Part shown: in pieces, positions 1 to 64,000 of the stretch
Layout of the letters: every line of letters starts with the position of its first letter
Position numbering within the stretch: the stretch's first letter is position 1
Origin: Thermoplasmatota archaeon
GTDB taxonomy: Archaea > Thermoplasmatota > E2 > JACPAO01 > JAHFTW01
Assembly (NCBI GenBank): GCA_038046785.1
Contig: JBBSVM010000006.1
Location: 101,875-165,874, forward strand
Direction: 5' to 3'
Length of the DNA: 64,000 nucleotides
The notes under the pieces: model-generated
Told to the model about the DNA's origin: nothing
Database searches by the model: none
What the model saw: the letters and a program-made list of their open reading frames with translations, nothing else
Made by a program: the position numbers and the translations under genes

Positions 1-234
1 TTGGTAGTTGGCAACTAGGACGTTGAGGTCTTGGCCGCGACTCACATCCGCAAGGTAGAGCGCCATGATTTCCCGCTCAGCACCTTGGACCTCTGCCGTT
101 TCCAGGCGGGCTTGGAGTGTTGCCAGGAGGTCCCGTTTGGTCTCCGGCTCGGATTGCGCCATGTGGTTGGCGAGCGCTTCCGCTTGCGATGCTTCCGGTT
201 GTTCACCGGCGATGTCGCCGAGGGCGTCCTTCAT
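1..234 (-). CDS. hypothetical protein, N-terminal part (gene continues past window start)
   Basis: ATG at 234-232 on the minus strand overlaps the stop of the upstream gene (ATGA). It reads MKDALGDIAGEQPEASQAEALANHMAQSEPETKRDLLATLQARLETAEVQGAEREIMALYLADV... to the window edge, with no stop in the window. Confidence 0.4.
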   Translation of the reverse strand, partial: MKDALGDIAGEQPEASQAEALANHMAQSEPETKRDLLATLQARLETAEVQGAEREIMALYLADVSRGQDLNVLVANYQ

Positions 235-950
235 GCGCGGCGCACCTCGAGGAGTCGGCGGCGCACGATGATGAACAGGATGGCGCCGAGGACCAGGAAC
301 GCTTGGAGGTCTTGCGGGATGAAGCGGTAGACGTCACCGCCAATTCCAGAACCGAGTTGGATGCCAGTGTAGAGGCTGAGGACGACGAAGGGGATGACGT
401 TCGTGCTCGATTCGACTTGGGTCTCCAGGCGGGCGGCGATGTTGGGATGGAAGATTTGCGCGGTGTGGCCGACGTTCTGGTTCTCGGCAAGCGCTCGCAC
501 CAGCACCATCGTGTCCACCGTGCTCACTCCGGCGCTGAGCAGTTCGGTCTGGAGTTTCTGGGCGCCGGGAAGGTTGGGACCGGTGCCGCCGCCAGGTTTC
601 GTAGTGGTGGCGAGGGCGGTGGCTTTGTTGAGGAAGGTGCCCCATCCTTCCAGGACCGCTTGGAGGGGGAGTTCTGCGTAGGCGGCGCCGACGCGGGCGA
701 AGTAGCGTAGCGTGATGGGGGACTGGCCGACCGCTTCGCGGGCGTTGGCCCAGCGCCTCGCCATGCGTCGTGGCAAGGGGGCAAGGTCGAGGAGGGCGGT
801 GAAGTCGCGCAGGGTCGTGGGAGACCACTGTCCGTTGTCTTTGACGTAGTTGGGGTGTCCGTCGAGGTCGAAATTGTAGTAGCCGTCGGCGTGCCGGATG
901 GGCACGACGATGACGGCGTTGCCGCGTTGGACGAAAGCGTAGTCGTTCAT
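231..950 (-). CDS. hypothetical protein, 239 aa, C-terminal TM anchor followed by RRR
   Basis: ORF track. C-terminus LVLGAILFIIVRRRLLEVRRA is a hydrophobic helix plus basic tail. It is coupled 3 nt downstream of the previous gene. Confidence 0.55.
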   Translation of the reverse strand: MNDYAFVQRGNAVIVVPIRHADGYYNFDLDGHPNYVKDNGQWSPTTLRDFTALLDLAPLPRRMARRWANAREAVGQSPITLRYFARVGAAYAELPLQAVLEGWGTFLNKATALATTTKPGGGTGPNLPGAQKLQTELLSAGVSTVDTMVLVRALAENQNVGHTAQIFHPNIAARLETQVESSTNVIPFVVLSLYTGIQLGSGIGGDVYRFIPQDLQAFLVLGAILFIIVRRRLLEVRRA

Positions 951-953
951 GGT

Positions 954-1655
954 TCACCAGGGTTTGTTCTTGGATCGGGGTCGTTGTCCGATGAGGTAGG
1001 CGAGAAGTGCGCCGCCGCCAACGAGGCCGTAGGTGACAAGTTTCTGTTGTTGCGTGGCGGGGGGCGTGGCTGAAGTTGAATTGGCGGCCGGTTGCGGCTC
1101 CTCGTGGAAGGCCGCGACCTGATTAGGCGCCTGAAGAAGGACATCTCGCAGGAGTGTGCTTCCGTCCTGGCCACCTTGACTTGCGACGACCTCTCCGAAT
1201 CGTCCCTCGCAGGCGTCTGCCTCGCAGCGCACGGTGAAGCGGCAGGTCTGGATGTAGGGGATGGTGGTGTTGGCGTCGCGGACGCCGCAGACGACGGGGG
1301 CGGGGAGGGTGGCCTCGAAGCAGGAGGGCGGAAGGCAGGTCGGAATTGAGTTGTCTGCCTCGCGCATGGTGATTCCGAGTTGGGTGAACGTGCTCGCTGC
1401 AAAGGCACTCCCGTTGCCGAGTGCGGGGTCGACTTCGCCGAGACCGCCTGCGGTAACGCTCGCATTGTCGGCTTGGCCGGCAACGTCGCCCAAGGCGCCA
1501 CGAGCAAGCAGGGTGACGTTCATCTGGATGGGCAGGTCAATCTCGAGGACGTATCCGGGTCCAATCGGAAGAGTGGCGGGAGGAAATTCGGGCGGTGCCT
1601 GCGCCGTGGCTGCGGCCAACAAGAACAGAGCTGTGATGGGGACGATGCGGTTCAT
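954..1655 (-). CDS. secreted, C-terminally membrane-anchored protein, 234 aa
   Basis: Internal Met150 of ORF 954..2102. Signal peptide MNRIVPITALFLLAAATAQA and C-terminal TM LVGGGALLAYLIGQRPRSK. Its ATG overlaps the stop of the 1209-aa gene (ATGA). Confidence 0.6.
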   Translation of the reverse strand: MNRIVPITALFLLAAATAQAPPEFPPATLPIGPGYVLEIDLPIQMNVTLLARGALGDVAGQADNASVTAGGLGEVDPALGNGSAFAASTFTQLGITMREADNSIPTCLPPSCFEATLPAPVVCGVRDANTTIPYIQTCRFTVRCEADACEGRFGEVVASQGGQDGSTLLRDVLLQAPNQVAAFHEEPQPAANSTSATPPATQQQKLVTYGLVGGGALLAYLIGQRPRSKNKPW

Positions 1656-4600
1656 CGTCGCACCCTCCCAGTCGTGTAGCCGCCTGCGACGATGGCGGCG
1701 ATGAGAAGCCACCAGGGCCAGTTCTGCTTGTTCTCCTCGAACCATTTCCCAGCATCGAAACTCGTGATGCTGGAATTGGTGGAGTTGGTGGCGGGTGGTG
1801 CGCTCGTTGGCCTTTGGACGAGGGTGACGTTGGGCTGAGACGTCCGTAGGAGATTTTGCCAGGGGTCGTTGTCGTCGAGGTCGCCCACGGCGCCAAGCGC
1901 TGTGTCGGCGCGGCGTTGGCAGCCAGTCGTGACGTTCTCTACGAGGGTGCCAACTGTTGTGGCATAGCAGCGGTAGTTGTGGAGGCAGGGTTTGACGACG
2001 GGGATGCCGTCGTGGTCGCGGTCCTCGATGGTGCAGACGGCGGGGGCGATGAGGTCGAGGTAGCCGACACACGATGTCTGGTTCTGAGCCTGTTGGGCGC
2101 AAGTTTGCGCTTGCTCAGTGACGTTGTTGGCTTGCGGCGTCTCGTTGCTGGGGATTGCCTGGGTAGTTTGAAGGGCGAGAGGGACGGGCGGGGATGGTTT
2201 CTTGCCGATGCGGTAGAAGTCGGCGTCTTTGCTGGTGGCTGCGTTCTGATTGTAGGATGCGTCGGCCGTCTGGAGAGACATCCAACTTTGATTAGCAACA
2301 TCATAGACGCTTGCGCCGGTAGCGTAGCGTGCGTAGACGTAGTCGAGCTGAGGCGTGGTTCGGACGACGTAGGTTTGGATGCCGCACCAAGGCAATGAGA
2401 TCGTCTTGGTGGCGGCTCCATCGCGGATGGTCAGAGTACAGGCTGCGTTGCGAGCTTGGATGTGATGCTGTGGGTCCACGATGAAGTAGGGACCGAGGGT
2501 GGAGTCGAGTGTCGGAGCAGCGGCGATTGTGTCGTTCGCGGCCACAAGGGCGTGGAGACCGCTTGCGAGCTGCACGTACGCATTGTGATTGTAGTCGACC
2601 TCCAAGGCCAGGGTTGGACGAGAATCGAGGAAGGGCACGCAGGTGGTGACGTGGCAGCGTTGGATGGCCTGGGCGCGTCTTGTGGGCTGTTGGTCCAGCA
2701 AGACTTCCTCGGGTGTGCTTGGGCGCGTGATGTCGCTTCTGACGTAGATGTGGTCGCCGTCGACCCAGGCAAGCCCTGTTGGGGCTTGGATGCCGGTGGC
2801 GTATGTGCGAATGGCGCCATCTTGGTTGCGGGTTTTGACTTCGCCTTGATTGGAGAGGTAGGCATACTGGCCTTCGAGGCCCTGGTTGACGAAGGTGGCG
2901 GTTTCGTGGTTGACGTTGCTTGTGCGCGCGCCGGCAAGGTTGGCGGTGGATGAGGTCATGACCTCGTAGGTGGGTTCGTCGAGGAAGCGAATGTCCTGAA
3001 AGCCGGAACTGAAGTCAGCTGCCTCCCAGATGCTTCCGTCGAACGTGTAGGCGCGGTTGTTGCGGTACTCGACGGCCACGAACGGGACCTGGATGACCTT
3101 GAACGCAACTTTGCGCTGTGACGTCAGGCCATTGGTGTACGTGGCCTTGTAGACCACCTCATTGACCCGCGGCAACGTGTCCGCTTGAACTTCGCATCGC
3201 AAGGTCGTGGTCGAGCTGGAGCATGCCTGGATTCCGTTGATGCTGGCGTTGAGGCTCCGAAGGGCCAGGTTGGGATGAAGAATGGAGGCATCCAGGGGGA
3301 CGATGGAGTCTTTCAGGAAAGCTTCCATCGGATTGGGTGAACGTAGGGTCCACGTCGGCGCGACATCGGCGATGATGTTTTGCACGACGGACGTTGGCCT
3401 CGGTAAGTGCCCGCGTGTCGTCCACGCCTCCTGTGAGTGTTTTCGTTCGTAGACTGCGTTGTCGATGCCGACCAAGAACTGCCCCTGGACATCGTCCGTG
3501 CAGGAGTGGATCGTCAGCTCGTTGGGCATCCTTGGGATGATTGTGAGGGTGCCGTCGCGGATTCGGATGGTGCTGTCGCGAAGGCCAATGTCGACGCCTT
3601 TTGGTCCAATTTCAAAGCATGGCCCATACAGGGTCGGGATGCTTGCTCGTGCGTCGAGTTGAAGGGTCGGCCACGGTCCTACGCGGGTTAGCGTGCCGTT
3701 GTGCTCAATCCGGTACAGTCCGAGCAGGCCGTTGTTGTCGGCGGGAGCGTATGCGGAGTCCGAAGCGTAATCTACGTAGACTCCGGCGAGGGCTTTTCCA
3801 AGCCCGGGTCCTTCCCGGATGGCTCCGAAATCCCAGATGGATGAGCTGCCTTGCCTGCACACCAATGCGTGCGTGCCCCAGAACTTGGTGGGTGAGAACT
3901 CGGTTGCATTGGACCACGTGGTTGCGGGACAAAGTGATCGGAAGGGGTTCGTGTGGACGAATGGCTGGCGTTCACCTTCGAGGTTGACGACTTGGTCTTG
4001 GTGGGATGCCTGTCCGCGAAACACGTACCGGGTGGGGTCCATCCAGTAGTAGCCGGTGGCGGTGCTTGGGTGGGGGATCCATTCGAACCCGGTCCAGAAT
4101 CCCTTGGCGGCAATGGCTTGTTTCCCATTCGTTTTGATGGAATCGTTGGGAAGGTCTTCGTGGTAGTTGGGGCTTCGGATGCGGGAGTCCTGCTGGACGT
4201 ACCCGCCGATTCCCGAGCGGGTTGCATACGTGGTCAAGGTTGTGGGGGTGGGTCCCGGTGAAAGTTTGAGGTCGCCGGCTGCGAGGCCGAGGAATACGGC
4301 GTCGCTTGAGAGCGGCGTGACGATTCCGGCGGGCGTGATTCGGAAGAAGATTCCGTTGAGTTCGGGGGTTCCGCCGAGGAAGCTCAGCACGAGGCCGTCT
4401 TGATCCTGGAGGGCGCCGGCGAAGATGGGGTGCGTCGCGGGTGCTGTGATTGTTGCGAGGCGCTCTGATGCGCTCCAGATTTCGAGGTTGCCGGGCGTGC
4501 TTGTTGGGGCGTAGAGGAAAGAACGAGTTAGGGGAAACAAGCCAAAGGGCTCGACAGGTGGGTACGTCGTCGTTGTGAGGGTTTCAATGTCGAGGACGCC

Positions 4601-5281
4601 CCTTCCTGTTTGATGGTGGTAGAGTGCGACGTGTCGTCCTGCATGCGGTCCCGTGAGGGGGAAACTCTGCTGGAAACCGCCGTTGATGTTGCCGCTCAAG
4701 CTTGTTGCGCGAAGCTGGCCCTCGCCCATGAGGAACATTGTGCGCGCGGGTGCAGTACCTTGGAGAAGCGCATGGCCATCCCCGACGTACCAGGGGGCAA
4801 AATTGCGCGTTGCCGTCTGGAACAAGGTGCTGTTGGTCTTGTTCCAGATGCATGCCGCGTATTCGGGGCTCGGGATATTGTCGACGCTTCCTCCGACGTA
4901 GATGTAGTCACGGTCTTCAACGATTCCAGGCAAGTTCTGGAAACTCCATTTCTTGAATGCGGGGAAATCAGAGTAGCATGTGCGGGTCCTTGCCAAGCCG
5001 TTCTCAATTGTGTAAATGTGGAGATTTCTTCCGTCGGCAAAATGGGCCTGCACCTGGACTTCACTGGTCGCGTTGAGTGTAGCGGAGCCTACACCTTGTC
5101 CAAGCAGCGGGACGCCGAGGTATGGGGCGTGGCCGGCAACCTCCCCTTGCGCCTCGCTTTGGCGGTCTAGGAATTGAAGGTAATCCGGGGCAGGCTCTAC
5201 GATAGCGTAATTGGGCGCTGTTGACAGTCCGCCAGCGATTGGCAGGAGAAGGATTGCAAGGGCAAGATAGATTCGTGGCAT
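1652..5281 (-). CDS. giant secreted cell-surface protein, 1209 aa, C-terminal TM anchor
   Basis: ORF track. N-terminal signal peptide MPRIYLALAILLLPIAGG and C-terminal WWLLIAAIVAGGYTTGRVRR. The long Gly/Thr-rich extracellular region has no recognisable catalytic motif. Confidence 0.7.
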   Translation of the reverse strand: MPRIYLALAILLLPIAGGLSTAPNYAIVEPAPDYLQFLDRQSEAQGEVAGHAPYLGVPLLGQGVGSATLNATSEVQVQAHFADGRNLHIYTIENGLARTRTCYSDFPAFKKWSFQNLPGIVEDRDYIYVGGSVDNIPSPEYAACIWNKTNSTLFQTATRNFAPWYVGDGHALLQGTAPARTMFLMGEGQLRATSLSGNINGGFQQSFPLTGPHAGRHVALYHHQTGRGVLDIETLTTTTYPPVEPFGLFPLTRSFLYAPTSTPGNLEIWSASERLATITAPATHPIFAGALQDQDGLVLSFLGGTPELNGIFFRITPAGIVTPLSSDAVFLGLAAGDLKLSPGPTPTTLTTYATRSGIGGYVQQDSRIRSPNYHEDLPNDSIKTNGKQAIAAKGFWTGFEWIPHPSTATGYYWMDPTRYVFRGQASHQDQVVNLEGERQPFVHTNPFRSLCPATTWSNATEFSPTKFWGTHALVCRQGSSSIWDFGAIREGPGLGKALAGVYVDYASDSAYAPADNNGLLGLYRIEHNGTLTRVGPWPTLQLDARASIPTLYGPCFEIGPKGVDIGLRDSTIRIRDGTLTIIPRMPNELTIHSCTDDVQGQFLVGIDNAVYERKHSQEAWTTRGHLPRPTSVVQNIIADVAPTWTLRSPNPMEAFLKDSIVPLDASILHPNLALRSLNASINGIQACSSSTTTLRCEVQADTLPRVNEVVYKATYTNGLTSQRKVAFKVIQVPFVAVEYRNNRAYTFDGSIWEAADFSSGFQDIRFLDEPTYEVMTSSTANLAGARTSNVNHETATFVNQGLEGQYAYLSNQGEVKTRNQDGAIRTYATGIQAPTGLAWVDGDHIYVRSDITRPSTPEEVLLDQQPTRRAQAIQRCHVTTCVPFLDSRPTLALEVDYNHNAYVQLASGLHALVAANDTIAAAPTLDSTLGPYFIVDPQHHIQARNAACTLTIRDGAATKTISLPWCGIQTYVVRTTPQLDYVYARYATGASVYDVANQSWMSLQTADASYNQNAATSKDADFYRIGKKPSPPVPLALQTTQAIPSNETPQANNVTEQAQTCAQQAQNQTSCVGYLDLIAPAVCTIEDRDHDGIPVVKPCLHNYRCYATTVGTLVENVTTGCQRRADTALGAVGDLDDNDPWQNLLRTSQPNVTLVQRPTSAPPATNSTNSSITSFDAGKWFEENKQNWPWWLLIAAIVAGGYTTGRVRR

Positions 5282-5380
5282 TGACGCTCCTTTGTTGAGG
5301 TTGGAGTTGGTTGGCCTCCGCAGCGTTGCCGCTACGGGTGGTCGTAAGGGTTGGAAGAGGGGTGGAGGGGTTGAGGGGGT

Positions 5381-5590
5381 TCAGCGGCGTGGTTTGCCAA
5401 CACCGCGCGCGTAGGTCCACCATGCGGCCCAGGTTGCGCTGCCGGCGCCGAAACTGGCGAGCAGGAGCACGACGAGGGGGAGGAACAGGTTCCGCATCGC
5501 CATGCCTGCCGCGAGCGCGACGAGGAGGGCGAGGACGAAGCCGTTGAGCTGCTTGCGCGGCTCGATGCGGACGTCGAGGTTGCGGGCCAT
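5381..5590 (-). CDS. small two-TM membrane protein, 69 aa
   Basis: Internal Met of ORF 5381..5848, MARNLDV... with two hydrophobic helices. It sits 4 nt downstream of the previous gene. Confidence 0.4.
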   Translation of the reverse strand: MARNLDVRIEPRKQLNGFVLALLVALAAGMAMRNLFLPLVVLLLASFGAGSATWAAWWTYARGVGKPRR

Positions 5591-5594
5591 GCTC

Positions 5595-6110
5595 TCACAA
5601 GTTGATGGTGGTGGTTCCGAGTTCGGCGTCGATGATGCGGATCGCATCACCCGCGTCGTGGGCGAGGTAGTCCACTTGGACGAGTCCTGCTTGACCGCGC
5701 TGCAGCTCCTTCGTGAAGGCGACGAGGCCGTCGGGCAGGATGACTTGCAGTTTGACGCCGGTGACGCCGTAGCTGGTGAAGCTTGCCTGGTAGCCGGTGG
5801 CTTGCGGGTTGACGAAGCTGGGGCCGATGTGGGTGTAGGCGTCGCCATCGAAGCTGAGGAAGGCGCGCTTGTAGCTGCCCGTCGGAGCTTGCGTTCGTGT
5901 CAGGTCGGTGACGCAGCCGACGGGGTCTTTCTGGGCGCGTTTGAGGAGCCCGTCGAGGAATCCGGTCGAGCAGGGCACCTCGTCGGGCTGCCCGTTGGGG
6001 GGAGTCGCGGTGTCGTCGTCCTTGTCGGTGGCTTTGACGCCGGCGTAGGTGGCTCCGCCCGCGCCGAGGATGGCGAGGGCGACGAGGAGCGCGGTGGCTT
6101 TGCTGTCCAT
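5595..6110 (-). CDS. secreted protein, 171 aa
   Basis: Internal Met96 of ORF 5595..6395. Signal peptide MDSKATALLVALAILGAGGATYA. Its ATG overlaps the stop of the upstream lipoprotein gene. Confidence 0.55.
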   Translation of the reverse strand: MDSKATALLVALAILGAGGATYAGVKATDKDDDTATPPNGQPDEVPCSTGFLDGLLKRAQKDPVGCVTDLTRTQAPTGSYKRAFLSFDGDAYTHIGPSFVNPQATGYQASFTSYGVTGVKLQVILPDGLVAFTKELQRGQAGLVQVDYLAHDAGDAIRIIDAELGTTTINL

Positions 6111-6658
6111 CAGAACCACCCTTGCTTGGTGAGCTTGAATTCGCTGGTGCTGTGGCCGGGGTCGGGTTTGGGGCTGTAGGGCAGCCACCACGGGTTGTTG
6201 TCGTTCTGGTTCTCGAATTGGAAGTCGAGGAGGTAGGCGCCGAAGCCGCTCGCGGTGCTCCACTTGAAGGTCGCCTTGAACGTGCTCGTCTCGTCCTTCT
6301 CGACGCCCACGTTGATGCTCATGGGAGCCGAGTTGCCGTGGTTGCCGGGGTAGTACACGGTGGTGGTGATGGTGCCACGTCGGTTCCAGAACCAACTCGT
6401 TGCTTGGTCGGGATCCTCATACTTGGCCTCGCTCTCGTCGAGTTTGCCATCCTCCAACTTGCCGGAGTCACAATCGACGAGGCTGGCGTGGAAGCCCTCC
6501 GTGCCGTCCAGCTTGAAGTTGCAGATGACGGTGAGGTGCTTCGCCTTGAGCTGCTCGACGGTAAGGCCGGTCTCAGCACCTTTGGGTTTGACGCTGGGTC
6601 CGGCGCAGCCTGCGAAGAGCAGGGTGGCCACGAGGGCGATGGCGAGGAGGGGTTTCAT
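6110..6658 (-). CDS. lipoprotein, 182 aa
   Basis: ORF track. MKPLLAIALVATLLFAGCAG is a lipobox-like signal. It overlaps its neighbours at both ends. Confidence 0.6.
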   Translation of the reverse strand: MKPLLAIALVATLLFAGCAGPSVKPKGAETGLTVEQLKAKHLTVICNFKLDGTEGFHASLVDCDSGKLEDGKLDESEAKYEDPDQATSWFWNRRGTITTTVYYPGNHGNSAPMSINVGVEKDETSTFKATFKWSTASGFGAYLLDFQFENQNDNNPWWLPYSPKPDPGHSTSEFKLTKQGWF

Positions 6659-8901
6659 GGGGCACCTCGGCGGCGGGGTTGGCTGCGCCGTTGCGCCCGG
6701 TCGAGCCGCCCCTGCGTCCGCTTGGCCTGCCGTGTCGGGTCCTTGCGCTTGTCTTGCACGCGCTGGATGACGAGGTAGGCGACGAGGGCGAGCGTGAGAA
6801 GGCCGACGATGCTCTCGGCTTTGTTGTTGTTGAACCAGTCGAGGGCGTTGTTGCCGGTGCCCGACTCCATCGTGTATTCTTGGCCCGCTTTGCCACCGGG
6901 GGCGGGGGCTTGTCCCGTGCCGGTGGCCGGTTGGTAGCCCTGCTTGGTGAGCGTCACGGTGTATTGGCTCAATGCGCTGATGGGCAGCGTCGCGTAGCCG
7001 TTCGTGTTGGTCGTGGAGGTCGAGCTGGTCTTGCTGATGCCAAACAGGTCCGAGGAATCCACTTGGACGGCGACCTCCTTGAGTCCTTGGCTGAGATAGC
7101 CAGTGCTTGAGCCGCCGACGGCGCGGATGGTGAGTTGGCTCATGGCGCCGATGGGGGCTTGCTGCAGCACGCTGAGAGGGACCGTTGCGATGGCGGTGCC
7201 GACGGCGTTGGTGAGCGCCGCGACGACGCCCTGGCTGGCGCCCATTGGGATGATGGTGGCGGCGTTGGGCATGGCGGGGGCCTGCATGCCTTCGTAGATG
7301 CCGTCGAGCACGTTCAGGTCATGGTCGGGGAGGCAGCTGCCTTTGCATCCGACATCCTTGAGGGCGCTCGGGTTGGGTCCGTCGATGCCGGGGATGGCGC
7401 CGATGCCTTCGCTGGGCAGTTTCCATTTCCCGAAGCTTGGCAGGGTGGGGCCGAAACCGACGACGCCACCGAGTTTGGTTCCGTCGTGTGGAATGGGCGG
7501 GAGGTCCTTGAGGAGGCCGGTATCGGTCCCTTTGAGGACACCGTTGAAGCTGCCAAGCGGGCTTGTCGTTCCGAGGAGATTCTTGAACTTGCCCGCGTCG
7601 CCGAGGTTGCGCACGACGCTTGCCATCTTGGGGGTGACTTCGAGGGCGCCGGGTGTGAAGCACATGGCGTTCTTGGTTGCGGCGTTGAGGTTGTTCTTGC
7701 AGACGGCCGGTGTCGGCACGATGCTGGTGTCGATGCCGGTCTTGGCAAGCTCGTCGAACTTGGCGAGGTTTTCGCGGTAGTTCCCGAGCGTGGAGTCGAA
7801 GCGGATGCCGCCGGCCACTTGACGCGTTGCATCGAGTTGGGAGAGGTAGCTGAAGTGCGTGGGGTTGGTGCTGCTTGCGCTTTTGAGGGCGGTGATGAGG
7901 TTGTTGTCGGCCACCATGCTCACCGGGTCCGAGAGGAGGACGATCTTGCCGAAGCCGCCATCCACGAGGATGAGCTGCTTGTTGGCGGTGTCGAGGATGG
8001 TCTTCGGGTCCGGGTTGGGCAGCGTCACGGTGCGGGTTGCGTAGCCGAGCGTTGCCATGTTGGCTCCGAGGGCGGTTGTGTCGAGGGAGCCGATAGCTTT
8101 CGTCGCCGTGCTGAGGGCGCCAAGCAGGTGGTTGAGGTCCAAATCGGTGAGCGTCTTGGCGTCCAGCATGGACTTGATGCCGGAGGCGGTGGTCGCGAGC
8201 GTGTCGGTGGTGGGGACCTGTGTGGTGGCGCTGGTGAGTGTTCCGAGGACGAGGTTGTCGTCCGGATCAATCGCCATGAGTTTCGTGACGGGTGCCAGCG
8301 CGTCGGTGACGCAGAATCGTTCGGCCGCGATGCTGGTGGTGGGCGGCTTCTGGATGCTGGCGGGGTTCTGGAAGAGCTTGCCCGCCTCGGGGGCAACCTC
8401 AAGCGTGGATTGGACGGCGCCCCAGACGTTGAGGGTGGCGGTGACGACGTCGCGCGGGTTGAAGCTCGTTGCCGGGTCGAGGCTCGGCTGGGTTCCGGCG
8501 CGCTGGATGGTCATCGTGACGGGGGTCAGGAAGACGGTGAAATCGTAGAGTCCGTCCGTTCCGCCAGCGGTTGCGTCGAGGGGTGGCAGGTTGAGGCTGC
8601 GCACCGTACCGGGTCCGACGATGGTTGCGTTCAATTTGCCGGCACTTCCCATGGCGATGAGGAGCGGGTTCTTGGCGAAGTTGACGACCATGCTCTGGGC
8701 GGGGGCGAGGCCGCTGACTGCCATTTTGAGGACGCAGCCGAGTTCGGCGTCGGCGAGTGTAGGGTTTGGCGGGACGACGGCGGGTGGGTCGGGCTCGAAC
8801 CCGGCCCAACCCGAGCCGGGGTTGGCGATGTCTTTCGGGGCTGGACCGGCCGCCACGAGGGGGGCCAGCAGCAGTAGGGCGAGTGCGATGTGTGTTTTCA
8901 T
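6655..8901 (-). CDS. large secreted spike/surface protein, 749 aa, C-terminal TM anchor plus basic tail
   Basis: Internal Met138 of ORF 6655..9312. Signal peptide MKTHIALALLLLAPLVAAG. C-terminal segment GYATLPISALSQYTVTLTKQGYQP resembles a carboxypeptidase-regulatory-like beta-sandwich, followed by TM IVGLLTLALVAYLVI and an Arg/Lys tail. Its ATG overlaps the upstream stop. Confidence 0.65.
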   Translation of the reverse strand: MKTHIALALLLLAPLVAAGPAPKDIANPGSGWAGFEPDPPAVVPPNPTLADAELGCVLKMAVSGLAPAQSMVVNFAKNPLLIAMGSAGKLNATIVGPGTVRSLNLPPLDATAGGTDGLYDFTVFLTPVTMTIQRAGTQPSLDPATSFNPRDVVTATLNVWGAVQSTLEVAPEAGKLFQNPASIQKPPTTSIAAERFCVTDALAPVTKLMAIDPDDNLVLGTLTSATTQVPTTDTLATTASGIKSMLDAKTLTDLDLNHLLGALSTATKAIGSLDTTALGANMATLGYATRTVTLPNPDPKTILDTANKQLILVDGGFGKIVLLSDPVSMVADNNLITALKSASSTNPTHFSYLSQLDATRQVAGGIRFDSTLGNYRENLAKFDELAKTGIDTSIVPTPAVCKNNLNAATKNAMCFTPGALEVTPKMASVVRNLGDAGKFKNLLGTTSPLGSFNGVLKGTDTGLLKDLPPIPHDGTKLGGVVGFGPTLPSFGKWKLPSEGIGAIPGIDGPNPSALKDVGCKGSCLPDHDLNVLDGIYEGMQAPAMPNAATIIPMGASQGVVAALTNAVGTAIATVPLSVLQQAPIGAMSQLTIRAVGGSSTGYLSQGLKEVAVQVDSSDLFGISKTSSTSTTNTNGYATLPISALSQYTVTLTKQGYQPATGTGQAPAPGGKAGQEYTMESGTGNNALDWFNNNKAESIVGLLTLALVAYLVIQRVQDKRKDPTRQAKRTQGRLDRAQRRSQPRRRGAP

Positions 8902-9128
8902 GTGGGTTCTCCGGGGTTGGGTCGCACGGGGCGGCCCAGCAGAATGGCAAGGGTGGCAGCCGAGGTGGCGGCGAGGATGGCGGGGAGCCATTGCCGGGTG
9001 ACGGCGAGGTAGAGGGAGAGGACGGCGAGGGCGTAGAGGAGGATGTAGTCGGCGAGTCCCTTGACGCGGCGGGCTCGCCGGTTGCGTCGGCGTTCTTCGT
9101 GGAGGATGCCGTAGAGGTGCAAGCTCAT
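8898..9128 (-). CDS. small membrane protein, 76 aa
   Basis: Internal Met of ORF 8898..9488, MSLHLYGILHEERRRNRRARRVKGLADYILLYALAVLSLYLAV... It has ATGA overlaps on both sides. Confidence 0.4.
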   Translation of the reverse strand: MSLHLYGILHEERRRNRRARRVKGLADYILLYALAVLSLYLAVTRQWLPAILAATSAATLAILLGRPVRPNPGEPT

Positions 9129-9433
9129 CGTTTCCTCCGGACGAGTTTGGTGGCGCCAATGGCGGAGCGGGCGGGCAGGGTTCCGGCCTTGACTGCGATG
9201 CCGATGAGTTGGGCGCCGAACTGGATGGCAAGGAAGGCGATGACGGCGAGGGGGAGGGCAAGGAAGCCGAAGAGCCAGCTGCGCCGGAAACTGATGTACA
9301 CCACTGCGCCAAGGGCGAGGGCGAGCAGGGTTTTGTGCGGCAGGCTGACCTTCACAGGTTGGCCTCCCAGTTGAGTTCGCCATCGAGTTGGGGAACATGG
9401 ACGGGGTCGAGGATAGTGTAGAGGTGGGTCCAA
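9125..9433 (-). CDS. small membrane protein (about 77-102 aa; start uncertain, possibly GTG near 9355)
   Basis: ORF track. Two TM helices, LLALALGAVVYISF and FLALPLAVIAFLAIQFGAQLIGIAV. Confidence 0.35.
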   Translation of the reverse strand: MDPPLHYPRPRPCSPTRWRTQLGGQPVKVSLPHKTLLALALGAVVYISFRRSWLFGFLALPLAVIAFLAIQFGAQLIGIAVKAGTLPARSAIGATKLVRRKR

Positions 9434-9549
9434 TCGCCAGCAGCGCGGGTGCTTGGCGGGAGCTTGTGGGTTGCGCAGGGTTCCTCATTCTGGCAGCGCC
9501 ACCAGCCTGAACCGGTTGCGCAGTGTCGGAGGTAAATGCATTGGGTCAT
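9352..9549 (-). CDS. Cys-rich mini-protein, 65 aa (four Cys, possible zinc ribbon)
   Basis: ORF track. MTQCIYLRHCATGSGWWRCQNEEPCATHK. Its start abuts the stop of the upstream 288-aa gene. Confidence 0.4.
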   Translation of the reverse strand: MTQCIYLRHCATGSGWWRCQNEEPCATHKLPPSTRAAGDWTHLYTILDPVHVPQLDGELNWEANL

Positions 9550-10416
9550 TCAGGTTCTCCTTGGGTTCCACCGGTTGCGGGTGCCGCGCTGGTGATGGGC
9601 GCGTTCGACATGGTTGCCGGGCCTGGGCTGGAATCGGCTCGGGTGGAAGTAGGCCAGGATGCCGAGGTTGAACCAGCCCTGGTTGGCGGCGCTGGCGGCA
9701 TTGGCGCTGCGACCGCTCCTGCGTTGTCGAAGGACGCGGTGGGCGGTGGGGTAGACGGCGTCGGCATCGTCGTCGCGCACGAAGCTGGCGGTGGCGAGGA
9801 TGCCGCGTCGAAAATGGTCGAAGGGGCGAAAGCGGCCATGATCGGGTGGGACATGGCTGTCCAGGTCGCCGCGGTCGGTCTTGCGCTTGAGGCCGGCAAT
9901 GCGGGTGGCGTTGTTGCGGCGGGCGCGTTCGTCGGGGTTCCAGATCTGGTCAATCGCGGCGCGGGCGGTGCGTGGTGCGTTGCTTTTGGGGAAAAGTTGT
10001 GCGCGCAAGCCTTGGTTGTAGACGTACGCTTCGAGCGCCCAGGGGGAGCGTTTCCAGAGGGCGTACGGGTTGCGGATGGTTCCGGGCGCGCCCGGCTTCT
10101 TGAGGCGGTGATAGACCTGCGGGGGTGTCGCTTGGTTGAGGCGTTGGCGGGTCGGGTCGCGGCGCACGTCGTCGCCGGGTCCGTACGGGGTGCCGTCGCG
10201 CAGCTCGCGGATCTCTTGGCTGCGGGCGGGTCGGCCGACGCGGTGCGTGGCCGTGGGGAATTGGCGACGTGGGTGGACGACGGTGTGTTCGCCGAGCCGT
10301 TCGTTGCCTCGTCCGGGTTCGCGGGCTGCGTCATGGCTCGCCTGGAGGGCGGCCAGCGCGTCGCGGCGGGCTGCGGCGTAGCGCCGCTCCAGAGGCGACG
10401 GCTGGCCGTTGGCCAT
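9550..10416 (-). CDS. highly basic (Arg-rich) protein, 288 aa, unknown function
   Basis: ORF track. Third codon positions are about 85% G/C, as expected for a true frame in this genome. There is Y/W/F/N diversity between the Arg runs. It overlaps the upstream gene by 1 nt. Confidence 0.55.
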   Translation of the reverse strand: MANGQPSPLERRYAAARRDALAALQASHDAAREPGRGNERLGEHTVVHPRRQFPTATHRVGRPARSQEIRELRDGTPYGPGDDVRRDPTRQRLNQATPPQVYHRLKKPGAPGTIRNPYALWKRSPWALEAYVYNQGLRAQLFPKSNAPRTARAAIDQIWNPDERARRNNATRIAGLKRKTDRGDLDSHVPPDHGRFRPFDHFRRGILATASFVRDDDADAVYPTAHRVLRQRRSGRSANAASAANQGWFNLGILAYFHPSRFQPRPGNHVERAHHQRGTRNRWNPRRT

Positions 10417-10925
10417 CAGCGGAACCTCCGGCGGAAACGATTGCCAGTGCGGCGTTCGTAGCTGGACTTGACGCGCTCGACGCGGCCGGGGTTGGCGCGG
10501 TCGAAGTCGCTTGCGTTGCGGCGGCGCTGGTTCTTGCCTTCCGTGTAGCGCTGGATGTTGCTGCGGCGCGCGTTGGCTTGTTCCTGGGTGCGGTAGCGGC
10601 GTTGGGCCGCCGCTTGGACTTCAGGGCTGACGCGAACGTTGGGATCGGGGCCTTTGCGAGCACCGAGCGCCTTGGCCTGGGCGTCGAACTTCTCCGCGAG
10701 GGGCTTGTTGCCGGCGACCCATGCGCCTTTGGCGGCACCCATCTTGAAGGCGCGCTTGTAGGCGAGGTTGAAGCTGGCGGCGAAGCTGCGTGCCTTCCCG
10801 GTCTTGAGGGGTTTGACCTGGATGGTGCGGTAGGGTTTGCCGGAGAGACCTTCGAGGAAGCCGCTGCGGCTTCCTTGGAAGGCGCCGCCTTTTGCTTGTT
10901 TGGGGTTGGGGCTGGGTTGCGTCAT
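10416..10925 (-). CDS. highly basic protein, 169 aa, unknown function
   Basis: ORF track. MTQPSPNPKQAKGGAFQGSRSGFLEGLSGKPYRTIQVKPLK...RRRFR. It is Lys/Arg-rich throughout, suggesting a nucleic-acid-binding protein. Confidence 0.55.
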   Translation of the reverse strand: MTQPSPNPKQAKGGAFQGSRSGFLEGLSGKPYRTIQVKPLKTGKARSFAASFNLAYKRAFKMGAAKGAWVAGNKPLAEKFDAQAKALGARKGPDPNVRVSPEVQAAAQRRYRTQEQANARRSNIQRYTEGKNQRRRNASDFDRANPGRVERVKSSYERRTGNRFRRRFR

Positions 10926-10988
10926 GTCAGTCTGCCTCCTCTTCGTCGAGGAGGATTGTGTAGAGATGGAGGGCGTCGCCGAAGTCGT

Positions 10989-11732
10989 TCATCGGGGCAC
11001 CACCGCTTCGACGTCGATGATGTCGCCTTCGCGCACGATAGCGGGGCCGCCGTTGGGGGCGCGTAGTGCGCGTAGGCGGAGCGTCTCGCGTTCGGGGGCG
11101 GCGTTGCGGTCGTGCAGGGCGAGGTAGGCGTCGTCGGCATCGCGACGCGCGTTCTCGTCCCTGTGGGTGTCCTCTGCGGGCGGGGGAGTTTGCTCGGTGC
11201 GGTGGCGGTTGCGGATGAGGGTCACGAGCAGCGCCGCGCAGAGGATGAGTTGGAGTGCCATGGTGGCGGTGGTGGGGTTGGCGCCAAGTTGGGTTCCTTG
11301 GGCGGCGAGGTCGGCGCGTTCGACGGCGGTGGCGAGGCTGGCTTCGCTTTGGTCGCCGGCTTTCACGATGCGGGACTCGATGCTGGCGAGTTTGCTGGCG
11401 AGGGCGGCAACGCTGGATGCCATGGTGGCGACGTCGGCGGTGAGGTTGGCTTGGTCGGAGCGCAAGGTTGCCAGGGCGGATTCGTCGCTGATGTCGCGCA
11501 ACTCAACCCAGGCGAGACGAGCTGTGCCGTTCTGGACGATGCGCAGGCCGACCGGTTCGCTGTTCGTGGAGCGCAGGATGGCGATGTTGCCGCCGTCAAA
11601 GGCAAGGAGTGTTGCGTTGATGGGGCGGCTGTAGGCGGCGACGGCCTCGCCGGGTTGCAGTTCGGCCATGCCCTGGTAGGTGGCGGCTGAGGCGATGGGA
11701 ACGAGAATGAGGGCGGCGAGGAGGAGACGCAT
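10989..11732 (-). CDS. secreted coiled-coil protein with TM and cytoplasmic tail, 247 aa
   Basis: Internal Met77 of ORF 10989..11960. Signal peptide MRLLLAALILVPIASAATYQG. An Ala/Leu-rich coiled-coil segment, a TM LQLILCAALLVTLI and an acidic C-terminal tail. Confidence 0.6.
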   Translation of the reverse strand: MRLLLAALILVPIASAATYQGMAELQPGEAVAAYSRPINATLLAFDGGNIAILRSTNSEPVGLRIVQNGTARLAWVELRDISDESALATLRSDQANLTADVATMASSVAALASKLASIESRIVKAGDQSEASLATAVERADLAAQGTQLGANPTTATMALQLILCAALLVTLIRNRHRTEQTPPPAEDTHRDENARRDADDAYLALHDRNAAPERETLRLRALRAPNGGPAIVREGDIIDVEAVVPR

Positions 11733-11734
11733 GG

Positions 11735-11980
11735 CTACTCCTCCTTGACCACGAAGTAGCGGCGTTCGCGTCCGACGGTCTCGACGCTCACCACTTTGCG
11801 TTGGAGGAGGCGTCGGCAGTGCCGGTGGATGGTCTGATGGGAGGGTGCGCGGACCTCCGGGCCGTACTCGTTGCGAAGGGCGCGGATGGTGAGGCCGGGG
11901 GGTTTGCGGGGCAGCCGGTGGAGGATGCTGCTTCGGAATCCTGTCATGGACCCAACGCATTGGCCGAGGGGCTTAAGCAA
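11735..11980 (-). CDS. small winged-helix DNA-binding protein (70-81 aa)
   Basis: ORF track. ...LTIRALRNEYGPEVRAPSHQTIHRHCRRLLQRKVVSVE is wHTH-like. It is the first gene of the minus-strand block. Confidence 0.5.
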   Translation of the reverse strand: MLKPLGQCVGSMTGFRSSILHRLPRKPPGLTIRALRNEYGPEVRAPSHQTIHRHCRRLLQRKVVSVETVGRERRYFVVKEE

Positions 11981-12255
11981 GTCCCAAACAGTGGAGTGAA
12001 ACTACTCCGAAAGTAGCACAATGGTTGGCCTTGCGAGGAACGCACCGGCCCCTGCGCTTTCGTTGCGGACGGCAACGATGACTCCGCGTTCCGGCTCCGC
12101 TTCGCTGCGCAAACGGAACGCGGGTCAACGTTGCGCCTGGCGGCGTTCCCGTCCTGCACTTTCGCTATGGGGCCGGTGCTGGGCGCCTTCGGCGCGGCGG
12201 GGCTGCGCCCCCGAGTGGGGGCGAAGGGGCGCAAGCGTTCCTTCAAGGTGAACCC

Positions 12256-12387
12256 ATGAAAAACAAGCAAGCACGAGAAGCATACCTTGCGACCCTTGCC
12301 CACTGCAGCCACTGCGACCGCGCCGGCCTCGACGGCCAACTCGGCAACTGCGTCCACTGCGGACTCCTACCCCAGGTGACTGCATGA
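12256..12387 (+). CDS. zinc-ribbon mini-protein, 43 aa (CxxC...CxxC)
   Basis: Read directly: ATGAAAAACAAGCAAGCACGA... encodes MKNKQAREAYLATLAHCSHCDRAGLDGQLGNCVHCGLLPQVTA. Its TGA overlaps the ATG of the next gene. It is below the ORF-track length cutoff. Confidence 0.45.
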   Translation: MKNKQAREAYLATLAHCSHCDRAGLDGQLGNCVHCGLLPQVTA

Positions 12388-12911
12388 TTGGCAACCTGCG
12401 GCCCGGAAGCGAGGCGCGACGCATCCGAATCATCGATGCACTCCAAGCACGCCCTGGTTCAACCTTCCGCGATCTGGCTCGAACCACTGGATTCGCCGTC
12501 GGCATCCTGGCGCACCACCTCAGCGTCTTGCGGAGACAGCGACGAGTCATTGACGAATCGTTTGGGCAACGACGTGTCATTCGGTTGGCCGCCGAGAGGC
12601 GGACGGCCCCCGAACTCGTGGTGGCGCGAGACTCCCGATTGCGCGCGATGGTGGAGCGAATCGGCGCCGGAACTTGGACTCAAAAGCAGCTCCTCGACCT
12701 GTCGTCCGACCCCCGATCAACGACGCAATGGACGCTCCACCGCCTCCACGCTTTGGGCATCATCACCCAGCAGCGCCAGGGCCGTTACCTGGTCATCCGC
12801 CGCGCGCAAGCCATCCCCCAACCCACGTTCACCAACTTCATCGAGCCGCTGCACGACCTGGTGCTGCGGCATGAGTCTGCGACCCTACACGCCGAGGGAG
12901 TGGTCGCGTGA
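12384..12911 (+). CDS. winged-helix (ArsR-like) transcriptional regulator, 175 aa
   Basis: ORF track. RIRIIDALQARPGSTFRDLARTTGFAVGILAHHLSVLRRQRRV is an HTH. Confidence 0.65.
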   Translation: MIGNLRPGSEARRIRIIDALQARPGSTFRDLARTTGFAVGILAHHLSVLRRQRRVIDESFGQRRVIRLAAERRTAPELVVARDSRLRAMVERIGAGTWTQKQLLDLSSDPRSTTQWTLHRLHALGIITQQRQGRYLVIRRAQAIPQPTFTNFIEPLHDLVLRHESATLHAEGVVA

Positions 12912-13327
12912 GCACTCTCTACACCATGTTCTCCAGCCTCGCGCCAGGTTTGCGGGCAATGGAAGCGGGAACCACGCTCCGTTCAACGAGTCCGCCCTAC
13001 ATGGACCTCGTCGGTGAAGTTCTGGAACGTTCCGCCGATGGCCGGGTTCAACGCGTGAGCCTCGCGCACTACTACGAGCAGAACGGCGACCTGATGGCCG
13101 ATCCAGAGATGGAGTTCCGGGTCGTCCACCCCTCGACTTCAGGTCCGGGGATGCTCGTGCCCCTCCATTACAAGCAGGACGGGCTGGGCATTTTCCGGCC
13201 CACGCACGGTCCCGGCGTGGTGTATCCGAAGCAGCTGAAGGAGCAGGTGAAGTTCACGCGGTTCTGGCTACGGAACTTGAAGAGCCAGGGCCACCGGCTC
13301 AACCGAGGAACCGTGCCCAATTCGTAG
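12908..13327 (+). CDS. hypothetical protein, 139 aa
   Basis: ORF track. ATGA overlap with the upstream regulator. No motif recognised. Confidence 0.55.
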   Translation: MSTLYTMFSSLAPGLRAMEAGTTLRSTSPPYMDLVGEVLERSADGRVQRVSLAHYYEQNGDLMADPEMEFRVVHPSTSGPGMLVPLHYKQDGLGIFRPTHGPGVVYPKQLKEQVKFTRFWLRNLKSQGHRLNRGTVPNS

Positions 13328-13592
13328 GACACTCCTCGATCGGGCACCTGCGCTTTGGCTCCGAGGGCCAGTAGGTGCGCAGTCTGCCAATGAGGTGCGT
13401 GTGGATGAGACCAGCTTTCTCGAGTTTCGTGCCGTGCCAGATGACGTTCGAGGGGGAGAAGGCGAGGCGGCGGCCAAGCGTTGCCGAGTTGCCGCCGGGC
13501 TGCGCGTGGATGGCCTCGAAGACCTTGCGGCGGGTGGCCTGTTCGAGCAGGCTGTCGTCGTGGGGCAGTCGGCGTCCCATGGGGGTTCTCAA
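13299..13592 (-). CDS. ArsR/SmtB-like wHTH regulator, 97 aa
   Basis: ORF track. VFEAIHAQPGGNSATLGRRLAFSPSNVIWHGTKLEKAGLI. It lies downstream of the multicopper oxidase on the same strand. Confidence 0.6.
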   Translation of the reverse strand: MRTPMGRRLPHDDSLLEQATRRKVFEAIHAQPGGNSATLGRRLAFSPSNVIWHGTKLEKAGLIHTHLIGRLRTYWPSEPKRRCPIEECPTNWARFLG

Positions 13593-13619
13593 AGCATCGC
13601 AGTTCCTGATGCCGCTTAC

Positions 13620-15356
13620 CTACAGCGGGTGCGCCTTGCTGGCTCGTCCGTCCGTTCCGAAGCCGAACTGGCCGCATACGCCGTAGGATTTGTCGAGGTT
13701 GTGCAGGGAGAGAATCTCGTCAAACGATGAGAAGTGGTCCACTTTCATCGTCACCGTTAGGTCCGTGAGCGCGGCGGAGCCGGTGGTGCGGACGGTCCAG
13801 TTTCCTTCGGCCGCATCCTGGGCGATGCCGGGTCCGGAGAGTAGGTAGGTGCCTTTGAGGTTGGGCTGCATGGGGTCGCCGGTTCGGCCGAGCATTAGGG
13901 TGGACTGGATGTTGCCGGCGGCGTCGATGACTTCGGTCTTCAGTTCGCTGGCGCGAGCGCCCGTTCCCGACAGGAACGCTTCGACCTCGATGGTGTTCAC
14001 CGAGCAGGGCATGCGGACGGGGAAGGTGAACTCGACTTGGGCGGGAGCAAGTGGCGCTGGGGCGCCGGTGACCGCCGGGGGGACGCCGAGGCTCGCCAGC
14101 TCGGTGTCGCTGTAGTCGCTCGGGATGTAGACTGGTTCTTGGTAGCCGATGCCGCCTGCCAATTCGGCGGGGAACGCATCACCGTGGCCTTCGAAATCGG
14201 CTCCGACGGTGAACTTGGTGTGCATGCCGCCGGGGCTCTGCTGGTCGTTGGCTTCGTGGTTGTTGACGTGGGTGTGGAAGACCCATGCGCCTTGGTTGTG
14301 GCCGATGATGAGGACATCGTAGCGCTCGGAGGGGCTGATGGCGAGCGTGTCCACCCAGTAGGGATCGGCGAGGGGAAGGCCGTCTTTGTGCGTGACGAGC
14401 ATGTCTTGGCCATGGGGGTGCAGGACCTCCTCGGTCTGGCCCGCGTTCAGGATGCGCAAACGCAACCGTTCCCCATCTTGGAGCGTCCAATGGCTCTGTT
14501 TTTGCTGGATGGTGTACGGGAAGGCGTGGCCGTTGAGGAGGAAGACGTCCGGCGTCGTGTCGAGGACCGGGTTGGCGCAGCCTGACGTGCCGGACACCAA
14601 GCAGCCGGGCGGGTGGGCGTGCGGGTTGATGCCAGGGATGGTCTCGACGATGTTGCGGGCCGCCGTCGAGAGCACCATGACGCCCTCTTGATCCACTTCG
14701 GGTTCGCGGCTGGTGTCCTGCGGCTCCACGATGAACATGCCGTACAGCCCCTGCATGACGTGGAACTGGGTGTCGACGTGGCAGTGGTACCAGAGCGTGC
14801 CGGGCTTCTTGGCGATGAAATCGTAGGTGATGCTGGGTGCGCCGCTGCCGCCACCGACGGCTTGTTGCGTGACGCCGGGCACGCCGTCGTCCTCGTTGTC
14901 CACGAATTGGCCGTGCCAGTGAATCGTGTGGGGGTGGAAGTGGGCGTGGGCGAACTCGACGACGATGCGGTCGCCTTGCTTGGCGCGGATGGTGGGGCCC
15001 GGGACGCTGCATGCGCTGCGTTCCCCTTCGCTGAGTTGGGGTGCGTCGGTGGGCAGGGGGTCGAAGTATTCGATGGCGGCCTTCGAGTAGGCATCGTTCT
15101 GGTCGAAGGGTTCAGCGCAGAACGCCCACAGATTCGCGCGCAGACCGGGGCTCGTTGTGCCGTCCCGGTTGCTGACTGGGTAGAGTTCGGTGTTGAAGAG
15201 GTCCACGACTTTCATCTTGAGGCGGATGGTGTTGCCAGTCTCCGGGACGTCGAAGTCGCCCGTGGGGGCGAACGGGTTTGCGCCCATGCATCCGGAGAGG
15301 GGGATGAGGAGGCTGACCAGGGCAATGACGGGAATGCGGGACGTGGCAGCAGGCAT
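13620..15356 (-). CDS. multicopper oxidase lipoprotein, 578 aa, with extra C-terminal domain
   Basis: ORF track. Lipobox LSGC. Copper-site motifs HPHTIHWHG and WYHCHVDTQFHVMQGLYG in the N-terminal domain. HPHGQDMLVTH and FHTHVNNHE in the second domain. Confidence 0.9.
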   Translation of the reverse strand: MPAATSRIPVIALVSLLIPLSGCMGANPFAPTGDFDVPETGNTIRLKMKVVDLFNTELYPVSNRDGTTSPGLRANLWAFCAEPFDQNDAYSKAAIEYFDPLPTDAPQLSEGERSACSVPGPTIRAKQGDRIVVEFAHAHFHPHTIHWHGQFVDNEDDGVPGVTQQAVGGGSGAPSITYDFIAKKPGTLWYHCHVDTQFHVMQGLYGMFIVEPQDTSREPEVDQEGVMVLSTAARNIVETIPGINPHAHPPGCLVSGTSGCANPVLDTTPDVFLLNGHAFPYTIQQKQSHWTLQDGERLRLRILNAGQTEEVLHPHGQDMLVTHKDGLPLADPYWVDTLAISPSERYDVLIIGHNQGAWVFHTHVNNHEANDQQSPGGMHTKFTVGADFEGHGDAFPAELAGGIGYQEPVYIPSDYSDTELASLGVPPAVTGAPAPLAPAQVEFTFPVRMPCSVNTIEVEAFLSGTGARASELKTEVIDAAGNIQSTLMLGRTGDPMQPNLKGTYLLSGPGIAQDAAEGNWTVRTTGSAALTDLTVTMKVDHFSSFDEILSLHNLDKSYGVCGQFGFGTDGRASKAHPL

Positions 15357-15431
15357 CAGGATTCTCTGTGGCCTACCTGTCGCAGGTTTTACGTCCTGTG
15401 CTAAGCCCAGGGCCTCCGCTTCATAACGGGC

Positions 15432-15842
15432 TCAGCGCAGGCCGCGAAGCGATGGGCGCTGGAACCAGGGCGTGGGGACGCGGTGGCGGTGGCGCTGCAC
15501 GCGCTCCTGCAAATAGCGCCACAGTTCGCCGGCGACGATTGGTGGCTCGCTCCACTTGGGCACAAGCTCGTCGAGGAGCAACACCGTCAAGCGTCGGTTG
15601 GCCAGTCGTAACATTCTGCCGGTTGGCAGACGCTCAACGAGCACCAGAGCGTCCCGTTCCATGGCGCGGACATGGTACTCGGCGGCCGTCGTGGAAAGCC
15701 CCGTGGCCTTGACGGCTTCCTGAAATGACCGGCGCGGCTGCTCCAAGAGCACCAAGGTGAGCAGGAGGCACCCGGGTTTGACGAGGAGCGCCCGCCAATT
15801 CGCTTCCCGCTTGTCCTCCAGCGGACCGCGGGTCGGTGCCAA
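15432..15842 (-). CDS. wHTH transcriptional regulator (probable TTG start), about 136 aa
   Basis: 3' part of ORF 15432..16574. Paralog of the 31592..32062 regulator, sharing W.RLQERVQ..R. TTG at 15842-15840 lies 2 nt after the stop of the upstream BNR gene. Confidence 0.5.
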   Translation of the reverse strand: MAPTRGPLEDKREANWRALLVKPGCLLLTLVLLEQPRRSFQEAVKATGLSTTAAEYHVRAMERDALVLVERLPTGRMLRLANRRLTVLLLDELVPKWSEPPIVAGELWRYLQERVQRHRHRVPTPWFQRPSLRGLR

Positions 15843-15844
15843 GC

Positions 15845-16744
15845 CTACGACCCCGATCGAATGACGGCCCAGGATGCCCCGCCATCCGTGCTCTTGGCAA
15901 TTGTGGTGCCGCCGGCCGCGTACACGATGTTGGGGGTCTGAGGGTCCACGCCGATGCTGTACGCAGTCAATCCAACGGGCAACTTGCCGGAGGTTGCGTG
16001 CCAGGTCATCCCGCCATCCATCGACATCTGCATGCCCGGATTGCTGCCCGCGAAGTAGGCGTACGCGATGGAGGGGTTGTTCGCGGCGAAGGTGAGGCTT
16101 GTCGTGGGCAGGCCGACCGCGGAGTAGTTGCTCCAGGTTTCGCCGCGGTCGACACTGCGTTGGATGCCCTTCGCGGTTGCGGCGAGGAGCGTCGTCGGCT
16201 CGCCTGGCACTGTAGCGAAGGCGAACGTGGGGATGGTCAGGCCGGTGGCGGCTGCGAGGGAGAAGTCGGCGCCGTTGGTGCTGCGGTAGAGGCCGCCGCC
16301 CGAGTTGAGGCAATAGATGGTGTTGGGCGCGGAGATCGTCATGGCGTGGCAGTCCACTTTCCCGGGCAACGCAATGGTTGTCCAGGTCTTGGCGCCGTCC
16401 ACGCTCTTGCGGATGCCTTGGTTTCCGCCGGTGGTGGGGTGGCCGCTCGAGTAGGCAACGCCGGCCTCGGTCGGGTGGAGGCTGAATCCCATGTAGTCGG
16501 AGAGGTCGTCGCCGGTGTAGCTCCAACCCGCATCGCCGCTGCCCGTGATGATGCCGCGGTGGGTGGCGACCCAAAGTGTGTCGGAGTCGGCGGGGTCCAC
16601 GGCGACGGAGTGGATGTGGACGAACGTGCTGGCGGGGGATGTTGCCGCTCCGTTGGCGCCGGTCGGGGCACTGCTACAGCCGGCAAGGGCAAGAGCCGCC
16701 AAGAGGCAAGAGACCAGGATTGGGGTGGCTTTGGTCATGGTCAT
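15845..16744 (-). CDS. BNR/Asp-box repeat lipoprotein (Ycf48-like beta-propeller), 299 aa
   Basis: ORF track. Lipobox LALAGCSS. Repeated S.DGG.TW motifs (SVDGAKTW, STDGGASW). Confidence 0.8.
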   Translation of the reverse strand: MTMTKATPILVSCLLAALALAGCSSAPTGANGAATSPASTFVHIHSVAVDPADSDTLWVATHRGIITGSGDAGWSYTGDDLSDYMGFSLHPTEAGVAYSSGHPTTGGNQGIRKSVDGAKTWTTIALPGKVDCHAMTISAPNTIYCLNSGGGLYRSTNGADFSLAAATGLTIPTFAFATVPGEPTTLLAATAKGIQRSVDRGETWSNYSAVGLPTTSLTFAANNPSIAYAYFAGSNPGMQMSMDGGMTWHATSGKLPVGLTAYSIGVDPQTPNIVYAAGGTTIAKSTDGGASWAVIRSGS

Positions 16745-16756
16745 GCCGGGACTGAA

Positions 16757-16903
16757 CTAATGCTTGTGGCCCTTGTGCGAGGCGTGGCTGTGACTGGAGT
16801 GGTCATGGCCGTCGTCGTGCCCGTGTCCGGCGTGCGCGTCTTTGGCCTGGGGTTTGGGGTTCTGTTTCTTGTCTTTTCCAAACAATTTGTCGAGGATGTT
16901 CAT
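16757..16903 (-). CDS. His-rich mini-protein, 48 aa
   Basis: 3' end of ORF 16757..17812. MNILDKLFGKDKKQNPKPQAKDAHAGHGHDDGHDHSSHSHASHKGHKH. It lies 8 nt downstream of the ZIP gene. Confidence 0.5.
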   Translation of the reverse strand: MNILDKLFGKDKKQNPKPQAKDAHAGHGHDDGHDHSSHSHASHKGHKH

Positions 16904-16911
16904 GGGTTCAC

Positions 16912-18300
16912 CTACACGTGGATGCCGAAGAGGGAGGGGATGAAGACGATGAGGAACGCGACGACGTAGCCGACGCCGAAGCCGATGCCGACTGGTGCTC
17001 TCTGTTCCCGCGCCCGCAGTTCGGGCAGCAGTTCGGCCAACGCGATGAAGATGAACGTGGCGGCGGCGAGGGCGATGAGGTGTCCGACGAGTGCTCCTTC
17101 TTCGATGATGGTGAGGCCGAGCAGGCTGCCCACGGGAGTCAATGCGGCCATGACGGCGATGCCAAGCAGGACGCGGCTCCGCTTCCAACCGGCAGCAAGG
17201 AACAGGCTGGCGGCGGCAATGCCGTCGGGGAACTGGTGGATGAGGACGGCGCCTGCTGCTGCCAAGCCGACGGCGTTGTCGAGTTCGAAGGCGGCGGGGA
17301 GAATCAGGCCGTCCACGAAGCGGTGGAAACCCAGGGCGAAGAACGCCAGGATGGCGAGGCCGCCGGCGTGGCTGGCGACCCGTTCGCGGCCGTGCTGGTC
17401 GTGTTCGCTGGCGCCGTGGCCGTGACTGCCGTGGCCGGAGCCGCTGTGGTTGTGTTCGCCGGCGAAGAAGTGGCGCACGAGGAAGAGCACGAGGAGCGCG
17501 AGGACGATGGTGTAGGGTGCTTCCGGGCTCAGTTCGAGGGCTTCGGGGACGAGGTCCAGCATGGCGATGGCCAAGAGGAGGCCGGCGGTGGCGCCGAGGA
17601 GGAAGTGGATGCGGCGCTGCGAGATGGTGCGGCCGGCGAGGACGACGGCGCCTGCGGCCAAGGTGATGGCACCGGCGAGGAGGGCGATGCCGAGGATGGC
17701 GGGAATGCCGGGGCCTTCGCCTGACGCAGGCTCCTCGGGCTCCGGCACGACGCCCTGTGGGTCGCTTTGCGTGATGGTGAAGGAGTGCAGTTTCGAGTCG
17801 AGGTTGCCGCACTGCACGGAGACCGATTGGCCGGCCATCGCGAGGCCCGTGCCGGTCTTGCTGAGTTTGAGCGCAAGCTGGACGTCGCCGGTGGCGTTCT
17901 GGAGGTCGCCAACGTCGAAGACCAATGCGGCCGGCGAGCTCACGGCTGCACCGGAACCATATGCGACGGCGTCGCTCAGGACAACCGCCGCGCCGAGCCG
18001 GAGTTCGCCGGCGAGCGTGAAGCCGGTGCCGGCGTTGGCGCCTTGGGCGAAGGCGACCGAGACCGCAACGGCTTGCGCTGGGAGGCCAACGGTTTGGTTC
18101 GTGAATGTTCCCGCGAACGTCTCGGTGACGCTTGCTGAGGTGGTGGCGCCGATGGTGAGGCAGGCGGAGGCCGCGCCTACCGCAAGGGACAGCGAGCCAT
18201 CACTCTGGAGATAGAGCGGAGCGGTCGCCGATGATGTTTGGGCGGCAGCTCCTGTGGTGGCAAGAAGGAGCGCGGCGAGGAGCAAGGTGACGCGGTTCAT
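16912..18300 (-). CDS. ZIP-family metal transporter with about 190-aa N-terminal ectodomain, 462 aa
   Basis: ORF track. Signal peptide, then an extracellular domain, then ZIP motifs: His-rich loop GEHNHSGSGHGSHGHGASEHDQHG, FHRFVDG and IHQFPDG. ATGA overlap with the upstream CDF gene. Confidence 0.8.
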   Translation of the reverse strand: MNRVTLLLAALLLATTGAAAQTSSATAPLYLQSDGSLSLAVGAASACLTIGATTSASVTETFAGTFTNQTVGLPAQAVAVSVAFAQGANAGTGFTLAGELRLGAAVVLSDAVAYGSGAAVSSPAALVFDVGDLQNATGDVQLALKLSKTGTGLAMAGQSVSVQCGNLDSKLHSFTITQSDPQGVVPEPEEPASGEGPGIPAILGIALLAGAITLAAGAVVLAGRTISQRRIHFLLGATAGLLLAIAMLDLVPEALELSPEAPYTIVLALLVLFLVRHFFAGEHNHSGSGHGSHGHGASEHDQHGRERVASHAGGLAILAFFALGFHRFVDGLILPAAFELDNAVGLAAAGAVLIHQFPDGIAAASLFLAAGWKRSRVLLGIAVMAALTPVGSLLGLTIIEEGALVGHLIALAAATFIFIALAELLPELRAREQRAPVGIGFGVGYVVAFLIVFIPSLFGIHV

Positions 18301-19334
18301 GCGGCACCTGCCTGGAGACCGCAGGGGGCAGGGCAGGGGGCATCGACGGCCTCGACTTGGATGGTGACGTGGCTCAGTTTGTAGGTGCGCAGAAGATGGT
18401 CGTGGACGGCGCGCACGGTGAGGCCGCTTTCGTCGGGGCGGTTGGTGACGATGTGGGCGGTCAGGAAGTCATGGCCGTCGGTGAGGGTCCAGGCGTGGAT
18501 GTCATGCACGGAAGCGACGCCGGAAACTTTGCTCAAGCTGGTCTCGATGGCGTCCAGGTCGAGGTGCTTGGGGGCGCCCTGCATGAGGACATGCAAGGTG
18601 TCGCGCGTGAGCTTCCACGCCACGCGCAAGATGAGGATGGAGATGACCAGGGTGAGCAAGGGGTCGGCCCAGAGCCAGCCGCGCGAGTAAACGAGGTAGC
18701 CGGCCAGGAGTGCCACCGCAGAGCCGAGCAGGTCGGAGAGGACGTGCGCGTAGGCGGCGCGCATGTTGAGGCTGTGCGCGGCGCCGCGATGGAGGACGAA
18801 CGCCATGCCGGCATTGGCGACGAGCGTGATGCCGCCCATGACCATGACGAGGAAGCCGCGCACGGCGGGTGGGTCCATGAGGCGGTGCCATGCCTCGTAG
18901 ATGAAGTAGGCCGAGATGATCCAGAGGGCGAGGGCGTTGACGAAGGCGGAGACCACTTCGGCGCGTCGGTAGCCGAAGGTCTTGCTGCGGCTGGCGGCTT
19001 TCACGGACCAGGTGACGGCAAGGAGGGCGAGTGCGAGGGCGCCGGTGTCGGTGGCGGAGTGGGCTGCGTCGGAGAGGAGGGCGAGCGAGTTGGCGAGGAA
19101 GCCAATGCCGACTTCGGCGATGGTGACGGTGAGGCCGACGGCGATGACGGCGATGAGGCGGTTGCGGTTGGAGATGGCCATGCCACGCAGTTCGGAGCCG
19201 TGGTCGTGTCCGTGGGCGCCGTGATCATGGCCGTCGTGCGCGCCGTGCGCGTGGTCGTGCCCGTCGTGGTCGTGGTGTTCTTGCTGACCCGCCGGAGAGG
19301 GGGACGCAATCGGGAGGGCCGGAGCCGTGCTCAC
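18297..19334 (-). CDS. cation diffusion facilitator (CzcD/ZitB-like) with His-rich N-terminus, 345 aa
   Basis: ORF track. HHDHDGHDHAHGAHDGHDHGAHGHDHG tail. HxxxD motifs (DAAHSATD and AHVLSD). C-terminal cytoplasmic domain. Confidence 0.9.
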   Translation of the reverse strand: MSTAPALPIASPSPAGQQEHHDHDGHDHAHGAHDGHDHGAHGHDHGSELRGMAISNRNRLIAVIAVGLTVTIAEVGIGFLANSLALLSDAAHSATDTGALALALLAVTWSVKAASRSKTFGYRRAEVVSAFVNALALWIISAYFIYEAWHRLMDPPAVRGFLVMVMGGITLVANAGMAFVLHRGAAHSLNMRAAYAHVLSDLLGSAVALLAGYLVYSRGWLWADPLLTLVISILILRVAWKLTRDTLHVLMQGAPKHLDLDAIETSLSKVSGVASVHDIHAWTLTDGHDFLTAHIVTNRPDESGLTVRAVHDHLLRTYKLSHVTIQVEAVDAPCPAPCGLQAGAA

Positions 19335-19425
19335 AGCCCCTCTTCAACGGTTGGCGGGTATAGCGGCTGTGCTAACTGGGGCGCCCAGGTTTCATAATGG
19401 ACCAACCTCTTCTCAGTTCCAATCT

Positions 19426-20290
19426 TTATCGTCCAGCACGGTCCCGCCACCATTTCCATGTCTGGTTGAGGAGGTAGAAGGTGCCGCCGGCGACGACGGC
19501 CAAGAAGAGGCCGTTGAGGAGCGTGCGCGTCAGGTCGGAACGAGGTTCGACGCTTTCCTGAACGAAGACGTGTTGAGTGGGCACGTCGTCGGGGTCAAAC
19601 AGGGCGCTCGTGAAACGCATGTGGCGCATGCCCGGTTCTCGGAAGGTGACGTCGGCCGCCCACGTGTGGTCGGGGGTGCGTTGGAGGATGAGTTTCTCGC
19701 TGCCGAGCATTTGGCTGTGGTCGTCGGTCCAACTCTCCAGCGTGAGCAGGAGGAGGCCGGGCCCTTGGTTGGCTTGGGCGCGCTCGTTGTCGTACCAGAC
19801 GAGTTTGAAGTCGAGTCGCGTCACGTTTCCGACGTAGGCGTCCAGCTCTTCGTTCACGGGGGTGATGCGGAAGCCGACGTCCTTGTAGACGGCCAAAGCG
19901 AGCGTCGCGACTTCGCGGCGTGCTCCGTTCTCGAAGGTGATGGTGGCGTTCCAGGCGCCGGGCGAGGGGAAGAGCCAGGAGCCTTCCCAGGTCGTGTTGG
20001 CGGCGTGGCGGAAAGCGCCCTGGAGGGTCTCTTCTTGCGGGCCGGTCCACGTATAGGAGATCTGCGTCGCATTGGAGGCGGCACCGAGACGATTGTCCTT
20101 CCATTCCTGGACGATGAGCCGCCACTCCATCGTCTGGCCGGCAATGGGGAGGCGGTCGGGGGAGAGGACGGCGACGTAGGTGTCGCTTTGGAAGACCGTG
20201 TCGGAGCCGAACTCCTCAACATGGGCCTGTGTGGACGGCAGGGCCAAGAGCAGGGCCAGGGCGGCAAGCGTGGCGCGGGAGCGGTTCAGC
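19426..20290 (-). CDS. secreted, C-terminally anchored protein (start codon unresolved)
   Basis: ORF 19426..20541. The signal peptide NRSRATLAALALLLALPSTQA begins right where the cupredoxin gene ends. There is no in-frame ATG, GTG or TTG between the stop at 20286 and the signal peptide. C-terminal TM LFLAVVAGGTFYLL. Confidence 0.45.
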
Positions 20291-20726
20291 GTCTCAGCCT
20301 CCAGGCCGCGCCGGCGAGGAGGGCGACGATGGCGGCAAGCGGGAGCGTCGGGGTCGAAGCGGAGCCCGGTCCGACGGTGAGGGTGCCTTTCATGCCGCCC
20401 TCGGCGTGGCCGGCGACGCGGCAGATGTAGGCGTAGCTTCCCGTCTGAAGCTCCACGGTGAGAGTGAGGTTTTGGCCGGTCTTGAGGAGCGGCGTGAAGG
20501 CCAGCGGGGTGGAGCAGCCGCCTTGTGCCTCCGACGCGCACAGGGTGAAGTCGTGCGGGATGGAGCCGCGGTTCTCGACGCGGATGGCCCAGCTGCCCGC
20601 CTCGGGGAAGATGGACGGGTTAATGGCGACGTGGAAGGGGTTGTCGTGCAGCTGCACGGTCGCCTCGGCGGCTTGGGCGGCGGGCACGGCGAGTGCGCCC
20701 GCCACGAGAAGGAAGAGGAGTTTCAT
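20286..20726 (-). CDS. cupredoxin (plastocyanin/halocyanin-like blue copper protein), membrane-anchored, 146 aa
   Basis: ORF track. Signal peptide. Type-1 Cu ligands IPHDF and YICRVAGHAEGGMKG. C-terminal TM. Confidence 0.8.
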   Translation of the reverse strand: MKLLFLLVAGALAVPAAQAAEATVQLHDNPFHVAINPSIFPEAGSWAIRVENRGSIPHDFTLCASEAQGGCSTPLAFTPLLKTGQNLTLTVELQTGSYAYICRVAGHAEGGMKGTLTVGPGSASTPTLPLAAIVALLAGAAWRLRR

Positions 20727-21535
20727 CCGGGATGCTTCTCCGCAGTGGATGCGTGCGGTGTGCCTGCGTCGTGGTCGTTGGGGGTGGTCTCCGGTACTGC
20801 GCCGTGGTGGTCCTGGCCTTCGCCGAGGCTGGAGATGTTCGCCTCGGCGACGAGGGCGGAACCGTAGGCGGCCCCACCCGCAAGCAGGCCGATGGCCAGC
20901 ATGACGGAGGTCGTCACCACGGTGGCGCGTCGGGAGGATGTGGCGGGAGCGGCGGCGCCCGCCAGTGCGGGCACGAGCAGGATGGCGGCTGCGACTTGGA
21001 GGGCGACGGTGGCGAGGCTGACGAGGTCCATGCCTTCGGGTCCATCACTCCACGGGCTGCGCAGGATGCGTGTTAGTGTCCAGAGGGCCAGGGGTCCGAT
21101 GGCGAGGAGGGCAAATCCAATGCGTGCCGTCCGGCGCGTGGGTGAGACTGCGTAGAGGACGCTCCAGGCGACCTGCGCGACCCCGATGGCGCAGAAGAAC
21201 AGGCCAAGACCGAGCGCTTCTTGCAGGTGGGATTGCAGCACGGTGAGATGCAGGACGCCCGCGCCAAGCATCAGGCCGGCTGCCCAAGCGTCGTGCAGGC
21301 GTCGCGCCGACCACGCCGCAACGAGCGTGTTCGGAGATGCGCCGGATGCTTTGGCCAACGCAGGACGGGGCAAGGCGTCGAGCGCGCGTCGTGCTTGCAG
21401 CGCTGAGAAACTCAGGCCGCCGGGGGGTTGTGGGCTCGATGCTGCTTCGGTCAGGGCTGCTGCGCCGACAAGGGTTGTGGGCATGGATGCGGCCCAACCC
21501 AGGGACGAGGAGTTGGTTTCCGGTTGCGGCCTCAT
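20723..21535 (-). CDS. 4-TM membrane protein with His-rich C-terminal tail (paralog of 32046..32702)
   Basis: Internal Met33 of ORF 20723..21631. It shares GVLHLTVLQSHLQEALGLGLFF, RILRSPWSDGPEGMD and a His/Asp tail with its paralog. Confidence 0.6.
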   Translation of the reverse strand: MRPQPETNSSSLGWAASMPTTLVGAAALTEAASSPQPPGGLSFSALQARRALDALPRPALAKASGASPNTLVAAWSARRLHDAWAAGLMLGAGVLHLTVLQSHLQEALGLGLFFCAIGVAQVAWSVLYAVSPTRRTARIGFALLAIGPLALWTLTRILRSPWSDGPEGMDLVSLATVALQVAAAILLVPALAGAAAPATSSRRATVVTTSVMLAIGLLAGGAAYGSALVAEANISSLGEGQDHHGAVPETTPNDHDAGTPHASTAEKHPG

Positions 21536-21599
21536 GGCTCGAATAGGATTCAATTTCCGACAAAAGGCTGATGCTAAGCTCGGCGCCTCATTTTCATAT

Positions 21600-21974
21600 T
21601 CAGATGGGTGCCGGCGTGACGCGGACGCCATCGAGTTTCGTCAACGCGTCGAGGAGTTCGTGGATGCGTGGCCCTTCGCCATGGAGGCTGAGAGCATCCA
21701 CGCAGGTCTCTTCCAGATGGTGGTGCAAGGAGGTGCGGACCAGCCCCTCGAAACGGCGCAAAACGCGGCTCACCTTCTCCTGGTTATTGTCCACCACATA
21801 GACCAGCGTCAAGGCGAGATGGACTTGGCCATCGAACTCCATCTGATGACGCGTGATGAAGTGGTGCAGCGCGTCGCGGACGGCGCTGGAGCGGGAATGG
21901 TAGCCAAAGTGCTCGACCAGCTTGTCGAACTTGTCCAGTTCGGCGCCAGAGAGGGAGATCGAGATGACGGCCAT
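21600..21974 (-). CDS. nikR: NikR-like ribbon-helix-helix metal-responsive regulator, 124 aa (copy 1)
   Basis: ORF track. N-terminal RHH (MAVISISLSGAELDKFDKL). C-terminal HHHLEETC metal-binding motif. About 90% identical to 46373..46747. Confidence 0.85.
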   Translation of the reverse strand: MAVISISLSGAELDKFDKLVEHFGYHSRSSAVRDALHHFITRHQMEFDGQVHLALTLVYVVDNNQEKVSRVLRRFEGLVRTSLHHHLEETCVDALSLHGEGPRIHELLDALTKLDGVRVTPAPI

Positions 21975-21988
21975 AGGGGCTCACTTGT

Positions 21989-22008
21989 GGGGGGGGGGGG
22001 GGGGGGGG
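21989..22008. repeat. 20-nt homopolymeric G tract (poly-C on minus strand), 15 nt upstream of the nikR copy-1 start codon
   Basis: Read directly: cacttgtg + G x20 + taaatg. The paralogous locus at 46758 has only 6 G. Confidence 0.9.
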
Positions 22009-22016
22009 TAAATGCG

Positions 22017-22190
22017 TCAGCCTGCGGCGTGGAGAGGGCGGCTCGTCGAGGAAGACGTCGCCGGTTTGGATGGGGAGCGGGTTTCGTAGGTGCCGGGGTG
22101 GACGAGGAAGAGGTTGTGGACCATCCATGTCCCGTCGCCATTTGGCGTGGCGGCGAACGAGGAGCGCCGGCACTTGGGTGTCCAAATGCG
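22017..22190 (-). pseudogene. remnant of the copCD 3' end (duplicated fragment)
   Basis: ORF 22017..22397 ends in ...PNGDGTWMVHNLFLVHPGTYE, matching CopCD C-terminus ...PNGAGAWMVHNLLLVRSGAYD. Shared nucleotide strings gctcgtcgaggaagacgtcgccgg and gtggaccatcca. Confidence 0.5.
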
Positions 22191-22284
22191 AAAGGCACGA
22201 GCCCGCAACGCTTCCCGGCCATGCTTATTTCGTATCGTGCGTATTTTCCACATCGACTTGCCCAGATTCCGGCGACCCTCGGGC

Positions 22285-22740
22285 TCAGTCAGCGGCCCGC
22301 ATCCGCTCAAGCAAGCCGACGAGCTGCTCAATCTCCTGGAGCTTCCAGTCGTTGAACACCTTCCCGACCCCCTTATGGGCTTCCAGCATGATGCCAATCA
22401 GCCGCTGACGGGCCCCCGGCACGAGCTGCACGGTCACGACGCGACGATCCTTGGAGTTCCGCTTGCGCGTCACGAAGCCTGCTGCCTCCAGGCGATCCAG
22501 CATGATGCTCACACTGCCCGACGTCAGGCCCGTGAAGGCGACGATGTCGCGTGGAGTCGTGTCTCCGGCATGCGCCATGAACTGCAAGGCGAACGCATCC
22601 GTCGTCGAAACCGATTCGCCCGACGCGGCCGCAAGCTGCCGCTGGAACTCCGTAAAGCTCCGTCGAAGAGCATGGATGGCCGCCAGCACGGCCGCCTCAC
22701 GGCGCGTCCCATGACCCCCCGCACCATGGTCGTGCTTCAT
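22285..22740 (-). CDS. MarR-family transcriptional regulator, about 151 aa
   Basis: ORF 22285..22758. wHTH DIVAFTGLTSGSVSIMLDRLEAAGFVTRKRNSKDRRVV. Confidence 0.8.
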   Translation of the reverse strand: MKHDHGAGGHGTRREAAVLAAIHALRRSFTEFQRQLAAASGESVSTTDAFALQFMAHAGDTTPRDIVAFTGLTSGSVSIMLDRLEAAGFVTRKRNSKDRRVVTVQLVPGARQRLIGIMLEAHKGVGKVFNDWKLQEIEQLVGLLERMRAAD

Positions 22741-22967
22741 GGGCGCTGCCAGCGGCACCGCCCTCTAAGGCCTTCCCAAATCTCTTGATGACAAGATTCT
22801 TTATGGCAAGCGGTTTGACCGACCCATGGACCTGGAGCCCAACTCGCCCGCATCCGAGCCCCCCGAGACCCCACGCTGGGTGTGGATTCTTGCGGGCGTC
22901 CTGGCTGCCGGCCTCATGGCCGTCGTGACGCTGCACTTGACGGGCAACATGCGCATGGGGCATTGAC

Positions 22968-23471
22968 ATGCTGGGCACCGGTGGTCGCCGCCTGTGGCTT
23001 TCCATGCACATCGTCTCGTCGGTCGGCTGGATTGGCGCCGTCATGGCCTTCATTGTCCTCGACGTCGCCACAGTCACGAGTGCCAACGTCGGCGTCCTGC
23101 GCGGGGCCTATATCTCCATGGACCTCATCACCCGGTGGGCAATCATTCCTCTTGCACTGACCTCCTTCGTGACAGGCCTCGTCGTCGCGTTGGGCACCAA
23201 GTGGGGCCTTTTTCGACACTACTGGGTCGCCGTTTCGCTCGTCCTGACCGCGGCGTCCACGATCGTGCTCTACGTTCAAGTGCCTCTGATCGGTCGTCGT
23301 GCCGCGATGGCCGCTGACCTCGCAACGAGCGACGCGACCATCCAGGACTTAGGCAACCTTCTGCTCCACTCCATCGGCGGCACCATTGTCTTGCTCATCA
23401 TCATGGTTTTGAACATCTACAAGCCGCGCGGACTGACTCGATACGGGTGGCGAAAGCAAGTCGCGCAGTAG
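22968..23471 (+). CDS. 4-TM integral membrane protein, 167 aa
   Basis: ORF track. Hydrophobic helices. A possible 50-aa single-TM ORF (22825..22977) lies immediately upstream. Confidence 0.55.
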   Translation: MLGTGGRRLWLSMHIVSSVGWIGAVMAFIVLDVATVTSANVGVLRGAYISMDLITRWAIIPLALTSFVTGLVVALGTKWGLFRHYWVAVSLVLTAASTIVLYVQVPLIGRRAAMAADLATSDATIQDLGNLLLHSIGGTIVLLIIMVLNIYKPRGLTRYGWRKQVAQ

Positions 23472-23693
23472 GTCCCGGCACTTGCTGAAACGGGCGGAGG
23501 AGGCGTGCTCGGGATTCCTTGCGTCCACCGTGAACAGGGTCTAATCGGGTTCGTCGGCAATCACTGCATGCTCCATTGGAGCAGGCGGGTTCGGAGCCTG
23601 ATCTTGCTGGGGATCCTGGTCTGCCTCTTGACCATGGCCGCCACGATGTACTCCATGATGCGGCGCGACAAAGGCCCCTGAGGCCAAGGTGCC

Positions 23694-24968
23694 CTAACCG
23701 TCGTTGCGGCGCGGCACAAACAACGCGATTGCGGCAACAACGGCGCCCGCCGCGCCGGCGAGCGCTCCCAGCAACACGCTGGGGGCGACCCTCTCGACAA
23801 GGCCCGACAATTCCACGAGGTGGACGCTCCAGTAAGGCACGCTGACGAGAACTTGGAATCCGCTGGCGTCCCGCACGACCCAGTATTCCGGCTGTCCCTG
23901 GTCATCGTTTGGCTCGAGGATGTCGTCGAGGCCAGTTGCCCGTTTGAAAACGATTTCTTTTCTTGAGGTTCCGTCCTCGCCGTCCGGCAAGTCGAAATAG
24001 CGCAACTGCAGCCCACTTGGCTCGCTGCCAAGGACCGTCGCATTGACATGGATGACGAACGTGCGGCCCGCCGTCAAGTTGCCACTCAAAACCACGCGGA
24101 GAGGGTCGGATTCTGTCGGTGTGGATTCGGGGTGCTTGACGCTCACTCTGATGCGATCGTAGGCGAAAACCTCGGCGCAATGACGGGCAGCGTCGTCCAC
24201 TTCTTGCCCACAGTTCGCCTCATTGACGTAAATCTCAGCTCCAATCCGATTGCCATGCGCCACGGCACCGCGAATCTTGGTTCGAGCGGCCGTGGATTCC
24301 GGGGTCTGAGATTCGGAGATTTCAGCAAAGGTGTGGAAGCTGAAAAAGTGGGTTATGGATAAGGTGCGGTCGTCCAGCCAGGTCAGATTCCTGCTGGTGA
24401 GAATGGCACGCCCGCCATCGGGGTACTGAACCAGGACGCCCTCCTTCATCGATTCCTTGGTAATGCCCATCGGGAAAACGAGGATGGCTGCCGCATCGTC
24501 GCCTTCAAAGCGCAGGAAGCCCCGAGCATCGTCATGCATCGCCAGAAAGCTGCGTCCGGCACGCAGGACGATCCGGTCATTATCGCGACCCAACCGAACT
24601 TCGCTGTCCGAGTCCATGCGAAGGGAAACCAGAACCTCGCGGCCATCCACTGTCAGGTTGGCAATCCCGATTCCGTCCGCTGCGAGCGCGAAACCCAAGT
24701 GACGCGGACCGCTCTCCGCCGCGCACAGGCCTGCCTGCGAGCGGCCCTTGCAGCGAATCTTGCAATCGCCAGGCGAATCGACGCAATCATCTCGGACGCA
24801 TTTCCCGTGCTCTTCCGGTTGCGTGTCACGAACGCAGGCGCGTTCCTTGTCTGGCCGACTTGCATCGTCGATGGTGGTTGGTCCACCCTCTTGAGCGGTA
24901 GCCACGTTTGCCACGTTTGCCAGTGCCAGCAACGCCACGGCGGCAAATTGAAGCGCCCGTGGGTGCAT
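23694..24968 (-). CDS. secreted Cys-rich protein with C-terminal TM anchor, 424 aa
   Basis: ORF track. Signal peptide MHPRALQFAAVALLALANVANVATA. Cys cluster CVRDDCVDSPGDCKIRCKG. C-terminal TM and RRNDG. Confidence 0.6.
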   Translation of the reverse strand: MHPRALQFAAVALLALANVANVATAQEGGPTTIDDASRPDKERACVRDTQPEEHGKCVRDDCVDSPGDCKIRCKGRSQAGLCAAESGPRHLGFALAADGIGIANLTVDGREVLVSLRMDSDSEVRLGRDNDRIVLRAGRSFLAMHDDARGFLRFEGDDAAAILVFPMGITKESMKEGVLVQYPDGGRAILTSRNLTWLDDRTLSITHFFSFHTFAEISESQTPESTAARTKIRGAVAHGNRIGAEIYVNEANCGQEVDDAARHCAEVFAYDRIRVSVKHPESTPTESDPLRVVLSGNLTAGRTFVIHVNATVLGSEPSGLQLRYFDLPDGEDGTSRKEIVFKRATGLDDILEPNDDQGQPEYWVVRDASGFQVLVSVPYWSVHLVELSGLVERVAPSVLLGALAGAAGAVVAAIALFVPRRNDG

Positions 24969-25179
24969 GGCGCAGAATGGGCCACCGACCTAAAAAGTCC
25001 AGCCTGTTTGGGCACGGATTTGGACGGGACTGGCGCGGCTCAAAGGCGGTGCAAGACCGCGCCGCAGCAGCGGCTCCGGTGGCTGCGCCCCCGGCGGGCG
25101 GATGGCGGGCATTAGGACAAGATTGGAAGACCATGCGCCAGAGGGTAAACGCAAGAAGGAGACGCGAGGTCGCACCTGC

Positions 25180-26214
25180 ATGCGCAGCGTCGCCCCGCTC
25201 TTTCTTGCCCTGCTAATCCTCCCCGCCGCGTCGGCCCACAACCCCTCCGAGGCAAACGAACTGGAAATCCTGCTCATCGAGGATGAGGGCACGGACGCCG
25301 TCGAAGCCTACGGCGGCTACGACATCAATTCCGTCTACCTCGGATTGGCCCACGACGCCAGCGTCGGCGCCGGCGAGGCGGGCGACGGCTTCTACCTGCG
25401 CGCGGAGCTCTACGGGCTGCGCTCTGAACAGGTCGTCCCTAGCCCACCGGGCCAAGAAGAGTGGCGCATCACCTTCTTCTTCGAAGGTGGCGACGGTCCC
25501 ACGAGCCGTTACCTTGCCACGACGGACGGCACCACGTTCACCACCGATTTCGATGCCTTGTTCACCGAACTGGAAGAAGAGTTTCGCGAGACCCATGTCA
25601 TCCGCGCCTTCGTCTCCTTCGCCAGCACAGGTCTAGCCCCCGGCGACACCCTGCGCGGCCTGCGCCTCGAGTCCACCGTGGGTGGCGACCTGCGCGACCT
25701 CGCTCCTGGCGGCATCCCCCTGCCTTACACGGACGGCGCCGCTGCCTATCCTGCGCAAGCAGCTGGCTCCTCGCCCGGCACGGTCGAGGCCGAACCTGTC
25801 CTCGGCGCCCCGAGCCGCTACCTCAGCGTGACACGCCTCGACGTTTCCGCCGGAACCTACACCATCGCAGTGCAATCCACGTTGAAACAGTCCGGTCAAC
25901 ACATCCACATCGCCGCCCTTGACGGTGACGGTTGGAATCTCACGTACGCAACACCTCGCGTCCTGAACGTTCCCGCAGGCGGCGAAGCCACCTTCACGTT
26001 CCAAGCCTCCCCCAATCCTGGGGCCGCCAACCTGGCCCTCGAAATCGTCACCGATGTGGGCGGCCGGTTGCCCATCTTCATCGAGCCCGACGGGACCATC
26101 CAAGCCGCAGGATTGAGCCAAGATGCGCCAGCACTCAGTCAAGTTGCGCCCGCTGTTGGCCCCGTTCTTTTCCTCGGTCTTCTCGCCTTGGCAGTGGCGA
26201 TGCGTCGCCGCTAA
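25180..26214 (+). CDS. secreted surface protein with C-terminal TM anchor plus RRR, about 344 aa
   Basis: Internal Met27 of ORF 25102..26214. Signal peptide MRSVAPLFLALLILPAASA. C-terminus VGPVLFLGLLALAVAMRRR. Confidence 0.6.
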   Translation: MRSVAPLFLALLILPAASAHNPSEANELEILLIEDEGTDAVEAYGGYDINSVYLGLAHDASVGAGEAGDGFYLRAELYGLRSEQVVPSPPGQEEWRITFFFEGGDGPTSRYLATTDGTTFTTDFDALFTELEEEFRETHVIRAFVSFASTGLAPGDTLRGLRLESTVGGDLRDLAPGGIPLPYTDGAAAYPAQAAGSSPGTVEAEPVLGAPSRYLSVTRLDVSAGTYTIAVQSTLKQSGQHIHIAALDGDGWNLTYATPRVLNVPAGGEATFTFQASPNPGAANLALEIVTDVGGRLPIFIEPDGTIQAAGLSQDAPALSQVAPAVGPVLFLGLLALAVAMRRR

Positions 26215-27224
26215 CCCAGCAGGTTGAGCGTGCTGAACAGGGCAGGTCCCACGCCGATGTACACGACGACCAGGAAGAGCAGCAAGCGCTGGTAGGGATC
26301 GTCCAGGCGCCCGCCGAATCCCGAGAGGACGCGAGCCAGAACGAGTGCAAGAATCCATTTGACCAGGATGTAGCCGGGCCCCGTCCATTCGATGAGGAAC
26401 GCCGAGATGGCCATCTGCTCTGTCAAGCCGAAGGGCAGCAAACCGAGCGGGTTCTTGACGGCCAGGTAACTCACCGTGCCATCCAGCAGTTGTGTTGCCG
26501 CCAAGAGCAGGGCGGGCGCCCCCGCAAAGACTGCCAGGGATGGGCGCCGGAGGATGCGGTGCGCCGTGAACTGGAAAACCAGCAGCACGCCGGCCACAAG
26601 GATGGTCAGCCCCAGCGTGCTCCACGCGCCTGGCCGCGGTTCTCCAAGCAGCCCAAAACCCGCGACCGTGAGGGCGGCCAATCCAAGCGACGTCCAAGCG
26701 ATGAACCCTGCGCGTGACGCCCAGGTCGCTGGCGTCTGGGTGCGGGGTGCGAGTAGGACAACGGTTGCAAGCGACAGCAGAACGACGGGGAGTGCCAGCG
26801 TCCGGTAGAAGGCGACGGGCAGGCTCCAGGCTTGCTGAACTGCCAGGAAACGAAGCGCGGTCGGGATGGCCAAGCTGGCGGCGACCGCCGTCATCCAGGC
26901 GCCGTCGGGTTCTCGGCCGCGCCACAATCCGAGCGTCTTGGCGAAACTGAGGTAGCCCCACACCAGAGCGCCATCGAGGAGGAGAAGGCCAGCCGGTAGC
27001 GGCGCGACGTAGCGGAGCCCGACGAGGCTGATGAACAAGGCAACGGCGCCGCCAATCAGGCCGCTGCGGCGCGCGGCCCTCTCCTTCTTCTCGCGCTTGG
27101 CCTCGTCATCGACGGCTGGAGGCGGAGGCGCCGCCTGGAGGGCGCGAATCTCGGCCTGCAACTGCTCATCGTCGCGAAACGGATCCTCCTCGTCAGGATT
27201 AGTCGGCTCGCTTCCGGAGCGCAT
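26211..27224 (-). CDS. DUF63-like polytopic archaeal membrane protein, 337 aa
   Basis: ORF track. Multiple TM helices. The family assignment is from memory. Confidence 0.55.
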   Translation of the reverse strand: MRSGSEPTNPDEEDPFRDDEQLQAEIRALQAAPPPPAVDDEAKREKKERAARRSGLIGGAVALFISLVGLRYVAPLPAGLLLLDGALVWGYLSFAKTLGLWRGREPDGAWMTAVAASLAIPTALRFLAVQQAWSLPVAFYRTLALPVVLLSLATVVLLAPRTQTPATWASRAGFIAWTSLGLAALTVAGFGLLGEPRPGAWSTLGLTILVAGVLLVFQFTAHRILRRPSLAVFAGAPALLLAATQLLDGTVSYLAVKNPLGLLPFGLTEQMAISAFLIEWTGPGYILVKWILALVLARVLSGFGGRLDDPYQRLLLFLVVVYIGVGPALFSTLNLLG

Positions 27225-27234
27225 GGGTTCGGTC

Positions 27235-28848
27235 TCACTCGGGGTGGGCAGCGCAGTCTCCTCCAGCTTCCTTCAACTGCTCCACCGTCTCGTAGTAGTC
27301 AACCTGGACCGTCGCATCGATGCTCGTTGCGATGGCACGCCCCTTCACGGAAAGCGTGTAGTTCCCGTGCGGCAACTCGATGCCCGCCTCGGGGAACTCC
27401 TTCGACCACGACACGAAAGCTTGCGCGCCCAGCGTCTCCGTCGCGAGCGCCGCGCCATCGGCGTCACGCAGCGTTACCACCAGGCTATTGCCCGCCTGCA
27501 ACGCCATCATGTCCGCCTGGGCGGCCAAGCTGAACCGCAGCGTCCGAACCGCACAGCCATCCACAGGGAACGTGAAGACGGCCTCCGGCTCCATCACAGT
27601 CGGAGTGCTGGAGAGTTCCGCGTGGAACTCCTGCAGCAAGTCCGCCGGCAACTCCACAGGCGCCACATAGCCACAACCCGCAGGCAGTTCCGCTTTGTAG
27701 GCGCCATACTCGGACTCAAAGCCCGTGTAGACGAGCGGCGCCTCCATGCCGCCCGGGCTTGCGCCACAGTTCGTCTCATGGTTGTTGACGTGCGTGTGCA
27801 GAATCCAGGAACCAGGGTTGTTGGCCTGGAACACCACATCGTAGCGCTCGGCGGGACCGATGGTCAAGACGTCCACGTAGAACGGGGCCACAAGGGGTGA
27901 GCCGTCCCGGTGCGTGACAAACATGTCATGTCCGTGTGGGTGGATGGTCTCCACTGTGGTTCCCGCGTTCAGGATGCGCAGCCGAATCGTCTCCCCTTCC
28001 GCCATCTTCAACGCCGTCAATGGATCTTCATCCGTGAGCGGCGCACTCTTGCCGTTGATCATGAAAACGTCCGGCGTCACATCGACAGCTGGATTCTGGC
28101 ACCCTTGTTCTCCTGTGACGCCGCAGCCGCCGCCCGCCCGGTGCTGGGCGTGGGGGTCTACTTCTGTGCCAGCTGTGGCGGGAATTGCCTCGATGAGGCT
28201 GCGCTTTGCGGTTCCTAAGACGTGCAGGTAGTCGCGATCCACGCCCTCCGGTTCAGCGGACTTGTCCTGTGGCTCGACGATGAAGCCCCCGTAGAGGCCT
28301 TGCATGACGTGGAATTGGGTGTCGACATGGCAGTGATACCACAGCGTTCCGGCCTTCTTGGCGATGAACTCGTAACGGTAGGTGTCGCCGGGCTTCACCG
28401 AGTCCTGGTTGACTCCAGGTGTACCATCGGACTTGTAGGGGACGAGTTGTCCGTGCCAGTGAATGGTGTGGGGGTGGACGTGCCTGTTCTCGAAATCGAC
28501 GATGACGCGGTCGCCCTGGTTCACACGGAGGGTCGGGCCCGGCACGCTGCACTTTCCTTTCGATTCCTCCGGGACGTTGCCGGACTGCTCGCGGTACTCG
28601 ATGGCAGCCAGAGAATATGCGTCGGTGGCATCAGCAGGCTCTGCGCAGAAGGCCCATAAATTCGCCTTCAGGCCGGGATAAATGTCGGCCTCCTCCAAGT
28701 CCACCACCCACATGCGCAGGTGCACGGTCTTGCCGGTCTCCGTGAAACGGGTTCCAGGTTCAAGGGGCTCAAGATTGCTTGAGTTGGACCCGGCGCAGCC
28801 CGCAAGCGTAGCGGCGACCAGAACGAGAGAAACATAGAGCGCTTTCAT
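27235..28848 (-). CDS. multicopper oxidase lipoprotein, paralog 2, about 537 aa
   Basis: ORF 27235..28869, Met8 start. Lipobox LAGCAG. It has the same HPHTIHWHG, WYHCHVDTQFHVMQGLYG, HPHGHDMFVTH and HTHVNNHE motifs as 13620..15356. Confidence 0.9.
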   Translation of the reverse strand: MKALYVSLVLVAATLAGCAGSNSSNLEPLEPGTRFTETGKTVHLRMWVVDLEEADIYPGLKANLWAFCAEPADATDAYSLAAIEYREQSGNVPEESKGKCSVPGPTLRVNQGDRVIVDFENRHVHPHTIHWHGQLVPYKSDGTPGVNQDSVKPGDTYRYEFIAKKAGTLWYHCHVDTQFHVMQGLYGGFIVEPQDKSAEPEGVDRDYLHVLGTAKRSLIEAIPATAGTEVDPHAQHRAGGGCGVTGEQGCQNPAVDVTPDVFMINGKSAPLTDEDPLTALKMAEGETIRLRILNAGTTVETIHPHGHDMFVTHRDGSPLVAPFYVDVLTIGPAERYDVVFQANNPGSWILHTHVNNHETNCGASPGGMEAPLVYTGFESEYGAYKAELPAGCGYVAPVELPADLLQEFHAELSSTPTVMEPEAVFTFPVDGCAVRTLRFSLAAQADMMALQAGNSLVVTLRDADGAALATETLGAQAFVSWSKEFPEAGIELPHGNYTLSVKGRAIATSIDATVQVDYYETVEQLKEAGGDCAAHPE

Positions 28849-29037
28849 GGGAGGCCTCCAAGAGGACATGTGCGGACTTCCGCCAGGTGGATTAAGGGTT
28901 ATTTGACGACCTTGGAGAAACGACAGAGAAAAAGGGGCACTCCCGAACCAAATCGAGTGCCAGACCGCTGCCCGTTTGTTTGACAGACTCCGCCAGTTGT
29001 CTCAACCATTATCATCGGGGTTGCTCTGCGATGTGCC

Positions 29038-29688
29038 ATGCGCCGACTCCTGTCCGTCCTGGCTCTGATGTTCCTCCTGCCCGCAGCACTTGCGCAAGCC
29101 CCCGCGACCCCCCTGGACGCGGCCGCCAACCTCGCAGCCTCAACGGACGCCTCCCCCGGCCTTGTCATCGAGCGCGGCTCCGAACAGACCGTCAACGTCA
29201 ACGTGGAACTCAGCTACCGCAACCTCATCTGCAACCAAGCCGCCACGGTCGATGTCGCCCTCTCCCTGGAAGACGCAGGCCTCCCGGGCGTCACGGGCAT
29301 CGCCCCCGCCTCCATCGCCGTCACCATCCCCGCCTCGGCCCCCGCCTCTCTCAACACCGGCACCGGGACCGCCACCGGAACCTTCCGCATGACCGTCGCC
29401 AAGTCCTCCCTGCCCGACCACGACCACTCGTTCACCCTCACGGCGACCACTCCGACGGCCATCCCCGCCGGCTGCCAGAGCATCTCCCCCAATGCGCCCG
29501 CCGCCGTCAGCAAGGACGTCACGATTGAGATCAAGACCGGCCCCAAGGATGCAACGCCTGGCTCCGCTGCGGGCGGACCCGCTGGAACCGGCTCCGCCGC
29601 ATCCACCAGCGCCTCCAAGGGAGCCTCCGGGTTCCCCGTCGTCGTCCTGGTCGGCGCCTTGGTCTTGGCATCCTTGCGGCGCAGGTGA
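29038..29688 (+). CDS. secreted protein with C-terminal TM anchor plus RRR, 216 aa
   Basis: ORF track. Signal peptide MRRLLSVLALMFLLPAALAQA. C-terminus GFPVVVLVGALVLASLRRR. Confidence 0.6.
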   Translation: MRRLLSVLALMFLLPAALAQAPATPLDAAANLAASTDASPGLVIERGSEQTVNVNVELSYRNLICNQAATVDVALSLEDAGLPGVTGIAPASIAVTIPASAPASLNTGTGTATGTFRMTVAKSSLPDHDHSFTLTATTPTAIPAGCQSISPNAPAAVSKDVTIEIKTGPKDATPGSAAGGPAGTGSAASTSASKGASGFPVVVLVGALVLASLRRR

Positions 29689-29691
29689 GTC

Positions 29692-30021
29692 ATGCAGGGG
29701 ACGTGGGCGAGCACTCTTCGCCTGCGTCTCCTGCCCATCTGGGCCACCCTCCTCATTCTCGCCGGCATGGCGTTGCTCGTCGCTGGATTCCGCGCCGAGG
29801 ACCCCTGCTGCCACGAGCAAACGCCGGGCCTCGTCGTCGCCGGCCTTGGGGCATTCCCCCTCACCGCGTACCTTGTCCGCCTCCGACGCTTCCACCGCCT
29901 CCTTTCCACCGCGCATCGCCACAATTTCCGCACCATCCACAAGCAATTGGGGGAACTGGCAAGCCGATTGGGGCCGCGTGAGCGGAGTCTATTCGAGGAA
30001 ACGGCGCGGCGATTTGCGTAA
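29692..30021 (+). CDS. small membrane protein, 109 aa
   Basis: ORF track. Two TM helices. Contains CC (DPCCHEQ). Confidence 0.45.
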   Translation: MQGTWASTLRLRLLPIWATLLILAGMALLVAGFRAEDPCCHEQTPGLVVAGLGAFPLTAYLVRLRRFHRLLSTAHRHNFRTIHKQLGELASRLGPRERSLFEETARRFA

Positions 30022-30256
30022 GACGCCCAGCGCAAGGACTGACTGCCCTATCCTTGCTGCCGACCCAGAAAGCCAATCGAATGCGAGAGGCACCGGCACG
30101 CTGCGCCCGAAGCGAGAATGATCCCGCAGTCGCCTCCGGTGCCCCTTCTTCGCATCCGTGCTTTCCGGCGTTCTCGAAGAACCGACAGCACTGCCGCCAG
30201 CGCACCCCCGCCCATTCGATGCGGTTGAAACGTTGGCACCGGAGACTCGTCAGAAT

Positions 30257-31468
30257 TCACTCATTGCCGGGCCGTCTGAACATGGGCTTCCGAACATTGG
30301 ACGGACTGCTGGTCCCTGACCTATCCAGAGGAATCGACAACGTCTCGCCAACGTGTTGCGGCCACCCCGTGCGGGTGCTTTCGCTCGTCTCAACCAGCTC
30401 CTCGTCTCGTTTCCGCAGCTTTCGCAGCCGGCTCCATGCGGCGGCGGGTCCTACCCGGCGCCACGAGAGCGGCAGGCCAAGGGCGAAATAGGCGCCCAAC
30501 AGGGCGGCAGCAACGAAAAACAGCAAAGCGGCCGAAACGTACGCGCCCTGGACTTTGACCGTGAATGTTACCACCGTCGTGTCCTGATTCAGGGTTCCAG
30601 TGGCCGTTCCATCGTACGTCGTCGTGATGGTCGCCTTGAAAGTCGAGATGGAATTCGTGTATCCCCAAGCGATCGGCGTCGTCGCTTCAAGCGAAGCCGT
30701 CGCGTCGCTTTGCGGGTCGAGGCGAAGGTCAGGGCCACTGCTGAGTGCCGCAAACGTCCCTTGCGTGGATTCCAGCCGTACCGAGACACGCGCGGGACCG
30801 TTTCCGAGGTTGCTCACGGTGATGGGGAAGACCACTTTCTGGTCGGGGCCAACCGTTGCGAACGAGCTGGATGCGACAACGGCGGTGCGGGGAGAGAAAT
30901 CGTTCTTGAGGCGATACGTCGCAGTCACTGGACGCGAGTCACCCAGGCTGCATTGTGTGCCTGCGGAACTGGACTGGCTGCGGGCCTGCATTGTCACGTC
31001 GTACAAGCCGTCCGCGAACGCGGGTGCATCCCGTCCGACACTAATCTCCAAGTCGGTCGCAACGGGGAACGTTTTCCGGGACGTTTGTGAACCGCTGCTG
31101 GACGCGCCATCCACCAGGATGGTTTTGGTTGGGGGGACCATCGTGGCGGTCGCATAGCTCGGACCTCGAACCGTGAACTCCACGAGAACCGGAATGGGGC
31201 ACGAGGACGATTGCCCGAACACGTTGGCGTCGAGGTTGGCTTCAACGCGGACCTTGGCAACGCCCGTCTGTGGAAGGATTCGATTGCCGGACAGGGAGGC
31301 GTCGGCGACGAACCGGTCCAAGCTCAAGCTGAGGCGCTCTGTAGTCTGCGAGGATTGGGCCGAGGCGGAGGGAACGAGTGCAGTCCCAGCAAGAAGGACC
31401 AGCAAGACCGAAGTCAGAACGAGGCCGCGGCGGGAAACCGGCGAGGATTGTAGGCGCGTGGTGGCCAT
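30257..31468 (-). CDS. secreted protein with TM near the C-terminus and cytoplasmic tail, about 403 aa
   Basis: Internal Met36 of ORF 30257..31573. Signal peptide MATTRLQSSPVSRRGLVLTSVLLVLLAGTALVPSASA. Ser/Thr-rich ectodomain. TM AALLFFVAAALLGAYFALGL. Confidence 0.55.
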   Translation of the reverse strand: MATTRLQSSPVSRRGLVLTSVLLVLLAGTALVPSASAQSSQTTERLSLSLDRFVADASLSGNRILPQTGVAKVRVEANLDANVFGQSSSCPIPVLVEFTVRGPSYATATMVPPTKTILVDGASSSGSQTSRKTFPVATDLEISVGRDAPAFADGLYDVTMQARSQSSSAGTQCSLGDSRPVTATYRLKNDFSPRTAVVASSSFATVGPDQKVVFPITVSNLGNGPARVSVRLESTQGTFAALSSGPDLRLDPQSDATASLEATTPIAWGYTNSISTFKATITTTYDGTATGTLNQDTTVVTFTVKVQGAYVSAALLFFVAAALLGAYFALGLPLSWRRVGPAAAWSRLRKLRKRDEELVETSESTRTGWPQHVGETLSIPLDRSGTSSPSNVRKPMFRRPGNE

Positions 31469-31591
31469 GCGGAAGGACTGCGCGCGGCCTATGAATGGCC
31501 GATGTTGCGTGAGACGCCAGATGGATGTTGTCAAAACGAATATTGTCAAAGACGTGATGCACACAGACCCCACGCACTCTGCAAAACGACG

Positions 31592-32062
31592 CTACGTTTC
31601 ACGCCTCGAAGCAACCTTTTTGGCGACGGATTCGCGCCGGTACCATGGATCGTATTCACGGAGTCGGCGCTGCTGGACCCGCTCCTGCAACCGCTTCCAG
31701 AGCGCGCCTCCCATGATGGGCTGAATGGACCATCCTGGGTGCAGCGAGTCGAGCAGGCGCCGCGTCGAAGCGGGGTCGGTGAGGCAGAGGCGGACGCCTT
31801 CGTCGGTCTTGCGGTTGAGAAGTGCCTCGCACCGTTCGAGCGCTTTCGTGTGGTAGCTGGCACCGCCCCAGGACATGCCGGTTGATTCCATCAGTCCGCG
31901 CCGCGAAAGGGGGCCTCGTTCCAGCAGGGCCAGGACGATCAGCATCGTGCCCGGCTTGCCCAGCAACAAACGGAACCGGTCCTCGAAAATGACAGCGGCC
32001 CCGACCCGGTGTTTCACAGTAGGAATCAGGGTGGCCACCGGGCGGTCAATGTTCATGGGCAT
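31592..32062 (-). CDS. wHTH transcriptional regulator, about 156 aa (paralog of 15432..15842)
   Basis: ORF 31592..32185. LIVLALLERGPLSRRGLMESTGMSWGGASYHTKALERCEALL is an HTH. Start choice is uncertain. Confidence 0.55.
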   Translation of the reverse strand: MPMNIDRPVATLIPTVKHRVGAAVIFEDRFRLLLGKPGTMLIVLALLERGPLSRRGLMESTGMSWGGASYHTKALERCEALLNRKTDEGVRLCLTDPASTRRLLDSLHPGWSIQPIMGGALWKRLQERVQQRRLREYDPWYRRESVAKKVASRRET

Positions 32063-32702
32063 GGCCGTCGGAGGTCGGCGGCATGCTCTCCGTTTCCGGC
32101 ATGGACCCGTGTGCATGGCCCACGTCGGGCTCTCCGAGCCAGGGGACCGTCGCCTCGGCCGCCATGGCAGACGCATAGCCGCCAACTCCGAGAAGTACGC
32201 CCGTAAGGACGAGCACGATGGCTGCCCGTCTCACCGTGGGAGATGGAGCGCTGGAGCGCCCCAAGCGAGCGGCAACCAGGATGACTGCCGCCAGCACCTC
32301 AAGGGACATGGTGGCGACGCCGAGCGTGTCCATCGCCTCGGGGCCACCGCTCCAGGGCGAGCGGAAGATGCGCGTGATGAACCAGAGAACGGCTGGTGCG
32401 ATGGCCAGGGCGGCCAATCCAAGAGCAGCGGCGCGGGCGCTGGGGCGAAGCAGGAAGCGGGCGCCCCAGATGACCTGAAGGGCGCCGATGGCGAGGAAGA
32501 AGAGACCCGCGCCTCGTGCTTCCGCCAAATGGTCCTGTAGGACTGTGAGGTGGAGGATGCCCGCCACCACGACGAGGCCAGCAACGGCGGTGCTCCAAGC
32601 TGGAATTTCTCGCACAACGTGCCCATGGACGTCCTGCGGTGCGGTCGTCTCCAGCCATGAGCGCAAGCGAGTTGGCTTTACAACAGAGGAGTTCGAGTCC
32701 AT
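32046..32702 (-). CDS. 4-TM membrane protein with His-rich tail (paralog of 20723..21535), 218 aa
   Basis: ORF track. GILHLTVLQDHLAEARGAGLFF, RIFRSPWSGGPEAMD. Tail HAHGSMPETESMPPTSDGHAHEH. Confidence 0.65.
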   Translation of the reverse strand: MDSNSSVVKPTRLRSWLETTAPQDVHGHVVREIPAWSTAVAGLVVVAGILHLTVLQDHLAEARGAGLFFLAIGALQVIWGARFLLRPSARAAALGLAALAIAPAVLWFITRIFRSPWSGGPEAMDTLGVATMSLEVLAAVILVAARLGRSSAPSPTVRRAAIVLVLTGVLLGVGGYASAMAAEATVPWLGEPDVGHAHGSMPETESMPPTSDGHAHEH

Positions 32703-32711
32703 GCGGTCACC

Positions 32712-33638
32712 TCAAGCGATGCGCCGGCGCAGCAGGAGAGCGACACCGACCGCGCCCACGACCAACAGAAGACCTGGGGCCGGAGCGCCCTTGCTGGATT
32801 CTGTGGCACCCGCCCCATCGACCTGCGAGATTTGGTCGGGCGCCGCGTTCACGAACGTCCAGGTAAGGACGCGCTCCAACTCGTTGCCGCAGTCGGGCCC
32901 GTCCAGGCAGTGGCTGTAGTTCCGGAACGAGACCGTCACTTTGTCCCAAGCGCCCGTGGGGGGCGTGAAGACGACGTTGCGCTCCTCGACGATGAGACCA
33001 ATCTGCCCCGGCGGAACATCGAAGATTTTCGCCTTTAGGCCGTTCACCAAGGCGTCCGGGTTGCTCACCGTTTTGTCTTCGAACATCACCATGGTGCGCG
33101 CGTTGGCCAGCACCTCGATGCGAAGCGGGACGGTAAGCGGCTTGGAGCTCTGCACTTGGAAGGTCTGGTCGCCTTCGGGCGTCAGGCGGTGTCCGGGAAG
33201 GTAGGCGACGTGGAATGCAGGCAACACCGCGGAAGCCTCCACGGTGTCCCCCAGAAGGGAGGTGTAGGTGGCCTTCGCAGTGAGTTCGGCAGGGAGGAGG
33301 CCGGGCGCGCCAGCAATCGGCTCAAGCCCACCCGTCAACGCAAGCTCAGCAACGCCGGTCGGGTCCGCCAAGCAATCCTCTGGAGCAAGCTCCCCTCCAG
33401 CCGCAGTGGCGGAGAGCCACTCCGGGACCCCTTCCAATGCGAGTGCGACGTCGCCCCCACCGGACGTCAGCACCGTCTGGCAGTCGAGGGTGAACAAGAA
33501 ATCGATCGGCGTGACACCCGACGCAGGAATCTCCTCAAGCGCAAACGAGGTGGTCAACAGGGCCTCCGATGTCGGCGCCTGCGCAAACGCGGCAGGAAGC
33601 AGGAGGAGGGCGGCAAGCAGCGGCAACGTGCGGCGCAT
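32712..33638 (-). CDS. secreted protein with C-terminal TM anchor plus RRR, about 308 aa
   Basis: Internal Met30 of ORF 32712..33725. Signal peptide MRRTLPLLAALLLLPAAFAQA. C-terminus GLLLVVGAVGVALLLRRRIA. Confidence 0.6.
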   Translation of the reverse strand: MRRTLPLLAALLLLPAAFAQAPTSEALLTTSFALEEIPASGVTPIDFLFTLDCQTVLTSGGGDVALALEGVPEWLSATAAGGELAPEDCLADPTGVAELALTGGLEPIAGAPGLLPAELTAKATYTSLLGDTVEASAVLPAFHVAYLPGHRLTPEGDQTFQVQSSKPLTVPLRIEVLANARTMVMFEDKTVSNPDALVNGLKAKIFDVPPGQIGLIVEERNVVFTPPTGAWDKVTVSFRNYSHCLDGPDCGNELERVLTWTFVNAAPDQISQVDGAGATESSKGAPAPGLLLVVGAVGVALLLRRRIA

Positions 33639-33774
33639 GAACCCAACCAGTCTTGCCGGAAAGAACACCCTTGCGTTTGTCACGGCCAACGCCAATCTTG
33701 TCCAAGCTGCGCGACTCCCGTCCAAAACCTACCCGCAAACCAAGCGGTAAGCAGGTATCCCCGCTGCCCGGGTC

Positions 33775-34158
33775 ATGCGCCGGCTTCTTGCTCTGTTGCT
33801 CATCACCGCCACCCTTGCTGGTTGCGCCTCCTCTAGCGGCCCTGCGGACGGCTACCTGACGCCCAAGCAGGATGCCCAAGGCCGCTACGTCATCGACTTG
33901 ACCGCCGACAACAAGGTCGCCCCCGTGAAAGCCCAGGTTCCAGTTGGCGCCACCGTGGTCTGGACAGTCGGCTCCGGCGGCATCCACGATGTCACCAGCG
34001 ACCCCGACTCCGCTGAAGCGTTCAGCAGCGACGCCCAATACCCAGGCAAGATGAAGGGAGGCAACCAGTACGAACACACCTTCACGAAACCGGGCACCTC
34101 CACCTACCGGTGCGTCCTGCACGGCGAGATGATGAAGGCGAGCTTGCGCGTCGTGTAA
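33775..34158 (+). CDS. cupredoxin lipoprotein (plastocyanin/pseudoazurin-like), 127 aa
   Basis: ORF track. Lipobox LAGCASS. Type-1 Cu ligands GIHDV and YRCVLHGEMMKA. Confidence 0.8.
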   Translation: MRRLLALLLITATLAGCASSSGPADGYLTPKQDAQGRYVIDLTADNKVAPVKAQVPVGATVVWTVGSGGIHDVTSDPDSAEAFSSDAQYPGKMKGGNQYEHTFTKPGTSTYRCVLHGEMMKASLRVV

Positions 34159-35016
34159 CTACGCCGTGGTTTCCGGCTTCGGTCCGGTTGCGTCGGACTT
34201 GAGCCAGTAGCGCGTCTGCCGCATGTCGCGCAGGTTTCCGCGCTCCTCCAACAATTCCAATCGGCGCAGCATGTTGATGCTGTTGTAGACGGTGCGCCGC
34301 GCCAACCCCGTCTCCAAACCCAGCTCCTTCCCAGTCAAAGGTCCGGCAAGTAGCGCCTCGTAGAGCGCCTGGGCACTCACCGGCAGGCCGCGCACCGCCG
34401 GGGGCAAGTCCGGCTTGGCTACAAGTGGGGTGGAGAGCACCGGTTCCGGCAACGCAGGCGACGCCTGGAACGCCTGGATGGCTCGCGCCCACATTGAACC
34501 AAACTCCGAGAGCGCATCGGGCATCGGGTGGTAGGTGCGCAGCAGCTCCAGCACTCGATCGGCGTCGCCAAGGCGGATGCGCGTGGTGCTGAAATCGTCG
34601 CCCTGTACGACCAGGCCCGCCGCTTTCATCGTCTTGAGTTGGTACATGGCGGTGCTGGAGGGCAGCTGCACGATGCGGGCAAGCTCTGTCGGCCGCGCCG
34701 TCGGATACTCAATCAGGTGCAACACCATTCCCAACACGACGGGCCGGCGCAGCAGCGCAAGCCAGCGGCGATCGGTCGCATCAAGCTGCATGGGCAAGTT
34801 GCGGGCCGGGTAGAAGTTCCGGTAGCCTCCCTGCTCTTGGCTGGAGATCAACTCCATTTTCTCCAAGATGTTCAAGTGGTACTCAGCCAGCATGGCGCTG
34901 GTCTCGATGCGGCGCTGAATCTCACGCAGGTGCAAGCCCGGGTAGCGCTCCACCAAGAGCAGGATGCGCCTGCGCACCTCCACGCTGGAGGCCGGCAGGT
35001 CCGATTCCGGCGTCAT
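34159..35016 (-). CDS. transcriptional regulator with tandem winged-helix domains, 285 aa
   Basis: ORF track. Three HTH-like segments (LHLREIQRRIETSAMLAEYHLNILEK; TELARIVQLPSSTAMYQLKTMKAAGLV; GKELGLETGLARRTVYNSINMLRRLELL). Confidence 0.7.
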   Translation of the reverse strand: MTPESDLPASSVEVRRRILLLVERYPGLHLREIQRRIETSAMLAEYHLNILEKMELISSQEQGGYRNFYPARNLPMQLDATDRRWLALLRRPVVLGMVLHLIEYPTARPTELARIVQLPSSTAMYQLKTMKAAGLVVQGDDFSTTRIRLGDADRVLELLRTYHPMPDALSEFGSMWARAIQAFQASPALPEPVLSTPLVAKPDLPPAVRGLPVSAQALYEALLAGPLTGKELGLETGLARRTVYNSINMLRRLELLEERGNLRDMRQTRYWLKSDATGPKPETTA

Positions 35017-35300
35017 TCACGGACTCGCAACACGAACGGCGTCGCAACGAGAAGGACTGCGACGAGGTCCATCACGGCGTCCAACGACTGCACCACTTCA
35101 TGATGGATCTCGGCGGCCTGATGAATGAGGAGGATGACGATGACACTCTTTGCTGCGAGGACGAAGAAGCCCGCCGCGACGAAGCGCAACCGCATCTGCC
35201 CGACGCGGACGCTCGCTGCCCAGAGCGCCAACCCCAACGCGAGCGCGACCGCGCCCACGATGGTCAGCGTCACGCTTGAGAGGGTGGTGAAGTTCGACAC
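35013..35300 (-). CDS. small 3-TM membrane protein, 95 aa
   Basis: ORF track. ATGA overlap with the upstream regulator. Confidence 0.45.
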   Translation of the reverse strand: MSNFTTLSSVTLTIVGAVALALGLALWAASVRVGQMRLRFVAAGFFVLAAKSVIVILLIHQAAEIHHEVVQSLDAVMDLVAVLLVATPFVLRVRE

Positions 35301-35402
35301 GCCCTTTGGAATCTGGCGGGCCGCATAAGCCGGTCGAAACTGCGTCCGACCTCCAACTTCGTCAAATGAACCCTAAATAATCCCGTAGAATGGAGAAGAC
35401 TC

Positions 35403-35981
35403 ATGCTTCGGCTCCTCGCCATGTTCCTCCTATTTTCCCTCACGCTTGTAGCTGGGCAGACCAGCCAAGAGCCAGACCCTGGCCTGCGCGGTCCCGACCA
35501 GGCGCCTGGTCAAACCTTCAACCACACGTTCATGCAAGCTGGTCGCTTCGACTACCACTGCCATCCCCACCCCTGGATGGTGGCCGCCGTCGTCGTGCAG
35601 AACTCCACCGGCCGCGCCCCGATGACACACACCATCCGCATGGTCGAACCCGAGGGCAAGGACTTCGATCAGTGGACCTTCTCGCCCAAGAGCCTTGCCA
35701 TCGAAGCCGGCGACACCGTCACTTGGCTCAACGCGGGCGGCGCCATCCACGTCGTCCAGGAGACAGTTGGAGAGCACATCGAGCACATTGGCACCGCGGA
35801 GGGCCACGATGATGTGGCCACTGGCGCTCACGATGAGGTGGGCGGTGACGACCACGGGGCAAGCCCTGCAGGACAGCACGTCCACGGCAAATCCCTTTTT
35901 GACAGCGGCACCGGTTGGGTTCTGATTCTCGTGGTCGGCGGCCTCGCGCTCGCCTTCTTCATGAAGCGCAAGAGTGCGTGA
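35403..35981 (+). CDS. cupredoxin-motif protein with His/Asp-rich region and C-terminal TM, 192 aa
   Basis: ORF track. Signal peptide. YHCHPHPWM is a type-1 Cu Cys/His/Met cluster. GDTVTWLNAGGAIHV is a cupredoxin N-strand motif. GTAEGHDDVATGAHDEVGGDDHG. TM LILVVGGLALAFF. Confidence 0.6.
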   Translation: MLRLLAMFLLFSLTLVAGQTSQEPDPGLRGPDQAPGQTFNHTFMQAGRFDYHCHPHPWMVAAVVVQNSTGRAPMTHTIRMVEPEGKDFDQWTFSPKSLAIEAGDTVTWLNAGGAIHVVQETVGEHIEHIGTAEGHDDVATGAHDEVGGDDHGASPAGQHVHGKSLFDSGTGWVLILVVGGLALAFFMKRKSA

Positions 35982-35985
35982 GGGC

Positions 35986-36744
35986 TCAGGCCACTTCCCG
36001 TTCGCCGGCGCGGACGGAGCGGATGCTGGCTGCGGCCCACAGCAGCGCAATCAGCGTGGCGACAAGGGCCGGCAGGGCGGCCAGGCGTCCATCCACGGAC
36101 GCCAGCAAGCCGGAGAGGGCCTGATGCGCGTATGCCCAGGCAAGTGACGTTGCCACGACGCCGGCGGTCACCGCGATGCAAAGCGCGCGCCACTGGAGCC
36201 CGGCAAGCAAGCCTACGAGGCCCGCCACCACGGCGCCATTGGTCAGAAACGGCACCAGCATGAAGAGAAACAGCGCGAACGGGCCGCGGCCATGGGCCAG
36301 TTGCGACGCCGCTGTCTGGCGCAGGGAATCAAAGAGACGCTGCACAAAGGATGGCTGCGCGTCTTCGACCGGCGCTCGAACCATCGCTCGCTGCACCATC
36401 GGAACAAGGAGTGCGGCAAGGGCAAGATTCTGCAACACGCTGGCCAGTGCCACCCACCACGTTGGAATCCCGGTCACGAGAGCAAGCGGCATCGTCACCT
36501 CGCGACCCGTCACCAACTCGGCCGCCATCGCCGCCGCAAGACCGGCCCCCCAGGAGGAATTTGTTTGGAGCACGAGCACCAGCAAGCCCAGACTGGCGGT
36601 CGCCAACGCCAACCCGGCCAACTGAATCCTCACCGCCACTTGCACAGGAAACGCAGACTGCGCGGGGGATTTGGCCCTTCGGAGGCTTCCCAAACCCGTC
36701 AAACGCCATTCACGCAAGCCAAGCGCCATGAGCCACCCTGCCAT
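35986..36744 (-). CDS. polytopic membrane protein, about 253 aa
   Basis: Internal Met65 of ORF 35986..36936. At least 6 hydrophobic helices. The N-terminal part of the ORF is Gly-rich and likely non-coding. Confidence 0.45.
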   Translation of the reverse strand: MAGWLMALGLREWRLTGLGSLRRAKSPAQSAFPVQVAVRIQLAGLALATASLGLLVLVLQTNSSWGAGLAAAMAAELVTGREVTMPLALVTGIPTWWVALASVLQNLALAALLVPMVQRAMVRAPVEDAQPSFVQRLFDSLRQTAASQLAHGRGPFALFLFMLVPFLTNGAVVAGLVGLLAGLQWRALCIAVTAGVVATSLAWAYAHQALSGLLASVDGRLAALPALVATLIALLWAAASIRSVRAGEREVA

Positions 36745-36753
36745 GGCTCCACT

Positions 36754-37167
36754 ATGCGATCCTACGCCTGGCTTGCCGTTGCCACCGTTGCCGCCCTGGC
36801 CCTTGCCGGGTGCGCCGGCAGCACCCCCGCCCCGACCAGCAACGTCCAGCCCGCCGCCACCTACGAGGTCAAGGTCATGAAGAGCCACGCGCTGCAGAGC
36901 AAGTCGCAGTGGAACCTGCGCACGGAGCTCGTCCAAGGCGGTAGCGTCGTTGGAAGCGGCAGTTTCACCATCTCAAAGACGGACTCGCAAGACCCGCAGA
37001 CCGCGTACTCGAAGACGCTGCCTGGGGGCCCCATCCAACTCAAGGTCTTCGAAGGCAGCAATCCGGTCGGCACCAAGACGCTCGATCCGGCCAAGTGCCC
37101 CAAACCTCTCGAGTTCGAACTGCACGTCGTCGATGACGCCGTCCACACCTACAGCAACTGCGACTGA
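36754..37167 (+). CDS. lipoprotein, 137 aa
   Basis: 3' part of ORF 36292..37167. MRSYAWLAVATVAALALAGCAG is a lipobox. Confidence 0.6.
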   Translation: MRSYAWLAVATVAALALAGCAGSTPAPTSNVQPAATYEVKVMKSHALQSKSQWNLRTELVQGGSVVGSGSFTISKTDSQDPQTAYSKTLPGGPIQLKVFEGSNPVGTKTLDPAKCPKPLEFELHVVDDAVHTYSNCD

Positions 37168-37230
37168 GCGGCGTAGCGCGCGCAAATCACGATTTGCTTG
37201 AGGCAATTGTGAAACGGCGTCTGCGGCCAG

Positions 37231-37838
37231 CTACCTCCATTTTGCGCGGCCTTTGTTTGGACGCCAGACGACGCGGTGCGGTGGAACCACGTCCGGGACC
37301 GGTTTCGGTCTCCACCTCTGCATGTTTGACTTGACCGGGATTTTCTCCTGTAGGTGCGCGAGCGCTTGGTCCACCTGGTCCCTTGTCGAGGTGTGCGTCG
37401 TGATTCGGCTGGCTAGCTCGATGAACTTGTAGCAGAACAACCAGGATCCGTGGCTGAACGCCACGTGCGCCCGCACGGCGGCGTACCAGATTGGATCTTG
37501 CAAGTCGGCGTTGGCCGGGAGGACAACTTGAAAGTGGTCGAGGGCTTCACGAACTTCCTCGGGCGTCGTTGGCCGATATTTGAGCGGGTACTTGTGGTCG
37601 CCAAGCCTGGCGCGCGTGATGGCGGCGCCGAGCTGCTGAGGTACCAGGTGGCGGGGGCTTCGTCGTTGTCGAAGCCGTTGATTTTGAGGCCATTCATGAT
37701 GGCGAATTGGGCGGCGCGAGCGTCGTGGCGGCGGGCGGCCTCAACGGCGACTTGGCAGTGTTGCCATTCCGGTTTGGCGAAGTCGGCCTCGACCGGCGAG
37801 ATCGTCGAGGTACTCGAGCAGACCTTCGCGACTGCCAT
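37231..37838 (-). pseudogene. frameshifted gene (two overlapping minus-strand frames join near 37640), product unknown
   Basis: ORF 37413..38225 is protein-like from MAVAKVCSSTSTISPVEADFAKPEWQHCQVAVEAARRHDARAAQFAIMNGLKINGFDNDEAPATW. The -1 frame continues as ...LGAAITRARLGDHKYPLKYRPTTPEEVREALDHFQVVLPANADLQDPIWYAAVRAHVAFSHGSWLFCYKFIELAS (ORF 37231..37503). The junction lies at a GGGGG run. Confidence 0.4.
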
Positions 37839-37944
37839 ACTTGGTGGCGCCCTTTGTGCAGGTGGTGATTGAATGATTGGCCCGCAAGCTCGGGCTCCAT
37901 AGAAATGTAGGCTCCTTGCGTTACCGTGTCTTCGGCAAGTCACT

Positions 37945-38814
37945 TTACCGAATTTGCTTCCATGAGGCTCCCGAGTCCTCGGTCTCGAGAATCTGACCGC
38001 TTCCCGTCGCTGCGAATGCATGGGTGCTGGCGCTCTTGGCAAAGGCAAAGAGGACTTGCCCGGGGGCGTCGTCGATGAGGCGGTGGTTGTTCTTGCTCCA
38101 CGTGAGGCCGCCATCGACGCTGCGATAGGTGGATCCGGTTTTTCCGTCGCCAGTGCCCGCCAGCAGGACGGTTCCAGCCGTCGAGACGGCGACGGATGAC
38201 ACCAAACCGGAAACAGGGCCAGCAAGCTTCGTCCAATTCGCGAACGCGGTCAAGTCGGTCGTCTTGTAGAGTCCATTGTTGGTCGCCGCGAAGAGGGCCT
38301 CTGCCGTGCCGCCCAGGGCAAGCACGGATGCCGGTGGCGAGGCGTAGTCCGTCCACGTTGCGCCCCCGTCGCGCGAGACCTTGGTCTTGCCCTGCCAGGA
38401 GCCAGCCAAGTGGCCTTCGCCACTGCTCAGGGCGGTCAAGGCGTGGAAGTCGACTTGCCCCTTCAGACTCCGTTGCTCCCACGTTTCTCCGCCATCGGTG
38501 GACCGACGCAAGCCCAGGTGGACGCCGCCATACGCGCGAGGATCGTCAGGGTGGCCGCTGGAGTAGAACACTCCGTCTCGCACGAGGTCCTTGGTGAATC
38601 CCATGTAGTCGTAGGGGTCCCCGATGAACTCCCACTGCCAAGTGTTGCCGTCGGGCACACCGCGGGCGAGGCCGTGGTGGGACGCCAGGTAGAGGTTGCC
38701 AGACACTTCGTCGTAGGCGAGACCGTGCACGTGAGAGAGCTTGAGTTTGTCGCCGGTGGGTTGACTACAGCCAGCCAGTGCTGCGGCGACGAGGACTGCG
38801 GCCAGGACTTTCAT
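37945..38814 (-). CDS. BNR/Asp-box repeat lipoprotein, paralog 2, 289 aa
   Basis: ORF track. Lipobox LAGCSQ. STDGGETW, SRDGGATW and SVDGGLTW repeats. Confidence 0.8.
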   Translation of the reverse strand: MKVLAAVLVAAALAGCSQPTGDKLKLSHVHGLAYDEVSGNLYLASHHGLARGVPDGNTWQWEFIGDPYDYMGFTKDLVRDGVFYSSGHPDDPRAYGGVHLGLRRSTDGGETWEQRSLKGQVDFHALTALSSGEGHLAGSWQGKTKVSRDGGATWTDYASPPASVLALGGTAEALFAATNNGLYKTTDLTAFANWTKLAGPVSGLVSSVAVSTAGTVLLAGTGDGKTGSTYRSVDGGLTWSKNNHRLIDDAPGQVLFAFAKSASTHAFAATGSGQILETEDSGASWKQIR

Positions 38815-38821
38815 GAGTCAC

Positions 38822-39178
38822 CTAGCGGCGCCACAGAGTCCAGCGCGACGTTGGGGCTTCGGTTCCGGCCACGGCCTTGACGCCGTAGCCGGCCTCTTTG
38901 ACGGCGGCGACCATGGTGGTGGTGGACGCGCCGGGCTTGGCGCGCACTTGGGCCGTCTCCTTCTTCAGGTTCACCGTGGCTTCGGTGACGCCCGGCGTCG
39001 AGCGCAGGGCTTTCTCGACGTGGTTGACGCAGTTCTGGCACGTCATGCCGGTGATTTGCAGCGTGAAGGCTTGTTCCGGGGGGCTCACGAGGCCAAGCAC
39101 GGTTGGCGGGGCTTTACCCCTTGTCCTTGCCATTTGGAAAGACGGGCATCTTGCAATCAAACGGCAAGTTGTGGCCAC
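38822..39178 (-). CDS. copZ: copper chaperone CopZ (HMA domain), 103-118 aa
   Basis: ORF track. FTLQITGMTCQNCVNHVEKAL is the GMTCxxC metal-binding fold. Alternative start Met16. Confidence 0.8.
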   Translation of the reverse strand: MATTCRLIARCPSFQMARTRGKAPPTVLGLVSPPEQAFTLQITGMTCQNCVNHVEKALRSTPGVTEATVNLKKETAQVRAKPGASTTTMVAAVKEAGYGVKAVAGTEAPTSRWTLWRR

Positions 39179-39230
39179 GATTGCTTGACGTTCGCAAACT
39201 TCAAGCCTGGGAAATCATCCAAGTGCTTGC

Positions 39231-39851
39231 ATGGAACTCGACGCCATCGACATGGGCATCCTGCGCGGCCTGCGGCAGGACGCCCGCACATCCTTCCGAA
39301 CCTTGGCCGGGCAGCTTGGCACCACGACGCCGACGGTGAGTGCTCGCGTCAAGCGCCTGGAGAGCCTGCGCATCATCCAAGGCTACCGCGTCGACCTCGA
39401 CCCGCAAGCCCTCGGCGGCTCCCTGCAGGTCCTGCGCCTCGAGGTGCGCCCCGCGGGTCTCCACCGCGTCACGGAAGCCCTGACCGAGATGCAAGGCGTC
39501 GAGGAGATCATGGCCATCAGCGGCGGTTCCTTGCTCGTCAAGGTTCGCCTGCGACCCCCCGTTGTGACGTTCGATGGCCTGCACCAATCCATTGCGGGTC
39601 TCGACGACGTCATCCGCTACGATGCCTGGGAGGTTTGGAGCGTGCGCCAGCGCAGCGCCGACATCGCTGTCACGGGCCTTGAGCTGCGGTGCCACACCTG
39701 CCACAGCCCCATCCAAGGGGAGCCGGTGCGCAGCAAGATCGGCGGCGAGGAACACCTCTTCTGCTGTCCGTTGTGCAAGAAGCAATTCCAGGAACGACAC
39801 GCCGCCGCAACGGCGCGCACGAAATCGGAGAAAGCCGCGCGTAGCGGCTAG
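39231..39851 (+). CDS. copR: copper-responsive regulator CopR type: Lrp/AsnC HTH fused to C-terminal TRASH domain, 206 aa
   Basis: ORF track. N-terminal Lrp HTH (MGILRGLRQDARTSFRTLAGQLGTTTPTVSARVKRLE). C-terminal CHTCHSPI...(19 aa)...CCPLCKKQF is a TRASH Cys motif. Divergent from copZ. Confidence 0.85.
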   Translation: MELDAIDMGILRGLRQDARTSFRTLAGQLGTTTPTVSARVKRLESLRIIQGYRVDLDPQALGGSLQVLRLEVRPAGLHRVTEALTEMQGVEEIMAISGGSLLVKVRLRPPVVTFDGLHQSIAGLDDVIRYDAWEVWSVRQRSADIAVTGLELRCHTCHSPIQGEPVRSKIGGEEHLFCCPLCKKQFQERHAAATARTKSEKAARSG

Positions 39852-39950
39852 CGCGCTGGCCTCGCGGCGAAAGACTTGGGCACATCGTCGCAGCAACAGG
39901 GCACCCTGCATGCGACGACGCGAAGGGCCGCCTCAACTTCGCATTGGCAG

Positions 39951-40193
39951 TCAGCGCACTTCACGAACATCACTTCCCGGTGATTGGTTCGGTTTGGCCG
40001 CCGGCGTGGGGCAGGCGGCGTCTTCGTTGCGGCGGTTCCAGGCGTTGCGCGCCCACAATCCAGCCACCAGCGTCAGGACGGCGACAGCTGCCAAGCCTTT
40101 GAGGGCTAGCGCCGTTGCTCCGAAGACGGCGCCGACGGCGAGGAAGAAGCCGCCGGCGCAGGCAGGGCAGGCCACCATGAGGACCAGCCCCAT
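39951..40193 (-). CDS. small 2-TM membrane protein with CPAC motif, about 81 aa
   Basis: 3' part of ORF 39951..40415. MGLVLMVACPACAGGFFLAVGAVFG... It lies 11 nt downstream of copA. Confidence 0.45.
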   Translation of the reverse strand: MGLVLMVACPACAGGFFLAVGAVFGATALALKGLAAVAVLTLVAGLWARNAWNRRNEDAACPTPAAKPNQSPGSDVREVR

Positions 40194-40203
40194 CTTGCGT
40201 TTG

Positions 40204-43200
40204 CTATCTTGTTTGCCTTCCATTGGTTGACCTCGCGGGCTTTGTCGGGGGGCGGGCCGCTGGCGCCTTTCGGGGCGCAACCGGCATGACCGCTGGCGTC
40301 GGTGAAGGGCGCACGTGCCCGTTTGTGCCCGCGCGAGGTTGGCTTGCAGAATGGAGGGAAGCCGCGGAACCGTCGCTGGCACGCGCCGCGTTTCCGTTCT
40401 GCGGAGCCATCTCAACCGGCCGCAACACGATTGAGCGCTGCAAATCCTGCACGGTTCGCTGCAGCTCAGTGATGGTTTGGCGCAGCTGCTCCGTTTCCGA
40501 AGCTGCCCCTTGCAATTCGGGTTGGGGAGGCCGCAACGACGCCACGGGTCGGGCCGGGGTCCACGGCGCGGCCGCTGGCGCGCTCACGCCGTTTCGCGAG
40601 TGTGCGGACGAGCCATTGTGTACTGGAACTGCCACGAAGGCGACGGGGATTTCCACGCGGCTTTTGCCGTTGCGCACGACAGGGGATTTGCCCGGGCCGA
40701 CGTGGGCGGGTCGCCAGCGTCGCAGGAGATTGGTGTTGGCAACGACGCTGACGCTGGAGAGCGCCATGGCTGCGCCCGCCAGGATGGGGTGCAGCAGGAC
40801 CGGTCCGCCGAACAAGGGCCACGCGACGAAGAGGCCTGCCGCGAGGGGGATGAGGATGACGTTGTAGCCGAAGGCCCAGGTCAGGTTCTGGTAGACTTTG
40901 CGCAGTGTTGCCTTCGACAGGTCGAGGGCGGCGACGGCGTCACGCAGGTCGTCCCGCAACAGGATGACTTGGCCGGCTTCCTTGGCGACATCCGAGCCGG
41001 CGCCCATGGCGATGCCGAGGTCGGCGGCCACGAGGGCGGGGGCGTCGTTGACGCCGTCGCCAACCATGGCGACGCTGAGGCCCTGGGATTTGAGTTTGTT
41101 CACGACGTCTGCTTTGCCCTGGGGCAGGACTTCGGCAAACACTTGGTCGATGCCGACCTGCTTGGCGATGGCTTGCGCGGTCTGGCGGTTGTCGCCAGTC
41201 AGGAGCGCGACCTTGAGGCCGCGCTTGCGGAAGGCGGCAATCGCTTCCGCGCTGGTGGGTTTCACGGTGTCAGCAATCGCAACCCATCCCAGTAGGAGTG
41301 TGCCGGACGCGACGCCAATGATGGTCTGCCCCCGGCTCCGTCCCGCAGCCAGAGATGTTTGGTGCTGAATGGTCTGCACGCCTTCCTGGGTGAGCCACTC
41401 GGGCTTGCCTACACACACCGGGTCGGCTCCCAGCCAGGCACGCACGCCTTGGCCGGGAACGTTCTCGAACCGCTGCACGGGTCGAGCTGTGATGCCCTTT
41501 TGGGTCGCGTAACGAACCACCGCCGCAGCGAGGGGGTGCTCACTTGTTGCCTCGACGGAGGCGGCGACCGACAGGAGGGTGTGGAGTTGGCCGCTTGCGA
41601 CGTGGATGTTCGTCACTTGGGGCTTGCCTTGGGTGACGGTGCCGGTCTTGTCGAGGATCACGACGTCGATCTTGCGGGTTCCTTCGAGTGCTTCGGCGCC
41701 TTTGATGAGGATGCCGTTCTCGGCGCCTTTGCCCATGCCGACCATGATGGCCATGGGGGTCGCCAATCCCATGGCGCATGGGCAGGCAATCACGAGGATG
41801 GCCACTGAGGACAGTAGGCCCAGGGTCAAGGGCGTGTAGCCGGCGTCACGGGCCACGTCGGCGCCGATGGTCATCCAGGCGGCAAACGTGAGAACAGACA
41901 GGAGGAGGACGACGGGGACGAAGCGTGCCGTGATGGCGTCGACGATGCGCTGAATGGGAGCCTTGGCCGATTGGGCGTCCTCGACGAACTGGACGATTTG
42001 GGCCAACATCGTCTCGGAGCCGACCTTGCTGGCTTGCATGGTCAGGGCGCCGTTCTGGTTGACGGTGGCTCCGATGACGACGGAGCCCGGGGCTTTCTCC
42101 ACGGGGATGGACTCGCCGGTGATCATGCTCTCGTCGATGGCGCTGTTGCCCTTGAGGACACGGCCATCGGTCGGAATTTTCTCACCAGGTTTGACCAGGA
42201 GCCTGTCGCCGACCTTGACTTGCTCAAGGGGAATCTCAATCCATTGGCCGTTGCGTTGCACGCGGGCATTCTTTGCGCCCAACTCCAGGAGCCTCCGGAT
42301 GGCTTCGCTGGCCTTGCTCTTGGAGCGCGTCTCCAAGTATTTGCCCAGTAGGATGAGGGTGACGACGACTGCGGCCGTCTCGTAGTAGACGCCCATGCCG
42401 TGGAAGGCGGGCACGAAGGCGACCGAGATGGAGAATAGGTAGGCGACGCCTGTGCCGGTGGCCACGAGTGTGTCCATGTTGGCGCTCCAGCGACGCAGCG
42501 CCTTCCATGCGCCGACAAAGAATGTCGCGCCGCTGTAGAGCATGACGGGGGTGGCGAGCAGGAACTCCGTGAGCATCTGCCATTCAAAGCCAAGAATCTC
42601 CCCGGGAATCATGAAGAAGCCGAGCGTGTTCCCCATGGCGACGACCACGAGCGGCGCGGTGAAGATGGCCCCGATGATGAAGCGACGAAGCCGGATACGG
42701 GCCTCGTTGCGCTCCGGCGCGGCATCTGCTTGGCTGGAATCTCGGCCGCTTGGAGCCGTCCGGACGCCGTAGCCAGCGGCTTCGACGGCGGCCACAAGTT
42801 GCTCGCGTTGAACTCCTGGGGCAAGGGCGACGGAGGCGCTTTCGGTGGCCAGGTTGACGCTCGCATTCTTGACGCCGGGAACCTTGCCAAGCGCCTTGGT
42901 GACATGGCCGACGCAGCTGGCGCACGTCATGCCCGTGATTTCCAGTTTGAGTTGGCTCGGTCCGTTGCCAGGAGTGGTTGCCGCGGGTCGCGGGGCCGGT
43001 GGTACGAGCTTGTAGCCGGCGCTGCTGACGGCGCGTTGCACGTCGCTGGGCTGGACCTTCGCGGGGTCGGCGGTGATGCGGAGGCGTTCCGTGGCGAGGT
43101 TGACGTCGGCTTGCTGGATGCCGGGCAATTTTCGGACGGCGGTCTCGATGGTGCGCACGCAGCTGGCGCACGTCATTCCCTGCACGGCGTACGTGGCTTG

Positions 43201-43212
43201 GATTTGGGACAT
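40204..43212 (-). CDS. copA: copper-translocating P1B-type ATPase CopA with two N-terminal HMA domains and about 190-aa C-terminal extension, 1002 aa
   Basis: ORF track. Two GMTCASC motifs, [22 protein letters not shown]. The C-terminal tail after TM8 is Pro/Ala-rich with a coiled-coil segment [23 protein letters not shown]. Confidence 0.95.
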
Positions 43213-43233
43213 GGCTGCACTCCCTCTTATGTG

Positions 43234-45504
43234 TCAGGCCTTAACCGGATTGCCGCTTCCAAGTGGAAAGCTTCCCGGGGGGCCTTGGTTGCTGGTGGAG
43301 TGGGTGGGCTGCCACCGGCGCAAGAGCAGGCTGTTGAGCATGACGCTCGTGATGGAGAGCGTCATGGCGACACCCGCCAGCATAGGATCCAGACGAGTGG
43401 CGGAGCCGAACAGGGGCCGTGCCACGAGGAGGCCAGCGGCGACCGGGATAAGCAGTGCGTTGTAGGCGAACGCCCAGGCGAGGTTCTGGTGGACTTTGCG
43501 CAGGGTGGCGCGGGCCAAGTCCAAGGCTGCGGGGATGCCCAGCAAGTCGTCGTCGAGGAGGGCGATGCCGCCGACGTTGCCGGCGCGGCCGCCTACGGTG
43601 ATGCCGAGGTGCGCTTCCGCCATGGCGGCGGCGTCCGTTGTGGCGTCACCGACGAGGGCGACGCGACTGCCTTCACCCTTCAGGTGGCGGATGGTGGCCG
43701 CTTGGTCGGATGCGGGGACGTCGGCCAGGATGCGGGTGATTCCAAGGGGTTTGGCCAGGGCGTGCGCAGTCTGGGCGTGGTCGCCGGTGAGCAGCACGAC
43801 TTGCAGGCCCTGGTGGCGCAAGGCGTCCAGGGCGCGGGCAGCATTGGGGCGAACGGGGTCGGCCGTGGCGATGATTCCGAGGCTGGTTCCGTCTTGGGCG
43901 ATGCCAACGACGGTCTTGCCTTCGTTGCGCAGGCGCTCGATGTGGTACTGTTGTTCGGCAAGTGAGATGCCTTTGCTCGCAAGCCAGGCGGGAGTGCCGA
44001 CGAGGACCTGTTTTCCTTCGACCTGGGCCGTGAAGCCCTTGTCGGGGAAAGCCTCGAAGGATTCGGCTTGCGGGATGGCGTTGCCTTGGGCGCGGCGCTG
44101 GATGGCGATGGCCAGGGCGTGGTCGCTCTTGGCGGCAGCCGAGGCGGCGAGGATCAGCAGCTCGTCTGCATTTTTGGGGCTGAGGACGAGCGTCGTGGCG
44201 GGCAGGGTGTCGGTGACTTCCGGGTGCCCCGTTGTTAGGGTGCTCTTCTTGATGACGACGGTGTCGAGTCCGCGCGCGGCTTGCAGGGCTTCGCCGCCGC
44301 GGAGGATGATGCCCTTCTCGGCGCCGCGCGACGTGCCCGTCAGGACCGCCATGGGAACGGCCAGGCCGAGGGCGCAGGGGCAGGCGATGATGAGCACGGT
44401 GAGAAGGCTCACGAGGGCCATGGAGGATGGCGTGAAACCGGCATCTACTGCGATGGGGGCTCCCAGGGTGCTCCAAAAAATGGAGGCCGCGAAGGCGATG
44501 ACGAGGACGGCGGGGACGAAGTAGCGCACGATGCGGTCGACGGCGTGCTGGATGGGAATCTTGGAGGTCTGCGCCTGTTCCAGCATCTGGCCGGTGGCCG
44601 TGTCCTTGGCGGTGGGCTCGAGCATCCGGCGTAGCGTGGCGCGGGCGCGGCGTTGCGCGCGCTGCTCGATGAGTCGACCCAGCAGGAGCAGCGTGACGAC
44701 GACGGCCGCGGTCTCGAAGTAGACCCCTTGCCCACTGTCGAGTCCAGGCCAGATGAGGATGGCCGTCGAGTAGCCGAACGCGGTACCTACGCCAGTCGCT
44801 ACAAGGGTGTCCATGGTGAGGTGGCGGCTGCGGTAGGCGTTCCACGCACCTCGGAAAAATGGCGCGCCACCATACACGACGACGGGTGCAGCCAAGGCGA
44901 ATTGGAGCCAAAGGTCGCCCATCGCCATGCCATCGTGGCCTCCGTGGCCGCCCATGTCCATGCCGGACATGTCCATCCCCATCGCGGCCATCTCTTCGGC
45001 CGTCATGTTCTCCATCCCTTCCATGCCGTGCATACTGTGCATGCCTTCCATCCCCTCCATGCCTTCCATTCCACCCATTCCGGACATGTGGTCGCCGATG
45101 CCCAGGAACATCATGATGTGGGGCCCCATGGCGATGGCGAACAGGGGAATGGTGAGTGCGGCGGCGATGATGAGGCGGCGCGTCTCGCGGCGGTCGCCCT
45201 TTTCTTCCTCCTGCGGCGCGGAGTCTTCGCGGACGCTGTAGCCACTCGTCTTGACGGCATCGACGAGGGCTTGCCGGGACAGGTCCTTGGTGCCATGCAC
45301 CTGGGCCTTTCCGGTCGCGAGGTTGACGACGGCGCTGTGCACGCCAGGCGTGGTGCGCAGCCCTTTCTCGATGGTGGCGACACAGCTGGCGCACGTCATC
45401 CCGGCGACGCGAAGCGTGTACGTGGAATCAAGAGGGGCTTCAGGCACAGGGCTTCCAGGAGGCGGGTGTCTATACTGCTTCTTCTTTCCAAACGTCAAGG
45501 ACAA
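43234..45504 (-). CDS. degenerate P1B-ATPase paralog: one HMA, Met/His-rich extracytoplasmic loop, CPC retained, actuator domain deleted, DKTGT degraded to KKSTL
   Basis: ORF track. GMTCASC; loop HMSGMGGMEGMEGMEGMHSMHGMEGMENM...GMDMSGMDMGGHGGHDGMAMG between TM1 and TM2; IIACPCALG; about 95 aa including TGES missing between TM4 and TM5 compared with copA; VVIKKSTLTTG replaces [13 protein letters not shown]; GDATTDAA replaces GDGVNDAP; SDHAL replaces SEHPL. Confidence 0.85.
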   Translation of the reverse strand: MSLTFGKKKQYRHPPPGSPVPEAPLDSTYTLRVAGMTCASCVATIEKGLRTTPGVHSAVVNLATGKAQVHGTKDLSRQALVDAVKTSGYSVREDSAPQEEEKGDRRETRRLIIAAALTIPLFAIAMGPHIMMFLGIGDHMSGMGGMEGMEGMEGMHSMHGMEGMENMTAEEMAAMGMDMSGMDMGGHGGHDGMAMGDLWLQFALAAPVVVYGGAPFFRGAWNAYRSRHLTMDTLVATGVGTAFGYSTAILIWPGLDSGQGVYFETAAVVVTLLLLGRLIEQRAQRRARATLRRMLEPTAKDTATGQMLEQAQTSKIPIQHAVDRIVRYFVPAVLVIAFAASIFWSTLGAPIAVDAGFTPSSMALVSLLTVLIIACPCALGLAVPMAVLTGTSRGAEKGIILRGGEALQAARGLDTVVIKKSTLTTGHPEVTDTLPATTLVLSPKNADELLILAASAAAKSDHALAIAIQRRAQGNAIPQAESFEAFPDKGFTAQVEGKQVLVGTPAWLASKGISLAEQQYHIERLRNEGKTVVGIAQDGTSLGIIATADPVRPNAARALDALRHQGLQVVLLTGDHAQTAHALAKPLGITRILADVPASDQAATIRHLKGEGSRVALVGDATTDAAAMAEAHLGITVGGRAGNVGGIALLDDDLLGIPAALDLARATLRKVHQNLAWAFAYNALLIPVAAGLLVARPLFGSATRLDPMLAGVAMTLSITSVMLNSLLLRRWQPTHSTSNQGPPGSFPLGSGNPVKA

Positions 45505-45537
45505 CCAGGATAACAGGAAAGGACCTGGCGTAGGTCA

Positions 45538-45813
45538 ATGGAAGCAGTCAAGACGAAACCGGGTCACGGGCAGGAAGGTCACGACATGCAATCCTGTGGT
45601 CACTGCGTGGTGGACCCGAAGCGGAACAAGTCGTCCCTGGTTGCCTGGATCGTTGCGGGAGTCGCTGTCGTCTTTGCCATCGTCGTCTACTTCTCACGCG
45701 CGGGGTCACTGGGCAGCAACCTGGCGGGCGGTGGCAGCCTCGCACTGTTGGCCGTCTTGGCTTGCCCCTTGATAATGGGTGCCATGATGTTCATGATGGG
45801 CAAACGTCACTGA
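45538..45813 (+). CDS. small membrane protein with CxxC and Met-rich C-terminus, 91 aa
   Basis: ORF track. QSCGHCVVDP, two TM helices, then ACPLIMGAMMFMMGKRH. Its start lies 33 nt from the start of the divergent degenerate ATPase. Confidence 0.55.
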   Translation: MEAVKTKPGHGQEGHDMQSCGHCVVDPKRNKSSLVAWIVAGVAVVFAIVVYFSRAGSLGSNLAGGGSLALLAVLACPLIMGAMMFMMGKRH

Positions 45814-45829
45814 GGAGACACAAAGTTCA

Positions 45830-46234
45830 ATGACCGCACCGGTTTGGCTCGCAGGCATGCGCTGGTTGCTCGTGGTCCCTCTCCTGCTTGCCGGCTGCGC
45901 CGCCAACGACGCCCCGGATGCCCCATTGAGTGACGAAAGTGCAAGGCCGGATCCAATCATGAAGATGGTCCCGATGGTCGACGATTCGATCAAGAACGGA
46001 AACTTCGCCATCCGTACCATGGACCAGGCCATGTACATGAACGAAGGAGCGCGTGCCCACACCGTCACGGTCCACAAGGTGGGTGACGCTGCCACAACGA
46101 CGAGGATTGATCGGACCTTGCAGCCTGACCAGACGTACACTTACACCTTCGACGCGCCAGGAACATACCATGTCTACTGCCGCTTGCACGGCACTACAAC
46201 CTCTGGAATGACGTCGACCGTTGAAGTCGCCTAG
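45830..46234 (+). CDS. cupredoxin lipoprotein (plastocyanin-like), 134 aa
   Basis: ORF track. Lipobox LLAGCAAN. AHTVTVH, YHVYCRLHGTTTSGM type-1 Cu ligands. Confidence 0.8.
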   Translation: MTAPVWLAGMRWLLVVPLLLAGCAANDAPDAPLSDESARPDPIMKMVPMVDDSIKNGNFAIRTMDQAMYMNEGARAHTVTVHKVGDAATTTRIDRTLQPDQTYTYTFDAPGTYHVYCRLHGTTTSGMTSTVEVA

Positions 46235-46372
46235 ACCCGTGCCTCCTGCCAAGAAACAAGGTCTGGCAAGATATACGGCGAGGCCGCTGAAATTTCTGCT
46301 TTGAGATGCGACGCGACGTCAGGCCGTTAGCGAAAAGTCGCAGCTAAGTCCAAAATGTCTCAGCGGAGTTTC

Positions 46373-46747
46373 TCAGATGGGGGCGGGGGTGACGCGGACG
46401 CCGTCCAGTTTCGTCAATGCGTCTAAGAGTTCGTGGATGCGGGGTCCCTCCCCGTGCAGGATGAGGGCGTCCACGCAGGTGCCTTCCAAGTGGTGGTGGA
46501 GGGAAGTGGTCACGAGGTCTTCGAAGCGGTGCAGGACTTTGCCGACTTTTTCCTGGTTCTTGTCGGCGACGTAGACGAGGGTGAGGGCGAGGTGGACGTG
46601 GCCTTCGAACTCCATCTGGTGGCTGGTGATGAAGTGGTGCAGGGCGTCGCGGATGGCGCTGGAGCGGGAGTCGTAGCCGAAGTGCTCGACGAGTTTGTCG
46701 AACTTGTCCAGTTCAGCGCCGGAAAGGGAGATGGAGATGACGGCCAT
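46373..46747 (-). CDS. nikR: NikR-like RHH metal-responsive regulator, copy 2, 124 aa
   Basis: ORF track. Near-identical to 21600..21974, differing at about 12 positions. Confidence 0.85.
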   Translation of the reverse strand: MAVISISLSGAELDKFDKLVEHFGYDSRSSAIRDALHHFITSHQMEFEGHVHLALTLVYVADKNQEKVGKVLHRFEDLVTTSLHHHLEGTCVDALILHGEGPRIHELLDALTKLDGVRVTPAPI

Positions 46748-46780
46748 GGGGGTTCACTTGTGGGGGGTCGGATAAACTCG

Positions 46781-48430
46781 TTAGCCTCGGACGTGGAGGG
46801 TGAAGGGCAGCTCGTCGAGGAAGACGTCGCCGGTCTGGAAGGAGAGCGTGACATCGTAGGCTCCCGAGCGGACGAGCAGGAGATTGTGGACCATCCAGGC
46901 GCCGGCACCGTTGGGGATGGCGTCGAACGAGGAGGCGCCCAGGCTGGGGTCGGCTTGGGAGACGAGGGTGAGGCGTAGGCAGGAGTCGCGGCCACACGTC
47001 GCGGTGCCTTCGTTGGCACCCGTGTCAATGCGGGTGACGGTGATGGAGGGGTGCGAGGGTTGCCCTGCCAAGGGGGCAGGGTCGAAGACGATGCGCGCCA
47101 TGTAGGTGTCGCCGTGCGCCATGATTTCGATGGCTTCTGGAGCGGTGGCCATGACGGGTGGGGCAATGGCGGTCAGGATGCCGGCCAATGCGAGGACTGC
47201 GGCTCCCACAACGGCCTCCATGGCGATGGTGCGGCGAAACGCCGTGGCTCGGGCCGGCTCGTCCTGAGACGTGCGGGCGAGGCGGCGCAGGTGGACGAAA
47301 CGGTTGATGGCGGCCAAGCCGACCATGGCAGCGGCGGCGGCGACCTTGAAACCGAGGACGGTTCCATAGCGGGAGTCGAAGAGGCTGAAGGGGTCGGCGA
47401 CGAGGTCGGGTCCCAGGATGAGGAGGGTCGAGAGTGTGCCGGTGAGGGCGACGATGAGGACCGCCCAGAGCGCCACCTTCGAGAAGGCGAAGGCGCGCTC
47501 CAGGATGGTGCGAGCCGTGAAGGTGCGGTGGCGGGTGAGGTCGACGAGGAGGATGAAGAGGCCACCGACCCAGGCGGCACCGGCGAGGTAGTGGATGGCG
47601 TCGATGGAGATGGCCAAGATGCCGCTGCCGCTGCTGTGCGCAAAGCGGGCACTGGCGAGTGCCGCAACGGCGGCAAGCAAGAGGGGGAGAGCGGGACGCA
47701 GACGGCCATGCCGCAGAGCGTACATCCCAAGCAGGAGGAGAGCGGCACCTGCGAGGATGCGAATTGCCAGGTTGAGGCCGAGGGTGGTGCCGAGGAAGGA
47801 GGGGAGTGAGAGGTTGGCGGAGCTGCTGGTGTCGAGGAGTAAGCCGATAGCGCCGAGGCCAACCAGTGCACCCGCGATGGCGGTGAGTCCGGAGGACCAT
47901 GTCGCGTCGAGGCTCTGGCCGCGCGGGAGCATTAGGCGGTAGAGACTGACGCCGACAGCGAGGGCGAGGCCGGCGTAGGCGATGACGCGCCACCCCATCG
48001 AGGCGGGCGACTCGTCGGCGGTTTGCATGGACGAAGCAGGGGGTGTCGCGTCTCCGATGGCGAAACCGAAGGATCCCGTGGTGACGTGGCCGTCTGCGCC
48101 GGAGAGGGCGCGCCAGGTCACCAAGTAGGCGCCGGGGCCGAGCGGTTCGAGGGAGACGCGCATCGTGCGGTCGTCGCTTGGGTCGAAGGTCGTGTCGTCG
48201 CGGTCCACGCGGCGTCCGGAGGAGTCGGTGACGGTGAGGCGGGATGCTGCGTGGTCAGGCGTCTCCGTCAACGTAACCTGGACGGTGGTTGGCGCGGCCG
48301 AGAGGTGTTCGCCTTCGGAGGGAACGCTGGAGGCGTAGACAGCGTGCGCTGCCACAGTGGGAACCGTGAGCAGGAGGGCCAGGATTCCTCCCAGCAACCA
48401 AAGGTTCCGGAGACTGGAATTGGCCCGCAC
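46781..48430 (-). CDS. copCD: CopC-CopD fusion copper resistance protein with extra C-terminal domain, 549 aa
   Basis: ORF track. Signal peptide then HAVYASSVPSEGEHL (CopC His start). Polytopic CopD-like membrane domain. C-terminal soluble domain. Confidence 0.85.
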   Translation of the reverse strand: MRANSSLRNLWLLGGILALLLTVPTVAAHAVYASSVPSEGEHLSAAPTTVQVTLTETPDHAASRLTVTDSSGRRVDRDDTTFDPSDDRTMRVSLEPLGPGAYLVTWRALSGADGHVTTGSFGFAIGDATPPASSMQTADESPASMGWRVIAYAGLALAVGVSLYRLMLPRGQSLDATWSSGLTAIAGALVGLGAIGLLLDTSSSANLSLPSFLGTTLGLNLAIRILAGAALLLLGMYALRHGRLRPALPLLLAAVAALASARFAHSSGSGILAISIDAIHYLAGAAWVGGLFILLVDLTRHRTFTARTILERAFAFSKVALWAVLIVALTGTLSTLLILGPDLVADPFSLFDSRYGTVLGFKVAAAAAMVGLAAINRFVHLRRLARTSQDEPARATAFRRTIAMEAVVGAAVLALAGILTAIAPPVMATAPEAIEIMAHGDTYMARIVFDPAPLAGQPSHPSITVTRIDTGANEGTATCGRDSCLRLTLVSQADPSLGASSFDAIPNGAGAWMVHNLLLVRSGAYDVTLSFQTGDVFLDELPFTLHVRG

Positions 48431-48558
48431 GGCGCTCAGACGACGGAGGTGCCCGATTTCATGGCGCTGCTAAGTCCGATGCTGGTTTTTCATAAGGGTG
48501 GGTGCGGGAAGGCGTGCGCACCCGAGGCAGAGACGGGAGCCACGCAAGGGGGCAGCCG

Positions 48559-49518
48559 TCACTCGATGACTTCGGCGAAGTCCGCTTCAACTTTGTCCTG
48601 GAAAGCTTTCTTCGCGAACGTGAGGTTGCCTTTTACTGCCGGCTGCGAAAAGGAAAGGTCAGTGCGGACACCAACGTTGACGTTGGTCGGGATAAGCGTG
48701 GTTTCACGACGGGGTGTGATGTTGGTGACTTGGTAGGGTTGCGCTACGTTGACGAAGTCTCGGAACAGTTCGCCTGCGACCAGCTTGTCCATGATTTCGA
48801 GCACTTGGTTGATGGTGGTATGCCCAGCGACAGTTTCGGCAGAGCGGAGTTGGGCGCGAAGGCGCTGAAGTTCGCGTTGGCGCCCTGTCAGCGCCTGTTG
48901 GAGCTCCTGTCGGCGCTTCATGACATTCTTGACTTTGTCCGGGATGGACGCGGAGAAGGAACGTTCCACGCCGACACCTACGGAGACGTCGACTTTGTCG
49001 ATGTTGAGGTCAGAGTAGATGGTCTCCAGCATTCCCGCATCTTTGATGGAGGAGTGCAACCAGTAGAGGTCTTGTTCCCGCTGTCGTTCCGGGTCGACTG
49101 GCGCGCGGACTTCGACAAGTTCGTCGAGGGCCTCTTTCGTGATTTGGCCCTTGAGGATGACGAGGAGGGTTTCGCCGCGTGAGAATTGCTTGGCGCTGGC
49201 CAGCCAGTGGCGTGAGCCTTCCTCCCAGACGACCGGTATGCGGTTTTGCCCGCTGTCGTAGACTTCGTCGATGCGGTATCCGACGATGCCCGGAATCTGT
49301 AGCTTCCGGACGGCGGTGAGGGCGCTGTCGGGAATTTGCACTTTCATCTTCATGACCGAGGTGCGGTCTTGGTAGTCGACTCGAAGACTCTGTACGCTTG
49401 GTCCAAAGTTCTTGAGCTTTTCAATGGCTTGGTTGAATCCGACGGCGACCTCTTTCAGTGCCTTCGTTTCGCCGTACCCGAATGTCATTTCTTTGCCTCC
49501 ATTTTTTCTTTTAGCCAT
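48559..49518 (-). CDS. hypothetical protein, 319 aa, Lys-rich, coiled-coil segment; lower local GC
   Basis: ORF track. KRRQELQQALTGRQRELQRLRAQLRSAE is a coiled coil. No family recognised. It overlaps the upstream gene by 34 nt. Confidence 0.6.
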   Translation of the reverse strand: MAKRKNGGKEMTFGYGETKALKEVAVGFNQAIEKLKNFGPSVQSLRVDYQDRTSVMKMKVQIPDSALTAVRKLQIPGIVGYRIDEVYDSGQNRIPVVWEEGSRHWLASAKQFSRGETLLVILKGQITKEALDELVEVRAPVDPERQREQDLYWLHSSIKDAGMLETIYSDLNIDKVDVSVGVGVERSFSASIPDKVKNVMKRRQELQQALTGRQRELQRLRAQLRSAETVAGHTTINQVLEIMDKLVAGELFRDFVNVAQPYQVTNITPRRETTLIPTNVNVGVRTDLSFSQPAVKGNLTFAKKAFQDKVEADFAEVIE

Positions 49519-50558
49519 ACAATACGGACAGGAATCTCGAATGACTTGCCGTTGGTGCGTTCATCGTTGACGCTGATGTGGTGGTTCAGCACGGGGTAGT
49601 CGTTGCCCATCGAGTCCTGGTAGGTGAGGGCGAAATCCAGGGATTGGAAATGGTGGTCGAGGACAATGCTCGTGTTGCCCTGCTGCATTCGGACGCCCTC
49701 GGCGGGGTTCATGGACATCATGTCGAGGAGGGAGGCGATCCAGATTTGTTCGATTTCCGAGTGGAGCAGCCTTCCCAGTTTTTCTCGGTACTCTTTGTCC
49801 CCGAGCATTTCACGTTGGGCGCGCATGGCGGCCAAGAATTCGGGGTCGAGTTTTTCGCCTGTGTCAAGGGCGTTGAGGATTCGCGACATCGTTTCCACCA
49901 CAAGTTCTTCCCCAACTTTTACGCGCGTTCCCTTTGGGGGCTCGCTGGCGGGCAAAGGCTCGTCGAGGTCGCGACGGGGGGCAAGACGCTTGAGGATGGC
50001 CTCAAAAAGGAGTTCGTTGCGGATTTTACTCTGCCCATTGGATGTAACCTCGACGTGGACGCGAGCGGAGCCGCTGCCCACGAGTTTGACTTTGATCTCA
50101 AGTGGTCCGGCCTTCCCATCCGGGGGGATGCGGAAGTTGTCGGGGGCGTCCACGATTTCGATGGTGGGGCGAATGACTCGAGTTTGCACGTCAACGACGT
50201 GAATCTCTTGTTCGCCGGAGAAGAATGCCGCTTGGATGTTGATGATTTCTTCGCGTGCCACGGGAAGTCGCTTGCAGAGCAAGGTGCCGGAAAGGTAGCC
50301 ATGGATTCCAACGTCCGTGACGCGGAAGGTCGTACCAGTTGTGTGCTCGTCCATCGACGTCAAGCGGGCATTGTGGATTGCCTTGATCTCCACCCCGGTT
50401 GGCAGACGGAATTCGACTGCATTGAGGGCATCAAATGGAGTCCAGAGCAAGTGGAACGGGGCGGCCTCGTTGGGGAGGACCCAATCTGCCAGATATGCCT
50501 CCTTGAAATGGAATCTTGGACCATCAGCCGCCGGTGAAGATTGGGGGGCGGACTGCAT
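49485..50558 (-). CDS. hypothetical protein, about 357 aa (beta-rich N-terminal half, helical C-terminal half)
   Basis: Internal Met72 of ORF 49485..50771. No family recognised. Co-oriented and overlapping with 48559..49518. Confidence 0.55.
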   Translation of the reverse strand: MQSAPQSSPAADGPRFHFKEAYLADWVLPNEAAPFHLLWTPFDALNAVEFRLPTGVEIKAIHNARLTSMDEHTTGTTFRVTDVGIHGYLSGTLLCKRLPVAREEIINIQAAFFSGEQEIHVVDVQTRVIRPTIEIVDAPDNFRIPPDGKAGPLEIKVKLVGSGSARVHVEVTSNGQSKIRNELLFEAILKRLAPRRDLDEPLPASEPPKGTRVKVGEELVVETMSRILNALDTGEKLDPEFLAAMRAQREMLGDKEYREKLGRLLHSEIEQIWIASLLDMMSMNPAEGVRMQQGNTSIVLDHHFQSLDFALTYQDSMGNDYPVLNHHISVNDERTNGKSFEIPVRIVWLKEKMEAKK

Positions 50559-50860
50559 GGCAGAGATGCCAAGCGCCAGAGTCCCATTTGAAGGTGCGTG
50601 GAGCCGGCCTTCGGCCGGGGGCGTGGCGGCGCTGCGGCGCCGCGCACGCTTGCCGACGACGAGAGGAACAGTGCCGCGTTGGGGCTTCCAAGTGGGCGAG
50701 CGGCTGGCCCTTGCGCTGGGGCGAGCCGAACGCCCACTTCGTTCGCGCTGGCGTTCTTCGTCGCTCCACACCGATCCTCATTCGTGTATGTGAGTCCACG
50801 CACAGGCCAATGCGTGTACCACTTTCACTCATCCTCCCCGGTCGCTTATCTTCTGATACG

Positions 50861-50890
50861 CGTTTCGCGCCTTCAGCGCGAAACGCGCTT
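50861..50890. other. perfect 11-bp inverted repeat hairpin (gcgtttcgcgc / cttcag / cgcgaaacgc) in a 540-nt intergenic region
   Basis: Read directly. It lies between the 49485..50558 gene start and the 3' end of the 51098..51325 gene. Confidence 0.6.
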
Positions 50891-51097
50891 CAGTGGATTG
50901 CGACCGGGGGGATAAGAAAAATAGGGAACCCCCCAACCCAGTTCCTGAACCTCCCCCACCCAATAAGAAAAGGTGGGAGCACCAAAGAGAGAATACGGGC
51001 CCTTTGCGCGTTGATTGGGATGCGGTGCGGAGTCCGCCTGTCCCGCGCAGGCGCCGCGACTTTGGACCCATACTTAAGCGCCTCGGGCGAGAGCGCG

Positions 51098-51325
51098 TCA
51101 GAGGATGCGGACGTTCTTGGCGAGCGTCTTGAATCGTTCACCCGATTTCGTGGTGACGGTGATGGAGACCTGCTTGTAGGTCGCTCCGATCTTGAGGTCC
51201 GAGATCGTTCCCGATTTGCCTTTGTGGGTTCCGTCAACGACTTCGCAGGCGGCGCCGTCGCGCAGGCCGGTGGGTGTTGCGGGGGATGACTTTGCCATCT
51301 TGTGGGCACCCGAGATGTCCCGCAA
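51098..51325 (-). CDS. small beta-barrel protein, 66-75 aa (KOW-like, unassigned)
   Basis: ORF track. GAACEVVDGTHKGKSGTISDLKIGATYKQVSITVTTKSGERFKTLAKNVRIL. Alternative Met10 start. Confidence 0.4.
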   Translation of the reverse strand: MRDISGAHKMAKSSPATPTGLRDGAACEVVDGTHKGKSGTISDLKIGATYKQVSITVTTKSGERFKTLAKNVRIL

Positions 51326-51364
51326 AAGAGTTGCCGTGGGGCGTCGTCGTCACGCGTTGTGGGT

Positions 51365-51877
51365 TCAGCGCGCGAGGTCCACGAGAGCAACTGCTTCGAG
51401 GACCAGGTCGAGGCGGCGTTCCGGCGTCGTCGCCGCGAGCTGAAGCGCGGTGATGCCGAAGTCGAGCAGTTTCGATTCGCGGGGGGCCAGCAGGGCGTCG
51501 TCCTCGTCGAGGCCCAGGCTGTGCACGAAATGCTCGACGGCGTCGCTGCCTTTGGGGCCGAGGCCGATGACGATGGCGCCGGACGTCACGTCGGGGAGGC
51601 CCATTTTCTCCAGCGCCGCCGAGATGGAGCGTTCGCCGGCGAGGTAGCGCAGGAACTCCACTTCCGGCCGCTCGGCTTGGGCGCGGCCCTCGGCGGCGGC
51701 GCGGGCGGCAAGGCGGGCGGCGTGGCGCACGTGGTCACTGCCGAGCACTCGGTCCGCGCGCACGACCTGCAGCGGAGCGATGCGGCTGGATTTCTTGGCG
51801 ACGAAGAGGGCGTCCTCCAGCTTGAGCGGGCCGCGCACGGCGGCGAGGGCGACCTGATCTTCGGGGAAGCGCATCAT
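51365..51877 (-). CDS. cgi121: probable KEOPS subunit Cgi121, 170 aa
   Basis: ORF track. HVRHAARLAARAAAEGRAQAERPEVEFLRYLAGERSISAALEKMGL...AIVIG matches the Cgi121 core pattern (recalled from memory). Its ATG overlaps the hel308 stop. Confidence 0.5.
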   Translation of the reverse strand: MMRFPEDQVALAAVRGPLKLEDALFVAKKSSRIAPLQVVRADRVLGSDHVRHAARLAARAAAEGRAQAERPEVEFLRYLAGERSISAALEKMGLPDVTSGAIVIGLGPKGSDAVEHFVHSLGLDEDDALLAPRESKLLDFGITALQLAATTPERRLDLVLEAVALVDLAR

Positions 51878-54087
51878 GGATTTCGCTCTCCGAATCCAAG
51901 GATGGTGGCTTGGCCCTTGCCCTTTTGTGGCGGCGTCGCGGCGGCGTCGGGCGCTTGCTGGTCAGGGTCGCCTCCCACTTGCCGGACAAGGTCGGCAGCG
52001 AGCTTTGGCCCAAACCCGGGCAGGCTGGCGATGCGGCTTGCGGGGGCCAACCTGAGTTTGGCCGGTGTGCCAAACCCGGCGGCGTGCAGGGTGCGAGCAC
52101 GAACGCGACCGACGCCGCGCAGAGCGATGAGTGGCAGGAGTTCCGGTTTGATGCCATGCTCAAGACGCAGAGAGAGCTCCTGAATCGGTTTCTGCCAGGC
52201 GGGGGCAAGGCCGCGCGCCAGCTCGCCGAACGCGTGCAGCATCCAGTTGGCGGAGTCGAGCCGCATGCGCAGGTCGCCGGGGCCGATGGCGTAGCGCTCC
52301 TCGATGGCGTCGAGGCTGGACTCCGCCATCCAGTCCTCAAGCAGGAAGGCGGTTTTGGCGTAGCTGAGGGCCGCTTCGAGGTCGCGGCCATCCCCTTCGA
52401 TGAGCAGCTCTTCGTGGTGGTCCCAGAACCGCTGCTGCACCCAGTCGTCCTCTTTGCGCAGGTAGAGCGCGAAGAGGTTGGGGCAGCCGGCGATGGCTTG
52501 CAGGAGCGCGAACGGTGTTGGTGTCTTGCCCGATTCGAGCGCCTCGCGCAAACGCAGCGCCGAGAGCGGGTCGATGTAGAGGTCGCTGGCGCGCTTGCCA
52601 AACGTGGTTGCTTCAAGCCGCTTGCCCTGCGGCTTGACGAAGTCGTGCTCGATGAGGAACGAGAGGACGTCCTCGACGCGGTCGCGGCGAATCCAGTCGG
52701 AGACCTCGGTGGCCCAGAAGGTTTTCGCGAAGAAATTGGCGAGGCTCTCCTCCGAATCGGCGTAGCCGCCGGCGAGCGTCGCAAGAACATGGGTGCGCAG
52801 CGCCCCCTCGGCGGCAAGCTTGCTTGCCACCGGTTCCACCTCGCCGCGCAGGTAGGTCTCCTCAAACGCTTCTTTCTGTTCCAGAGTTTTGGCGATGAGG
52901 ACCGCCTCGCCGTAGGGGTCGAAGCGGGGGCGGCCGGCGCGTCCCATCATCTGCTTCACCTCCATCACGGGCAACGGGCGGGAACCTTCGCCCGCCTCGA
53001 AGCGGGTCATGTCGCGAATGATGACGCGGCGGGCGGGGGTGTTCACGCCGGCCGCGAGCGTCGGCGTCGCACAGAGAACTTTGACGAGCCCTTTGCGGAA
53101 ACTCTCCTCCAGGAAGCGGCGCTGCTTGGAGTCGAGGCCGGCGGTGTGGAAGGCGACCCCCGCCTCGACCAGTTTGCGCAGCTTGCGCCCCGTCAGGCTG
53201 CCTTCTTCCTCGTCGAGGGTGGCGGCCGCTGCGGCAAGCGCCTCCAATTGCTGCGGCGAGAGCTGGGCGCGCACCGGGCCGGCGAGGCGCTGCGCCGCGG
53301 TCTCGGCCGCCTTGCGCGTCGAGACGAAGACGAGGCATTGGCCGCCGTCGCGGATGGTCTCCTCGGCAAGCGAGGCGACCGGGTCGCCGCCCGCTTCGAG
53401 CCGTCGCACCGGTTGGCCGAGAAATTCCAGGCGGTCCCCGTAGTAGGTGCCGGTGTGGAGCTTCGTCGGGCGCCAGTCGGAGGAGACCAGCTTGGCGCCG
53501 AGCCAGTGCGCGACGTCGGCGGCGTTCTGGATGGTGGCCGAGAGCGCGACAATCTGCGCCTGCGGGTTGAGGCTGCGGAACCGGGTCAGGATGACTTCGA
53601 GCGTGGGGCCGCGCGAGGCGTCGTTGAGGAGATGCGCCTCATCGGCGACGATGCAGCCAATCTCCTCCATCCATGGGGAGCGATGGCGCAGCAAAGCGTC
53701 GGCCTTCTCCGAGGTGCAGACGATGACGTCGAAGCGGCCCAGGCGCGGGTCGCGCTCGTCAAGGTCGCCGGTGGCGAGGCCGACGGTGAGGCCGAGCGAC
53801 TTGAACTGCTGCAACTCCTCGTGCTTCTCGGATGCGAGGGCGCGAAGCGGAACGATGTAGAGCGCCTTCGTTTTCGTGGCCGGGCCGGTGATGCCGAGCC
53901 AGCGGTGCAGGATGGCGAGGTAGGCGACGAGTGATTTTCCGCTCGCGGTCGGAATCGCGACGAGGGCGTTCTTGCCCTCTTTGATGACTGCCCAGGCAGC
54001 CTCCTGTGGCGGGTAGAGCGCCTGGATGCCGGAACCCTCGAGCACGGCGGCGACACGAGGGTCGATGCCAAGCGCCAGGAGGCCCAC
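51874..54087 (-). CDS. hel308: Hel308/Hjm Ski2-family DNA helicase, 737 aa
   Basis: ORF track. Walker A PTASGKS, DEAH, helicase C motifs. Winged-helix, ratchet and HLH C-terminal domains (PGFGPKLAADL). Confidence 0.9.
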   Translation of the reverse strand: MGLLALGIDPRVAAVLEGSGIQALYPPQEAAWAVIKEGKNALVAIPTASGKSLVAYLAILHRWLGITGPATKTKALYIVPLRALASEKHEELQQFKSLGLTVGLATGDLDERDPRLGRFDVIVCTSEKADALLRHRSPWMEEIGCIVADEAHLLNDASRGPTLEVILTRFRSLNPQAQIVALSATIQNAADVAHWLGAKLVSSDWRPTKLHTGTYYGDRLEFLGQPVRRLEAGGDPVASLAEETIRDGGQCLVFVSTRKAAETAAQRLAGPVRAQLSPQQLEALAAAAATLDEEEGSLTGRKLRKLVEAGVAFHTAGLDSKQRRFLEESFRKGLVKVLCATPTLAAGVNTPARRVIIRDMTRFEAGEGSRPLPVMEVKQMMGRAGRPRFDPYGEAVLIAKTLEQKEAFEETYLRGEVEPVASKLAAEGALRTHVLATLAGGYADSEESLANFFAKTFWATEVSDWIRRDRVEDVLSFLIEHDFVKPQGKRLEATTFGKRASDLYIDPLSALRLREALESGKTPTPFALLQAIAGCPNLFALYLRKEDDWVQQRFWDHHEELLIEGDGRDLEAALSYAKTAFLLEDWMAESSLDAIEERYAIGPGDLRMRLDSANWMLHAFGELARGLAPAWQKPIQELSLRLEHGIKPELLPLIALRGVGRVRARTLHAAGFGTPAKLRLAPASRIASLPGFGPKLAADLVRQVGGDPDQQAPDAAATPPQKGKGQATILGFGERNP

Positions 54088-54199
54088 AGTGGGGCGACAG
54101 GGCGGGCTCGGTTAAGGGTGCGGGAGGGTGAAGGAAAACGTTCCAGCGACTGCGTGACGCCCACCCAAACGGAGATGACGGGGGCGGCCGTCCCATCCG

Positions 54200-54634
54200 G
54201 TGATGAGCATGCCGAGCCTGCTGCCGCCCGCCATCCACCCCATCCTCGTCCATTTCCCCATCGTCCTTCTGCCCGCCGCCGCCATCCTGGCCACGTTCCG
54301 CAACCGGCTGCCGTGGGCCGCCCAAGCCACGCCGCTTGCCCTGGTCGTCGCAGCCGTCGGTGCGCTGGCCGCCATGGTGTTCGGCATCCTGGAACATGAG
54401 CCGTGGGAGGAGCTGCTGAACGGCACGCCACAGCAGCCGTGGCTCGACAACCACAAGATTCTCGGCGTCGCGACCGCCACGGTCACCACATTGCTGGCCT
54501 TCGCCGCTTGGCGCAGCCGCACCAACCTGTTCGCCGGCCGCCGCGGCTCCACCTGGACTCTCGCGCTCTGGGCCGCCACCGCCTTGGTCGCCTTGACGGC
54601 TTGGTACGGCGGCGCCCTCGTGCACGAAACCTGA
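54200..54634 (+). CDS. 4-TM membrane protein (DUF2231-like), 144 aa
   Basis: ORF track. HPILVHFPIVLL. The family call is tentative. Confidence 0.5.
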   Translation: MMSMPSLLPPAIHPILVHFPIVLLPAAAILATFRNRLPWAAQATPLALVVAAVGALAAMVFGILEHEPWEELLNGTPQQPWLDNHKILGVATATVTTLLAFAAWRSRTNLFAGRRGSTWTLALWAATALVALTAWYGGALVHET

Positions 54635-54704
54635 ACGCCCCACGAGCAACCATTGGGCAGACAAGAATAGTCTCTTATAGAAGTGATAGGCACTACAGGA
54701 GTGG

Positions 54705-55682
54705 ATGCTGCGTGGAGATCTCATCGAGCAGGTGCGCGCCGTGCTGGCGCGCGCTGGCTTCACGGTGAGCGACCGCTGCGACTTGCGCCCGGTCAGTTTC
54801 GACCTCGTCGCCCGCCGCGACAAGGAGCTCGCCATGGTCAAGGTGCTCGGCAACGTCGACGCCCTCTCCGAACCCATCGCGCAGGAGATCAAGGTGCTGT
54901 GCAAGTTCCTCGACGCGCGCCCCATCCTCGTCGGCCTGCGTGCCGGAGCGGGAGCGCTCGAGGACGGCGTCATCTACAACCGGCACGACATTCCCATCAT
55001 GACGCCGCCGACGCTGGAGCGCTACGTCCTGCACGGCGAGGCGCCCATGGTGTTCGCGGCGCCAGGAGGATTCTACGTCCACCTCGATGCGGCAGCGCTG
55101 CGACGCGCACGCGAGGAAGCGCAGGTGAGCCTCGGCGTCATGGCGCAGTTGGCAGGTGTGTCGCGCCGCGCCATCCAGATGTACGAAGAGGGCATGAGTG
55201 CCAGCATCGACGCCGCGATGCGGCTTGAGGAGGCGTTGCAGTCCGACCTCATCCAGCCGGTGGACCCGTTCGCCGCCTTCGACCCGACCCGCTTTGCACC
55301 GCCGCAACAGGCAGCCCCCACCGATGAAGACCCGATGCAGGCGGCGGTGCGCCGCATGCTGGAGTCACTTGGCTACCAGGTGCGCGCCACCCACCGCAGC
55401 CCGTTCAACGCTCTCTCCACTCCCGACACGCCGAAGGCGGAGAGCCTGCTGACAGGCATGGGTACCGATTCACCGCAACTGCGCCGCCGCGCCCGCGTCG
55501 TCACCAGTGTCAGCCGCGTCACCGGCCGCCCCGGCTTCTTCATTGTTGAACGCACCACGCGCACCAGCTTGGAGGGGATGCCGGTCGTGACGCGCGAAGA
55601 GCTGCGCCGCCTTGACGACCCGGTGGCCGTTCTGGAACTCATCCTGGAACGGCAGTCGCGCGAAGCGGCAAGCGACCTCTAG
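54705..55682 (+). CDS. archaeal COG1395-type regulator (N-terminal nuclease-like domain plus XRE HTH), 325 aa
   Basis: ORF track. The central QVSLGVMAQLAGVSRRAIQMYEEG is an XRE HTH. Confidence 0.65.
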   Translation: MLRGDLIEQVRAVLARAGFTVSDRCDLRPVSFDLVARRDKELAMVKVLGNVDALSEPIAQEIKVLCKFLDARPILVGLRAGAGALEDGVIYNRHDIPIMTPPTLERYVLHGEAPMVFAAPGGFYVHLDAAALRRAREEAQVSLGVMAQLAGVSRRAIQMYEEGMSASIDAAMRLEEALQSDLIQPVDPFAAFDPTRFAPPQQAAPTDEDPMQAAVRRMLESLGYQVRATHRSPFNALSTPDTPKAESLLTGMGTDSPQLRRRARVVTSVSRVTGRPGFFIVERTTRTSLEGMPVVTREELRRLDDPVAVLELILERQSREAASDL

Positions 55683-55723
55683 GCTGTCGCGAGGAGCGAG
55701 GCTCGCCGCAAGCCGCGCGGAAC

Positions 55724-56674
55724 TTAGAGCGAAATCTGGCCTTCTTTGCTGCGGCGACTCAGGTCGCGCAGGACCCAGGCGGCAAACGGCAGGGCGGGGA
55801 TGCCGCCGGCGCCGAACAGCAGGAAGAGACCCGCCGCCTTGCCCGGGTAGGGCTTGAAGCCGACCGAGTCGCTCGGGACGTAGGCGCGGCGCAGGATGGA
55901 GCCGCCCGCGAACGCGAACGGCGCGAGAACCAGGCCGCTCAGGTTGGGGGTGACGAACCAGCGCATCTGGGTCTGCTTCTGCGCCTCGAACTCTTCGCGG
56001 TGGTGGTAGGCGGCGTCGATGCCATCCGCCATTTTCACTTCGACCTGGTGCGAATCTTTGGAGACATGCGTCACGCCGGCTGCAACGGCGGCGTCCAGGA
56101 GGACGCGAGCCTCCGCGATGCGATGGGCGTTGAGGAGTGGGAGGACTTGGGCCCAGAGCTGGTGGTTCGGGGTGAGCTTGGTGACCGTGGCGCGTGCTTT
56201 CGCGAGGTCGTCACGCGTGGTGTTGACGACTTTCCACAGGTCGTCGCGCGCCTTGCGGTTCTCCGCGTTGGGCTCGGACGCGAGCTTGGCGTTGGCGGCA
56301 TCGAGGCCGGCCTGCTGTGTTGCGAGGGCGGCCGGCTTCGTCTCGGTCGCCTTCACGGCGTCGAGGTAGTCGCCTTCGCCGACGGTGAGGTTGAGGCTGG
56401 AGACGAAGGTCTTGTGGATGCCGGCGTCGGCGGTCGCCTCGAAACTGGAGATGGCGAACCAGCCGCCCGCACCAAGCAGCACGGCGGCGCCCAGGGCCAT
56501 CAGCCGCTTTGTGCGGGCGCGCGGGTCGACCTCCTTGTGCCGCTCGGCGAGGGTCCCGAGGACGCGCCAGGCGACGGCCAAGAGGACGAGGGTGCCGACG
56601 ACGACGAACCAGGCCCACGCCTGCTCGATGACGGACCCGGTGGCCTCCAGGAAGGAACTCATTGGCGCGCCCAT
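55724..56674 (-). CDS. membrane protein with large extracytoplasmic helical domain, 316 aa
   Basis: ORF track. N-terminal TM WAWFVVVGTLVLLAVAW and C-terminal TMs. Confidence 0.5.
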   Translation of the reverse strand: MGAPMSSFLEATGSVIEQAWAWFVVVGTLVLLAVAWRVLGTLAERHKEVDPRARTKRLMALGAAVLLGAGGWFAISSFEATADAGIHKTFVSSLNLTVGEGDYLDAVKATETKPAALATQQAGLDAANAKLASEPNAENRKARDDLWKVVNTTRDDLAKARATVTKLTPNHQLWAQVLPLLNAHRIAEARVLLDAAVAAGVTHVSKDSHQVEVKMADGIDAAYHHREEFEAQKQTQMRWFVTPNLSGLVLAPFAFAGGSILRRAYVPSDSVGFKPYPGKAAGLFLLFGAGGIPALPFAAWVLRDLSRRSKEGQISL

Positions 56675-56694
56675 AGGGAGGACCCTTAAAGCCT

Positions 56695-58161
56695 GTGGGA
56701 GGGCAGTTTCAAGCGGCCGGTCCCGCTCGATGCGCTGTGCCGCGCACCACCTACGTCGAAGGGGTGCGCGAGGCGGCCAGTTGGGTCGCCGATTTCCTGT
56801 CCCCCGCGTACGGCCCGGGCGGCGGGTTCAAGCTGGCGGCGGAGGAGGGCGCCCTCTTTTCGTCAGGAGCCTCGGCGCTGCGGGAAAGCGGCCTGCGCAG
56901 CCCCGAGCTTTCGCCCTACGTCGGACTTGCGACGGCGGTGCAAGGACAGGTGGGCGACCACGCCACCGGCGCCACGCTGCTTGCGGCGCGGCTGGTTCTC
57001 GCGGGCCTCCGTTTGGAGGAGAACGGCGTCGGCCGCGCTTCGACCATGGACGGGTTGCGATTGGCGCGCCGGCAAGCGTTGGCGCTGCTTGGAAGTCTGG
57101 AGCGACCCGATTCAATCGGCGTCGCCCTCGCGACGGTCGGACGGACATCCGCATGGGCTTCCATTGCGTGGAACAATCTCCCCGTCCTCGCGGCTGACGG
57201 CGTGGTGCGGCTCGATGATGTGGACATCATCGCATCACCTGCCGCTTCGACGGCTTCCTGGCTCCCGGGTCTCGTCGTCGCACTTGAATCGCCTCGCCGA
57301 GCCGGAACCGTGCGCGTTGCCATCCTCGACCAACCCCTCCGAACCAAACCCCGTTCGGATCTGATGCTGCACGTTCGCGACCCCACAGTGCTCACCCCAT
57401 TCCATGAGGCTGAAGAGCGTCGGCTGCGCCAGCAAGCGAAACGGTTGGAAGACCTCGGCGTCGGTCTCGTCGCGGCGCCCGGAATCATTCCCGAACCCAT
57501 TCAGTCGCATCTCGCCGCCCTTGGCATTCAGACCGTCGCCAACGTTCCGCTTTCCGCTCTCCGCCGCATCGCGCGCTGCACCGGCGCCGAGGCGGCGCCC
57601 ACGCTCGATGCAATCGTCTCCGGTCAGCTTGGCGAAGCAACCATCCGGCGCGACGGCAAGCGCTGGCTTCTCTTCGGCCGAGGACCAACGGCGACCTTCG
57701 AAATCCCTGCTGCCACGGCGGCCCACGTAGCCGACGCGAACGACCAGGCGGAGCGTCTTGTGCGCGCCGCGGGCCGGCACAGCACGAATCCCCGCTCCCT
57801 TCCCGGCGGCGGGCGTTGGCAGCGCGAGGTGGCCTCGGCTTTGCGGCGTTCGGCCGATGCGGCTCCGGGCAGGTCGCCTCTCGTTCTGCGCGCCGTGGCG
57901 GACGCCTTCGCCAGCCTTGTCGATGACCTGGTGCGCAACCTCGGCCGCGACCCCTGGCGCGAATCGTTGCACCCCAATGCCGAGGCAACGTTCGACGTCG
58001 CCGCCGCCGTGCGGGTCGCGGTCGAGGGCGCGTTCGAGGCGGCAACGCAAATCCTGCGCGTCGATGCGCGCCACGCCCGGCGCTCCAGCTCGACAGTTGG
58101 TTTACGCGGCGCGGGCCAACCAACCAAGATTCGCAGCGGCGATGTTCCGCCGCTGATGTGA
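56695..58161 (+). CDS. divergent group II chaperonin (thermosome/TCP-1)-like protein with degenerate ATP site, 488 aa
   Basis: ORF track. AYGPGGGFKL is a GPKGMDKM-like motif. VGDHATGATLLAARLV replaces VGDGTTTAVVLAGELL (GDGTT P-loop lost). Equatorial, intermediate and apical domain order is preserved. Confidence 0.65.
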   Translation: MGGQFQAAGPARCAVPRTTYVEGVREAASWVADFLSPAYGPGGGFKLAAEEGALFSSGASALRESGLRSPELSPYVGLATAVQGQVGDHATGATLLAARLVLAGLRLEENGVGRASTMDGLRLARRQALALLGSLERPDSIGVALATVGRTSAWASIAWNNLPVLAADGVVRLDDVDIIASPAASTASWLPGLVVALESPRRAGTVRVAILDQPLRTKPRSDLMLHVRDPTVLTPFHEAEERRLRQQAKRLEDLGVGLVAAPGIIPEPIQSHLAALGIQTVANVPLSALRRIARCTGAEAAPTLDAIVSGQLGEATIRRDGKRWLLFGRGPTATFEIPAATAAHVADANDQAERLVRAAGRHSTNPRSLPGGGRWQREVASALRRSADAAPGRSPLVLRAVADAFASLVDDLVRNLGRDPWRESLHPNAEATFDVAAAVRVAVEGAFEAATQILRVDARHARRSSSTVGLRGAGQPTKIRSGDVPPLM

Positions 58162-58163
58162 GG

Positions 58164-58676
58164 TCAGACGCGTTTTCGAACGTTGACAATCTTCTCGACG
58201 GACGCGCAGACGGTTCCATCCTCTGCGACGAGGTCGACGCTGTAGGTGCGGTCCACCTTGGGCTCCGTTTCCAGCAGCCGTTTCACCTCTGCCACCTCCG
58301 AATCGGGCATGCGGCAGACGGCGGTGAGCGTGGAGCGTCCGGGGCGGCGGAACCGGATGGTCGCCCCCTTGTCCCACACCAAGTAGTCGGGGCCGAGGCG
58401 GTGCATCAGCATGAACATGAAGTGCGGGTCCACGGAGGCATAGAGGGAGCCGCCGAAGATGGAGCCGACGTAGTTCTTCGTCCGGCGCGACAGCGGCAAC
58501 CGGACCCGCATCTCCGACCAGTCCGCCGCGATGTGCGTGACCTTGGCGCCGGTGCCGCGGAAGCAGGGGTAAATGTTGAGGATGCGGCGGAACTTGTTGG
58601 GGTTCTTGGTCGCCCAGATGTGGAGGCGGGAGGCGCCCATGCCGGTCTGCTTGGATTCGGGGCTCATGTTCGCCAC
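58164..58676 (-). CDS. hotdog-fold thioesterase-like protein, 170 aa
   Basis: ORF track. Weak resemblance to PaaI/YiiD_C-type hotdog fold. Confidence 0.45.
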   Translation of the reverse strand: MANMSPESKQTGMGASRLHIWATKNPNKFRRILNIYPCFRGTGAKVTHIAADWSEMRVRLPLSRRTKNYVGSIFGGSLYASVDPHFMFMLMHRLGPDYLVWDKGATIRFRRPGRSTLTAVCRMPDSEVAEVKRLLETEPKVDRTYSVDLVAEDGTVCASVEKIVNVRKRV

Positions 58677-59215
58677 TTAATGTTGCAGCCCATCGAAGGT
58701 TTCTGAGCGGCAAGAGTGGGTTTGCCAACCAGCAGCGCGTCAATCGCCGCGGTCAAGTCGGCGCCGGTCACGTGCTTGCCGTTGCCGGGCCGCGAATCGT
58801 CCATTTGACCACGGTACACCAACTTGTGTGCGGCGTCGTAGAGGAAAAAGTCCGGCGTGCACTGCGCATTGTAGGCGCGCGCCACGGTCTGCGTCGCGTC
58901 GAAGAGGTAAGGGAACTCGTAGCCGCGCTTTTTCACCTCGGTCTTCATCGCCGCGGGAGAGTCATCGGGGTAGGCCTCCGCGTCGTTGGCGTTGATGCCG
59001 ACCACTGCGATGCCTTTCTCGCTCCATTTCTGCGTCAGCATCGCAAGGTCGTTCGCGATGTGTTTGACGTAGGGGCAGTGGTTGCAGAGAAAAATCACCA
59101 AGAGCGGCTTGCCCGCGAAGTCGGCGCGGCGCACGGTGCGTCCTTCCGTGTCGGGCAGCGCGAAGTCGGGCGCCGCCGTCTGCAGCGCGACCATGGAGGA
59201 TGGAACAAGGACCAC
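58664..59215 (-). CDS. thioredoxin-fold thiol-disulfide oxidoreductase, 183 aa
   Basis: ORF track. FLCNHCPYV is a CxxC active site in a thioredoxin-like context. Confidence 0.7.
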   Translation of the reverse strand: MVLVPSSMVALQTAAPDFALPDTEGRTVRRADFAGKPLLVIFLCNHCPYVKHIANDLAMLTQKWSEKGIAVVGINANDAEAYPDDSPAAMKTEVKKRGYEFPYLFDATQTVARAYNAQCTPDFFLYDAAHKLVYRGQMDDSRPGNGKHVTGADLTAAIDALLVGKPTLAAQKPSMGCNIKWRT

Positions 59216-59333
59216 GCCGTGCCGATGTCGCAGACCACTCTTGAAGTCTGGCGGTCCTGGAAGTGCGGTCAGACGAGGCTCATTTGAAGGGTTCCTCCAC
59301 TCGCCTTATCCCCCTGCAGTGGTTGTGGCCTGC

Positions 59334-60203
59334 ATGCGTGGCGCGTGGTTGCTGGTCACCGCAGTCGTTTTCTCAGGTTGCACTGTTGCAAGTGACGGCC
59401 CGGGGCGGGACGGCCAGGACGAGCCTAGCGCGATGGAAAACCCTGGAGACACTCCCGTGGCGGAGTGGGCCGATTTGGCCATTGGACTGACCTACAAGGG
59501 CACCGGACCCACGGCACTCGTCGCAGAGATTCGCTTGGGGATGCCCACCGACTGCGACCTGAAGGTGGCGGGCGAGTTCAATGCCACAGGCACCGGGGTT
59601 CGGTTCATGACGCGGTATCACGGAGCGGACGGGACCGCAGGCGCGACCGGAAATTATCACCGCCAGACGGAAGCAATCCAGGCGGGCCCGATTGACACAC
59701 GGTCAAATGGGGTCGACAAGCCCGGCGCGAGCCAGGGCAGTTTCGGCATCAACAGCGGCGGCAGTCTGTTCGTCGGAATCCCCAATGCGCAACCCGTGGC
59801 GGACATCGACTGGGTCCCTGAGGGAACCGTGCTGGTGACCTCGACTTGCCCGGGAGCGACGGGGCGATGGACGGTCGTTGGCGTGGATCCCATCTTCTTC
59901 ACTCCGGAAACGCCCGATGGCACCTTGCTGGTGTCGGTCGCTCCAACTCTAGTTGGCGTGGTCGTTGCGGCAGAGCGCGGTTTCAATCACGCGCTGAACA
60001 CGCCAAGCGCCATGCTCGTGGCCAACATCAGCGGCGCTGCGGCCGGCGTCCTTGAGCTCACGTCCCCGGGAGGCACGGAGAGCTGGAACCTTGCCACCGA
60101 AAGCGGGATTTGGCACGAAGGCCAGGGCGGCCAACAGAACGTGGGTCTGAGCCAAGCAGGGTCGGGGTTCTTGATTGGCGCGCTTTTCGGCGTGCCTGGT
60201 TAA
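59334..60203 (+). CDS. lipoprotein, about 289 aa
   Basis: Internal Met85 of ORF 59082..60203. MRGAWLLVTAVVFSGC is a lipobox. Confidence 0.55.
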   Translation: MRGAWLLVTAVVFSGCTVASDGPGRDGQDEPSAMENPGDTPVAEWADLAIGLTYKGTGPTALVAEIRLGMPTDCDLKVAGEFNATGTGVRFMTRYHGADGTAGATGNYHRQTEAIQAGPIDTRSNGVDKPGASQGSFGINSGGSLFVGIPNAQPVADIDWVPEGTVLVTSTCPGATGRWTVVGVDPIFFTPETPDGTLLVSVAPTLVGVVVAAERGFNHALNTPSAMLVANISGAAAGVLELTSPGGTESWNLATESGIWHEGQGGQQNVGLSQAGSGFLIGALFGVPG

Positions 60204-60273
60204 TGGCTCGCGCTCACGAAGATGTGGGAGCCGACAAAAGGGAGAGGAAGGGGAAAAGGGAAGCGGGCTTTGC

Positions 60274-60459
60274 CTACTTGCCGCCGCGGTGCTCGCGGAA
60301 CGCATCGGTCCACTTGACGTGGCGGTTGATGCGGCCGAGTTTGAGCATGTTGCGCAGCGACTTGGAGGACTTGAAGTGCAGGACCTCGCCGTTCTTGCGG
60401 ACGTAGAGGATGCCCGTGCCGGGCTCGATCTCCTCGCCGCTGAAGGTGTCCTTCGTCAT
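60274..60459 (-). CDS. rpl24e: ribosomal protein L24e
   Basis: ORF track. [30 protein letters not shown]-type L24e zinc-ribbon fold sequence. Typical operon position. Confidence 0.9.
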
Positions 60460-60824
60460 TCCTTCTTCGCCCCCTTCTTCTGGCCGGGGCCGCCCATGGT
60501 GCGGGCCTCGCGCTCCGTCTCGCGCAGCATGAGGACGTCGCCCATCTGGACGGGGCCCATGGCGTTGCGGGCGATGATGCGGCCCTTGTCGCGGCCCGCG
60601 AGAACGCGGACCTTGACGAGGGTGACTTCGCCGGTCATGCCGCCGCGCGAAACCACTTCAACGACCTCGCTCGGGAACGCGTCCTGATCAGCAGGGTCCA
60701 CGTTCTTCGGGGCGGCGGGCGCCGGGGTGGTGGCGGGGGCGTCGGATTTGCCCTTGACCTCCTTGGTCTTCTCGGCCTTGGCATCGGGCTTAGCGCCCTT
60801 GCCCTTGGCCTTTTCATCAGCCAT
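60456..60824 (-). CDS. rps28e: ribosomal protein S28e with about 50-aa Lys/Ala/Pro-rich N-terminal extension
   Basis: ORF track. C-terminal [56 protein letters not shown] is canonical S28e. ATGA overlap with rpl24e. Confidence 0.9.
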
Positions 60825-60836
60825 GTGTGCGCCTCC

Positions 60837-61205
60837 TTAAGCGGCCTTGAGGGCCGTGGTCTTCTTGGCGATGTCCTCGACCGCTTCGGCGGCGGTGCCC
60901 ACATCGACGATGGCGATGGCGGCGGTGCCGACGGCGAGGCCGGCGGCGGTGCCGAGCTCGGCCTTCGAGGGGACGTAGGCGTACGGGATTCCCTTCTCTT
61001 CGCAGAGGAGGGGGATGTGGGCGAGGATCTCAGGCGGGCTGACGTCCTCGGCCATGATGACGAGCTTGGCAACGCCGCGCTCGACCTGCTTGGTGACCTC
61101 GTTGGCGCCCTTGGCGACCTTGCCGGTGCTGCGGGACTTCTCGACGGTCTCGTAAATCTGCGCGCCGAGCTCCTTGGGAGTCTCGAATCGAACGTATTGG
61201 GCCAT
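60837..61205 (-). CDS. rpl7ae: ribosomal protein L7Ae (K-turn binding)
   Basis: ORF track. Matches archaeal L7Ae throughout ([13 protein letters not shown]...AEDV.PPEI..H.P.LC.EK.IPY). Confidence 0.95.
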
Positions 61206-61388
61206 GTGTGTGTCTCCATTACCCGCCCGAAGGCAGGGTCATCTTTCAACGACTCGGGGGCCGGTCCGGAGCGAAGCGTCCGGCACAGGGCCAGTCGCCT
61301 CGGCCACGATTGGCCTCCTTGGCGTCGAAGCGGGCTCAGGAGTGGCCCTATATGAGCGTGACTGGAAGCTGCGGCCCCAGGTCCCGCC

Positions 61389-62774
61389 GTGGCAGTCGTA
61401 TCTGCCGCGCTTTATCAAGAACCGTGGGCATCGTGCAACGTGGCCTCGGCCTCCATCATCCTCCTCGCCTGCGCGGCAGTCATCCTCGCCGGCTTCCTGT
61501 CGGGCCGTCTCTTCGAGCGCCGCCGCTTCCCCGACGTCCCCATTTTGCTCGCCCTTGGCCTTTTGCTCGGGCCGGTGAACCGCTGGGCGGTCGAGCGCGG
61601 CTTGGGGTGGGACGATCTTGCCGTCGGCTTGAGCGTGGAGAACCTGCACAACGTCGCGCCGCTCGCCACCGGCCTCGCCCTCGTGGTGCTGCTCTTCGAT
61701 TCCGCCATCAGCATGGAGTTCCGCGCGTTCGGACGCGCTTTGGGACCCGCGGCGCTCCACACCACGCCCATCACCATCTTGACCATCGTCTTGGTGGGCG
61801 GCGTTGCGACGCTTTTGGGAATGCCCATTCTTCTTGCTGCGATGCTGGGGGTCGCCATGATCAACGTCGACCAAGCGGTTTCGGCCGGAACCCTTGCGCG
61901 CATGCGTCTGCCCGACAACATTCGCGCCACCTACCTGCTCGAGATGGCGTTCTACGACCTTCTGGCCATTCCCATCCTGGTCGCCCTCGTCGCGGCGGCG
62001 GGCGGAGGCGGCTCGCTGGGCGGCATCAACCCGTTCGTCTCGCTGCTCTCCACGTCGCTGGCGCTGGGCATCGGCGCCGGGCTGCTCTGGGTATTCGCTC
62101 TGCGCCGACTGCACGAGCACCCGCACTCCTACATGCTCACGTTCGCCGCCATCCTCGCCACCTACGGCGTCGCGGAACTGGTGGGCGGCTCGGGCGCGCT
62201 TGCCATCCTTCTGTTTGGCCTCCTGGTCGGAAACCGCGCCTGGGTCCTGCGCCGCTTCGGCAAGCGGCTCATGGATGATGAGCATGTCAAGGTGCACGCC
62301 TTCCACGCCGAGATTACGTTCTTCGTGCGCACCTTCTACTTCCTCTTCCTGGGCGCAAGCGTCGTGCCGCCAAGCCAGGCCGCCTGGCCGGTTGCGGTGC
62401 CGCTGCTGGGAAGCGGTACGCTGGTCCTCGCTGTTGCAGCCGTCGGAATCTTGGCCGCCATCATGCTGGCGCGGCTGGTGCCGGTGCGCATCGCGGCCAT
62501 CCGCGACCCCGCCAAAGCGGAACTCGCCTCCGTCTTCGGACGCGGCCTCGATACGGCGGTCCTCTGCACGTTGCCGTTCATCGCCCCCGGCTTCGTCGCG
62601 GGGACTACCTACCACGACATGGTGGCGCCGTGGGAGCCGGTCTTCGTCAACCTCGCGTTCTTCACCATCGTTTTGACGGTGTTCACGTCGAGCCTCTACG
62701 TCTTCCTCACCGAGCGGCGGCGCGAGCCAGTTTCGGCTCCGCCCGCTCGGCCAAAATCCCCAACCGCTCGGTGA
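61389..62774 (+). CDS. CPA1-family cation/proton antiporter (NhaP-like), 461 aa
   Basis: ORF track. 12-13 TM helices. Na+/H+ exchanger-like motifs. The start may be an internal GTG. Confidence 0.75.
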   Translation: MAVVSAALYQEPWASCNVASASIILLACAAVILAGFLSGRLFERRRFPDVPILLALGLLLGPVNRWAVERGLGWDDLAVGLSVENLHNVAPLATGLALVVLLFDSAISMEFRAFGRALGPAALHTTPITILTIVLVGGVATLLGMPILLAAMLGVAMINVDQAVSAGTLARMRLPDNIRATYLLEMAFYDLLAIPILVALVAAAGGGGSLGGINPFVSLLSTSLALGIGAGLLWVFALRRLHEHPHSYMLTFAAILATYGVAELVGGSGALAILLFGLLVGNRAWVLRRFGKRLMDDEHVKVHAFHAEITFFVRTFYFLFLGASVVPPSQAAWPVAVPLLGSGTLVLAVAAVGILAAIMLARLVPVRIAAIRDPAKAELASVFGRGLDTAVLCTLPFIAPGFVAGTTYHDMVAPWEPVFVNLAFFTIVLTVFTSSLYVFLTERRREPVSAPPARPKSPTAR

Positions 62775-63063
62775 GCGCTTTCAGCGTTCCCGACGACGAC
62801 AGGGTGCGAAGCGTCGTGTTGGACAGGAGGTCGGCGAGGGTCGGGATGAGCGTGCGCAGTGCGGTTAGCTGGTCGTGCTCGCAGCGGGCGATGCCGTGCG
62901 GCCAGGAATAGCGCGTGAGTTGCGGTGGCGGGCCGGTCCATCCGGCGTCGGGCCGCTTGGCGGCCTGGGTGAGGGCTTGTCCGACGTCGCGGCGCGAGAG
63001 CGGCATCGGTCCTGCCAGGGCGAAGGCGACGTAGCGCGGCCGCGGCATCGACAGGTTGCTCAC
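62707..63063 (-). CDS. hypothetical protein, 118 aa (GTG start; overlaps 3' end of antiporter convergently)
   Basis: ORF track. GTGA overlap with the upstream gene stop. Coding status is weak. Confidence 0.3.
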   Translation of the reverse strand: MSNLSMPRPRYVAFALAGPMPLSRRDVGQALTQAAKRPDAGWTGPPPQLTRYSWPHGIARCEHDQLTALRTLIPTLADLLSNTTLRTLSSSGTLKALTERLGILAERAEPKLARAAAR

Positions 63064-63869
63064 AGCACTCCCTCGTAGGCGGCGGTGCGGCTCAGTCGGT
63101 TCAGGATGCGAATGCGGCGCCGGCTTTGCCGGTAACTGTGCAGGCTCGTTCCGAGCGGGGCGATGAGGCTGATGGGGAGGGCCACGCGGATGTCAAGGCC
63201 AGCGCGCAGGAGGATGAAAAGAACCGGCGCCGCGCAGGCGAAGAGGGCGACGATGGCCCAGAAGGGCAAGAACGGCTTGCGGGCGTCGGTTTCCAGCGCA
63301 GCTTTCTCGGCCTCGGTGAACGGTTCGGCGCTCGGCACCGCGACCTGGCCGCGCTTGGCGAGAAGGTCGCGCACGACCTGGATGGATTCGCGGTAGCCGC
63401 GGCTGCGCGGTGTTGCGGAGGCGAACCGCGTCGGCGTGAACTTGATGGTTTCCAGGGTTCCATCCGCGAGCTCCAGGCCGAGTCCGTACAAGGTCACTTT
63501 TCCGTCGCTGGAGGCGAACGGCGAGACGAAGGCGCCCGTGACGTCGTAGCTCACCGGGTAGGCCGCCGCGACCGCTTCCCAGGGGATGAACGGTCGGCGC
63601 CAGGCAAGAAGTGCGATGCGGCCGGGCTCGACGCCGTCTTCCCGGATGCGGATTGTCCCCGGGCGAAGCACGACCATGAGGAGGGCCACAGCGGCAAGCG
63701 GCGCAGCGTAGATCCAGTAGAGCGACGCCACGTTGTCGCGCAGGACATTCTCCAGGCTCCCGGTGAGGAAGACGAAGCCGAAGACAAGGAGACCAGCGTA
63801 GAGGATGGGGTGAGCGCGCGGCGGCTTGTACTCGAACAGCACCGCACCGCGCGCGTCGGGGGCCGTCAT
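63060..63869 (-). CDS. membrane protein, 269 aa
   Basis: ORF track. Two N-terminal TMs, a soluble domain and a C-terminal TM pair. Its ATG overlaps the stop of the NAC gene. Confidence 0.55.
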
Positions 63870-64000
63870 CGCGTCCCGAGGCGAACAATCGCTTCCGCCA
63901 GGTCGCCGTTGGTGGCCTCGAGGGCGGCACGCGCTTCGGCATTGCTGCGGCCGGTCTGCTCCATGACGAGCCGAACATCGTCAGCGGAGATGGGCGTCGG
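63866..64000 (-). CDS. nac: nascent polypeptide-associated complex alpha subunit, C-terminal UBA domain (partial; N-terminus beyond window)
   Basis: Minus-strand translation of 63869..64000 gives [42 protein letters not shown], the archaeal NAC-alpha UBA tail. Confidence 0.7.

Follow-up and report, generated by a model that had tools for sequence, protein, structure and literature searches.

A putative tRNA-gene-associated integrated element with an envelope-type operon, a P-loop NTPase and an HUH Rep in a Thermoplasmatota archaeon

Pleolipovirus-like proviruses combine a small membrane protein, an anchored spike, an NTPase and a Rep and/or an integrase within 7–18 kb. They have been described in Halobacteria, Archaeoglobi and Methanomassiliicoccales, and the last of these, in which VP4-like proviruses have been reported, are Thermoplasmatota (PMC10919331). 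Thermoplasmatota are abundant, yet almost no proviruses have been detected in them: across 5041 Thermoplasmatota and 2275 Nanobdellota genomes taken together, a 2026 survey counted only 30 provirus regions (PMC13573593). Virus-finding software in standard use depends on hallmark genes, which the element described here does not have.

We analysed a 64,000-nt stretch of a Thermoplasmatota contig (the window), whose left end had been proposed, in a sequence-only reading, to hold either a mobile module such as a provirus or an operon for a novel surface structure. The element found there falls in the size class of the pleolipovirus-like temperate viruses HRPV-1, SNJ2 and 'Thalassapleoviridae' AvPV1 (~17 kb versus 7–18 kb) and shares with pleolipoviruses a gene block in one orientation that encodes small membrane proteins, a spike-like protein with signal peptide and C-terminal anchor, more membrane proteins and a P-loop NTPase, as well as the lack of a recognisable capsid gene. 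Its rolling-circle replication (RCR) Rep recalls the alphapleolipoviruses, its tyrosine integrase near a probable tRNA gene recalls AvPV1, and a second spike-like gene is found in AvPV1 and His2 as well.

The operon, its continuation and its borders

The minus strand of window 1–11947 carries 15 consecutive, tightly packed genes (g01–g14, including g06b), matching the at least 15 of the sequence-only reading. Junctions measure -4, -1, 0 or +2 to +4 nt, the two exceptions being 63 nt (g02/g03) and 99 nt (g10/g11), where spacers of about 60 and 100 nt had been described; GGAGG/GGAG-like Shine-Dalgarno motifs lie upstream of most starts, and 10 of the 15 proteins have a signal peptide or a transmembrane helix. 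The protein features listed earlier were likewise reproduced (basic g03 and g04, 4-Cys g05, small membrane proteins, lipoprotein g08, 1209-aa g11), and the spike-like protein, g07, does have the signal peptide and C-terminal anchor ascribed to it, at a length of 748 rather than 749 aa. The block's ORFs are real genes: homologues of g02, g04, g07, g08, g09, g10, g11/g12 and g13 are co-ordered on independent metagenomic contigs. For the block proteins Pfam, PHROGs and NCBIfam returned only weak wHTH matches (g01, to the Pfam families Penicillinase_R and MarR_2) and beta-sandwich matches (CarboxypepD_reg-like, at g07 residues 609–677). No Pfam, PHROG, NCBIfam or PDB match was obtained for g11, no metabolic enzymes appeared among the block proteins in Pfam and NCBIfam scans, and PDB profile searches with the NTPase, Rep, g07, g11, g04 and g13 yielded nothing meaningful.

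Where the sequence-only reading had reported no enzymes and no ATPase, NTPase or Rep, an NTPase, a Rep and an integrase sit just past the left edge of the window; the NTPase and the Rep seemed absent because that edge had cut the element. They were recovered on a 15.2-kb Logan contig (L001) identical to window 1–11388 (0 mismatches over 11388 nt). The NTPase and the Rep complete a single 17-gene operon consisting of a wHTH gene, 13 genes for mostly membrane or secreted proteins, g14, the P-loop NTPase and the HUH-fold Rep; the convergent integrase comes after it. The NTPase has an ASCE fold with Walker A (GPTGMGKS) and Walker B (VLDE) motifs. The Rep shows the HUH nuclease fold with the HUH metal-binding motif and a catalytic Tyr, and two invariant Cys/His clusters flank its nuclease domain; its family has 26 members, and no Pfam family matched it (E < 0.1). 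Assignment to Rep-Arvir (Pfam PF25227 / DUF7845; SNJ2, PAV1), which is defined by a DUF7845 TBP-like catalytic domain followed by a wHTH, was rejected on the lack of such a match at E < 0.1 and on fold neighbours that are HUH enzymes, not Rep_trans. The integrase is a tyrosine recombinase (Pfam PF00589 Phage_integrase, E 9e-15; PHROG integrase, 1.7e-15, families 216 and 1), with HDFRHS and YIHL motifs visible by eye in its translation. The probable tRNA-Arg 5' half, which begins 26 nt from the integrase start codon, was read by eye and is identical at 32/46 positions to the tRNA-Pro of a related locus (L019); neither ARAGORN nor Rfam called it, the fragment being too short for either.

At the other end, the hairpin in the divergent intergenic region (DNA fold -20.7 kcal/mol, z = -5.2, 0/200 shuffles as good) is a candidate double-strand replication origin or regulatory element. 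Four of the 14 window-wide matches to CMACTGCR cluster within 62 nt, where an estimated ~0.014 would be expected, given that shuffled sequence has on average 14.6 matches per 64,000 nt. The HTH gene that had been noted in the divergent cassette is d2, followed by the DUF6908 gene d3. We count d2 as belonging to the element; its homologues lie beside related elements at four loci (L003, L019, L021, L022), and d3 is probably the element's last gene.

Table 1. Features of the element, in window coordinates unless L001 is named.
Feature	Position	Strand	Description
NTPase, Rep, integrase, tRNA half	L001 11155–15241		beyond g14: 383-aa NTPase and 364-aa HUH Rep on the same strand as g14; then convergent 442-aa tyrosine integrase and probable tRNA-Arg 5' half
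g14	starts 234, runs off window at 1	-	5' part of 145-aa acidic soluble protein
g13	231..950	-	239 aa; soluble N-terminal domain, then two C-terminal transmembrane helices
g12	954..1655	-	233 aa; signal peptide, 6 Cys, 5 N-glycosylation sequons, C-terminal anchor
g11	1652..5281	-	1209 aa; candidate for a large glycoprotein, secreted and anchored; 18 Cys, 16 N-glycosylation sequons
g10	5381..5590	-	69 aa, basic, two hydrophobic helices; candidate small virion membrane protein
g09	5595..6110	-	171 aa; N-terminal signal or anchor
g08	6110..6658	-	182 aa; lipoprotein, lipobox LFAGC
g07	6655..8901	-	748 aa; signal peptide, large ectodomain, transmembrane anchor, basic tail
g06b	8898..9128	-	76 aa; basic N-terminus, then two hydrophobic helices; called on L001 2261–2491
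g06	9125..9355	-	76 aa; two hydrophobic helices, basic tail
g05	9352..9549	-	65 aa, 4 Cys
g04	9550..10416	-	288 aa, pI 11.6; candidate DNA-binding or condensing protein
g03	10416..10925	-	169 aa, basic, pI 11.7
g02	10989..11732	-	247 aa; signal peptide, helical (coiled-coil-like) segment, transmembrane helix
g01	11735..11947	-	70 aa, basic winged-helix protein; operon's first gene
hairpin	12075..12132		within 436-nt divergent intergenic region
CMACTGCR x4	12300..12361	+	62 nt, two pairs; candidate operator or iteron sites
d2	12384..12911	+	175 aa; winged-helix regulator, HVO_0163_N / ArsR-type (Pfam), divergently transcribed
d3	12908..13327	+	139 aa, coupled to d2; DUF6908, Pfam PF21849, E 9e-29

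The element spans about 17 kb: it starts at the probable tRNA-Arg gene, ~3.8 kb beyond the window's left edge, and reaches to around position 13300. Extending the contig, as had been suggested, brought the integrase and the probable tRNA gene and no att direct repeats in the available sequence: no repeat of at least 12 nt joins both ends in L001/window, where the sequence ends within the tRNA half on the left, and only chance-level 10–13-mers were found in L001/window, L010, L011, L019, L020 and L021. A 14-mer upstream of the tRNA (GCACCAAAGAGAGA) was discarded as an element-specific sequence, being present also in host DNA at 50979, and a terminal-overlap test revealed no circular contigs. 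Composition is mildly atypical (tetranucleotide z 2.2–3.1 versus a host maximum of 2.8). A haloarchaeal origin was rejected: the proteome is not acidic and the contig is recorded as Thermoplasmatota.

Relatives and their genomic contexts

Relatives of the NTPase, the Rep or g07 were found on ~20 contigs, the named ones all from Thermoplasmatota, with the integrase often beside a different tRNA. In GTDB species genomes, NTPase/Rep relatives occupy six loci; five carry a Thermoplasmatota or Thermoplasmata label, and two share one MAG (BP_742). Further relatives are present on metagenome contigs. For g07, a full HMMER search of 1.84 billion representative proteins recovered 11 homologues, mostly full-length and 28–46% identical, where a word-indexed search had given the self match only.

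As expected of a mobile element, the flanking genes differ among six related loci (L008, L010, L011, L019, L020, L021) and the window: ribosomal proteins, Topo VI and rhomboid/PLD genes flank the relatives, and a metal-resistance island lies here. In L010, L011 and L020 a tRNA lies directly against the integrase; in L001 a probable tRNA half does. The recurrence of the block at different loci in relatives, which the sequence-only reading had pointed to as a check, was thereby found, in unrelated chromosomal contexts.

Gene order is retained within the block. Homologues of g02, g07, g08 and g09 are co-ordered on four contigs (L022–L025), with the g02 family at the block head, g08 (30–39% identical) immediately after g07, and g09 immediately after g08. 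Three of these contigs (L023, L024, L025) also have g13 at the same position (25–27% identity) along with the g11 family, whose members there and in L027 measure 556–840 aa and with which g12 clusters; homologues of g04 (30% identity) and g10 occur in L023. An NTPase follows the membrane-protein genes in L024, L025 and L027, and accompanies such genes also at loci where no relative of this Rep comes after it.

Viral, plasmid and host readings of the element

Taken together, the block is very probably most of a mobile element integrated beside a probable tRNA gene in a Thermoplasmatota archaeon. The mobile-element part of the original proposal is strongly supported by the NTPase, the HUH Rep, the integrase and the varied contexts; the formation of virions is something that we infer, and whether the element is a virus appears evenly balanced. 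We lean slightly towards the block being the structural and membrane module of a temperate, enveloped, capsid-less virus, pleolipovirus-like in its working and of an undescribed lineage, with g07 as the main spike or fusogen candidate and g11 as a second spike or adhesin candidate.

In such a virus the integrase would excise a circular genome, and the Rep would nick the origin, for which the hairpin beside the four CMACTGCR repeats is one candidate, and drive rolling-circle replication. The basic proteins g03 and g04 would bind DNA; g06, g06b and g10, with the large anchored glycoproteins g07 and g11, would sit in the host membrane and provide envelope and spikes for particles that leave the cell by budding. 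For the NTPase, a role in morphogenesis or genome loading is proposed, and g01 and the divergent regulator d2 might control the lysogeny switch. More tentatively, at rather less than even confidence, the element and its relatives on ~20 contigs may represent a new lineage, at family level, of temperate viruses of high-GC Thermoplasmatota that are enveloped and replicate by rolling circle. The 748-aa and 1209-aa anchored glycoproteins would then form a new archaeal entry/fusion protein class unrelated to VP4, and the conserved membrane-protein and NTPase genes would be a morphogenetic module that either arose separately from its pleolipovirus counterpart or has diverged from it past recognition.

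This gene content would also suit a non-viral integrative plasmid or genomic-island-type element, whose mobile core would be a Rep–integrase backbone, at times including the NTPase, and in which the 11-kb membrane/secreted block is cargo that remodels the host surface without true virions, for example in adhesion, exclusion, cell-cell contact or vesicle-mediated transfer. The Rep family occurs also in small elements without large envelope-like genes or without the NTPase (L020, ~7 kb; L019; L021), and relatives carry plasmid-type accessory genes (ArdC-N in L023; a restriction-modification system and HEPN in L022). No capsid, fusogen or other virion hallmark was recognised by sequence or profile search, tblastn of the NTPase, Rep and g07 against deposited viruses gave no match, and NTPase and Rep profiles found no relative in IMG/VR. 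We nevertheless consider a plasmid less likely than a virus. Cargo is normally variable, whereas here gene order is retained for at least eight membrane-protein families, in most cases together with the NTPase, at 25–39% identity on contigs from five separate samples; such a pattern is that of an essential morphogenetic module. Conjugation genes are lacking as well (no VirB4, VirD4 or relaxase match in Pfam or NCBIfam), and the Rep and NTPase were unmatched by tblastn in 72,556 plasmids.

It is improbable that the element is a true member of the pleolipovirus assemblage (Pleolipoviridae or 'Thalassapleoviridae'-like) whose VP3, VP4 and NTPase have diverged past sequence recognition. Membership would agree with the shared architecture, with the RCR Rep, a trait of alphapleolipoviruses, with the integrase, which SNJ2 and AvPV1 also carry, with the presence of VP4-like proviruses in Methanomassiliicoccales and with the two spike-like genes of AvPV1 (PMC10919331). 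Against it, the mismatch with the canonical pleolipovirus gene set already described was borne out by profile comparisons. VP4-type spikes/fusogens are defined by a V-shaped fold (PDB 6QGL) and were compared here at sequence level, where hhalign of the g07 family profile (A4) with a VP4 alignment (HRPV1, HRPV6, HRPV9, His2, HRPV10, AvPV1) gave a probability of 1%, and g11 and the other block proteins were negative. No block protein exceeded 10% probability with VP3, ORF6 or ORF7 (hhalign with single-sequence queries, of limited sensitivity). The NTPase (A1), which occupies the equivalent end-of-block position, reached 37% with a VP8 alignment over the Walker A/B region only; its best viral structural neighbours (BFVD) are not VP8 but the archaeal-virus ATPases ATV ORF286 and AMDV2_16.

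The other proposal of the sequence-only reading, a surface-structure operon, here taken as a core chromosomal operon of the host for such a structure or for its envelope, is hardly credible. GC content and tetranucleotide usage are near the host's and the products are all envelope-type, but the reading fails on position, since relatives do not share one chromosomal site for the block. At its end the operon has a Rep and an integrase, with a probable tRNA adjoining, and homologous blocks are rare (11 g07 homologues in 1.84 billion proteins; NTPase relatives on 6 contigs among 185,579 species genomes) and in unrelated contexts.

If the element is a virus, the Rep family, the NTPase family and the g07–g08–g09–g13 module would provide search profiles for a hidden lineage, the enveloped, capsid-less lifestyle would extend further beyond halophiles and hyperthermophiles, and structural biology would gain, in g07 and g11, two large candidates for fusogens or receptor-binding proteins. 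An element that is no more than an integrative plasmid would still define a new family of HUH Reps, marked by flanking clusters that bind zinc, and a tRNA-gene-associated mobile element in an archaeal phylum with a poorly known mobilome.

Comparison with known systems

The major capsid proteins of spindle viruses (PAV1, TPV1, His1; fusellovirus-like) resemble the element's 69–76-aa two-helix proteins in size and hydrophobicity only, and these viruses, like the element, have large surface-exposed proteins, a P-loop ATPase, wHTH regulators and an integrase. PHROG and Pfam gave no match in the element to fusellovirus, His1 or PAV1 proteins, nor, for g06, g06b and g10, to the two-helix major capsid protein (SSV1 VP1 / His1 VP21). 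PAV1 uses a Rep-Arvir (DUF7845) protein (PMC13107129), unlike the element.

Compared with HUH rolling-circle Reps (Helitron Helraiser, parvovirus NS1/Rep, rudivirus SIRV1 ORF119, Rep_1-type plasmid Reps), the element's Rep matches no Pfam Rep family and differs in the Cys/His clusters that flank its nuclease domain, and the helicase-like NTPase is a separate upstream gene, not a fused SF3 domain.

From pleolipoviruses the element is set apart by the lack of detectable sequence or profile similarity to VP3, VP4, ORF6, ORF7 and VP8, and by a Rep that falls in neither the alphapleolipovirus Rep family nor Rep-Arvir (no Pfam match). It encodes two strongly basic proteins, and to our knowledge no nucleoprotein is known in pleolipovirus virions. 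Its envelope proteins, at 748 and 1209 aa, are well above the 486–584 aa of the VP4-type spikes compared, and its hosts, unlike those of pleolipoviruses, are high-GC, non-halophilic Thermoplasmatota.

The gene block and its continuation past the window edge

The 15 consecutive minus-strand genes at the left end of the window (g01–g14, including g06b) are joined by junctions of −4 to +4 nt, except for two spacers of 63 and 99 nt, and GGAGG-like motifs lie upstream of most of their starts. Ten of the 15 products have a signal peptide or transmembrane helices. The block encodes two large anchored proteins, g07 (748 aa) and g11 (1209 aa, with 18 Cys and 16 N-glycosylation sequons), three small proteins with two hydrophobic helices each (g06, g06b and g10, 69–76 aa), a lipoprotein (g08) and two very basic proteins (g03 and g04, pI 11.6–11.7). 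The sequence-only reading had described such a tightly packed, unidirectional set of anchored giants and small membrane, basic and lipoprotein products, and we confirmed this description, adding g06b (76 aa), which occupies an apparent 223-nt gap. The window has a GC content of ~65% and encodes an archaeal Hel308-type helicase, and its encoded proteins are not acidic; it is assigned to Thermoplasmatota rather than Halobacteria. Over window 1–22000, a stretch with most of its larger ORFs on the minus strand, plus-strand GC skew is strongly positive (+0.10 to +0.29), so that coding strands in both the element and the neighbouring metal-resistance genes are rich in C.

An exact match to g11 retrieved L001, a 15,241-bp Logan contig (run ERR3858122) identical to window 1–11388 and reaching 3.85 kb further left. 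On this contig the operon continues past g13 with g14 (145 aa), a P-loop NTPase (383 aa; Walker A GPTGMGKS, Walker B VLDE) and a Cys-rich protein (364 aa, hereafter Rep), followed by a convergent 442-aa tyrosine recombinase (Pfam Phage_integrase, 9e-15; PHROG integrase). The apparent lack of an ATPase, a Rep and an integrase was therefore an artefact of the window edge, beyond which all three genes are found. The final 46 nt of L001, beginning 26 nt from the integrase start codon, read by eye as a tRNA 5′ half (anticodon GCG in the standard register), a fragment too short for ARAGORN or Rfam; 32 of the 46 positions are identical to the tRNA-Pro of L019, a contig with a related element.

Directly upstream of this tRNA 5′ end stands the 14-mer GCACCAAAGAGAGA, and a shorter form, CACCAAAGAGAGAC, is found upstream of the tRNA in the related contig L020. 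GCACCAAAGAGAGA occurs once more in host DNA of the window, again with GGGCCC a few bases later, in a region where Rfam gave no credible match. Possibly the 14-mer is a promoter-proximal motif shared by stable-RNA genes of this lineage, and its host copy would then flag a small RNA that lacks annotation.

Relatives of the element and their settings

Relatives of the NTPase and Rep were present at six loci in GTDB species genomes (five labelled Thermoplasmatota or Thermoplasmata, one "bacterium") and on many Logan, ENA and JGI contigs. Two of the six loci lie in one Thermoplasmata MAG, BP_742, which carries two different NTPase-bearing elements (L010, JAXDQU010000079; L011, JAXDQU010000078). BLAST between elements detected only NTPase, Rep and integrase. 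For g07, a word-indexed homologue search returned the self match only, whereas a full HMMER search of 1.84 billion representatives found 11 homologues (28–46% identity, most full-length, two partial), so that a blank in the indexed search does not mean an orphan. The contigs of these homologues have the gene order of the window: in L022–L025 a g02-like gene comes first, then small transmembrane proteins, then g07, g08 and g09. L023–L025 have in addition a g11-family gene and g13, and L023 also g04-like and g10-like genes, with g14 matched weakly. The last gene in L024 and L025 is an NTPase matching the NTPase family at hhalign probability 98.5–98.9%, and L027 combines g07 with a g11-like gene, NTPase and Rep.

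This conserved order bears on whether the element might be a non-viral integrative plasmid with surface-protein cargo. Consistently with such a plasmid, the Rep-integrase backbone also occurs without envelope genes, in L019–L021; however, at least eight membrane-protein families, mostly with the NTPase, keep their order at 25–39% identity, which is untypical of cargo, and we consider the plasmid explanation plausible but less likely than a viral one.

That the element is an integrated archaeal mobile element, viral or not, is very probable. Flanking genes were different at every locus: a response regulator and ribosomal proteins L44e/S27e in L019, Rhomboid/PLD and MazE/PIN in L020, Topo VI in L021 and the metal-resistance island beside the window element. 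The integrase adjoins a tRNA in L010 (Arg-TCT), L011 (Ser-GGA) and L020 (Arg-CCT), a tRNA-Pro follows Rep in L019 and L028, and a tRNA-Thr lies ahead of the element in L021. The conservation at one chromosomal position that the sequence-only reading had named as refuting evidence was thus not seen, and the block is not a positionally conserved core surface operon, the other possibility then raised.

The relatives in L022 and L023 carry defence or anti-defence cargo, namely genes for a DUF4357 protein, an N6/N4 methyltransferase, a ResIII helicase and HEPN and NYN/OST-HTH proteins in the former and an ArdC-N/MPTase-PolyVal antirestriction-type gene in the latter.

Borders and neighbouring regions

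Homologues of d2, a divergent regulator of the HVO_0163_N/ArsR-type wHTH class, adjoin the elements in L003, L019, L021 and L022, and the element therefore reaches at least 12911; its right end is probably 13327, where d3 (DUF6908, E 9e-29) ends. The genes from ~13299 onward, an ArsR-like one and one for a multicopper oxidase, look like host metal-resistance genes. No att direct repeats were found in any locus searched, nor any circular contig among the element contigs, and composition departs only mildly from that of the host (tetranucleotide z 2.2–3.1 for 148–8147, host maximum 2.8). The 436-nt divergent intergenic region contains a stable hairpin (−20.7 kcal/mol, z = −5.2) and four CMACTGCR repeats within 62 nt (4 of 14 matches window-wide), which are candidates for origin and operators.

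In L010, tRNA-Arg(TCT) ends in an 18-nt sequence, AATCCCGCCGCGCTCGCT, that is repeated 103 nt further downstream, with another, partial copy at 150 nt; the pattern resembles an att scar from a separate insertion at the 3′ end of this tRNA-Arg. Directly right of the window element lies a ~35-kb heavy-metal resistance island, in which a 9/18-nt tandem repeat within the second P-type ATPase gene encodes a Met/Gly/His-rich stretch (MEGMEGMEG). A low-GC patch (0.57–0.60 vs about 0.65) with two overlapping minus-strand ORFs (319 and 428 aa), neither matching Pfam, may likewise be of foreign origin. The near-perfect palindrome GCGTTTCGCGCC...GGCGCGAAACGC gave spurious matches to Rfam miRNA families (E about 1e-4) and is probably a terminator or other hairpin.

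Coordinates of the element, its surroundings and features of related contigs
Feature	Contig	Position	Strand
Gene block g01–g14	window	11947 to 1	minus
g06b	window	8898–9128	minus
Hairpin	window	12075–12132	
CMACTGCR repeats	window	12300–12361	
d2	window	12384–12911	
d3	window	12908–13327	
Metal-resistance island	window	13620–48469	
Multicopper oxidases	window	13620–15356; 27235–29001	
ZIP transporter	window	16912–18468	
CDF transporter	window	18297–19343	
NikR-like regulator	window	21600–21980	
HMA-domain P-type ATPases	window	40204–43233; 43234–45534	
Tandem repeat	window	45011–45078	
CopC/CopD fusion	window	46781–48469	
Low-GC patch	window	48559–50771	
Palindrome	window	50860–50890	
14-mer in host DNA (region)	window	50979–50992 (50979–51075)	
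14-mer upstream of tRNA (region)	L001	15166–15195	
Shorter form of 14-mer	L020	about 9740–9762	
tRNA-Arg 3′ repeats	L010	17573–17740	
Defence or anti-defence cargo	L022	2891–8047; 13456–14798	
Antirestriction-type gene	L023	348–1250	
369-aa protein	L024	11271–12380	

Proposed replication and morphogenesis, and relation to known viruses

The 25 homologues of Rep (37–52% identity) all lack both annotation and a Pfam domain. Invariant residues of the family include H171, D173, Y244, R247 and E248, with H169 nearly invariant, and an N-terminal four-Cys cluster and a C-terminal H/CxCxxC cluster are also present; further fold neighbours of Rep are TrwC, Vientovirus Rep, TnpA(REP), IS200/IS605 transposases and a geminivirus Rep. 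From these residues and fold neighbours we assigned Rep to the HUH superfamily as an initiator of rolling-circle replication, in a family not yet in Pfam. Identity with Rep-Arvir/DUF7845, a family recently described for SNJ2 and PAV1 (PMC13107129), was rejected because Rep had no Pfam match. In L024, the slot after the NTPase holds a 369-aa protein with an hhalign probability of 0.1% against the Rep family; by eye it has a Rep-like motif order (Cys cluster, ALHVSMTLP, KYHIDGV, Tyr-containing segments), and on these motifs it is possibly a highly diverged HUH Rep.

The best NTPase matches among predicted viral structures were ATV ORF286 and an acid-mine-drainage archaeal virus protein, with low TM-scores (0.34/0.43), and profile comparison with VP8, the pleolipovirus NTPase, aligned the Walker region alone (probability 37%). 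In L024 and L025 the NTPase follows membrane-protein genes with no relative of this Rep behind it, which argues that it is part of the morphogenetic module, like VP8 in pleolipoviruses.

From gene content and analogy with pleolipovirus-like viruses (PMC10919331), we infer a cycle in which the integrase would excise a ~17-kb circle at the tRNA-associated site and the HUH Rep would then start rolling-circle replication, while the membrane proteins would build an envelope bearing two kinds of spike and the basic proteins would condense the genome. Since no lysis genes were recognised in the element, particles are proposed to bud without lysis.

We put the chance that the element is a virus at about even. 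No virion hallmarks were recognisable in the block proteins with PHROGs, Pfam and NCBIfam; NTPase, Rep and g07 had no match among deposited viruses, and NTPase and Rep none among plasmids or in IMG/VR. Profile comparisons with pleolipovirus VP3, VP4 (the spike), ORF6 and ORF7 were negative, even with a 10-sequence g07 profile. Beyond the Walker region of the NTPase, none of the defining proteins compared at sequence level matched its pleolipovirus counterpart, and membership in the pleolipovirus-like viruses is therefore not supported; if the element is a virus, its lineage is one without described relatives, and it comes from a phylum, Thermoplasmatota, in which provirus detection has so far been almost empty (PMC13573593). 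By architecture, the closest known systems are the pleolipovirus-like temperate viruses, and VP4-encoding proviruses have already been reported in Methanomassiliicoccales, members of the same phylum (PMC10919331).

Follow-up and report, generated by a model that had tools for sequence, protein, structure and literature searches.

A jelly-roll ZIP transporter encoded beside divalent-metal exporters: a candidate import/export module in Thermoplasmatota and related loci

In a Thermoplasmatota MAG, we found a CDF-family divalent-metal exporter gene overlapping the gene of a ZIP transporter with a large extracellular domain (ecto-ZIP), and an ecto-ZIP directly adjoins a divalent-metal exporter in 14 of the 14 distinct related loci with readable flanks. 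We tentatively read this arrangement as an import/export module, co-transcribed and ratio-locked, that handles a single divalent metal within a NikR-linked regulon, and put the probability of that reading at roughly 0.45. The genes and domains concerned lie as follows in the window, that is, the whole stretch of 64,000 nt that was analysed.

18297..19334, minus strand: CDF-family divalent-metal exporter, 345 aa, GTG start (Pfam, TIGR01297)
16912..18300, minus strand: ecto-ZIP, 462 aa, with signal peptide, jelly-roll ectodomain, linker and 8-TM core (Pfam, Foldseek, phmmer, AF2)
17767..18237, minus strand: extracellular jelly-roll beta domain of the ecto-ZIP, residues 22-178 (AF2)
16930..17706, minus strand: ZIP transmembrane core, residues 199-457 (HMMER alignment to BbZIP, AF2)
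17389-17460, minus strand: cytoplasmic His-rich TM3-TM4 loop of the ZIP, residues 281-304
16757..16903, minus strand: 48-aa cytosolic His-rich small protein, MNILDKLFGKDKK... followed by a His-rich tail (ORF reading, homologous ORFs)
15845..16744, minus strand: BNR/beta-propeller lipoprotein of the F510_1955 family (NCBIfam NF045728, 1.4e-53, above cut-off; lipobox LAGC)

When the open reading frames were re-read, the CDF, ZIP and peptide genes all fell on the minus strand at the coordinates of the first-pass annotation, which had described a CDF ATGA-coupled to a ZIP with the peptide 8 nt further on, and the overlap was reconfirmed. The ATGA at 18297-18300 combines the CDF stop with the ZIP start (-4 nt), and 8 nt (GTGAACCC) separate the ZIP stop from the peptide ATG (+8 nt). 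GGTG-type Shine-Dalgarno-like sequences precede the internal starts, and the sole promoter-type element of the three genes lies 5' of the CDF. Judged by the ATGA overlap, the CDF and ecto-ZIP are translationally coupled, and the spacing, the Shine-Dalgarno-like sequences and the single promoter-type element support the packing of all three genes as one unit. The propeller lipoprotein gene begins 12 nt past the peptide stop, with no promoter element in between, and in this genome alone it is probably a fourth member of the unit; elsewhere BNR linkage is sporadic (in L030 a BNR gene precedes NikR). An Rfam scan of the window at gathering thresholds returned no riboswitch or other known RNA, such as the NiCo/czcD motif.

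The exporter of the window is a true CDF, with Pfam matches to Cation_efflux (2.2e-38) and the C-terminal dimerisation domain ZT_dimer (9.4e-12) and a TIGR01297 score of 259 bits against a cut-off of 82 (3.8e-77). Its cytoplasmic N-terminus holds 12 His and 6 Asp within the first 55 residues, which bears out the poly-His/Asp terminus initially ascribed to it. Two HxxxD motifs, HSATD and HVLSD, were read in the translation; we take them to lie in TM2 and TM5, respectively, where the HxxxD/HxxxD quartet would presumably form the site A typical of Zn/Co/Cd CDFs. The protein falls under every named equivalog cut-off searched in NCBIfam (ZitB, DmeF, FieF and MntE), the best being ZitB with 217.9 against 408 bits. 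It thus resembles ZitB/CzcD-type CDFs in its Cation_efflux and ZT_dimer domains, its HxxxD motifs in TM2/TM5 and its His-rich N-terminus, but differs from them in remaining below all NCBIfam equivalog cut-offs and in being translationally coupled to an importer. From its motifs and domains, the exporter of the unit is assigned to the Zn/Co-type, divalent class.

Across the related loci, a CDF precedes the ZIP in six (the window, L001, L002, L030, L032 and L033), a P1B ATPase precedes it in seven (L003, L007, L017, L027, L028, L029 and L031), and in one (L005) the ZIP is followed downstream by an HMA-CDF fusion. All six partner ATPases examined (L003, L007, L017, L027, L028 and L029) carry SPC in M4, and five (L003, L007, L027, L028 and L029) carry HEGST in M6, the M6 region of L017 lying outside the comparison; their scores on the Zn/Cd model exceed those on the Cu model. 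SPC and HEGxT are the motifs of PIB-4 pumps and their proposed high-affinity site, and the archetypal PIB-4 pump is without classical heavy-metal-binding domains (PMC8880997). The partner ATPases are like PIB-4 ATPases (the sCoaT, CzcP and CtpD class) in these M4 and M6 motifs, but unlike them in bearing HMA-type and His-rich N-terminal extensions, seen as N-terminal Pfam HMA matches and CxxC motifs. By these signatures, CDF and ATPase partners alike belong to the divalent class.

Nine of the 10 tabulated loci have a spacing of -4 to +14 nt between exporter and ZIP, the type of exporter partner switches at least three times on the ZIP tree, and immediate adjacency persists down to 38% ZIP identity. 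Recurrence in every related locus examined places the arrangement far beyond chance, and its retention in 14/14 despite swaps of exporter family argues that the pairing is functionally meaningful and unusual, although the loci are phylogenetically related and the count therefore represents only a handful of independent events. That the coupling was kept through several exporter-family exchanges implies selection for co-production. Such co-production stands against the textbook view, in which ZIP importers and CDF/P-type exporters are oppositely regulated arms. Searches of the open-access literature yielded no described ZIP operon with a CDF or P-type/P1B exporter, and the initial remark that co-operonic pairing of a CDF with a ZIP is unusual is supported.

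Adjacency to an exporter accompanies the ectodomain. Close Binatia ZIP relatives without one are not beside exporters, and a short ZIP of the same clade in L016/L024 is encoded head-to-head with a NikR gene and without an exporter. Pattern scans of metagenomes and genomes returned mostly short Binatia relatives without adjacent exporters and added four ecto-ZIP loci. One protein considered as an ectodomain-less counterexample (P0030, 275 aa) turned out to be a gene call cut short, whose ectodomain lies in frame upstream and overlaps an ATPase gene.

We propose that the CDF, the ecto-ZIP and the His-rich peptide (here with the propeller lipoprotein) would form one transcription unit, from which an importer and an exporter of the same divalent metal (of the Zn2+, Co2+ or Ni2+ class) would be produced at a fixed ratio. 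Higher expression of the unit would then speed turnover and leave the set-point unmoved, and the cytoplasmic His-rich segments (the N-terminus of the CDF or ATPase, the TM3-TM4 loop of the ZIP, and the peptide) could act as metal binders at the membrane face that tune or connect the two fluxes. In this scheme, we infer the net direction of flux, the identity of the metal and the role of the peptide. The scheme is a form of the 'push-pull' system first suggested for this locus, a plausible reading; the accompanying suggestion of redistribution between compartments lacks a basis in a single-membrane archaeon. A counterpoint to a fixed ratio is the energy spent on a futile cycle, and the metals handled by importer and exporter could differ. 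Simultaneous uptake and efflux of zinc, termed flow equilibrium, has experimental support in Cupriavidus metallidurans (PMC11112998, PMC12632275). There, the cytoplasmic metal pool is set by uptake, in part through the ZIP ZupT, running alongside efflux, whereas here importer and exporter are encoded in one translationally coupled operon; searches of the open-access literature surfaced no report of ZupT in an operon with an efflux pump in C. metallidurans.

Whether the ZIP can serve as the importing arm depends on its core. Pfam Zip matches residues 211-432 (1.1e-21, 77.9 bits against a cut-off of 35.1), Foldseek matches BbZIP (E = 6e-8) and phmmer likewise recovers BbZIP chains. The topology, left to be established by the first reading, comprises an acidic linker after the ectodomain and then eight helices in the AF2 model; K/R residues are concentrated at the ends of loops 1, 3, 5 and 7, with acidic residues gathered at loops 2, 4 and 6, a charge distribution that indicates the canonical N-out ZIP topology and fits the canonical orientation of an importer. 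An HxxxDG pair, for which absence had been envisaged as an argument against a ZIP, is present (H326-R-F-V-D330-G in TM4 and H355-Q-F-P-D359-G in TM5), with H326/D330/G331 and H355/D359/G360 invariant in an alignment of 17 family sequences. H326, D330, H355 and D359 make up the M1 site and align to BbZIP H177/E181 and Q207/E211, and the TM7 glutamate is kept (E423, equivalent to BbZIP E276). In the HMMER alignment, the BbZIP M2 ligands are replaced (N178 by R327, D208 by Q356 and the TM6 Glu by T388; site definitions from PMC5573306), which, in a comparison made with BbZIP only, implies a mononuclear site. As aligned, the M1 transport site of the ecto-ZIP is intact and the binuclear centre is dismantled; together with the importer orientation, the intact M1 site suggests that the protein would transport metal inward. 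The ecto-ZIP shares with BbZIP and E. coli ZupT the fold, eight TM helices, N-out topology, a cytoplasmic His-rich TM3-TM4 loop, HxxxDG-type motifs on TM4/TM5 and the TM7 glutamate; unlike them, it begins with a signal peptide and a 157-aa jelly-roll ectodomain, its M2 site is dismantled, and it always stands beside an exporter, which the examined relatives without the ectodomain do not.

The same remodelled site could also serve a pair that handles two metals. Here the exporter would be a broad-range detoxifier (of Co, Cd, Zn, Ni or Fe) and the ZIP would re-import a different, essential metal, either lost collaterally or needed to out-compete the toxic one, making the pair a selectivity filter and not a same-metal cycle. 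We regard this as unlikely, if still a serious contender: the CDF matches the ZitB, DmeF and FieF models, none at the equivalog cut-off; reduction of the ZIP site to a single H/D/H/D set, with Arg replacing M2, could narrow selectivity; and the unit sits amid metal-stress genes, with mobile-element genes near some loci (a transposase in L007, an integrase in L031). Yet like (H-D/G-H)n cytoplasmic tracts occur in all three proteins, which hints at one shared metal, and mere compensation needs no tight translational coupling.

The smallest of these His-rich proteins was described at first as a 48-aa peptide, one third His; the length and His-rich character hold, but the proportion does not, since His makes up 10/48 residues (21%) overall and ~38% of the C-terminal 26 residues. 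It belongs to a family with the N-terminal motif M-x-[ILF]-[FL]-D-K-L-F-G-K-K and a His-rich tail, found in 8 of the 14 loci. Beyond the window, homologues stand directly 3' of the ZIP in L001, L002, L003, L027, L028 and L032, and L005 has a permuted form. A word-indexed database search with the peptide gave no homologues, and the family was recovered solely via a six-frame motif scan of the loci; across the six-frame translations of all collected loci, the motif is confined to these ORFs. The peptide has no Pfam match and no hydrophobic segment, and a membrane-targeting amphipathic helix at its N-terminus was considered and rejected (hydrophobic moment 0.24-0.41 against a shuffled mean of 0.34). 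The N-terminal motif is possibly a docking motif. The nearest analogy is with the PacL-Ctp 'effluxosomes' of Mycobacterium tuberculosis, in which PacL, with an optional His-rich metal-binding motif, shares its operon with a metal exporter and acts at the membrane (PMC13460109). Both are small proteins of exporter operons with a His-rich motif, but PacL has a TM segment and DUF1490 (EA repeats) and lies upstream of the ATPase; the peptide has neither of these features, follows the ZIP, occurs with both exporter families and bears an N-terminal motif of its own. The His-rich tail alone is thus analogous.

If the motif does dock, the ecto-ZIP, exporter and peptide might constitute an obligate machine in the membrane, a modular complex of importer and exporter; we estimate this reading as improbable. 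In it, the ZIP would gate the pump, serving for return or sensing (or even as an outward route), and the peptide would carry metal from one cytoplasmic face to the other. Docking of the peptide via its N-terminal motif, a ZIP that is not a nutritional importer and a pump that is either a CDF or a P-type ATPase belong to the same improbable scheme.

The regulatory surroundings of the unit bear on what it responds to. The window contains four exact copies of a spaced element, TATGAA-N15-TTAGCA, where 0.01 would be expected, and two NikR-family genes.

19370..19396, minus strand: element copy 1, in the 91-nt gap 5' of the CDF, whose GTG lies 41 nt past the T of TTAGCA
21572..21598, minus strand: element copy 2, at the NikR stop; precedes membrane protein, cupredoxin and YtkA-like genes (19426-21535)
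15399..15425, minus strand: element copy 3, 5' of a multicopper oxidase (MCO) gene, 13620-15356 (Pfam domains)
48468..48494, minus strand: element copy 4, 5' of a CopC-CopD fusion gene, 46781-48430 (NCBIfam matches to CopC and CopD), and the second NikR paralog
21600..21974, minus strand: NikR-family regulator, 124 aa, RHH plus NikR_C (Pfam)
46373-46747: near-identical NikR paralog

In L001, L002, L030 and L032, too, the element stands before the exporter gene, and a variant of it does so in the ATPase loci; the distance from element to start codon is 39-48 nt in 13/13 promoters examined. It has no evident inverted repeat, unlike palindromic NikR operators; a reading as a NikR-type palindrome was rejected, with TAAGC-N11-GCTTA-like symmetry seen only in some ATPase-type loci and not at CDF-type sites. 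The protein encoded at 21600..21974 matches RHH_1 (9.6e-5) and NikR_C (1.2e-8) in Pfam, falls below the cut-offs of the NCBIfam nickel-responsive regulator models (best 70 bits against 111) and contains an HHH...C stretch, read in the single unaligned sequence. It is a candidate regulator of the unit, and the unit a candidate member of a NikR-linked metal regulon with the copper genes of the window (MCO, CopCD, cupredoxin). Because the same element stands before those copper genes, the unit may serve a copper response and not Zn/Co/Ni homeostasis.

Importers are known within resistance operons, as with MerT/P of mer and CopC/CopD of Pseudomonas. By analogy, the ZIP could trickle external metal to the NikR-type sensor, so that the regulon tracks outside metal while the cell is shielded by the exporter. 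Each of the 14 loci has a NikR_C gene no more than ~5 kb from the ecto-ZIP; the genes for exporter, MCO, CopCD and cupredoxin share the element; CopC-CopD importers are encoded nearby in the window, L002, L003, L028 and L032; and the exporter-less short ZIP faces a NikR gene. Inducer uptake nevertheless leaves the His-rich peptide unexplained, as it does the coupling of the ZIP to the exporter rather than to the regulator, and we think it rather improbable.

The first-pass annotation had credited the ZIP with a signal peptide and a large N-terminal ectodomain, rare in prokaryotic ZIPs, and both points withstood analysis. Residues 1-21 form a hydrophobic leader ending AAA|Q, and the 157-aa ectodomain is all-beta in the full-length AF2 model (pLDDT mostly 80-95) and modelled by itself (pLDDT 86.5, pTM 0.82). 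A profile search recovered almost only ecto-ZIPs, hence near-restriction to those of this clade, with weak matches to CARDB surface proteins at their N-termini. By fold, the C-terminal jelly-rolls of CocE/NonD hydrolases matched best in the PDB (E ~2e-4, TMq ~0.5), CBM6 and viral capsid jelly rolls were also among the top structural matches, and Pfam gave no domain on residues 1-200. The domain has two invariant Cys (C47 and C164) and two N-x-T sequons (N68 and N135), and the family alignment shows no conserved His/Asp/Glu cluster. The ZIP4 ectodomain is helix-rich, and it was absent among the best 50 Foldseek matches listed per search, which held jelly-roll domains instead. Eukaryotic LIV-1 ZIPs such as ZIP4 likewise place a sizeable extracellular domain ahead of the ZIP core, but the archaeal domain is an all-beta jelly roll without a conserved His-rich loop; the difference points to independent acquisition, not homology. 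Identification with a known metal-binding or ZIP4-like domain was rejected on the lack of a Pfam domain, the generic jelly-roll matches and the missing His/Asp/Glu cluster. With no conserved metal ligands, the predicted glycosylated ectodomain is more likely a surface structural or oligomerisation module than a metal trap.

A surface domain invites the idea that the ZIP runs in reverse or as an accessory, providing a second outward path or acting as a surface partner that, for example, passes exported metal to extracellular proteins via the ectodomain. An inside-negative membrane potential, however, opposes cation exit via a passive carrier, and the topology is that of an importer, the M1 site and cytoplasmic His-rich loop are kept as in importers, and the ectodomain is without conserved ligands. 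There is precedent in Drosophila ZIP13, reported to move metal out of the cytosol (PMC5797780), and strict adjacency to exporters of two unrelated families, an ectodomain nearly confined to this clade and a core made non-standard by M2 loss would all suit such a role, which we consider a long shot. Mere neighbourhood in a mobile metal-resistance island, with no functional interdependence, is highly improbable: metal genes (MCOs, CopCD, cupredoxins and P1B ATPases) do crowd the window and its related loci, but the overlaps or very short spacers persist to 38% ZIP identity and through at least three partner exchanges, and other island genes shuffle freely while the ZIP-exporter adjacency does not.

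These loci define a prokaryotic ZIP subfamily with an apparently independently acquired ectodomain and a predicted mononuclear site with a built-in arginine, useful for work on ZIP mechanism, and a new family of small His-rich proteins trailing the ZIP. They also put forward a cis-element and a regulon as candidates for control by a NikR-family regulator in little-studied soil/groundwater Thermoplasmatota. If the ratio-locked module is real, it would be a natural, genetically compact form of set-point control via paired opposing fluxes, and would provide a tractable test of the flow-equilibrium model.

In the window, an exporter and a ZIP of canonical orientation are, as read from the sequence, co-encoded and translationally coupled, and a small His-rich ORF and a lipoprotein gene follow them on the same strand:

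18297-19334, minus strand: CDF exporter; GTG start, 345 aa; Pfam Cation_efflux 2.2e-38, ZT_dimer 9.4e-12
16912-18300, minus strand: ecto-ZIP; 462 aa; Pfam Zip 1.1e-21 over residues 211-432
16757-16903, minus strand: His-rich peptide; 48-aa ORF with its ATG 8 nt past the ZIP TAG stop and a His-rich tail
15845-16744, minus strand: F510_1955 BNR-propeller lipoprotein; starts 12 nt past the peptide; NF045728, 1.4e-53

The CDF, which also matches superfamily model TIGR01297 (3.8e-77) and has HxxxD motifs readable as HSATD and HVLSD, bears 12 His and 6 Asp within residues 1-55, and its TGA stop overlaps the ZIP ATG (ATGA at 18297-18300); the first-pass annotation had described just such a His/Asp-rich CDF coupled to a ZIP, and the description is borne out. 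The 48-aa peptide that it placed 8 nt downstream was likewise read in the sequence, but its composition had been overstated, as 10 of the 48 residues (21%) are His rather than one third. Shine-Dalgarno-like, GGTG-type sequences precede both internal starts of the unit (ZIP and peptide). The lipoprotein gene, whose F510_1955 family is labelled 'glycosylhydrolase', starts only 12 nt after the peptide, so it and the metal transporters probably share a transcript. A second BNR/beta-propeller lipoprotein is encoded at 37945-38814 (minus strand), and a related BNR gene lies upstream of NikR in locus L030. A MAG named 'Candidatus Thermoplasmatota archaeon' encodes a protein identical to the window ZIP.

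The ecto-ZIP was found directly beside an exporter in 14/14 distinct loci, comprising every related locus with readable flanks (paired handles denote one locus):

CDF immediately upstream of the ecto-ZIP: window, L001, L002, L030, L032, L033
P-type ATPase immediately upstream of the ecto-ZIP: L003/L004, L007/L008, L017, L027, L028, L029, L031
ecto-ZIP followed by an HMA-CDF fusion: L005/L006

Exporter and ZIP are spaced by -4 to +14 nt in nine of the ten loci tabulated, and partner type or arrangement switches at least three times on a neighbour-joining tree of ZIP cores. All six partner ATPases examined carry SPC in M4, and the five whose M6 region was covered (all but L017) carry HEGST there; these motifs are proposed to build the metal site of PIB-4 pumps (PMC8880997). 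The ATPases score higher with the Zn/Cd P1B model than with the Cu model, and their N-termini, with HMA and His-rich segments, depart from those of archetypal PIB-4 pumps. Both exporter families would thus fall in the divalent Zn/Co/Ni/Cd/Fe class. The coupling of exporter and ZIP has been preserved by selection through exchanges of exporter family. In Binatia bacteria and other metagenome contigs, close relatives of the ZIP core occur without the ectodomain, and no adjoining exporter was detectable for these. One family member considered as a short archaeal ZIP without an ectodomain (P0030, a 275-aa call) was rejected, as the gene call is truncated, the ectodomain lies in frame upstream and the gene abuts an ATPase. 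The same clade also includes a short Thermoplasmatota ZIP, in L016 (5513-6711) and L024, that lacks both ectodomain and exporter and stands head-to-head with a divergent NikR-like gene; this may be the ancestral NikR-ZIP arrangement. Additional short CDF-like proteins of 215-261 aa, one of which has a YHS domain, are encoded just past the ecto-ZIP in L033 (7478-8122), L002 (10036-10683) and L030 (10165-10950), and L033 has Cation_efflux genes on either side of the ZIP. In some loci, the cassette is adjoined by mobile-type genes (a transposase at L007 8749-10245, an integrase-like gene at L031 8597-9025 and an ArdC/MPTase-type gene at L002 12148-13014), which suggests that it can travel on mobile elements.

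The third component belongs to a family with the N-terminal motif M-x-[ILF]-[FL]-D-K-[LI]-[FL]-G-K-K followed by a His-rich tail. Small ORFs bearing this motif directly follow the ZIP in the window, L001 (where it is uncalled), L002, L003, L027, L028 and L032; those of L003 and L028 carry an extra zinc-finger-like end (CxxC...HxxxxH), and that of L032 is fused to a YHS domain. In L005, the peptide is permuted, with the His-rich part first and ...LLSRLFGKR last, and is located two genes upstream of the ZIP. The contig of L011 stops 275 nt past the ZIP, within a His-rich ORF. The motif occurred nowhere else in six-frame translations of the window and the loci collected by then. Since the peptide accompanies both exporter types and sits behind the ZIP (upstream in the permuted form), it appears linked to the ZIP. 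Neither a signal peptide nor a hydrophobic segment was found in it, and a hydrophobic-moment test gave no support for its N-terminus as a membrane-binding amphipathic helix. The nearest functional analogy is to PacL proteins, operon-mates of mycobacterial P1B ATPases that may bear a His-rich motif (PMC13460109), although the TM and DUF1490 features that define PacL are missing from the peptide.

An AlphaFold2 model of the full ZIP, built on 17 family members (mean pLDDT 80.7), places a leader helix at residues 3-13, an all-beta domain at 22-178 (pLDDT mostly 80-95), a disordered acidic linker, and eight membrane helices over residues 199-457, helices 3 and 4 being joined by a disordered loop rich in His; the signal peptide and large N-terminal domain proposed at first pass are therefore recovered in the model. 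The membrane part resembles BbZIP, a prokaryotic ZIP of known structure (Foldseek E = 6e-8; phmmer also matches). Lys and Arg concentrate at the cytoplasmic ends of the odd-numbered loops (1, 3, 5 and 7) and acidic residues at the even-numbered ones (2, 4 and 6), a distribution that points to the canonical N-out importer topology. Metal sites were assigned by alignment to BbZIP and read against published site definitions (PMC5573306). The HxxxD/E-G pair on which the first-pass annotation had staked the ZIP assignment is present (H326/D330 and H355/D359), and these four family-invariant residues constitute the M1 site, common to both proteins. The M2 site of BbZIP is lost, its ligands being substituted in the ecto-ZIP (N178 by R327, D208 by Q356 and the TM6 Glu by T388), which argues for a single-metal-site ZIP with an arginine in place of the second metal.

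Modelled on its own, the ectodomain adopts a jelly-roll fold (pLDDT 86.5, pTM 0.82). Among PDB folds it comes closest to the C-terminal beta domains of CocE/NonD-family hydrolases (E about 2e-4, TMq about 0.5); CBM6 modules and birnavirus capsid domains rank next, and Pfam has no match for it. An extracellular, glycosylated archaeal domain would fit its two invariant cysteines and the N-x-S/T sequons that many members share at two positions. No conserved His/Asp/Glu cluster was found in the ectodomain, and a few members have an extra short His/Asp/Glu-rich stretch behind the signal peptide. ZIP4 also has an ectodomain, but that of the ecto-ZIP does not appear homologous to it, no ZIP4 ectodomain structure standing among the top 50 Foldseek matches listed in each search. 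A profile search of 1.84 billion representative proteins (E <= 0.001) returned 40 matches: the 11 best are fragments or proteins the size of an ecto-ZIP, a few are weak full-length matches to N-termini of archaeal surface proteins with CARDB or DUF4332/HhH domains, and the remainder are repetitive multi-stretch matches. From this distribution, the ZIP clade seems to have recruited a generic surface module of archaea as its ectodomain.

In 14/14 loci a NikR-family gene is found no more than about 5 kb from the ecto-ZIP, usually directly upstream of the exporter, and comparison of upstream regions yielded a fixed element, TATGAA-N15-TTAGCA, without a clear palindrome. The window holds four exact copies (0.01 expected), all on the gene strand and each 41-48 nt ahead of where a metal gene or operon starts (listed with the two NikR-family genes of the window):

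21600-21974, minus strand: NikR-family gene; 124 aa, RHH and NikR_C
46373-46747, minus strand: NikR paralog; near-identical, 124 aa, 25 kb away
19370-19396, minus strand: element before the CDF
15399-15425, minus strand: element before a multicopper oxidase
21572-21598, minus strand: element before the membrane-protein/cupredoxin/YtkA-like group just past NikR
48468-48494, minus strand: element before a CopC-CopD gene, then the second NikR paralog

The element also precedes the exporter in L001, L002, L030 and L032 and NikR in L005, and ATPase-type loci have a variant with the same TTAGCAC half. In each of the 13 promoters compared, 39-48 nt separate the T of TTAGCA from the first in-frame start codon, and this interval contains an A/T-rich box. 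We infer a conserved promoter/operator architecture in which the element probably serves a metal regulon as operator/promoter, possibly giving leaderless transcripts. The CDF-ZIP-peptide unit shares its element with copper-handling genes, and we infer from these sequence patterns that it belongs to the regulon and has one promoter of its own, with none inside the unit. In L002, where a public 655-aa call (6029-7996) merges a YtkA-like protein with the CDF, a copy of the element (6890-6916), followed by a GTG 42 nt past TTAGCA, indicates that the CDF is a separate gene.

Each NikR paralog is tied to a metal cluster, one to CopC-CopD and the other to cupredoxin/CDF-ZIP. From NikR to the CDF, the intervening minus-strand genes encode a membrane protein without a Pfam match (20723-21535), a small cupredoxin (20286-20726) joined to it by an ATGA overlap, and a C-terminally anchored secreted protein (19426-20541) resembling YtkA-annotated genes of related loci. 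The listed ORF starts of the membrane-protein and secreted-protein genes are too far upstream; the element position puts the former at about 21535, not 21631. The metal-handling island (roughly 13-48 kb) includes multicopper oxidases, CopCD, cupredoxins and two CopA-like P1B ATPases of the Cu type, in tandem and with CopZ-like HMA domains (40204-43212 and 43234-45504, minus strand). ATPase models cover the second of these only past about residue 306, so its N-terminal half may have diverged or been truncated. Plus-strand GC skew is strongly positive (0.15-0.28) over 1-22000 and about zero beyond, and nearly all genes in the first 22 kb are on the minus strand.

The reading that we favor, at a probability of roughly 45%, is that importer and exporter of one divalent metal would be made at a fixed ratio, that flow equilibrium would then set the cytoplasmic metal pool, and that the His-rich cytoplasmic segments of the three proteins would hold metal at the membrane and adjust or couple the fluxes. 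Experimental support for flow equilibrium comes from Cupriavidus metallidurans (PMC11112998, PMC12632275); none of the papers that our searches turned up places the importer and exporters in one operon. Compensation with a different metal is possible if doubtful; uptake by the ZIP of an inducer for a cytoplasmic sensor is unlikely, and a reversed or accessory ZIP, despite the report of Drosophila ZIP13 as outward-acting (PMC5797780), is less probable again. Neutral clustering is very unlikely. Every protein of the cassette falls in a known superfamily, and searches of open-access papers turned up no account of a ZIP sharing an operon with a CDF or P1B exporter. What is new is the cis-element, a small His-rich protein family accompanying the ZIP, an ecto-ZIP subfamily with a predicted jelly-roll surface domain and putative mononuclear site, and a conserved exporter-ZIP-peptide cassette in which the pump is interchangeable.

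Follow-up and report, generated by a model that had tools for sequence, protein, structure and literature searches.

Pseudo-CopA, a CopA paralog without an A-domain or phosphorylatable aspartate that is encoded directly upstream of CopA in uncultured archaea

The window analysed here, a stretch of DNA of 64,000 nucleotides, encodes directly upstream of a canonical copA a full-size CopA paralog, which we call pseudo-CopA, that has lost the A-domain and the phosphorylatable Asp and carries a Met-rich extracellular loop. With little more than even confidence, we propose that pseudo-CopA, itself derived from CopA, acts beside it as a membrane partner that is non-catalytic, works independently of ATP and binds Cu(I). 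Given an ATP-independent Cu(I)-binding role, it would be read as an accessory or regulatory subunit rather than as an independent transporter. An earlier note on this DNA had spoken of a repurposed pump scaffold, and the conservation of the degenerate architecture, the evidence for selection from dN/dS, the synteny and the independent assembly of the gene together support that description.

The earlier note described an intact, long paralog ORF at 43234-45504, and the ORF list and BLASTP agree. The maximal ORF (43234..45504, minus strand) encodes 756 aa from a TTG start at 45504 to a TGA stop at 43236..43234. However, the protein itself is probably shorter than the 756 aa given before, since in an alignment of the promoter regions the start codons of all orthologs fall on the GTG at 45447..45445 (V20 of the ORF), which gives a coding sequence of 43234..45447 on the minus strand and 737 aa. 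Residue numbers below are those of the ORF. A database cluster, P0001, is 100% identical to the window protein. Pfam recognises only the HMA, E1-E2_ATPase and HAD families in the sequence. The N-terminal HMA domain with its GMTCASC motif lies at 45226..45423 (minus strand; residues 28-93; Pfam HMA E = 3.3e-15), and a HAD-type P-domain with an inserted N-domain is also present (Pfam Hydrolase E = 4.6e-24). The protein ends in the motif FPLGSGNPVKA (43237..43269, minus strand), which is kept in P0001-P0009 and occurs in a single copy within the window. Pseudo-CopA scores just above the cutoff of TIGR01525 for heavy-metal P-type ATPases (353.7 against 346.25) and below that of TIGR01511 for Cu-translocating ATPases (322.9 against 397).

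BLASTP against the adjacent CopA gave two collinear blocks, one with 45% identity (residues 306-742) and one with 34% (residues 14-320), and left residues ~316-405 of CopA with no counterpart. The Pfam E1-E2_ATPase profile was matched only at positions 94-181 of 181. In the alignment to LpCopA (3rfu) query residues 298 to 305 span chain residues 223 to 319, so that about 95 residues including TGE are missing; this absent A-domain corresponds to LpCopA residues 224-318. The three comparisons bear out the A-domain loss, TGES included, that the earlier note had put at about 95 residues. At the junction (44590..44613, minus strand; residues ~298-305) M2 leads into M3 through a short helical linker. 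A frameshift or hidden A-domain was also considered and rejected; the other frames across the junction contain only GC-rich spurious ORFs, and the deletion is in frame and common to all orthologs.

The phosphoryl-transfer motifs of the window copy are degenerate as well. DKTGT has become KKS-TL (44236..44250, minus strand; residues 419-423) with a one-residue deletion, and K419 aligns with D426 of LpCopA. SEHP reads SDHA in the N-domain (43870..44208, minus strand; residues 433-545), and GDGxNDxP reads GDATTDAA (43627..43650, minus strand; residues 619-626). The earlier note had read all of these motifs correctly, along with CPC and GMTCASC. Among the 14 members of the family the TGES columns are gaps throughout and the phospho-Asp is absent throughout, its place being taken by K, T, S, G, A or E. 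TGD is intact in three members, the conserved Lys in one and the Asn of GDGxND in two (all of 14), and the second Asp of GDGxND is the only invariant residue of the P-domain motifs. The KTG that follows the lost Asp is retained in 12/14, and the His of SEHP is invariant. Co-occurrence of A-domain loss and Asp loss in homologs had been set beforehand as a test; both were found, together with the Met-rich loop, in 14/14. With the A-domain and the phosphorylatable Asp gone, pseudo-CopA should be unable to run an ATP-driven Post-Albers cycle, and its sequence predicts neither Cu-dependent ATP hydrolysis nor an acyl-phosphate intermediate.

While the phosphoryl-transfer residues drift, the residues by which CopA binds and relays Cu(I) are kept in the family, with the exception of one site-II Ser. 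The CxxC of the HMA domain, the CPC of M4 (44374..44382, minus strand; residues 375-377), which is the predicted transmembrane Cu(I) site, the YN of M5 and the Met of M6 are invariant in all 14 members. The same holds for the equivalents of the LpCopA entry residues M148, E205 and D337, of the exit residues E189 and M711 and of the GG kink in MB. M5-M6 (43315..43509, minus strand; residues 666-730) carries the invariant YN, DPM and MTLSI. The exception lies here, in that the M6 motif MxxSS is MxxSI in every member; the Met and first Ser are invariant, and the second Ser (AfCopA S715, LpCopA S721), a site-II ligand, is replaced by Ile. The retention of the HMA domain, the TM core and CPC that the earlier note described thus holds in the Pfam matches, the 14-member alignment and the predicted helices. 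The adenine-pocket residues (Glu, His, GxG and Gly) are retained in 12/14 members. The window copy has lost the pocket Glu (E to A) and the first Gly of GxG (GxG to DKG), which implies that nucleotide sensing is not essential in this lineage.

The loop between MA and MB (44920..45123, minus strand; residues 128-195) is rich in Met, Gly, Asp and Glu. In the window it has 69 aa, 20 of them Met (29%, compared with 1.7% in the rest of pseudo-CopA), together with 18 Gly, 12 Asp/Glu and 5 His, and includes the repeats GMEGMEGMEGM and GMDMSGMDMGG. It contains no Lys or Arg and the flanking cytoplasmic linkers are Arg-rich, and its clustered MxM and MxxM motifs are predicted to face the outside of the cell. 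The insertion point of the loop corresponds to LpCopA M100, at the mouth of the exit. All 14 members have such a loop, 46-127 aa long with 21-29% Met and 0-4 Lys/Arg. The earlier note had described a gained loop of about 55 aa that was rich in Met and His; the loop and its Met content are borne out, whereas the length in the window is 69 aa and His is no family feature, being absent from 9/14 loops. The conserved composition is therefore Met/Gly/Asp/Glu.

The family comprises 14 clusters at 90% identity, drawn from independent assemblies in ENA, JGI, Logan and NCBI, which share 47-100% identity and have an intact reading frame. They score 654-1568 bits, and the next match, at 444 bits, is an ordinary CopA. 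At least nine samples yielded the gene in separate assemblies, so that a frameshift or assembly artefact is excluded. A profile search of 1.84 billion representative proteins found one family representative (P0009), and the other matches among the best 150 were all normal CopA with DKTG. A scan of 185,579 GTDB species genomes with a family-specific junction alignment gave one true locus; the other 14 matches were ordinary CopAs with TGE, DKTG and GDGxND. P0260, a candidate with matching coordinates, turned out to be a normal CopA with a YHS-type N-terminus. The family is found in a single small clade, made up of uncultured archaea from soil and groundwater, and one ortholog is labelled Thermoplasmatota. 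One MAG label suggested a haloarchaeal origin, but the window's cytoplasmic proteins lack an acidic character and the label is doubtful.

Pseudo-CopA is kept under purifying selection. In close pairs its dN/dS is 0.13-0.22 and that of CopA 0.11-0.21, and every domain lies below 0.4. The lowest value is that of M5-M6 (0.04), followed by the HMA domain and M3-M4 (both 0.11), the Met loop (0.18), the P-domain (0.21-0.24) and the N-domain (0.27). In distant comparisons the nonsynonymous evolution of pseudo-CopA is 1.4-3 times faster than that of CopA. On the question of faster decay in the window copy, lineage-specific substitution counts are uninformative because that copy is the outgroup of its subclade, and the distances to L002 are about equal.

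In a tree the family was monophyletic in 100/100 bootstraps and sister to the clade of its partner CopAs, and the CopA of a sister lineage (P0122) lies in a copZ-copA arrangement with no extra gene. Pseudo-CopA arose once, through duplication of the CopA of this lineage, and has been inherited vertically. The AF2 model (pLDDT 73.9) has eight TM helices, an M4 that is broken at CPC and a disordered MA-MB loop. Its P/N region has a pLDDT of 85-93 and in Foldseek matches the crystal structures of the CopA P/N domains (3a1c/3a1e) with TMt 0.90-0.92 and rmsd 1.5-2.1. Globally the model agrees best with E1-state structures (7r0g, TMq 0.68; 7xuk, 0.76), compared with about 0.48 for the E2P structures 4bbj and 3rfu. 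This E1-like conformation may be a mere result of the absent A-domain and the shallow 14-sequence alignment.

A complete copA lies directly downstream of pseudo-copA in 10/10 loci, with gaps of -4 to 103 nt. The earlier note gave the spacing in the window as 22 nt; the adjacency stands and the gap is 21 nt (43213..43233, minus strand), within which an SD-like AAGAGGGAG precedes the ATG of copA. The partner CopA (40204..43212, minus strand) is canonical, with two HMA domains, MALSS and a C-terminal extension of ~150 aa. Upstream, the ortholog alignment reveals a conserved divergent promoter (45448..45537, minus strand), in which a TATA-like GTATAGA (45469-45475) precedes the GTG by ~25 nt and a box of 14 nt, TTGACGTTTGGAAA, lies at 45485-45498. 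A search with the box gave two matches where 0.27 were expected. The second copy, TTGACGTTCGCAAA (39185..39198, plus strand), sits between a copZ-like HMA gene (38822..39178, minus strand) and an Lrp/TRASH regulator gene (39231..39851, plus strand). Judging by this layout, pseudo-copA is the first gene of a two-gene operon with the complete CopA, behind a conserved promoter. Divergent from it is a gene for a 91-aa two-helix membrane protein (45538..45813, plus strand) with the motifs HGxxGH...C.HC and LACPLIMGAMMFMMGKRH, which has a homolog at the same position in 8/9 loci with upstream sequence and gave no significant Pfam or NCBIfam match. The same island encodes multicopper oxidases, a cupredoxin and CopC-CopD, and such genes are also found in the orthologous loci. 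No stand-alone A-domain gene was found in the conserved neighbourhood of the loci examined.

In the model that we favour, pseudo-CopA would rest in an E1-like state as a ‘half pump’. From the cytoplasm, its entry and CPC sites would receive Cu(I) that is delivered either by CopZ or by the HMA domain of pseudo-CopA itself. Outside, the loop would place a thioether-rich Cu(I) trap beside the point at which CopA releases Cu(I), where it could accept or hold the exported ion and restrict its return into the cell; the multicopper oxidases and cupredoxins of the neighbourhood would be examples of its recipients. Several observations sit uneasily with this model. Synteny with copA is by itself no proof of a physical partnership. 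It is not obvious why a static acceptor should need an intact entry site, CPC and HMA domain together, and their joint invariance would be just as compatible with an actual passage of Cu(I) across the membrane. The model also leaves unexplained the retained P/N module, whose adenine pocket is kept in 12/14 members, and the site-II Ser (M+4 in M6) that is Ile in all members counts against a Cu(I) partner.

Alternatively, with the A-domain gate and the phosphorylation switch gone, pseudo-CopA might be a passive conduit (a uniporter or channel) through which Cu(I) moves downhill along the entry, CPC and exit sites, a reading that we consider rather unlikely. The Met loop would then collect Cu(I) as the Ctr1 ectodomain does and pass it through CPC to the HMA domain or CopZ inside, a controlled uptake from which cuproenzymes that fold in the cytoplasm could be loaded, or the TRASH sensor supplied, while CopA expels the excess. 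This would account for a translocation path that is invariant on both the cytoplasmic and the extracellular side, for a loop inserted exactly at its exit mouth and for M5-M6 as the most constrained region. By the logic of Ctr1, low-affinity Met outside, high-affinity thiolate inside and an inside-negative potential would make ATP unnecessary. CopC-CopD, generally regarded as an uptake pair, is encoded in the same resistance island. However, under copper stress an importer co-transcribed ahead of an exporter from one promoter would set up a futile cycle, the E1 state that the AF2 model resembles normally has its outer gate shut, and the site-II Ser is replaced by Ile. Furthermore, we know of no P-type ATPase that conducts its ion without cycling, other than when wedged open by a toxin. 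A role as a sensor (‘transceptor’) or allosteric regulator appears less probable still. Here Cu(I) occupancy of the loop, CPC and HMA domain would shift the P/N module or the C-terminal tail, possibly with nucleotide at the retained N-domain, and the conformational change would modulate CopA or another partner. Such a role is consistent with a P/N module that is folded and under selection, with an adenine pocket that outlasts the phosphoryl-transfer residues in 12/14 members and with the invariant C-terminal FPxGSGNPVKA of P0001-P0009, which resembles a docking peptide; the yeast sensors Snf3/Rgt2 and Ssy1, which derive from transporters, provide a conceptual precedent. Nevertheless, the Lrp/TRASH regulator already provides cytoplasmic Cu sensing at this locus, neither an output domain nor a signalling partner is apparent, and the window copy lacks two of the adenine-pocket residues.

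The two remaining explanations are very improbable. A functionless, decaying duplicate or an assembly artefact might be suspected from the loss of all classical catalytic motifs, from the additional one-residue deletion in KKS-TL and from the raised nonsynonymous rate in distant comparisons, yet 14 clusters, down to 47% identity, keep an unbroken frame, dN/dS is low and lowest in M5-M6, the metal ligands are invariant, promoter and synteny are conserved, and many samples gave the gene in independent assemblies. The earlier note had likewise argued against simple decay, a view with which the architecture shared by 14/14 members, the dN/dS of 0.13-0.22 and the synteny in 10/10 loci are in accord. 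A pump that is still active, whether through non-canonical chemistry or with an A-domain provided in trans, is more improbable again. The KTG in 12/14 members and the invariant His of SEHP and second Asp of GDGxND might hint at one, but the six residues found at the position of the nucleophile include no common replacement, the phosphate-binding Lys and the Asn are lost in most members, and the conserved neighbourhood holds no stand-alone A-domain gene.

The closest relative of pseudo-CopA among known systems is CopA/P1B-1 itself (LpCopA 3rfu/4bbj, AfCopA 7r0g and the window CopA; E = 3.6e-98 to 3rfu), with which it shares the HMA CxxC, MA/MB and M1-M6, the Cu(I) path residues and the P- and N-domain folds. 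It differs in lacking the A-domain, TGE and the phospho-Asp, in its degenerate TGD, Lys and GDGxNDxP, in MxxSI, in its long Met-rich MA-MB loop and in its family-specific C-terminal motif. The extracytoplasmic Met motifs of the Ctr1 ectodomain, CusF, PcoC/CopC and CueO bind Cu(I) and feed a membrane pathway or an oxidase; the loop of pseudo-CopA resembles those of Ctr1, CusF, PcoC and CueO in MxM/MxxM composition only, with no sequence homology, and unlike them is part of a pump scaffold. Scaffolds that have lost active transport include CFTR (an ABC pump turned channel), degenerate-site ABC heterodimers and Snf3/Rgt2. Like pseudo-CopA they keep the fold and the ligand path with energy coupling lost or degenerate, often beside an active paralog, but they belong to superfamilies unrelated to P-type ATPases, for which the literature searches yielded no such case. 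In mycobacteria PacL1/2/3, metal-binding membrane proteins thought to chaperone or scaffold their P1B-ATPase, are encoded upstream of the P1B-ATPases CtpC/G/V in ‘effluxosomes’ (PMC13460109). Pseudo-copA likewise lies directly upstream of, and in an apparent operon with, a P1B-ATPase gene in 10/10 loci; in contrast, PacL is small, single-pass and unrelated to the pump, whereas pseudo-CopA is a full-size pump paralog with no PacL-type domain in Pfam. For its maturation the multicopper oxidase CutO requires both CopA and CutF, an extracytoplasmic Cu-binding helper (PMC8456105). CutF thus links CopZ-CopA export to the metallation of a multicopper oxidase, an enzyme class also encoded in the pseudo-CopA island, but it is a small soluble/periplasmic protein with no relation to P-type ATPases. 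Consistent with the earlier note, which knew of no such functional class, searches of the full-text literature outside subscription-only papers gave no description of one among A-domain-less, inactive or pseudo P-type or P1B ATPases or the copper systems of Thermoplasmatota.

Described P-type ATPases, P1B pumps included, are defined by the catalytic architecture of their A-, P- and N-domains (PMC13460109). In pseudo-CopA, which is always found beside an active CopA, ion pathway and engine have become separated in nature, and this offers a test of whether an uncoupled P1B membrane domain is locked in E1 or leaky. Pseudo-CopA is surprising to the specialist, yet its narrow distribution limits its ecological reach and the tiny size of the family its general importance. 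The TIGR01525 score above cutoff also means that annotation pipelines will call pseudo-CopA an ATPase, as has already happened with P0006, and genes named ‘heavy metal translocating P-type ATPase’ in this way would be counted as pumps. We suggest only tentatively, and with some doubt, that this is a P-type scaffold with a working ion pathway but without ATP-driven cycling, acting as an obligate non-catalytic subunit of an active CopA that passes Cu(I) passively or gates or receives it through the Met loop. If true, such a subunit would be the first class of pseudo-enzyme within the P-type ATPase superfamily, with nucleotide control possible through the retained N-domain, and pseudo-CopA may be a missing extracellular Cu(I) acceptor for archaea with a single membrane.

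A 756-aa ORF at 43234..45504(-) encodes pseudo-CopA, a P1B-ATPase paralog; after it, on that strand, comes the gene for its partner CopA, a complete pump of 1002 aa (40204..43212(-)). BLASTP aligned the two proteins in two collinear blocks (residues 14-320, 34% identical; residues 306-742, 45% identical) and left about 90 residues of partner CopA (316-405) unmatched. Pfam recognised an HMA domain and a HAD-type hydrolase domain in pseudo-CopA, but its E1-E2_ATPase match was limited to the C-terminal half of the profile (positions 94-181 of 181); the neighbouring CopA matches that model in full. On the LpCopA sequence (3rfu), residues 298→305 of pseudo-CopA span chain residues 223→319, which identifies the lost segment as the A-domain, TGE loop included. 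K419 stands where LpCopA has the phosphorylated D426. The loss of both elements, as claimed in the earlier note, is thus real, and the motif readings on which that note relied (KKS-TL, SDHA, GDATTDAA, CPC and GMTCASC) were each correct in the alignments.

The MA-MB loop, which links the first two helices, comprises 69 aa, of which 20 are Met (29% versus 1.7% elsewhere in the protein), together with 18 Gly, 12 Asp/Glu, 5 His and no Lys or Arg. It had been described as a Met/His-rich outer loop; the methionines bear this out, but richness in histidine is not a feature of the family. The start codons of the orthologs all align with the window GTG at 45447, hence pseudo-CopA is probably 737 aa long rather than beginning at the start of the 756-aa ORF as first assumed. 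Its TIGR01525 score is barely above threshold (353.7 versus 346.25), and this type of protein carries a pump annotation in databases.

In a homolog search of 5.8 billion clustered proteins, 14 clusters (P0001-P0014) stood apart from the rest with scores of 654-1568 bits and >93% query coverage, none bearing an E1-E2_ATPase Pfam annotation; the next score is 444 bits, from which point on the matches are ordinary CopAs. The earlier note had proposed checking whether A-domain and Asp are lost together in homologs. In the alignment the A-domain is absent from all 14 clusters and the DKTGT Asp is lost from all 14, replaced by K, T, S, G, A or E, and each has the Met-rich MA-MB loop (46-127 aa, 21-29% Met). 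The sequences derive from ENA groundwater and forest soil, JGI, Logan runs and NCBI MAGs, and since independent assemblies carry the family, the frameshift or assembly error that could have undone the original reading is excluded.

Among the four closest orthologs, Nei-Gojobori dN/dS is 0.13-0.22 at dS 0.53-0.73, and that of partner CopA is 0.11-0.21; at greater distances nonsynonymous change in the pseudo-pump is 1.4-3 times faster than in CopA. Every region is under purifying selection, with dN/dS rising from 0.04 in M5-M6 through 0.11 in both HMA and M3-M4 and 0.18 in the Met loop to 0.21-0.24 in the P-domain and 0.27 in the N-domain.

Residues were transferred to LpCopA and AfCopA numbering via HMMER alignments, with functional roles as in published structures and mutagenesis of CopA. 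All 14 members share, without variation, the HMA CxxC, the MB GG kink, the cytoplasmic entry triad (equivalents of LpCopA M148, E205 and D337), CPC in M4, YN in M5, the M6 Met (M717), and the equivalents of the exit-side residues E189 and M711, which occur in pseudo-CopA in the contexts YFETAA and DPM. One ligand is altered throughout, the second Ser of MxxSS being Ile in 14/14. The phosphoryl-transfer Asp is found in no member, the phosphate-binding Lys in one, the Asn of GDGxND in two and an intact TGD in three of the 14. That the replacements at these sites vary indicates a long-standing loss of constraint and not new chemistry. The adenine-pocket residues of the N-domain (equivalents of AfCopA E457, H462, G490xG492 and G501) are kept in 12/14 members; two are gone from the window copy (E→A and GxG→DKG). 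As a separate observation, this lineage's partner CopAs read HP[I/A] (window CopA residues 806-823, about 40744-40797) at the exit-pathway Met (LpCopA SPM, M711), so that the dead copy retains, as its invariant DPM, an exit-side Met that the live CopA does not.

In a neighbour-joining tree (633 shared columns, 100 bootstraps) the 14 pseudo-CopA sequences are monophyletic (100/100), and their partner CopAs make up the sister clade with equal support (100/100). The next CopA outward, database cluster P0122, belongs to a copZ-copA pair without the extra gene. The simplest history read from these sequences is a single tandem duplication with later remodelling. The family does not extend beyond one small clade of archaea: a profile search against 1.84 billion representatives clustered at 50% identity found one member of the family, all other matches listed keeping DKTG, and a scan of 185,579 GTDB species genomes found the family-specific junction in one. 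The host is an uncultured archaeon for which the public labels conflict. Cluster P0006 (GCA_054606395.1) is labelled 'Thermoplasmatota archaeon' and the contig of loci L009/L007 (CAZXUC010000001.1) 'uncultured Halobacteriales archaeon'; the latter label is doubtful because the cytoplasmic proteins of the window are not acidic (pI 6.5-8.9).

A complete CopA immediately follows pseudo-copA on the same strand in 10/10 loci, with gaps of -4 to 103 nt, and where the contig extends far enough it has two HMA domains, TGES and DKTGT. In the window the gap is 21 nt, not the 22 nt first given, and contains an SD-like AAGAGGGAG. Pseudo-copA is hence predicted always to be co-transcribed with an active CopA. 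Upstream, a block of ~60 nt is conserved across the orthologs, with a TATA-like GTATAGA ~25 nt before the start codon. The same block of the pseudo-copA promoter also carries a 14-nt box, TTGACGTTTGGAAA (45485-45498(-)), with a second copy, TTGACGTTCGCAAA, at 39185-39198(+); these are the two matches in the window against 0.27 expected. Since the second copy lies between the copZ-like gene and an Lrp/TRASH regulator gene, it suggests that the two promoters form a common copper regulon, and the TRASH regulator may use the box as its operator. It is inverted in the upstream regions of the more distant loci L002 and L006; L002 additionally has a perfect palindrome, TTGACGTTCGTCAA.

Divergent from the pseudo-copA promoter, in 8/9 loci with upstream sequence, is a gene for a two-helix membrane protein of ~90 aa (window 45538-45813(+); L001 9636-9911, L007 9635-9910, L008 6312-6587, L002 9524-9727, L003 2889-3068, L024 5611-5889, L025 5539-5811). 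Its N terminus carries HGxxGH...CxHC, and its C-terminal helix is highly conserved (...LACPLxMGAMMxMMRKGH). The protein is better conserved than the pseudo-pump and has no family match in Pfam or NCBIfam; it could be the module's third component.

The metal island of the window further includes two multicopper oxidases, a ZIP transporter, a cupredoxin, a CopC-CopD fusion and a NikR-like RHH regulator gene (13620-15356(-), 27235-28869(-), 16912-18300(-), 45830-46234(+), 46373-46747(-) and 46781-48430(-)), and orthologous loci also repeatedly hold multicopper oxidase, Csp and YHS genes. Several have beside their copper genes a BNR/Ycf48-like beta-propeller lipoprotein of 288-289 aa (window 37945-38814(-); L001 4474-5343, L007 8754-9620, L006 1053-1919), which matches the NCBIfam F510_1955 family at E = 1.2e-45, under the family cutoff. 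Partner CopA ends in a Pro/Ala-rich extension of ~150 aa with a coiled-coil-like stretch (40204-40680(-)), missing from orthologs of 847-851 aa; L003 and L006 have the longer form (928 and 958 aa). Two very long ORFs, 1652-5281(-) (1209 aa) and 6655-9312(-) (885 aa), gave no Pfam match at E <= 1e-4.

An AF2 model on the 14-sequence alignment (pLDDT 73.9, pTM 0.67) has eight membrane helices, M4 being interrupted at CPC; its P/N module is modelled with confidence (pLDDT 85-93), and its Met loop is disordered. The nearest global matches in Foldseek are E1-state structures (7r0g, TMq 0.68; 7xuk, 0.76), with the E2P structures 4bbj and 3rfu at about 0.48, a comparison biased by the missing A-domain. 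The model is therefore only weakly indicative of an E1-like conformation. The 7r0g paper is itself an E1 study (PMC9433437).

Selection keeps a Cu(I) pathway, an HMA domain, a folded P/N module and an outward thioether-rich loop beside an active CopA. The Post-Albers cycle needs both an A-domain and a phosphorylatable Asp, a requirement of P-type ATPases restated in PMC13460109; having neither, pseudo-CopA is, as judged from sequence, incapable of it. A cryptic pump is contradicted by our data, and so is a pseudogene, given the common architecture of 14 clusters and dN/dS of 0.13-0.22, as the earlier note had argued against simple decay. In the reading we favour, pseudo-CopA is a partner of CopA that binds Cu(I) and works without ATP. 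Resting E1-like, it would load Cu(I) inside from CopZ or its own HMA domain and offer a Met-rich acceptor at the outer face, which would hold exported Cu(I), e.g. for neighbouring oxidases and cupredoxins. Analogous cases are the PacL-Ctp operons (PMC13460109) and the part played by CutF when a multicopper oxidase matures in dependence on CopA (PMC8456105).

The joint invariance of entry, CPC and exit residues is better explained by the main rival, a passive Ctr1-like conduit whose outer Met sites would collect Cu(I) and whose inner thiolates would receive it, but such a conduit means futile cycling together with CopA. The retention of the N-domain pocket, and the FPxGSGNPVKA motif at the C terminus, would make sense if pseudo-CopA acted as a transceptor or regulator.

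Pseudo-CopA is a P1B-1 ATPase by descent, yet fails the class-defining catalytic features, and we found no P-type ATPase family lacking both A-domain and Asp described in the literature, covered in part for subscription journals. Such a protein is open to direct test and would surprise a P-type ATPase specialist.
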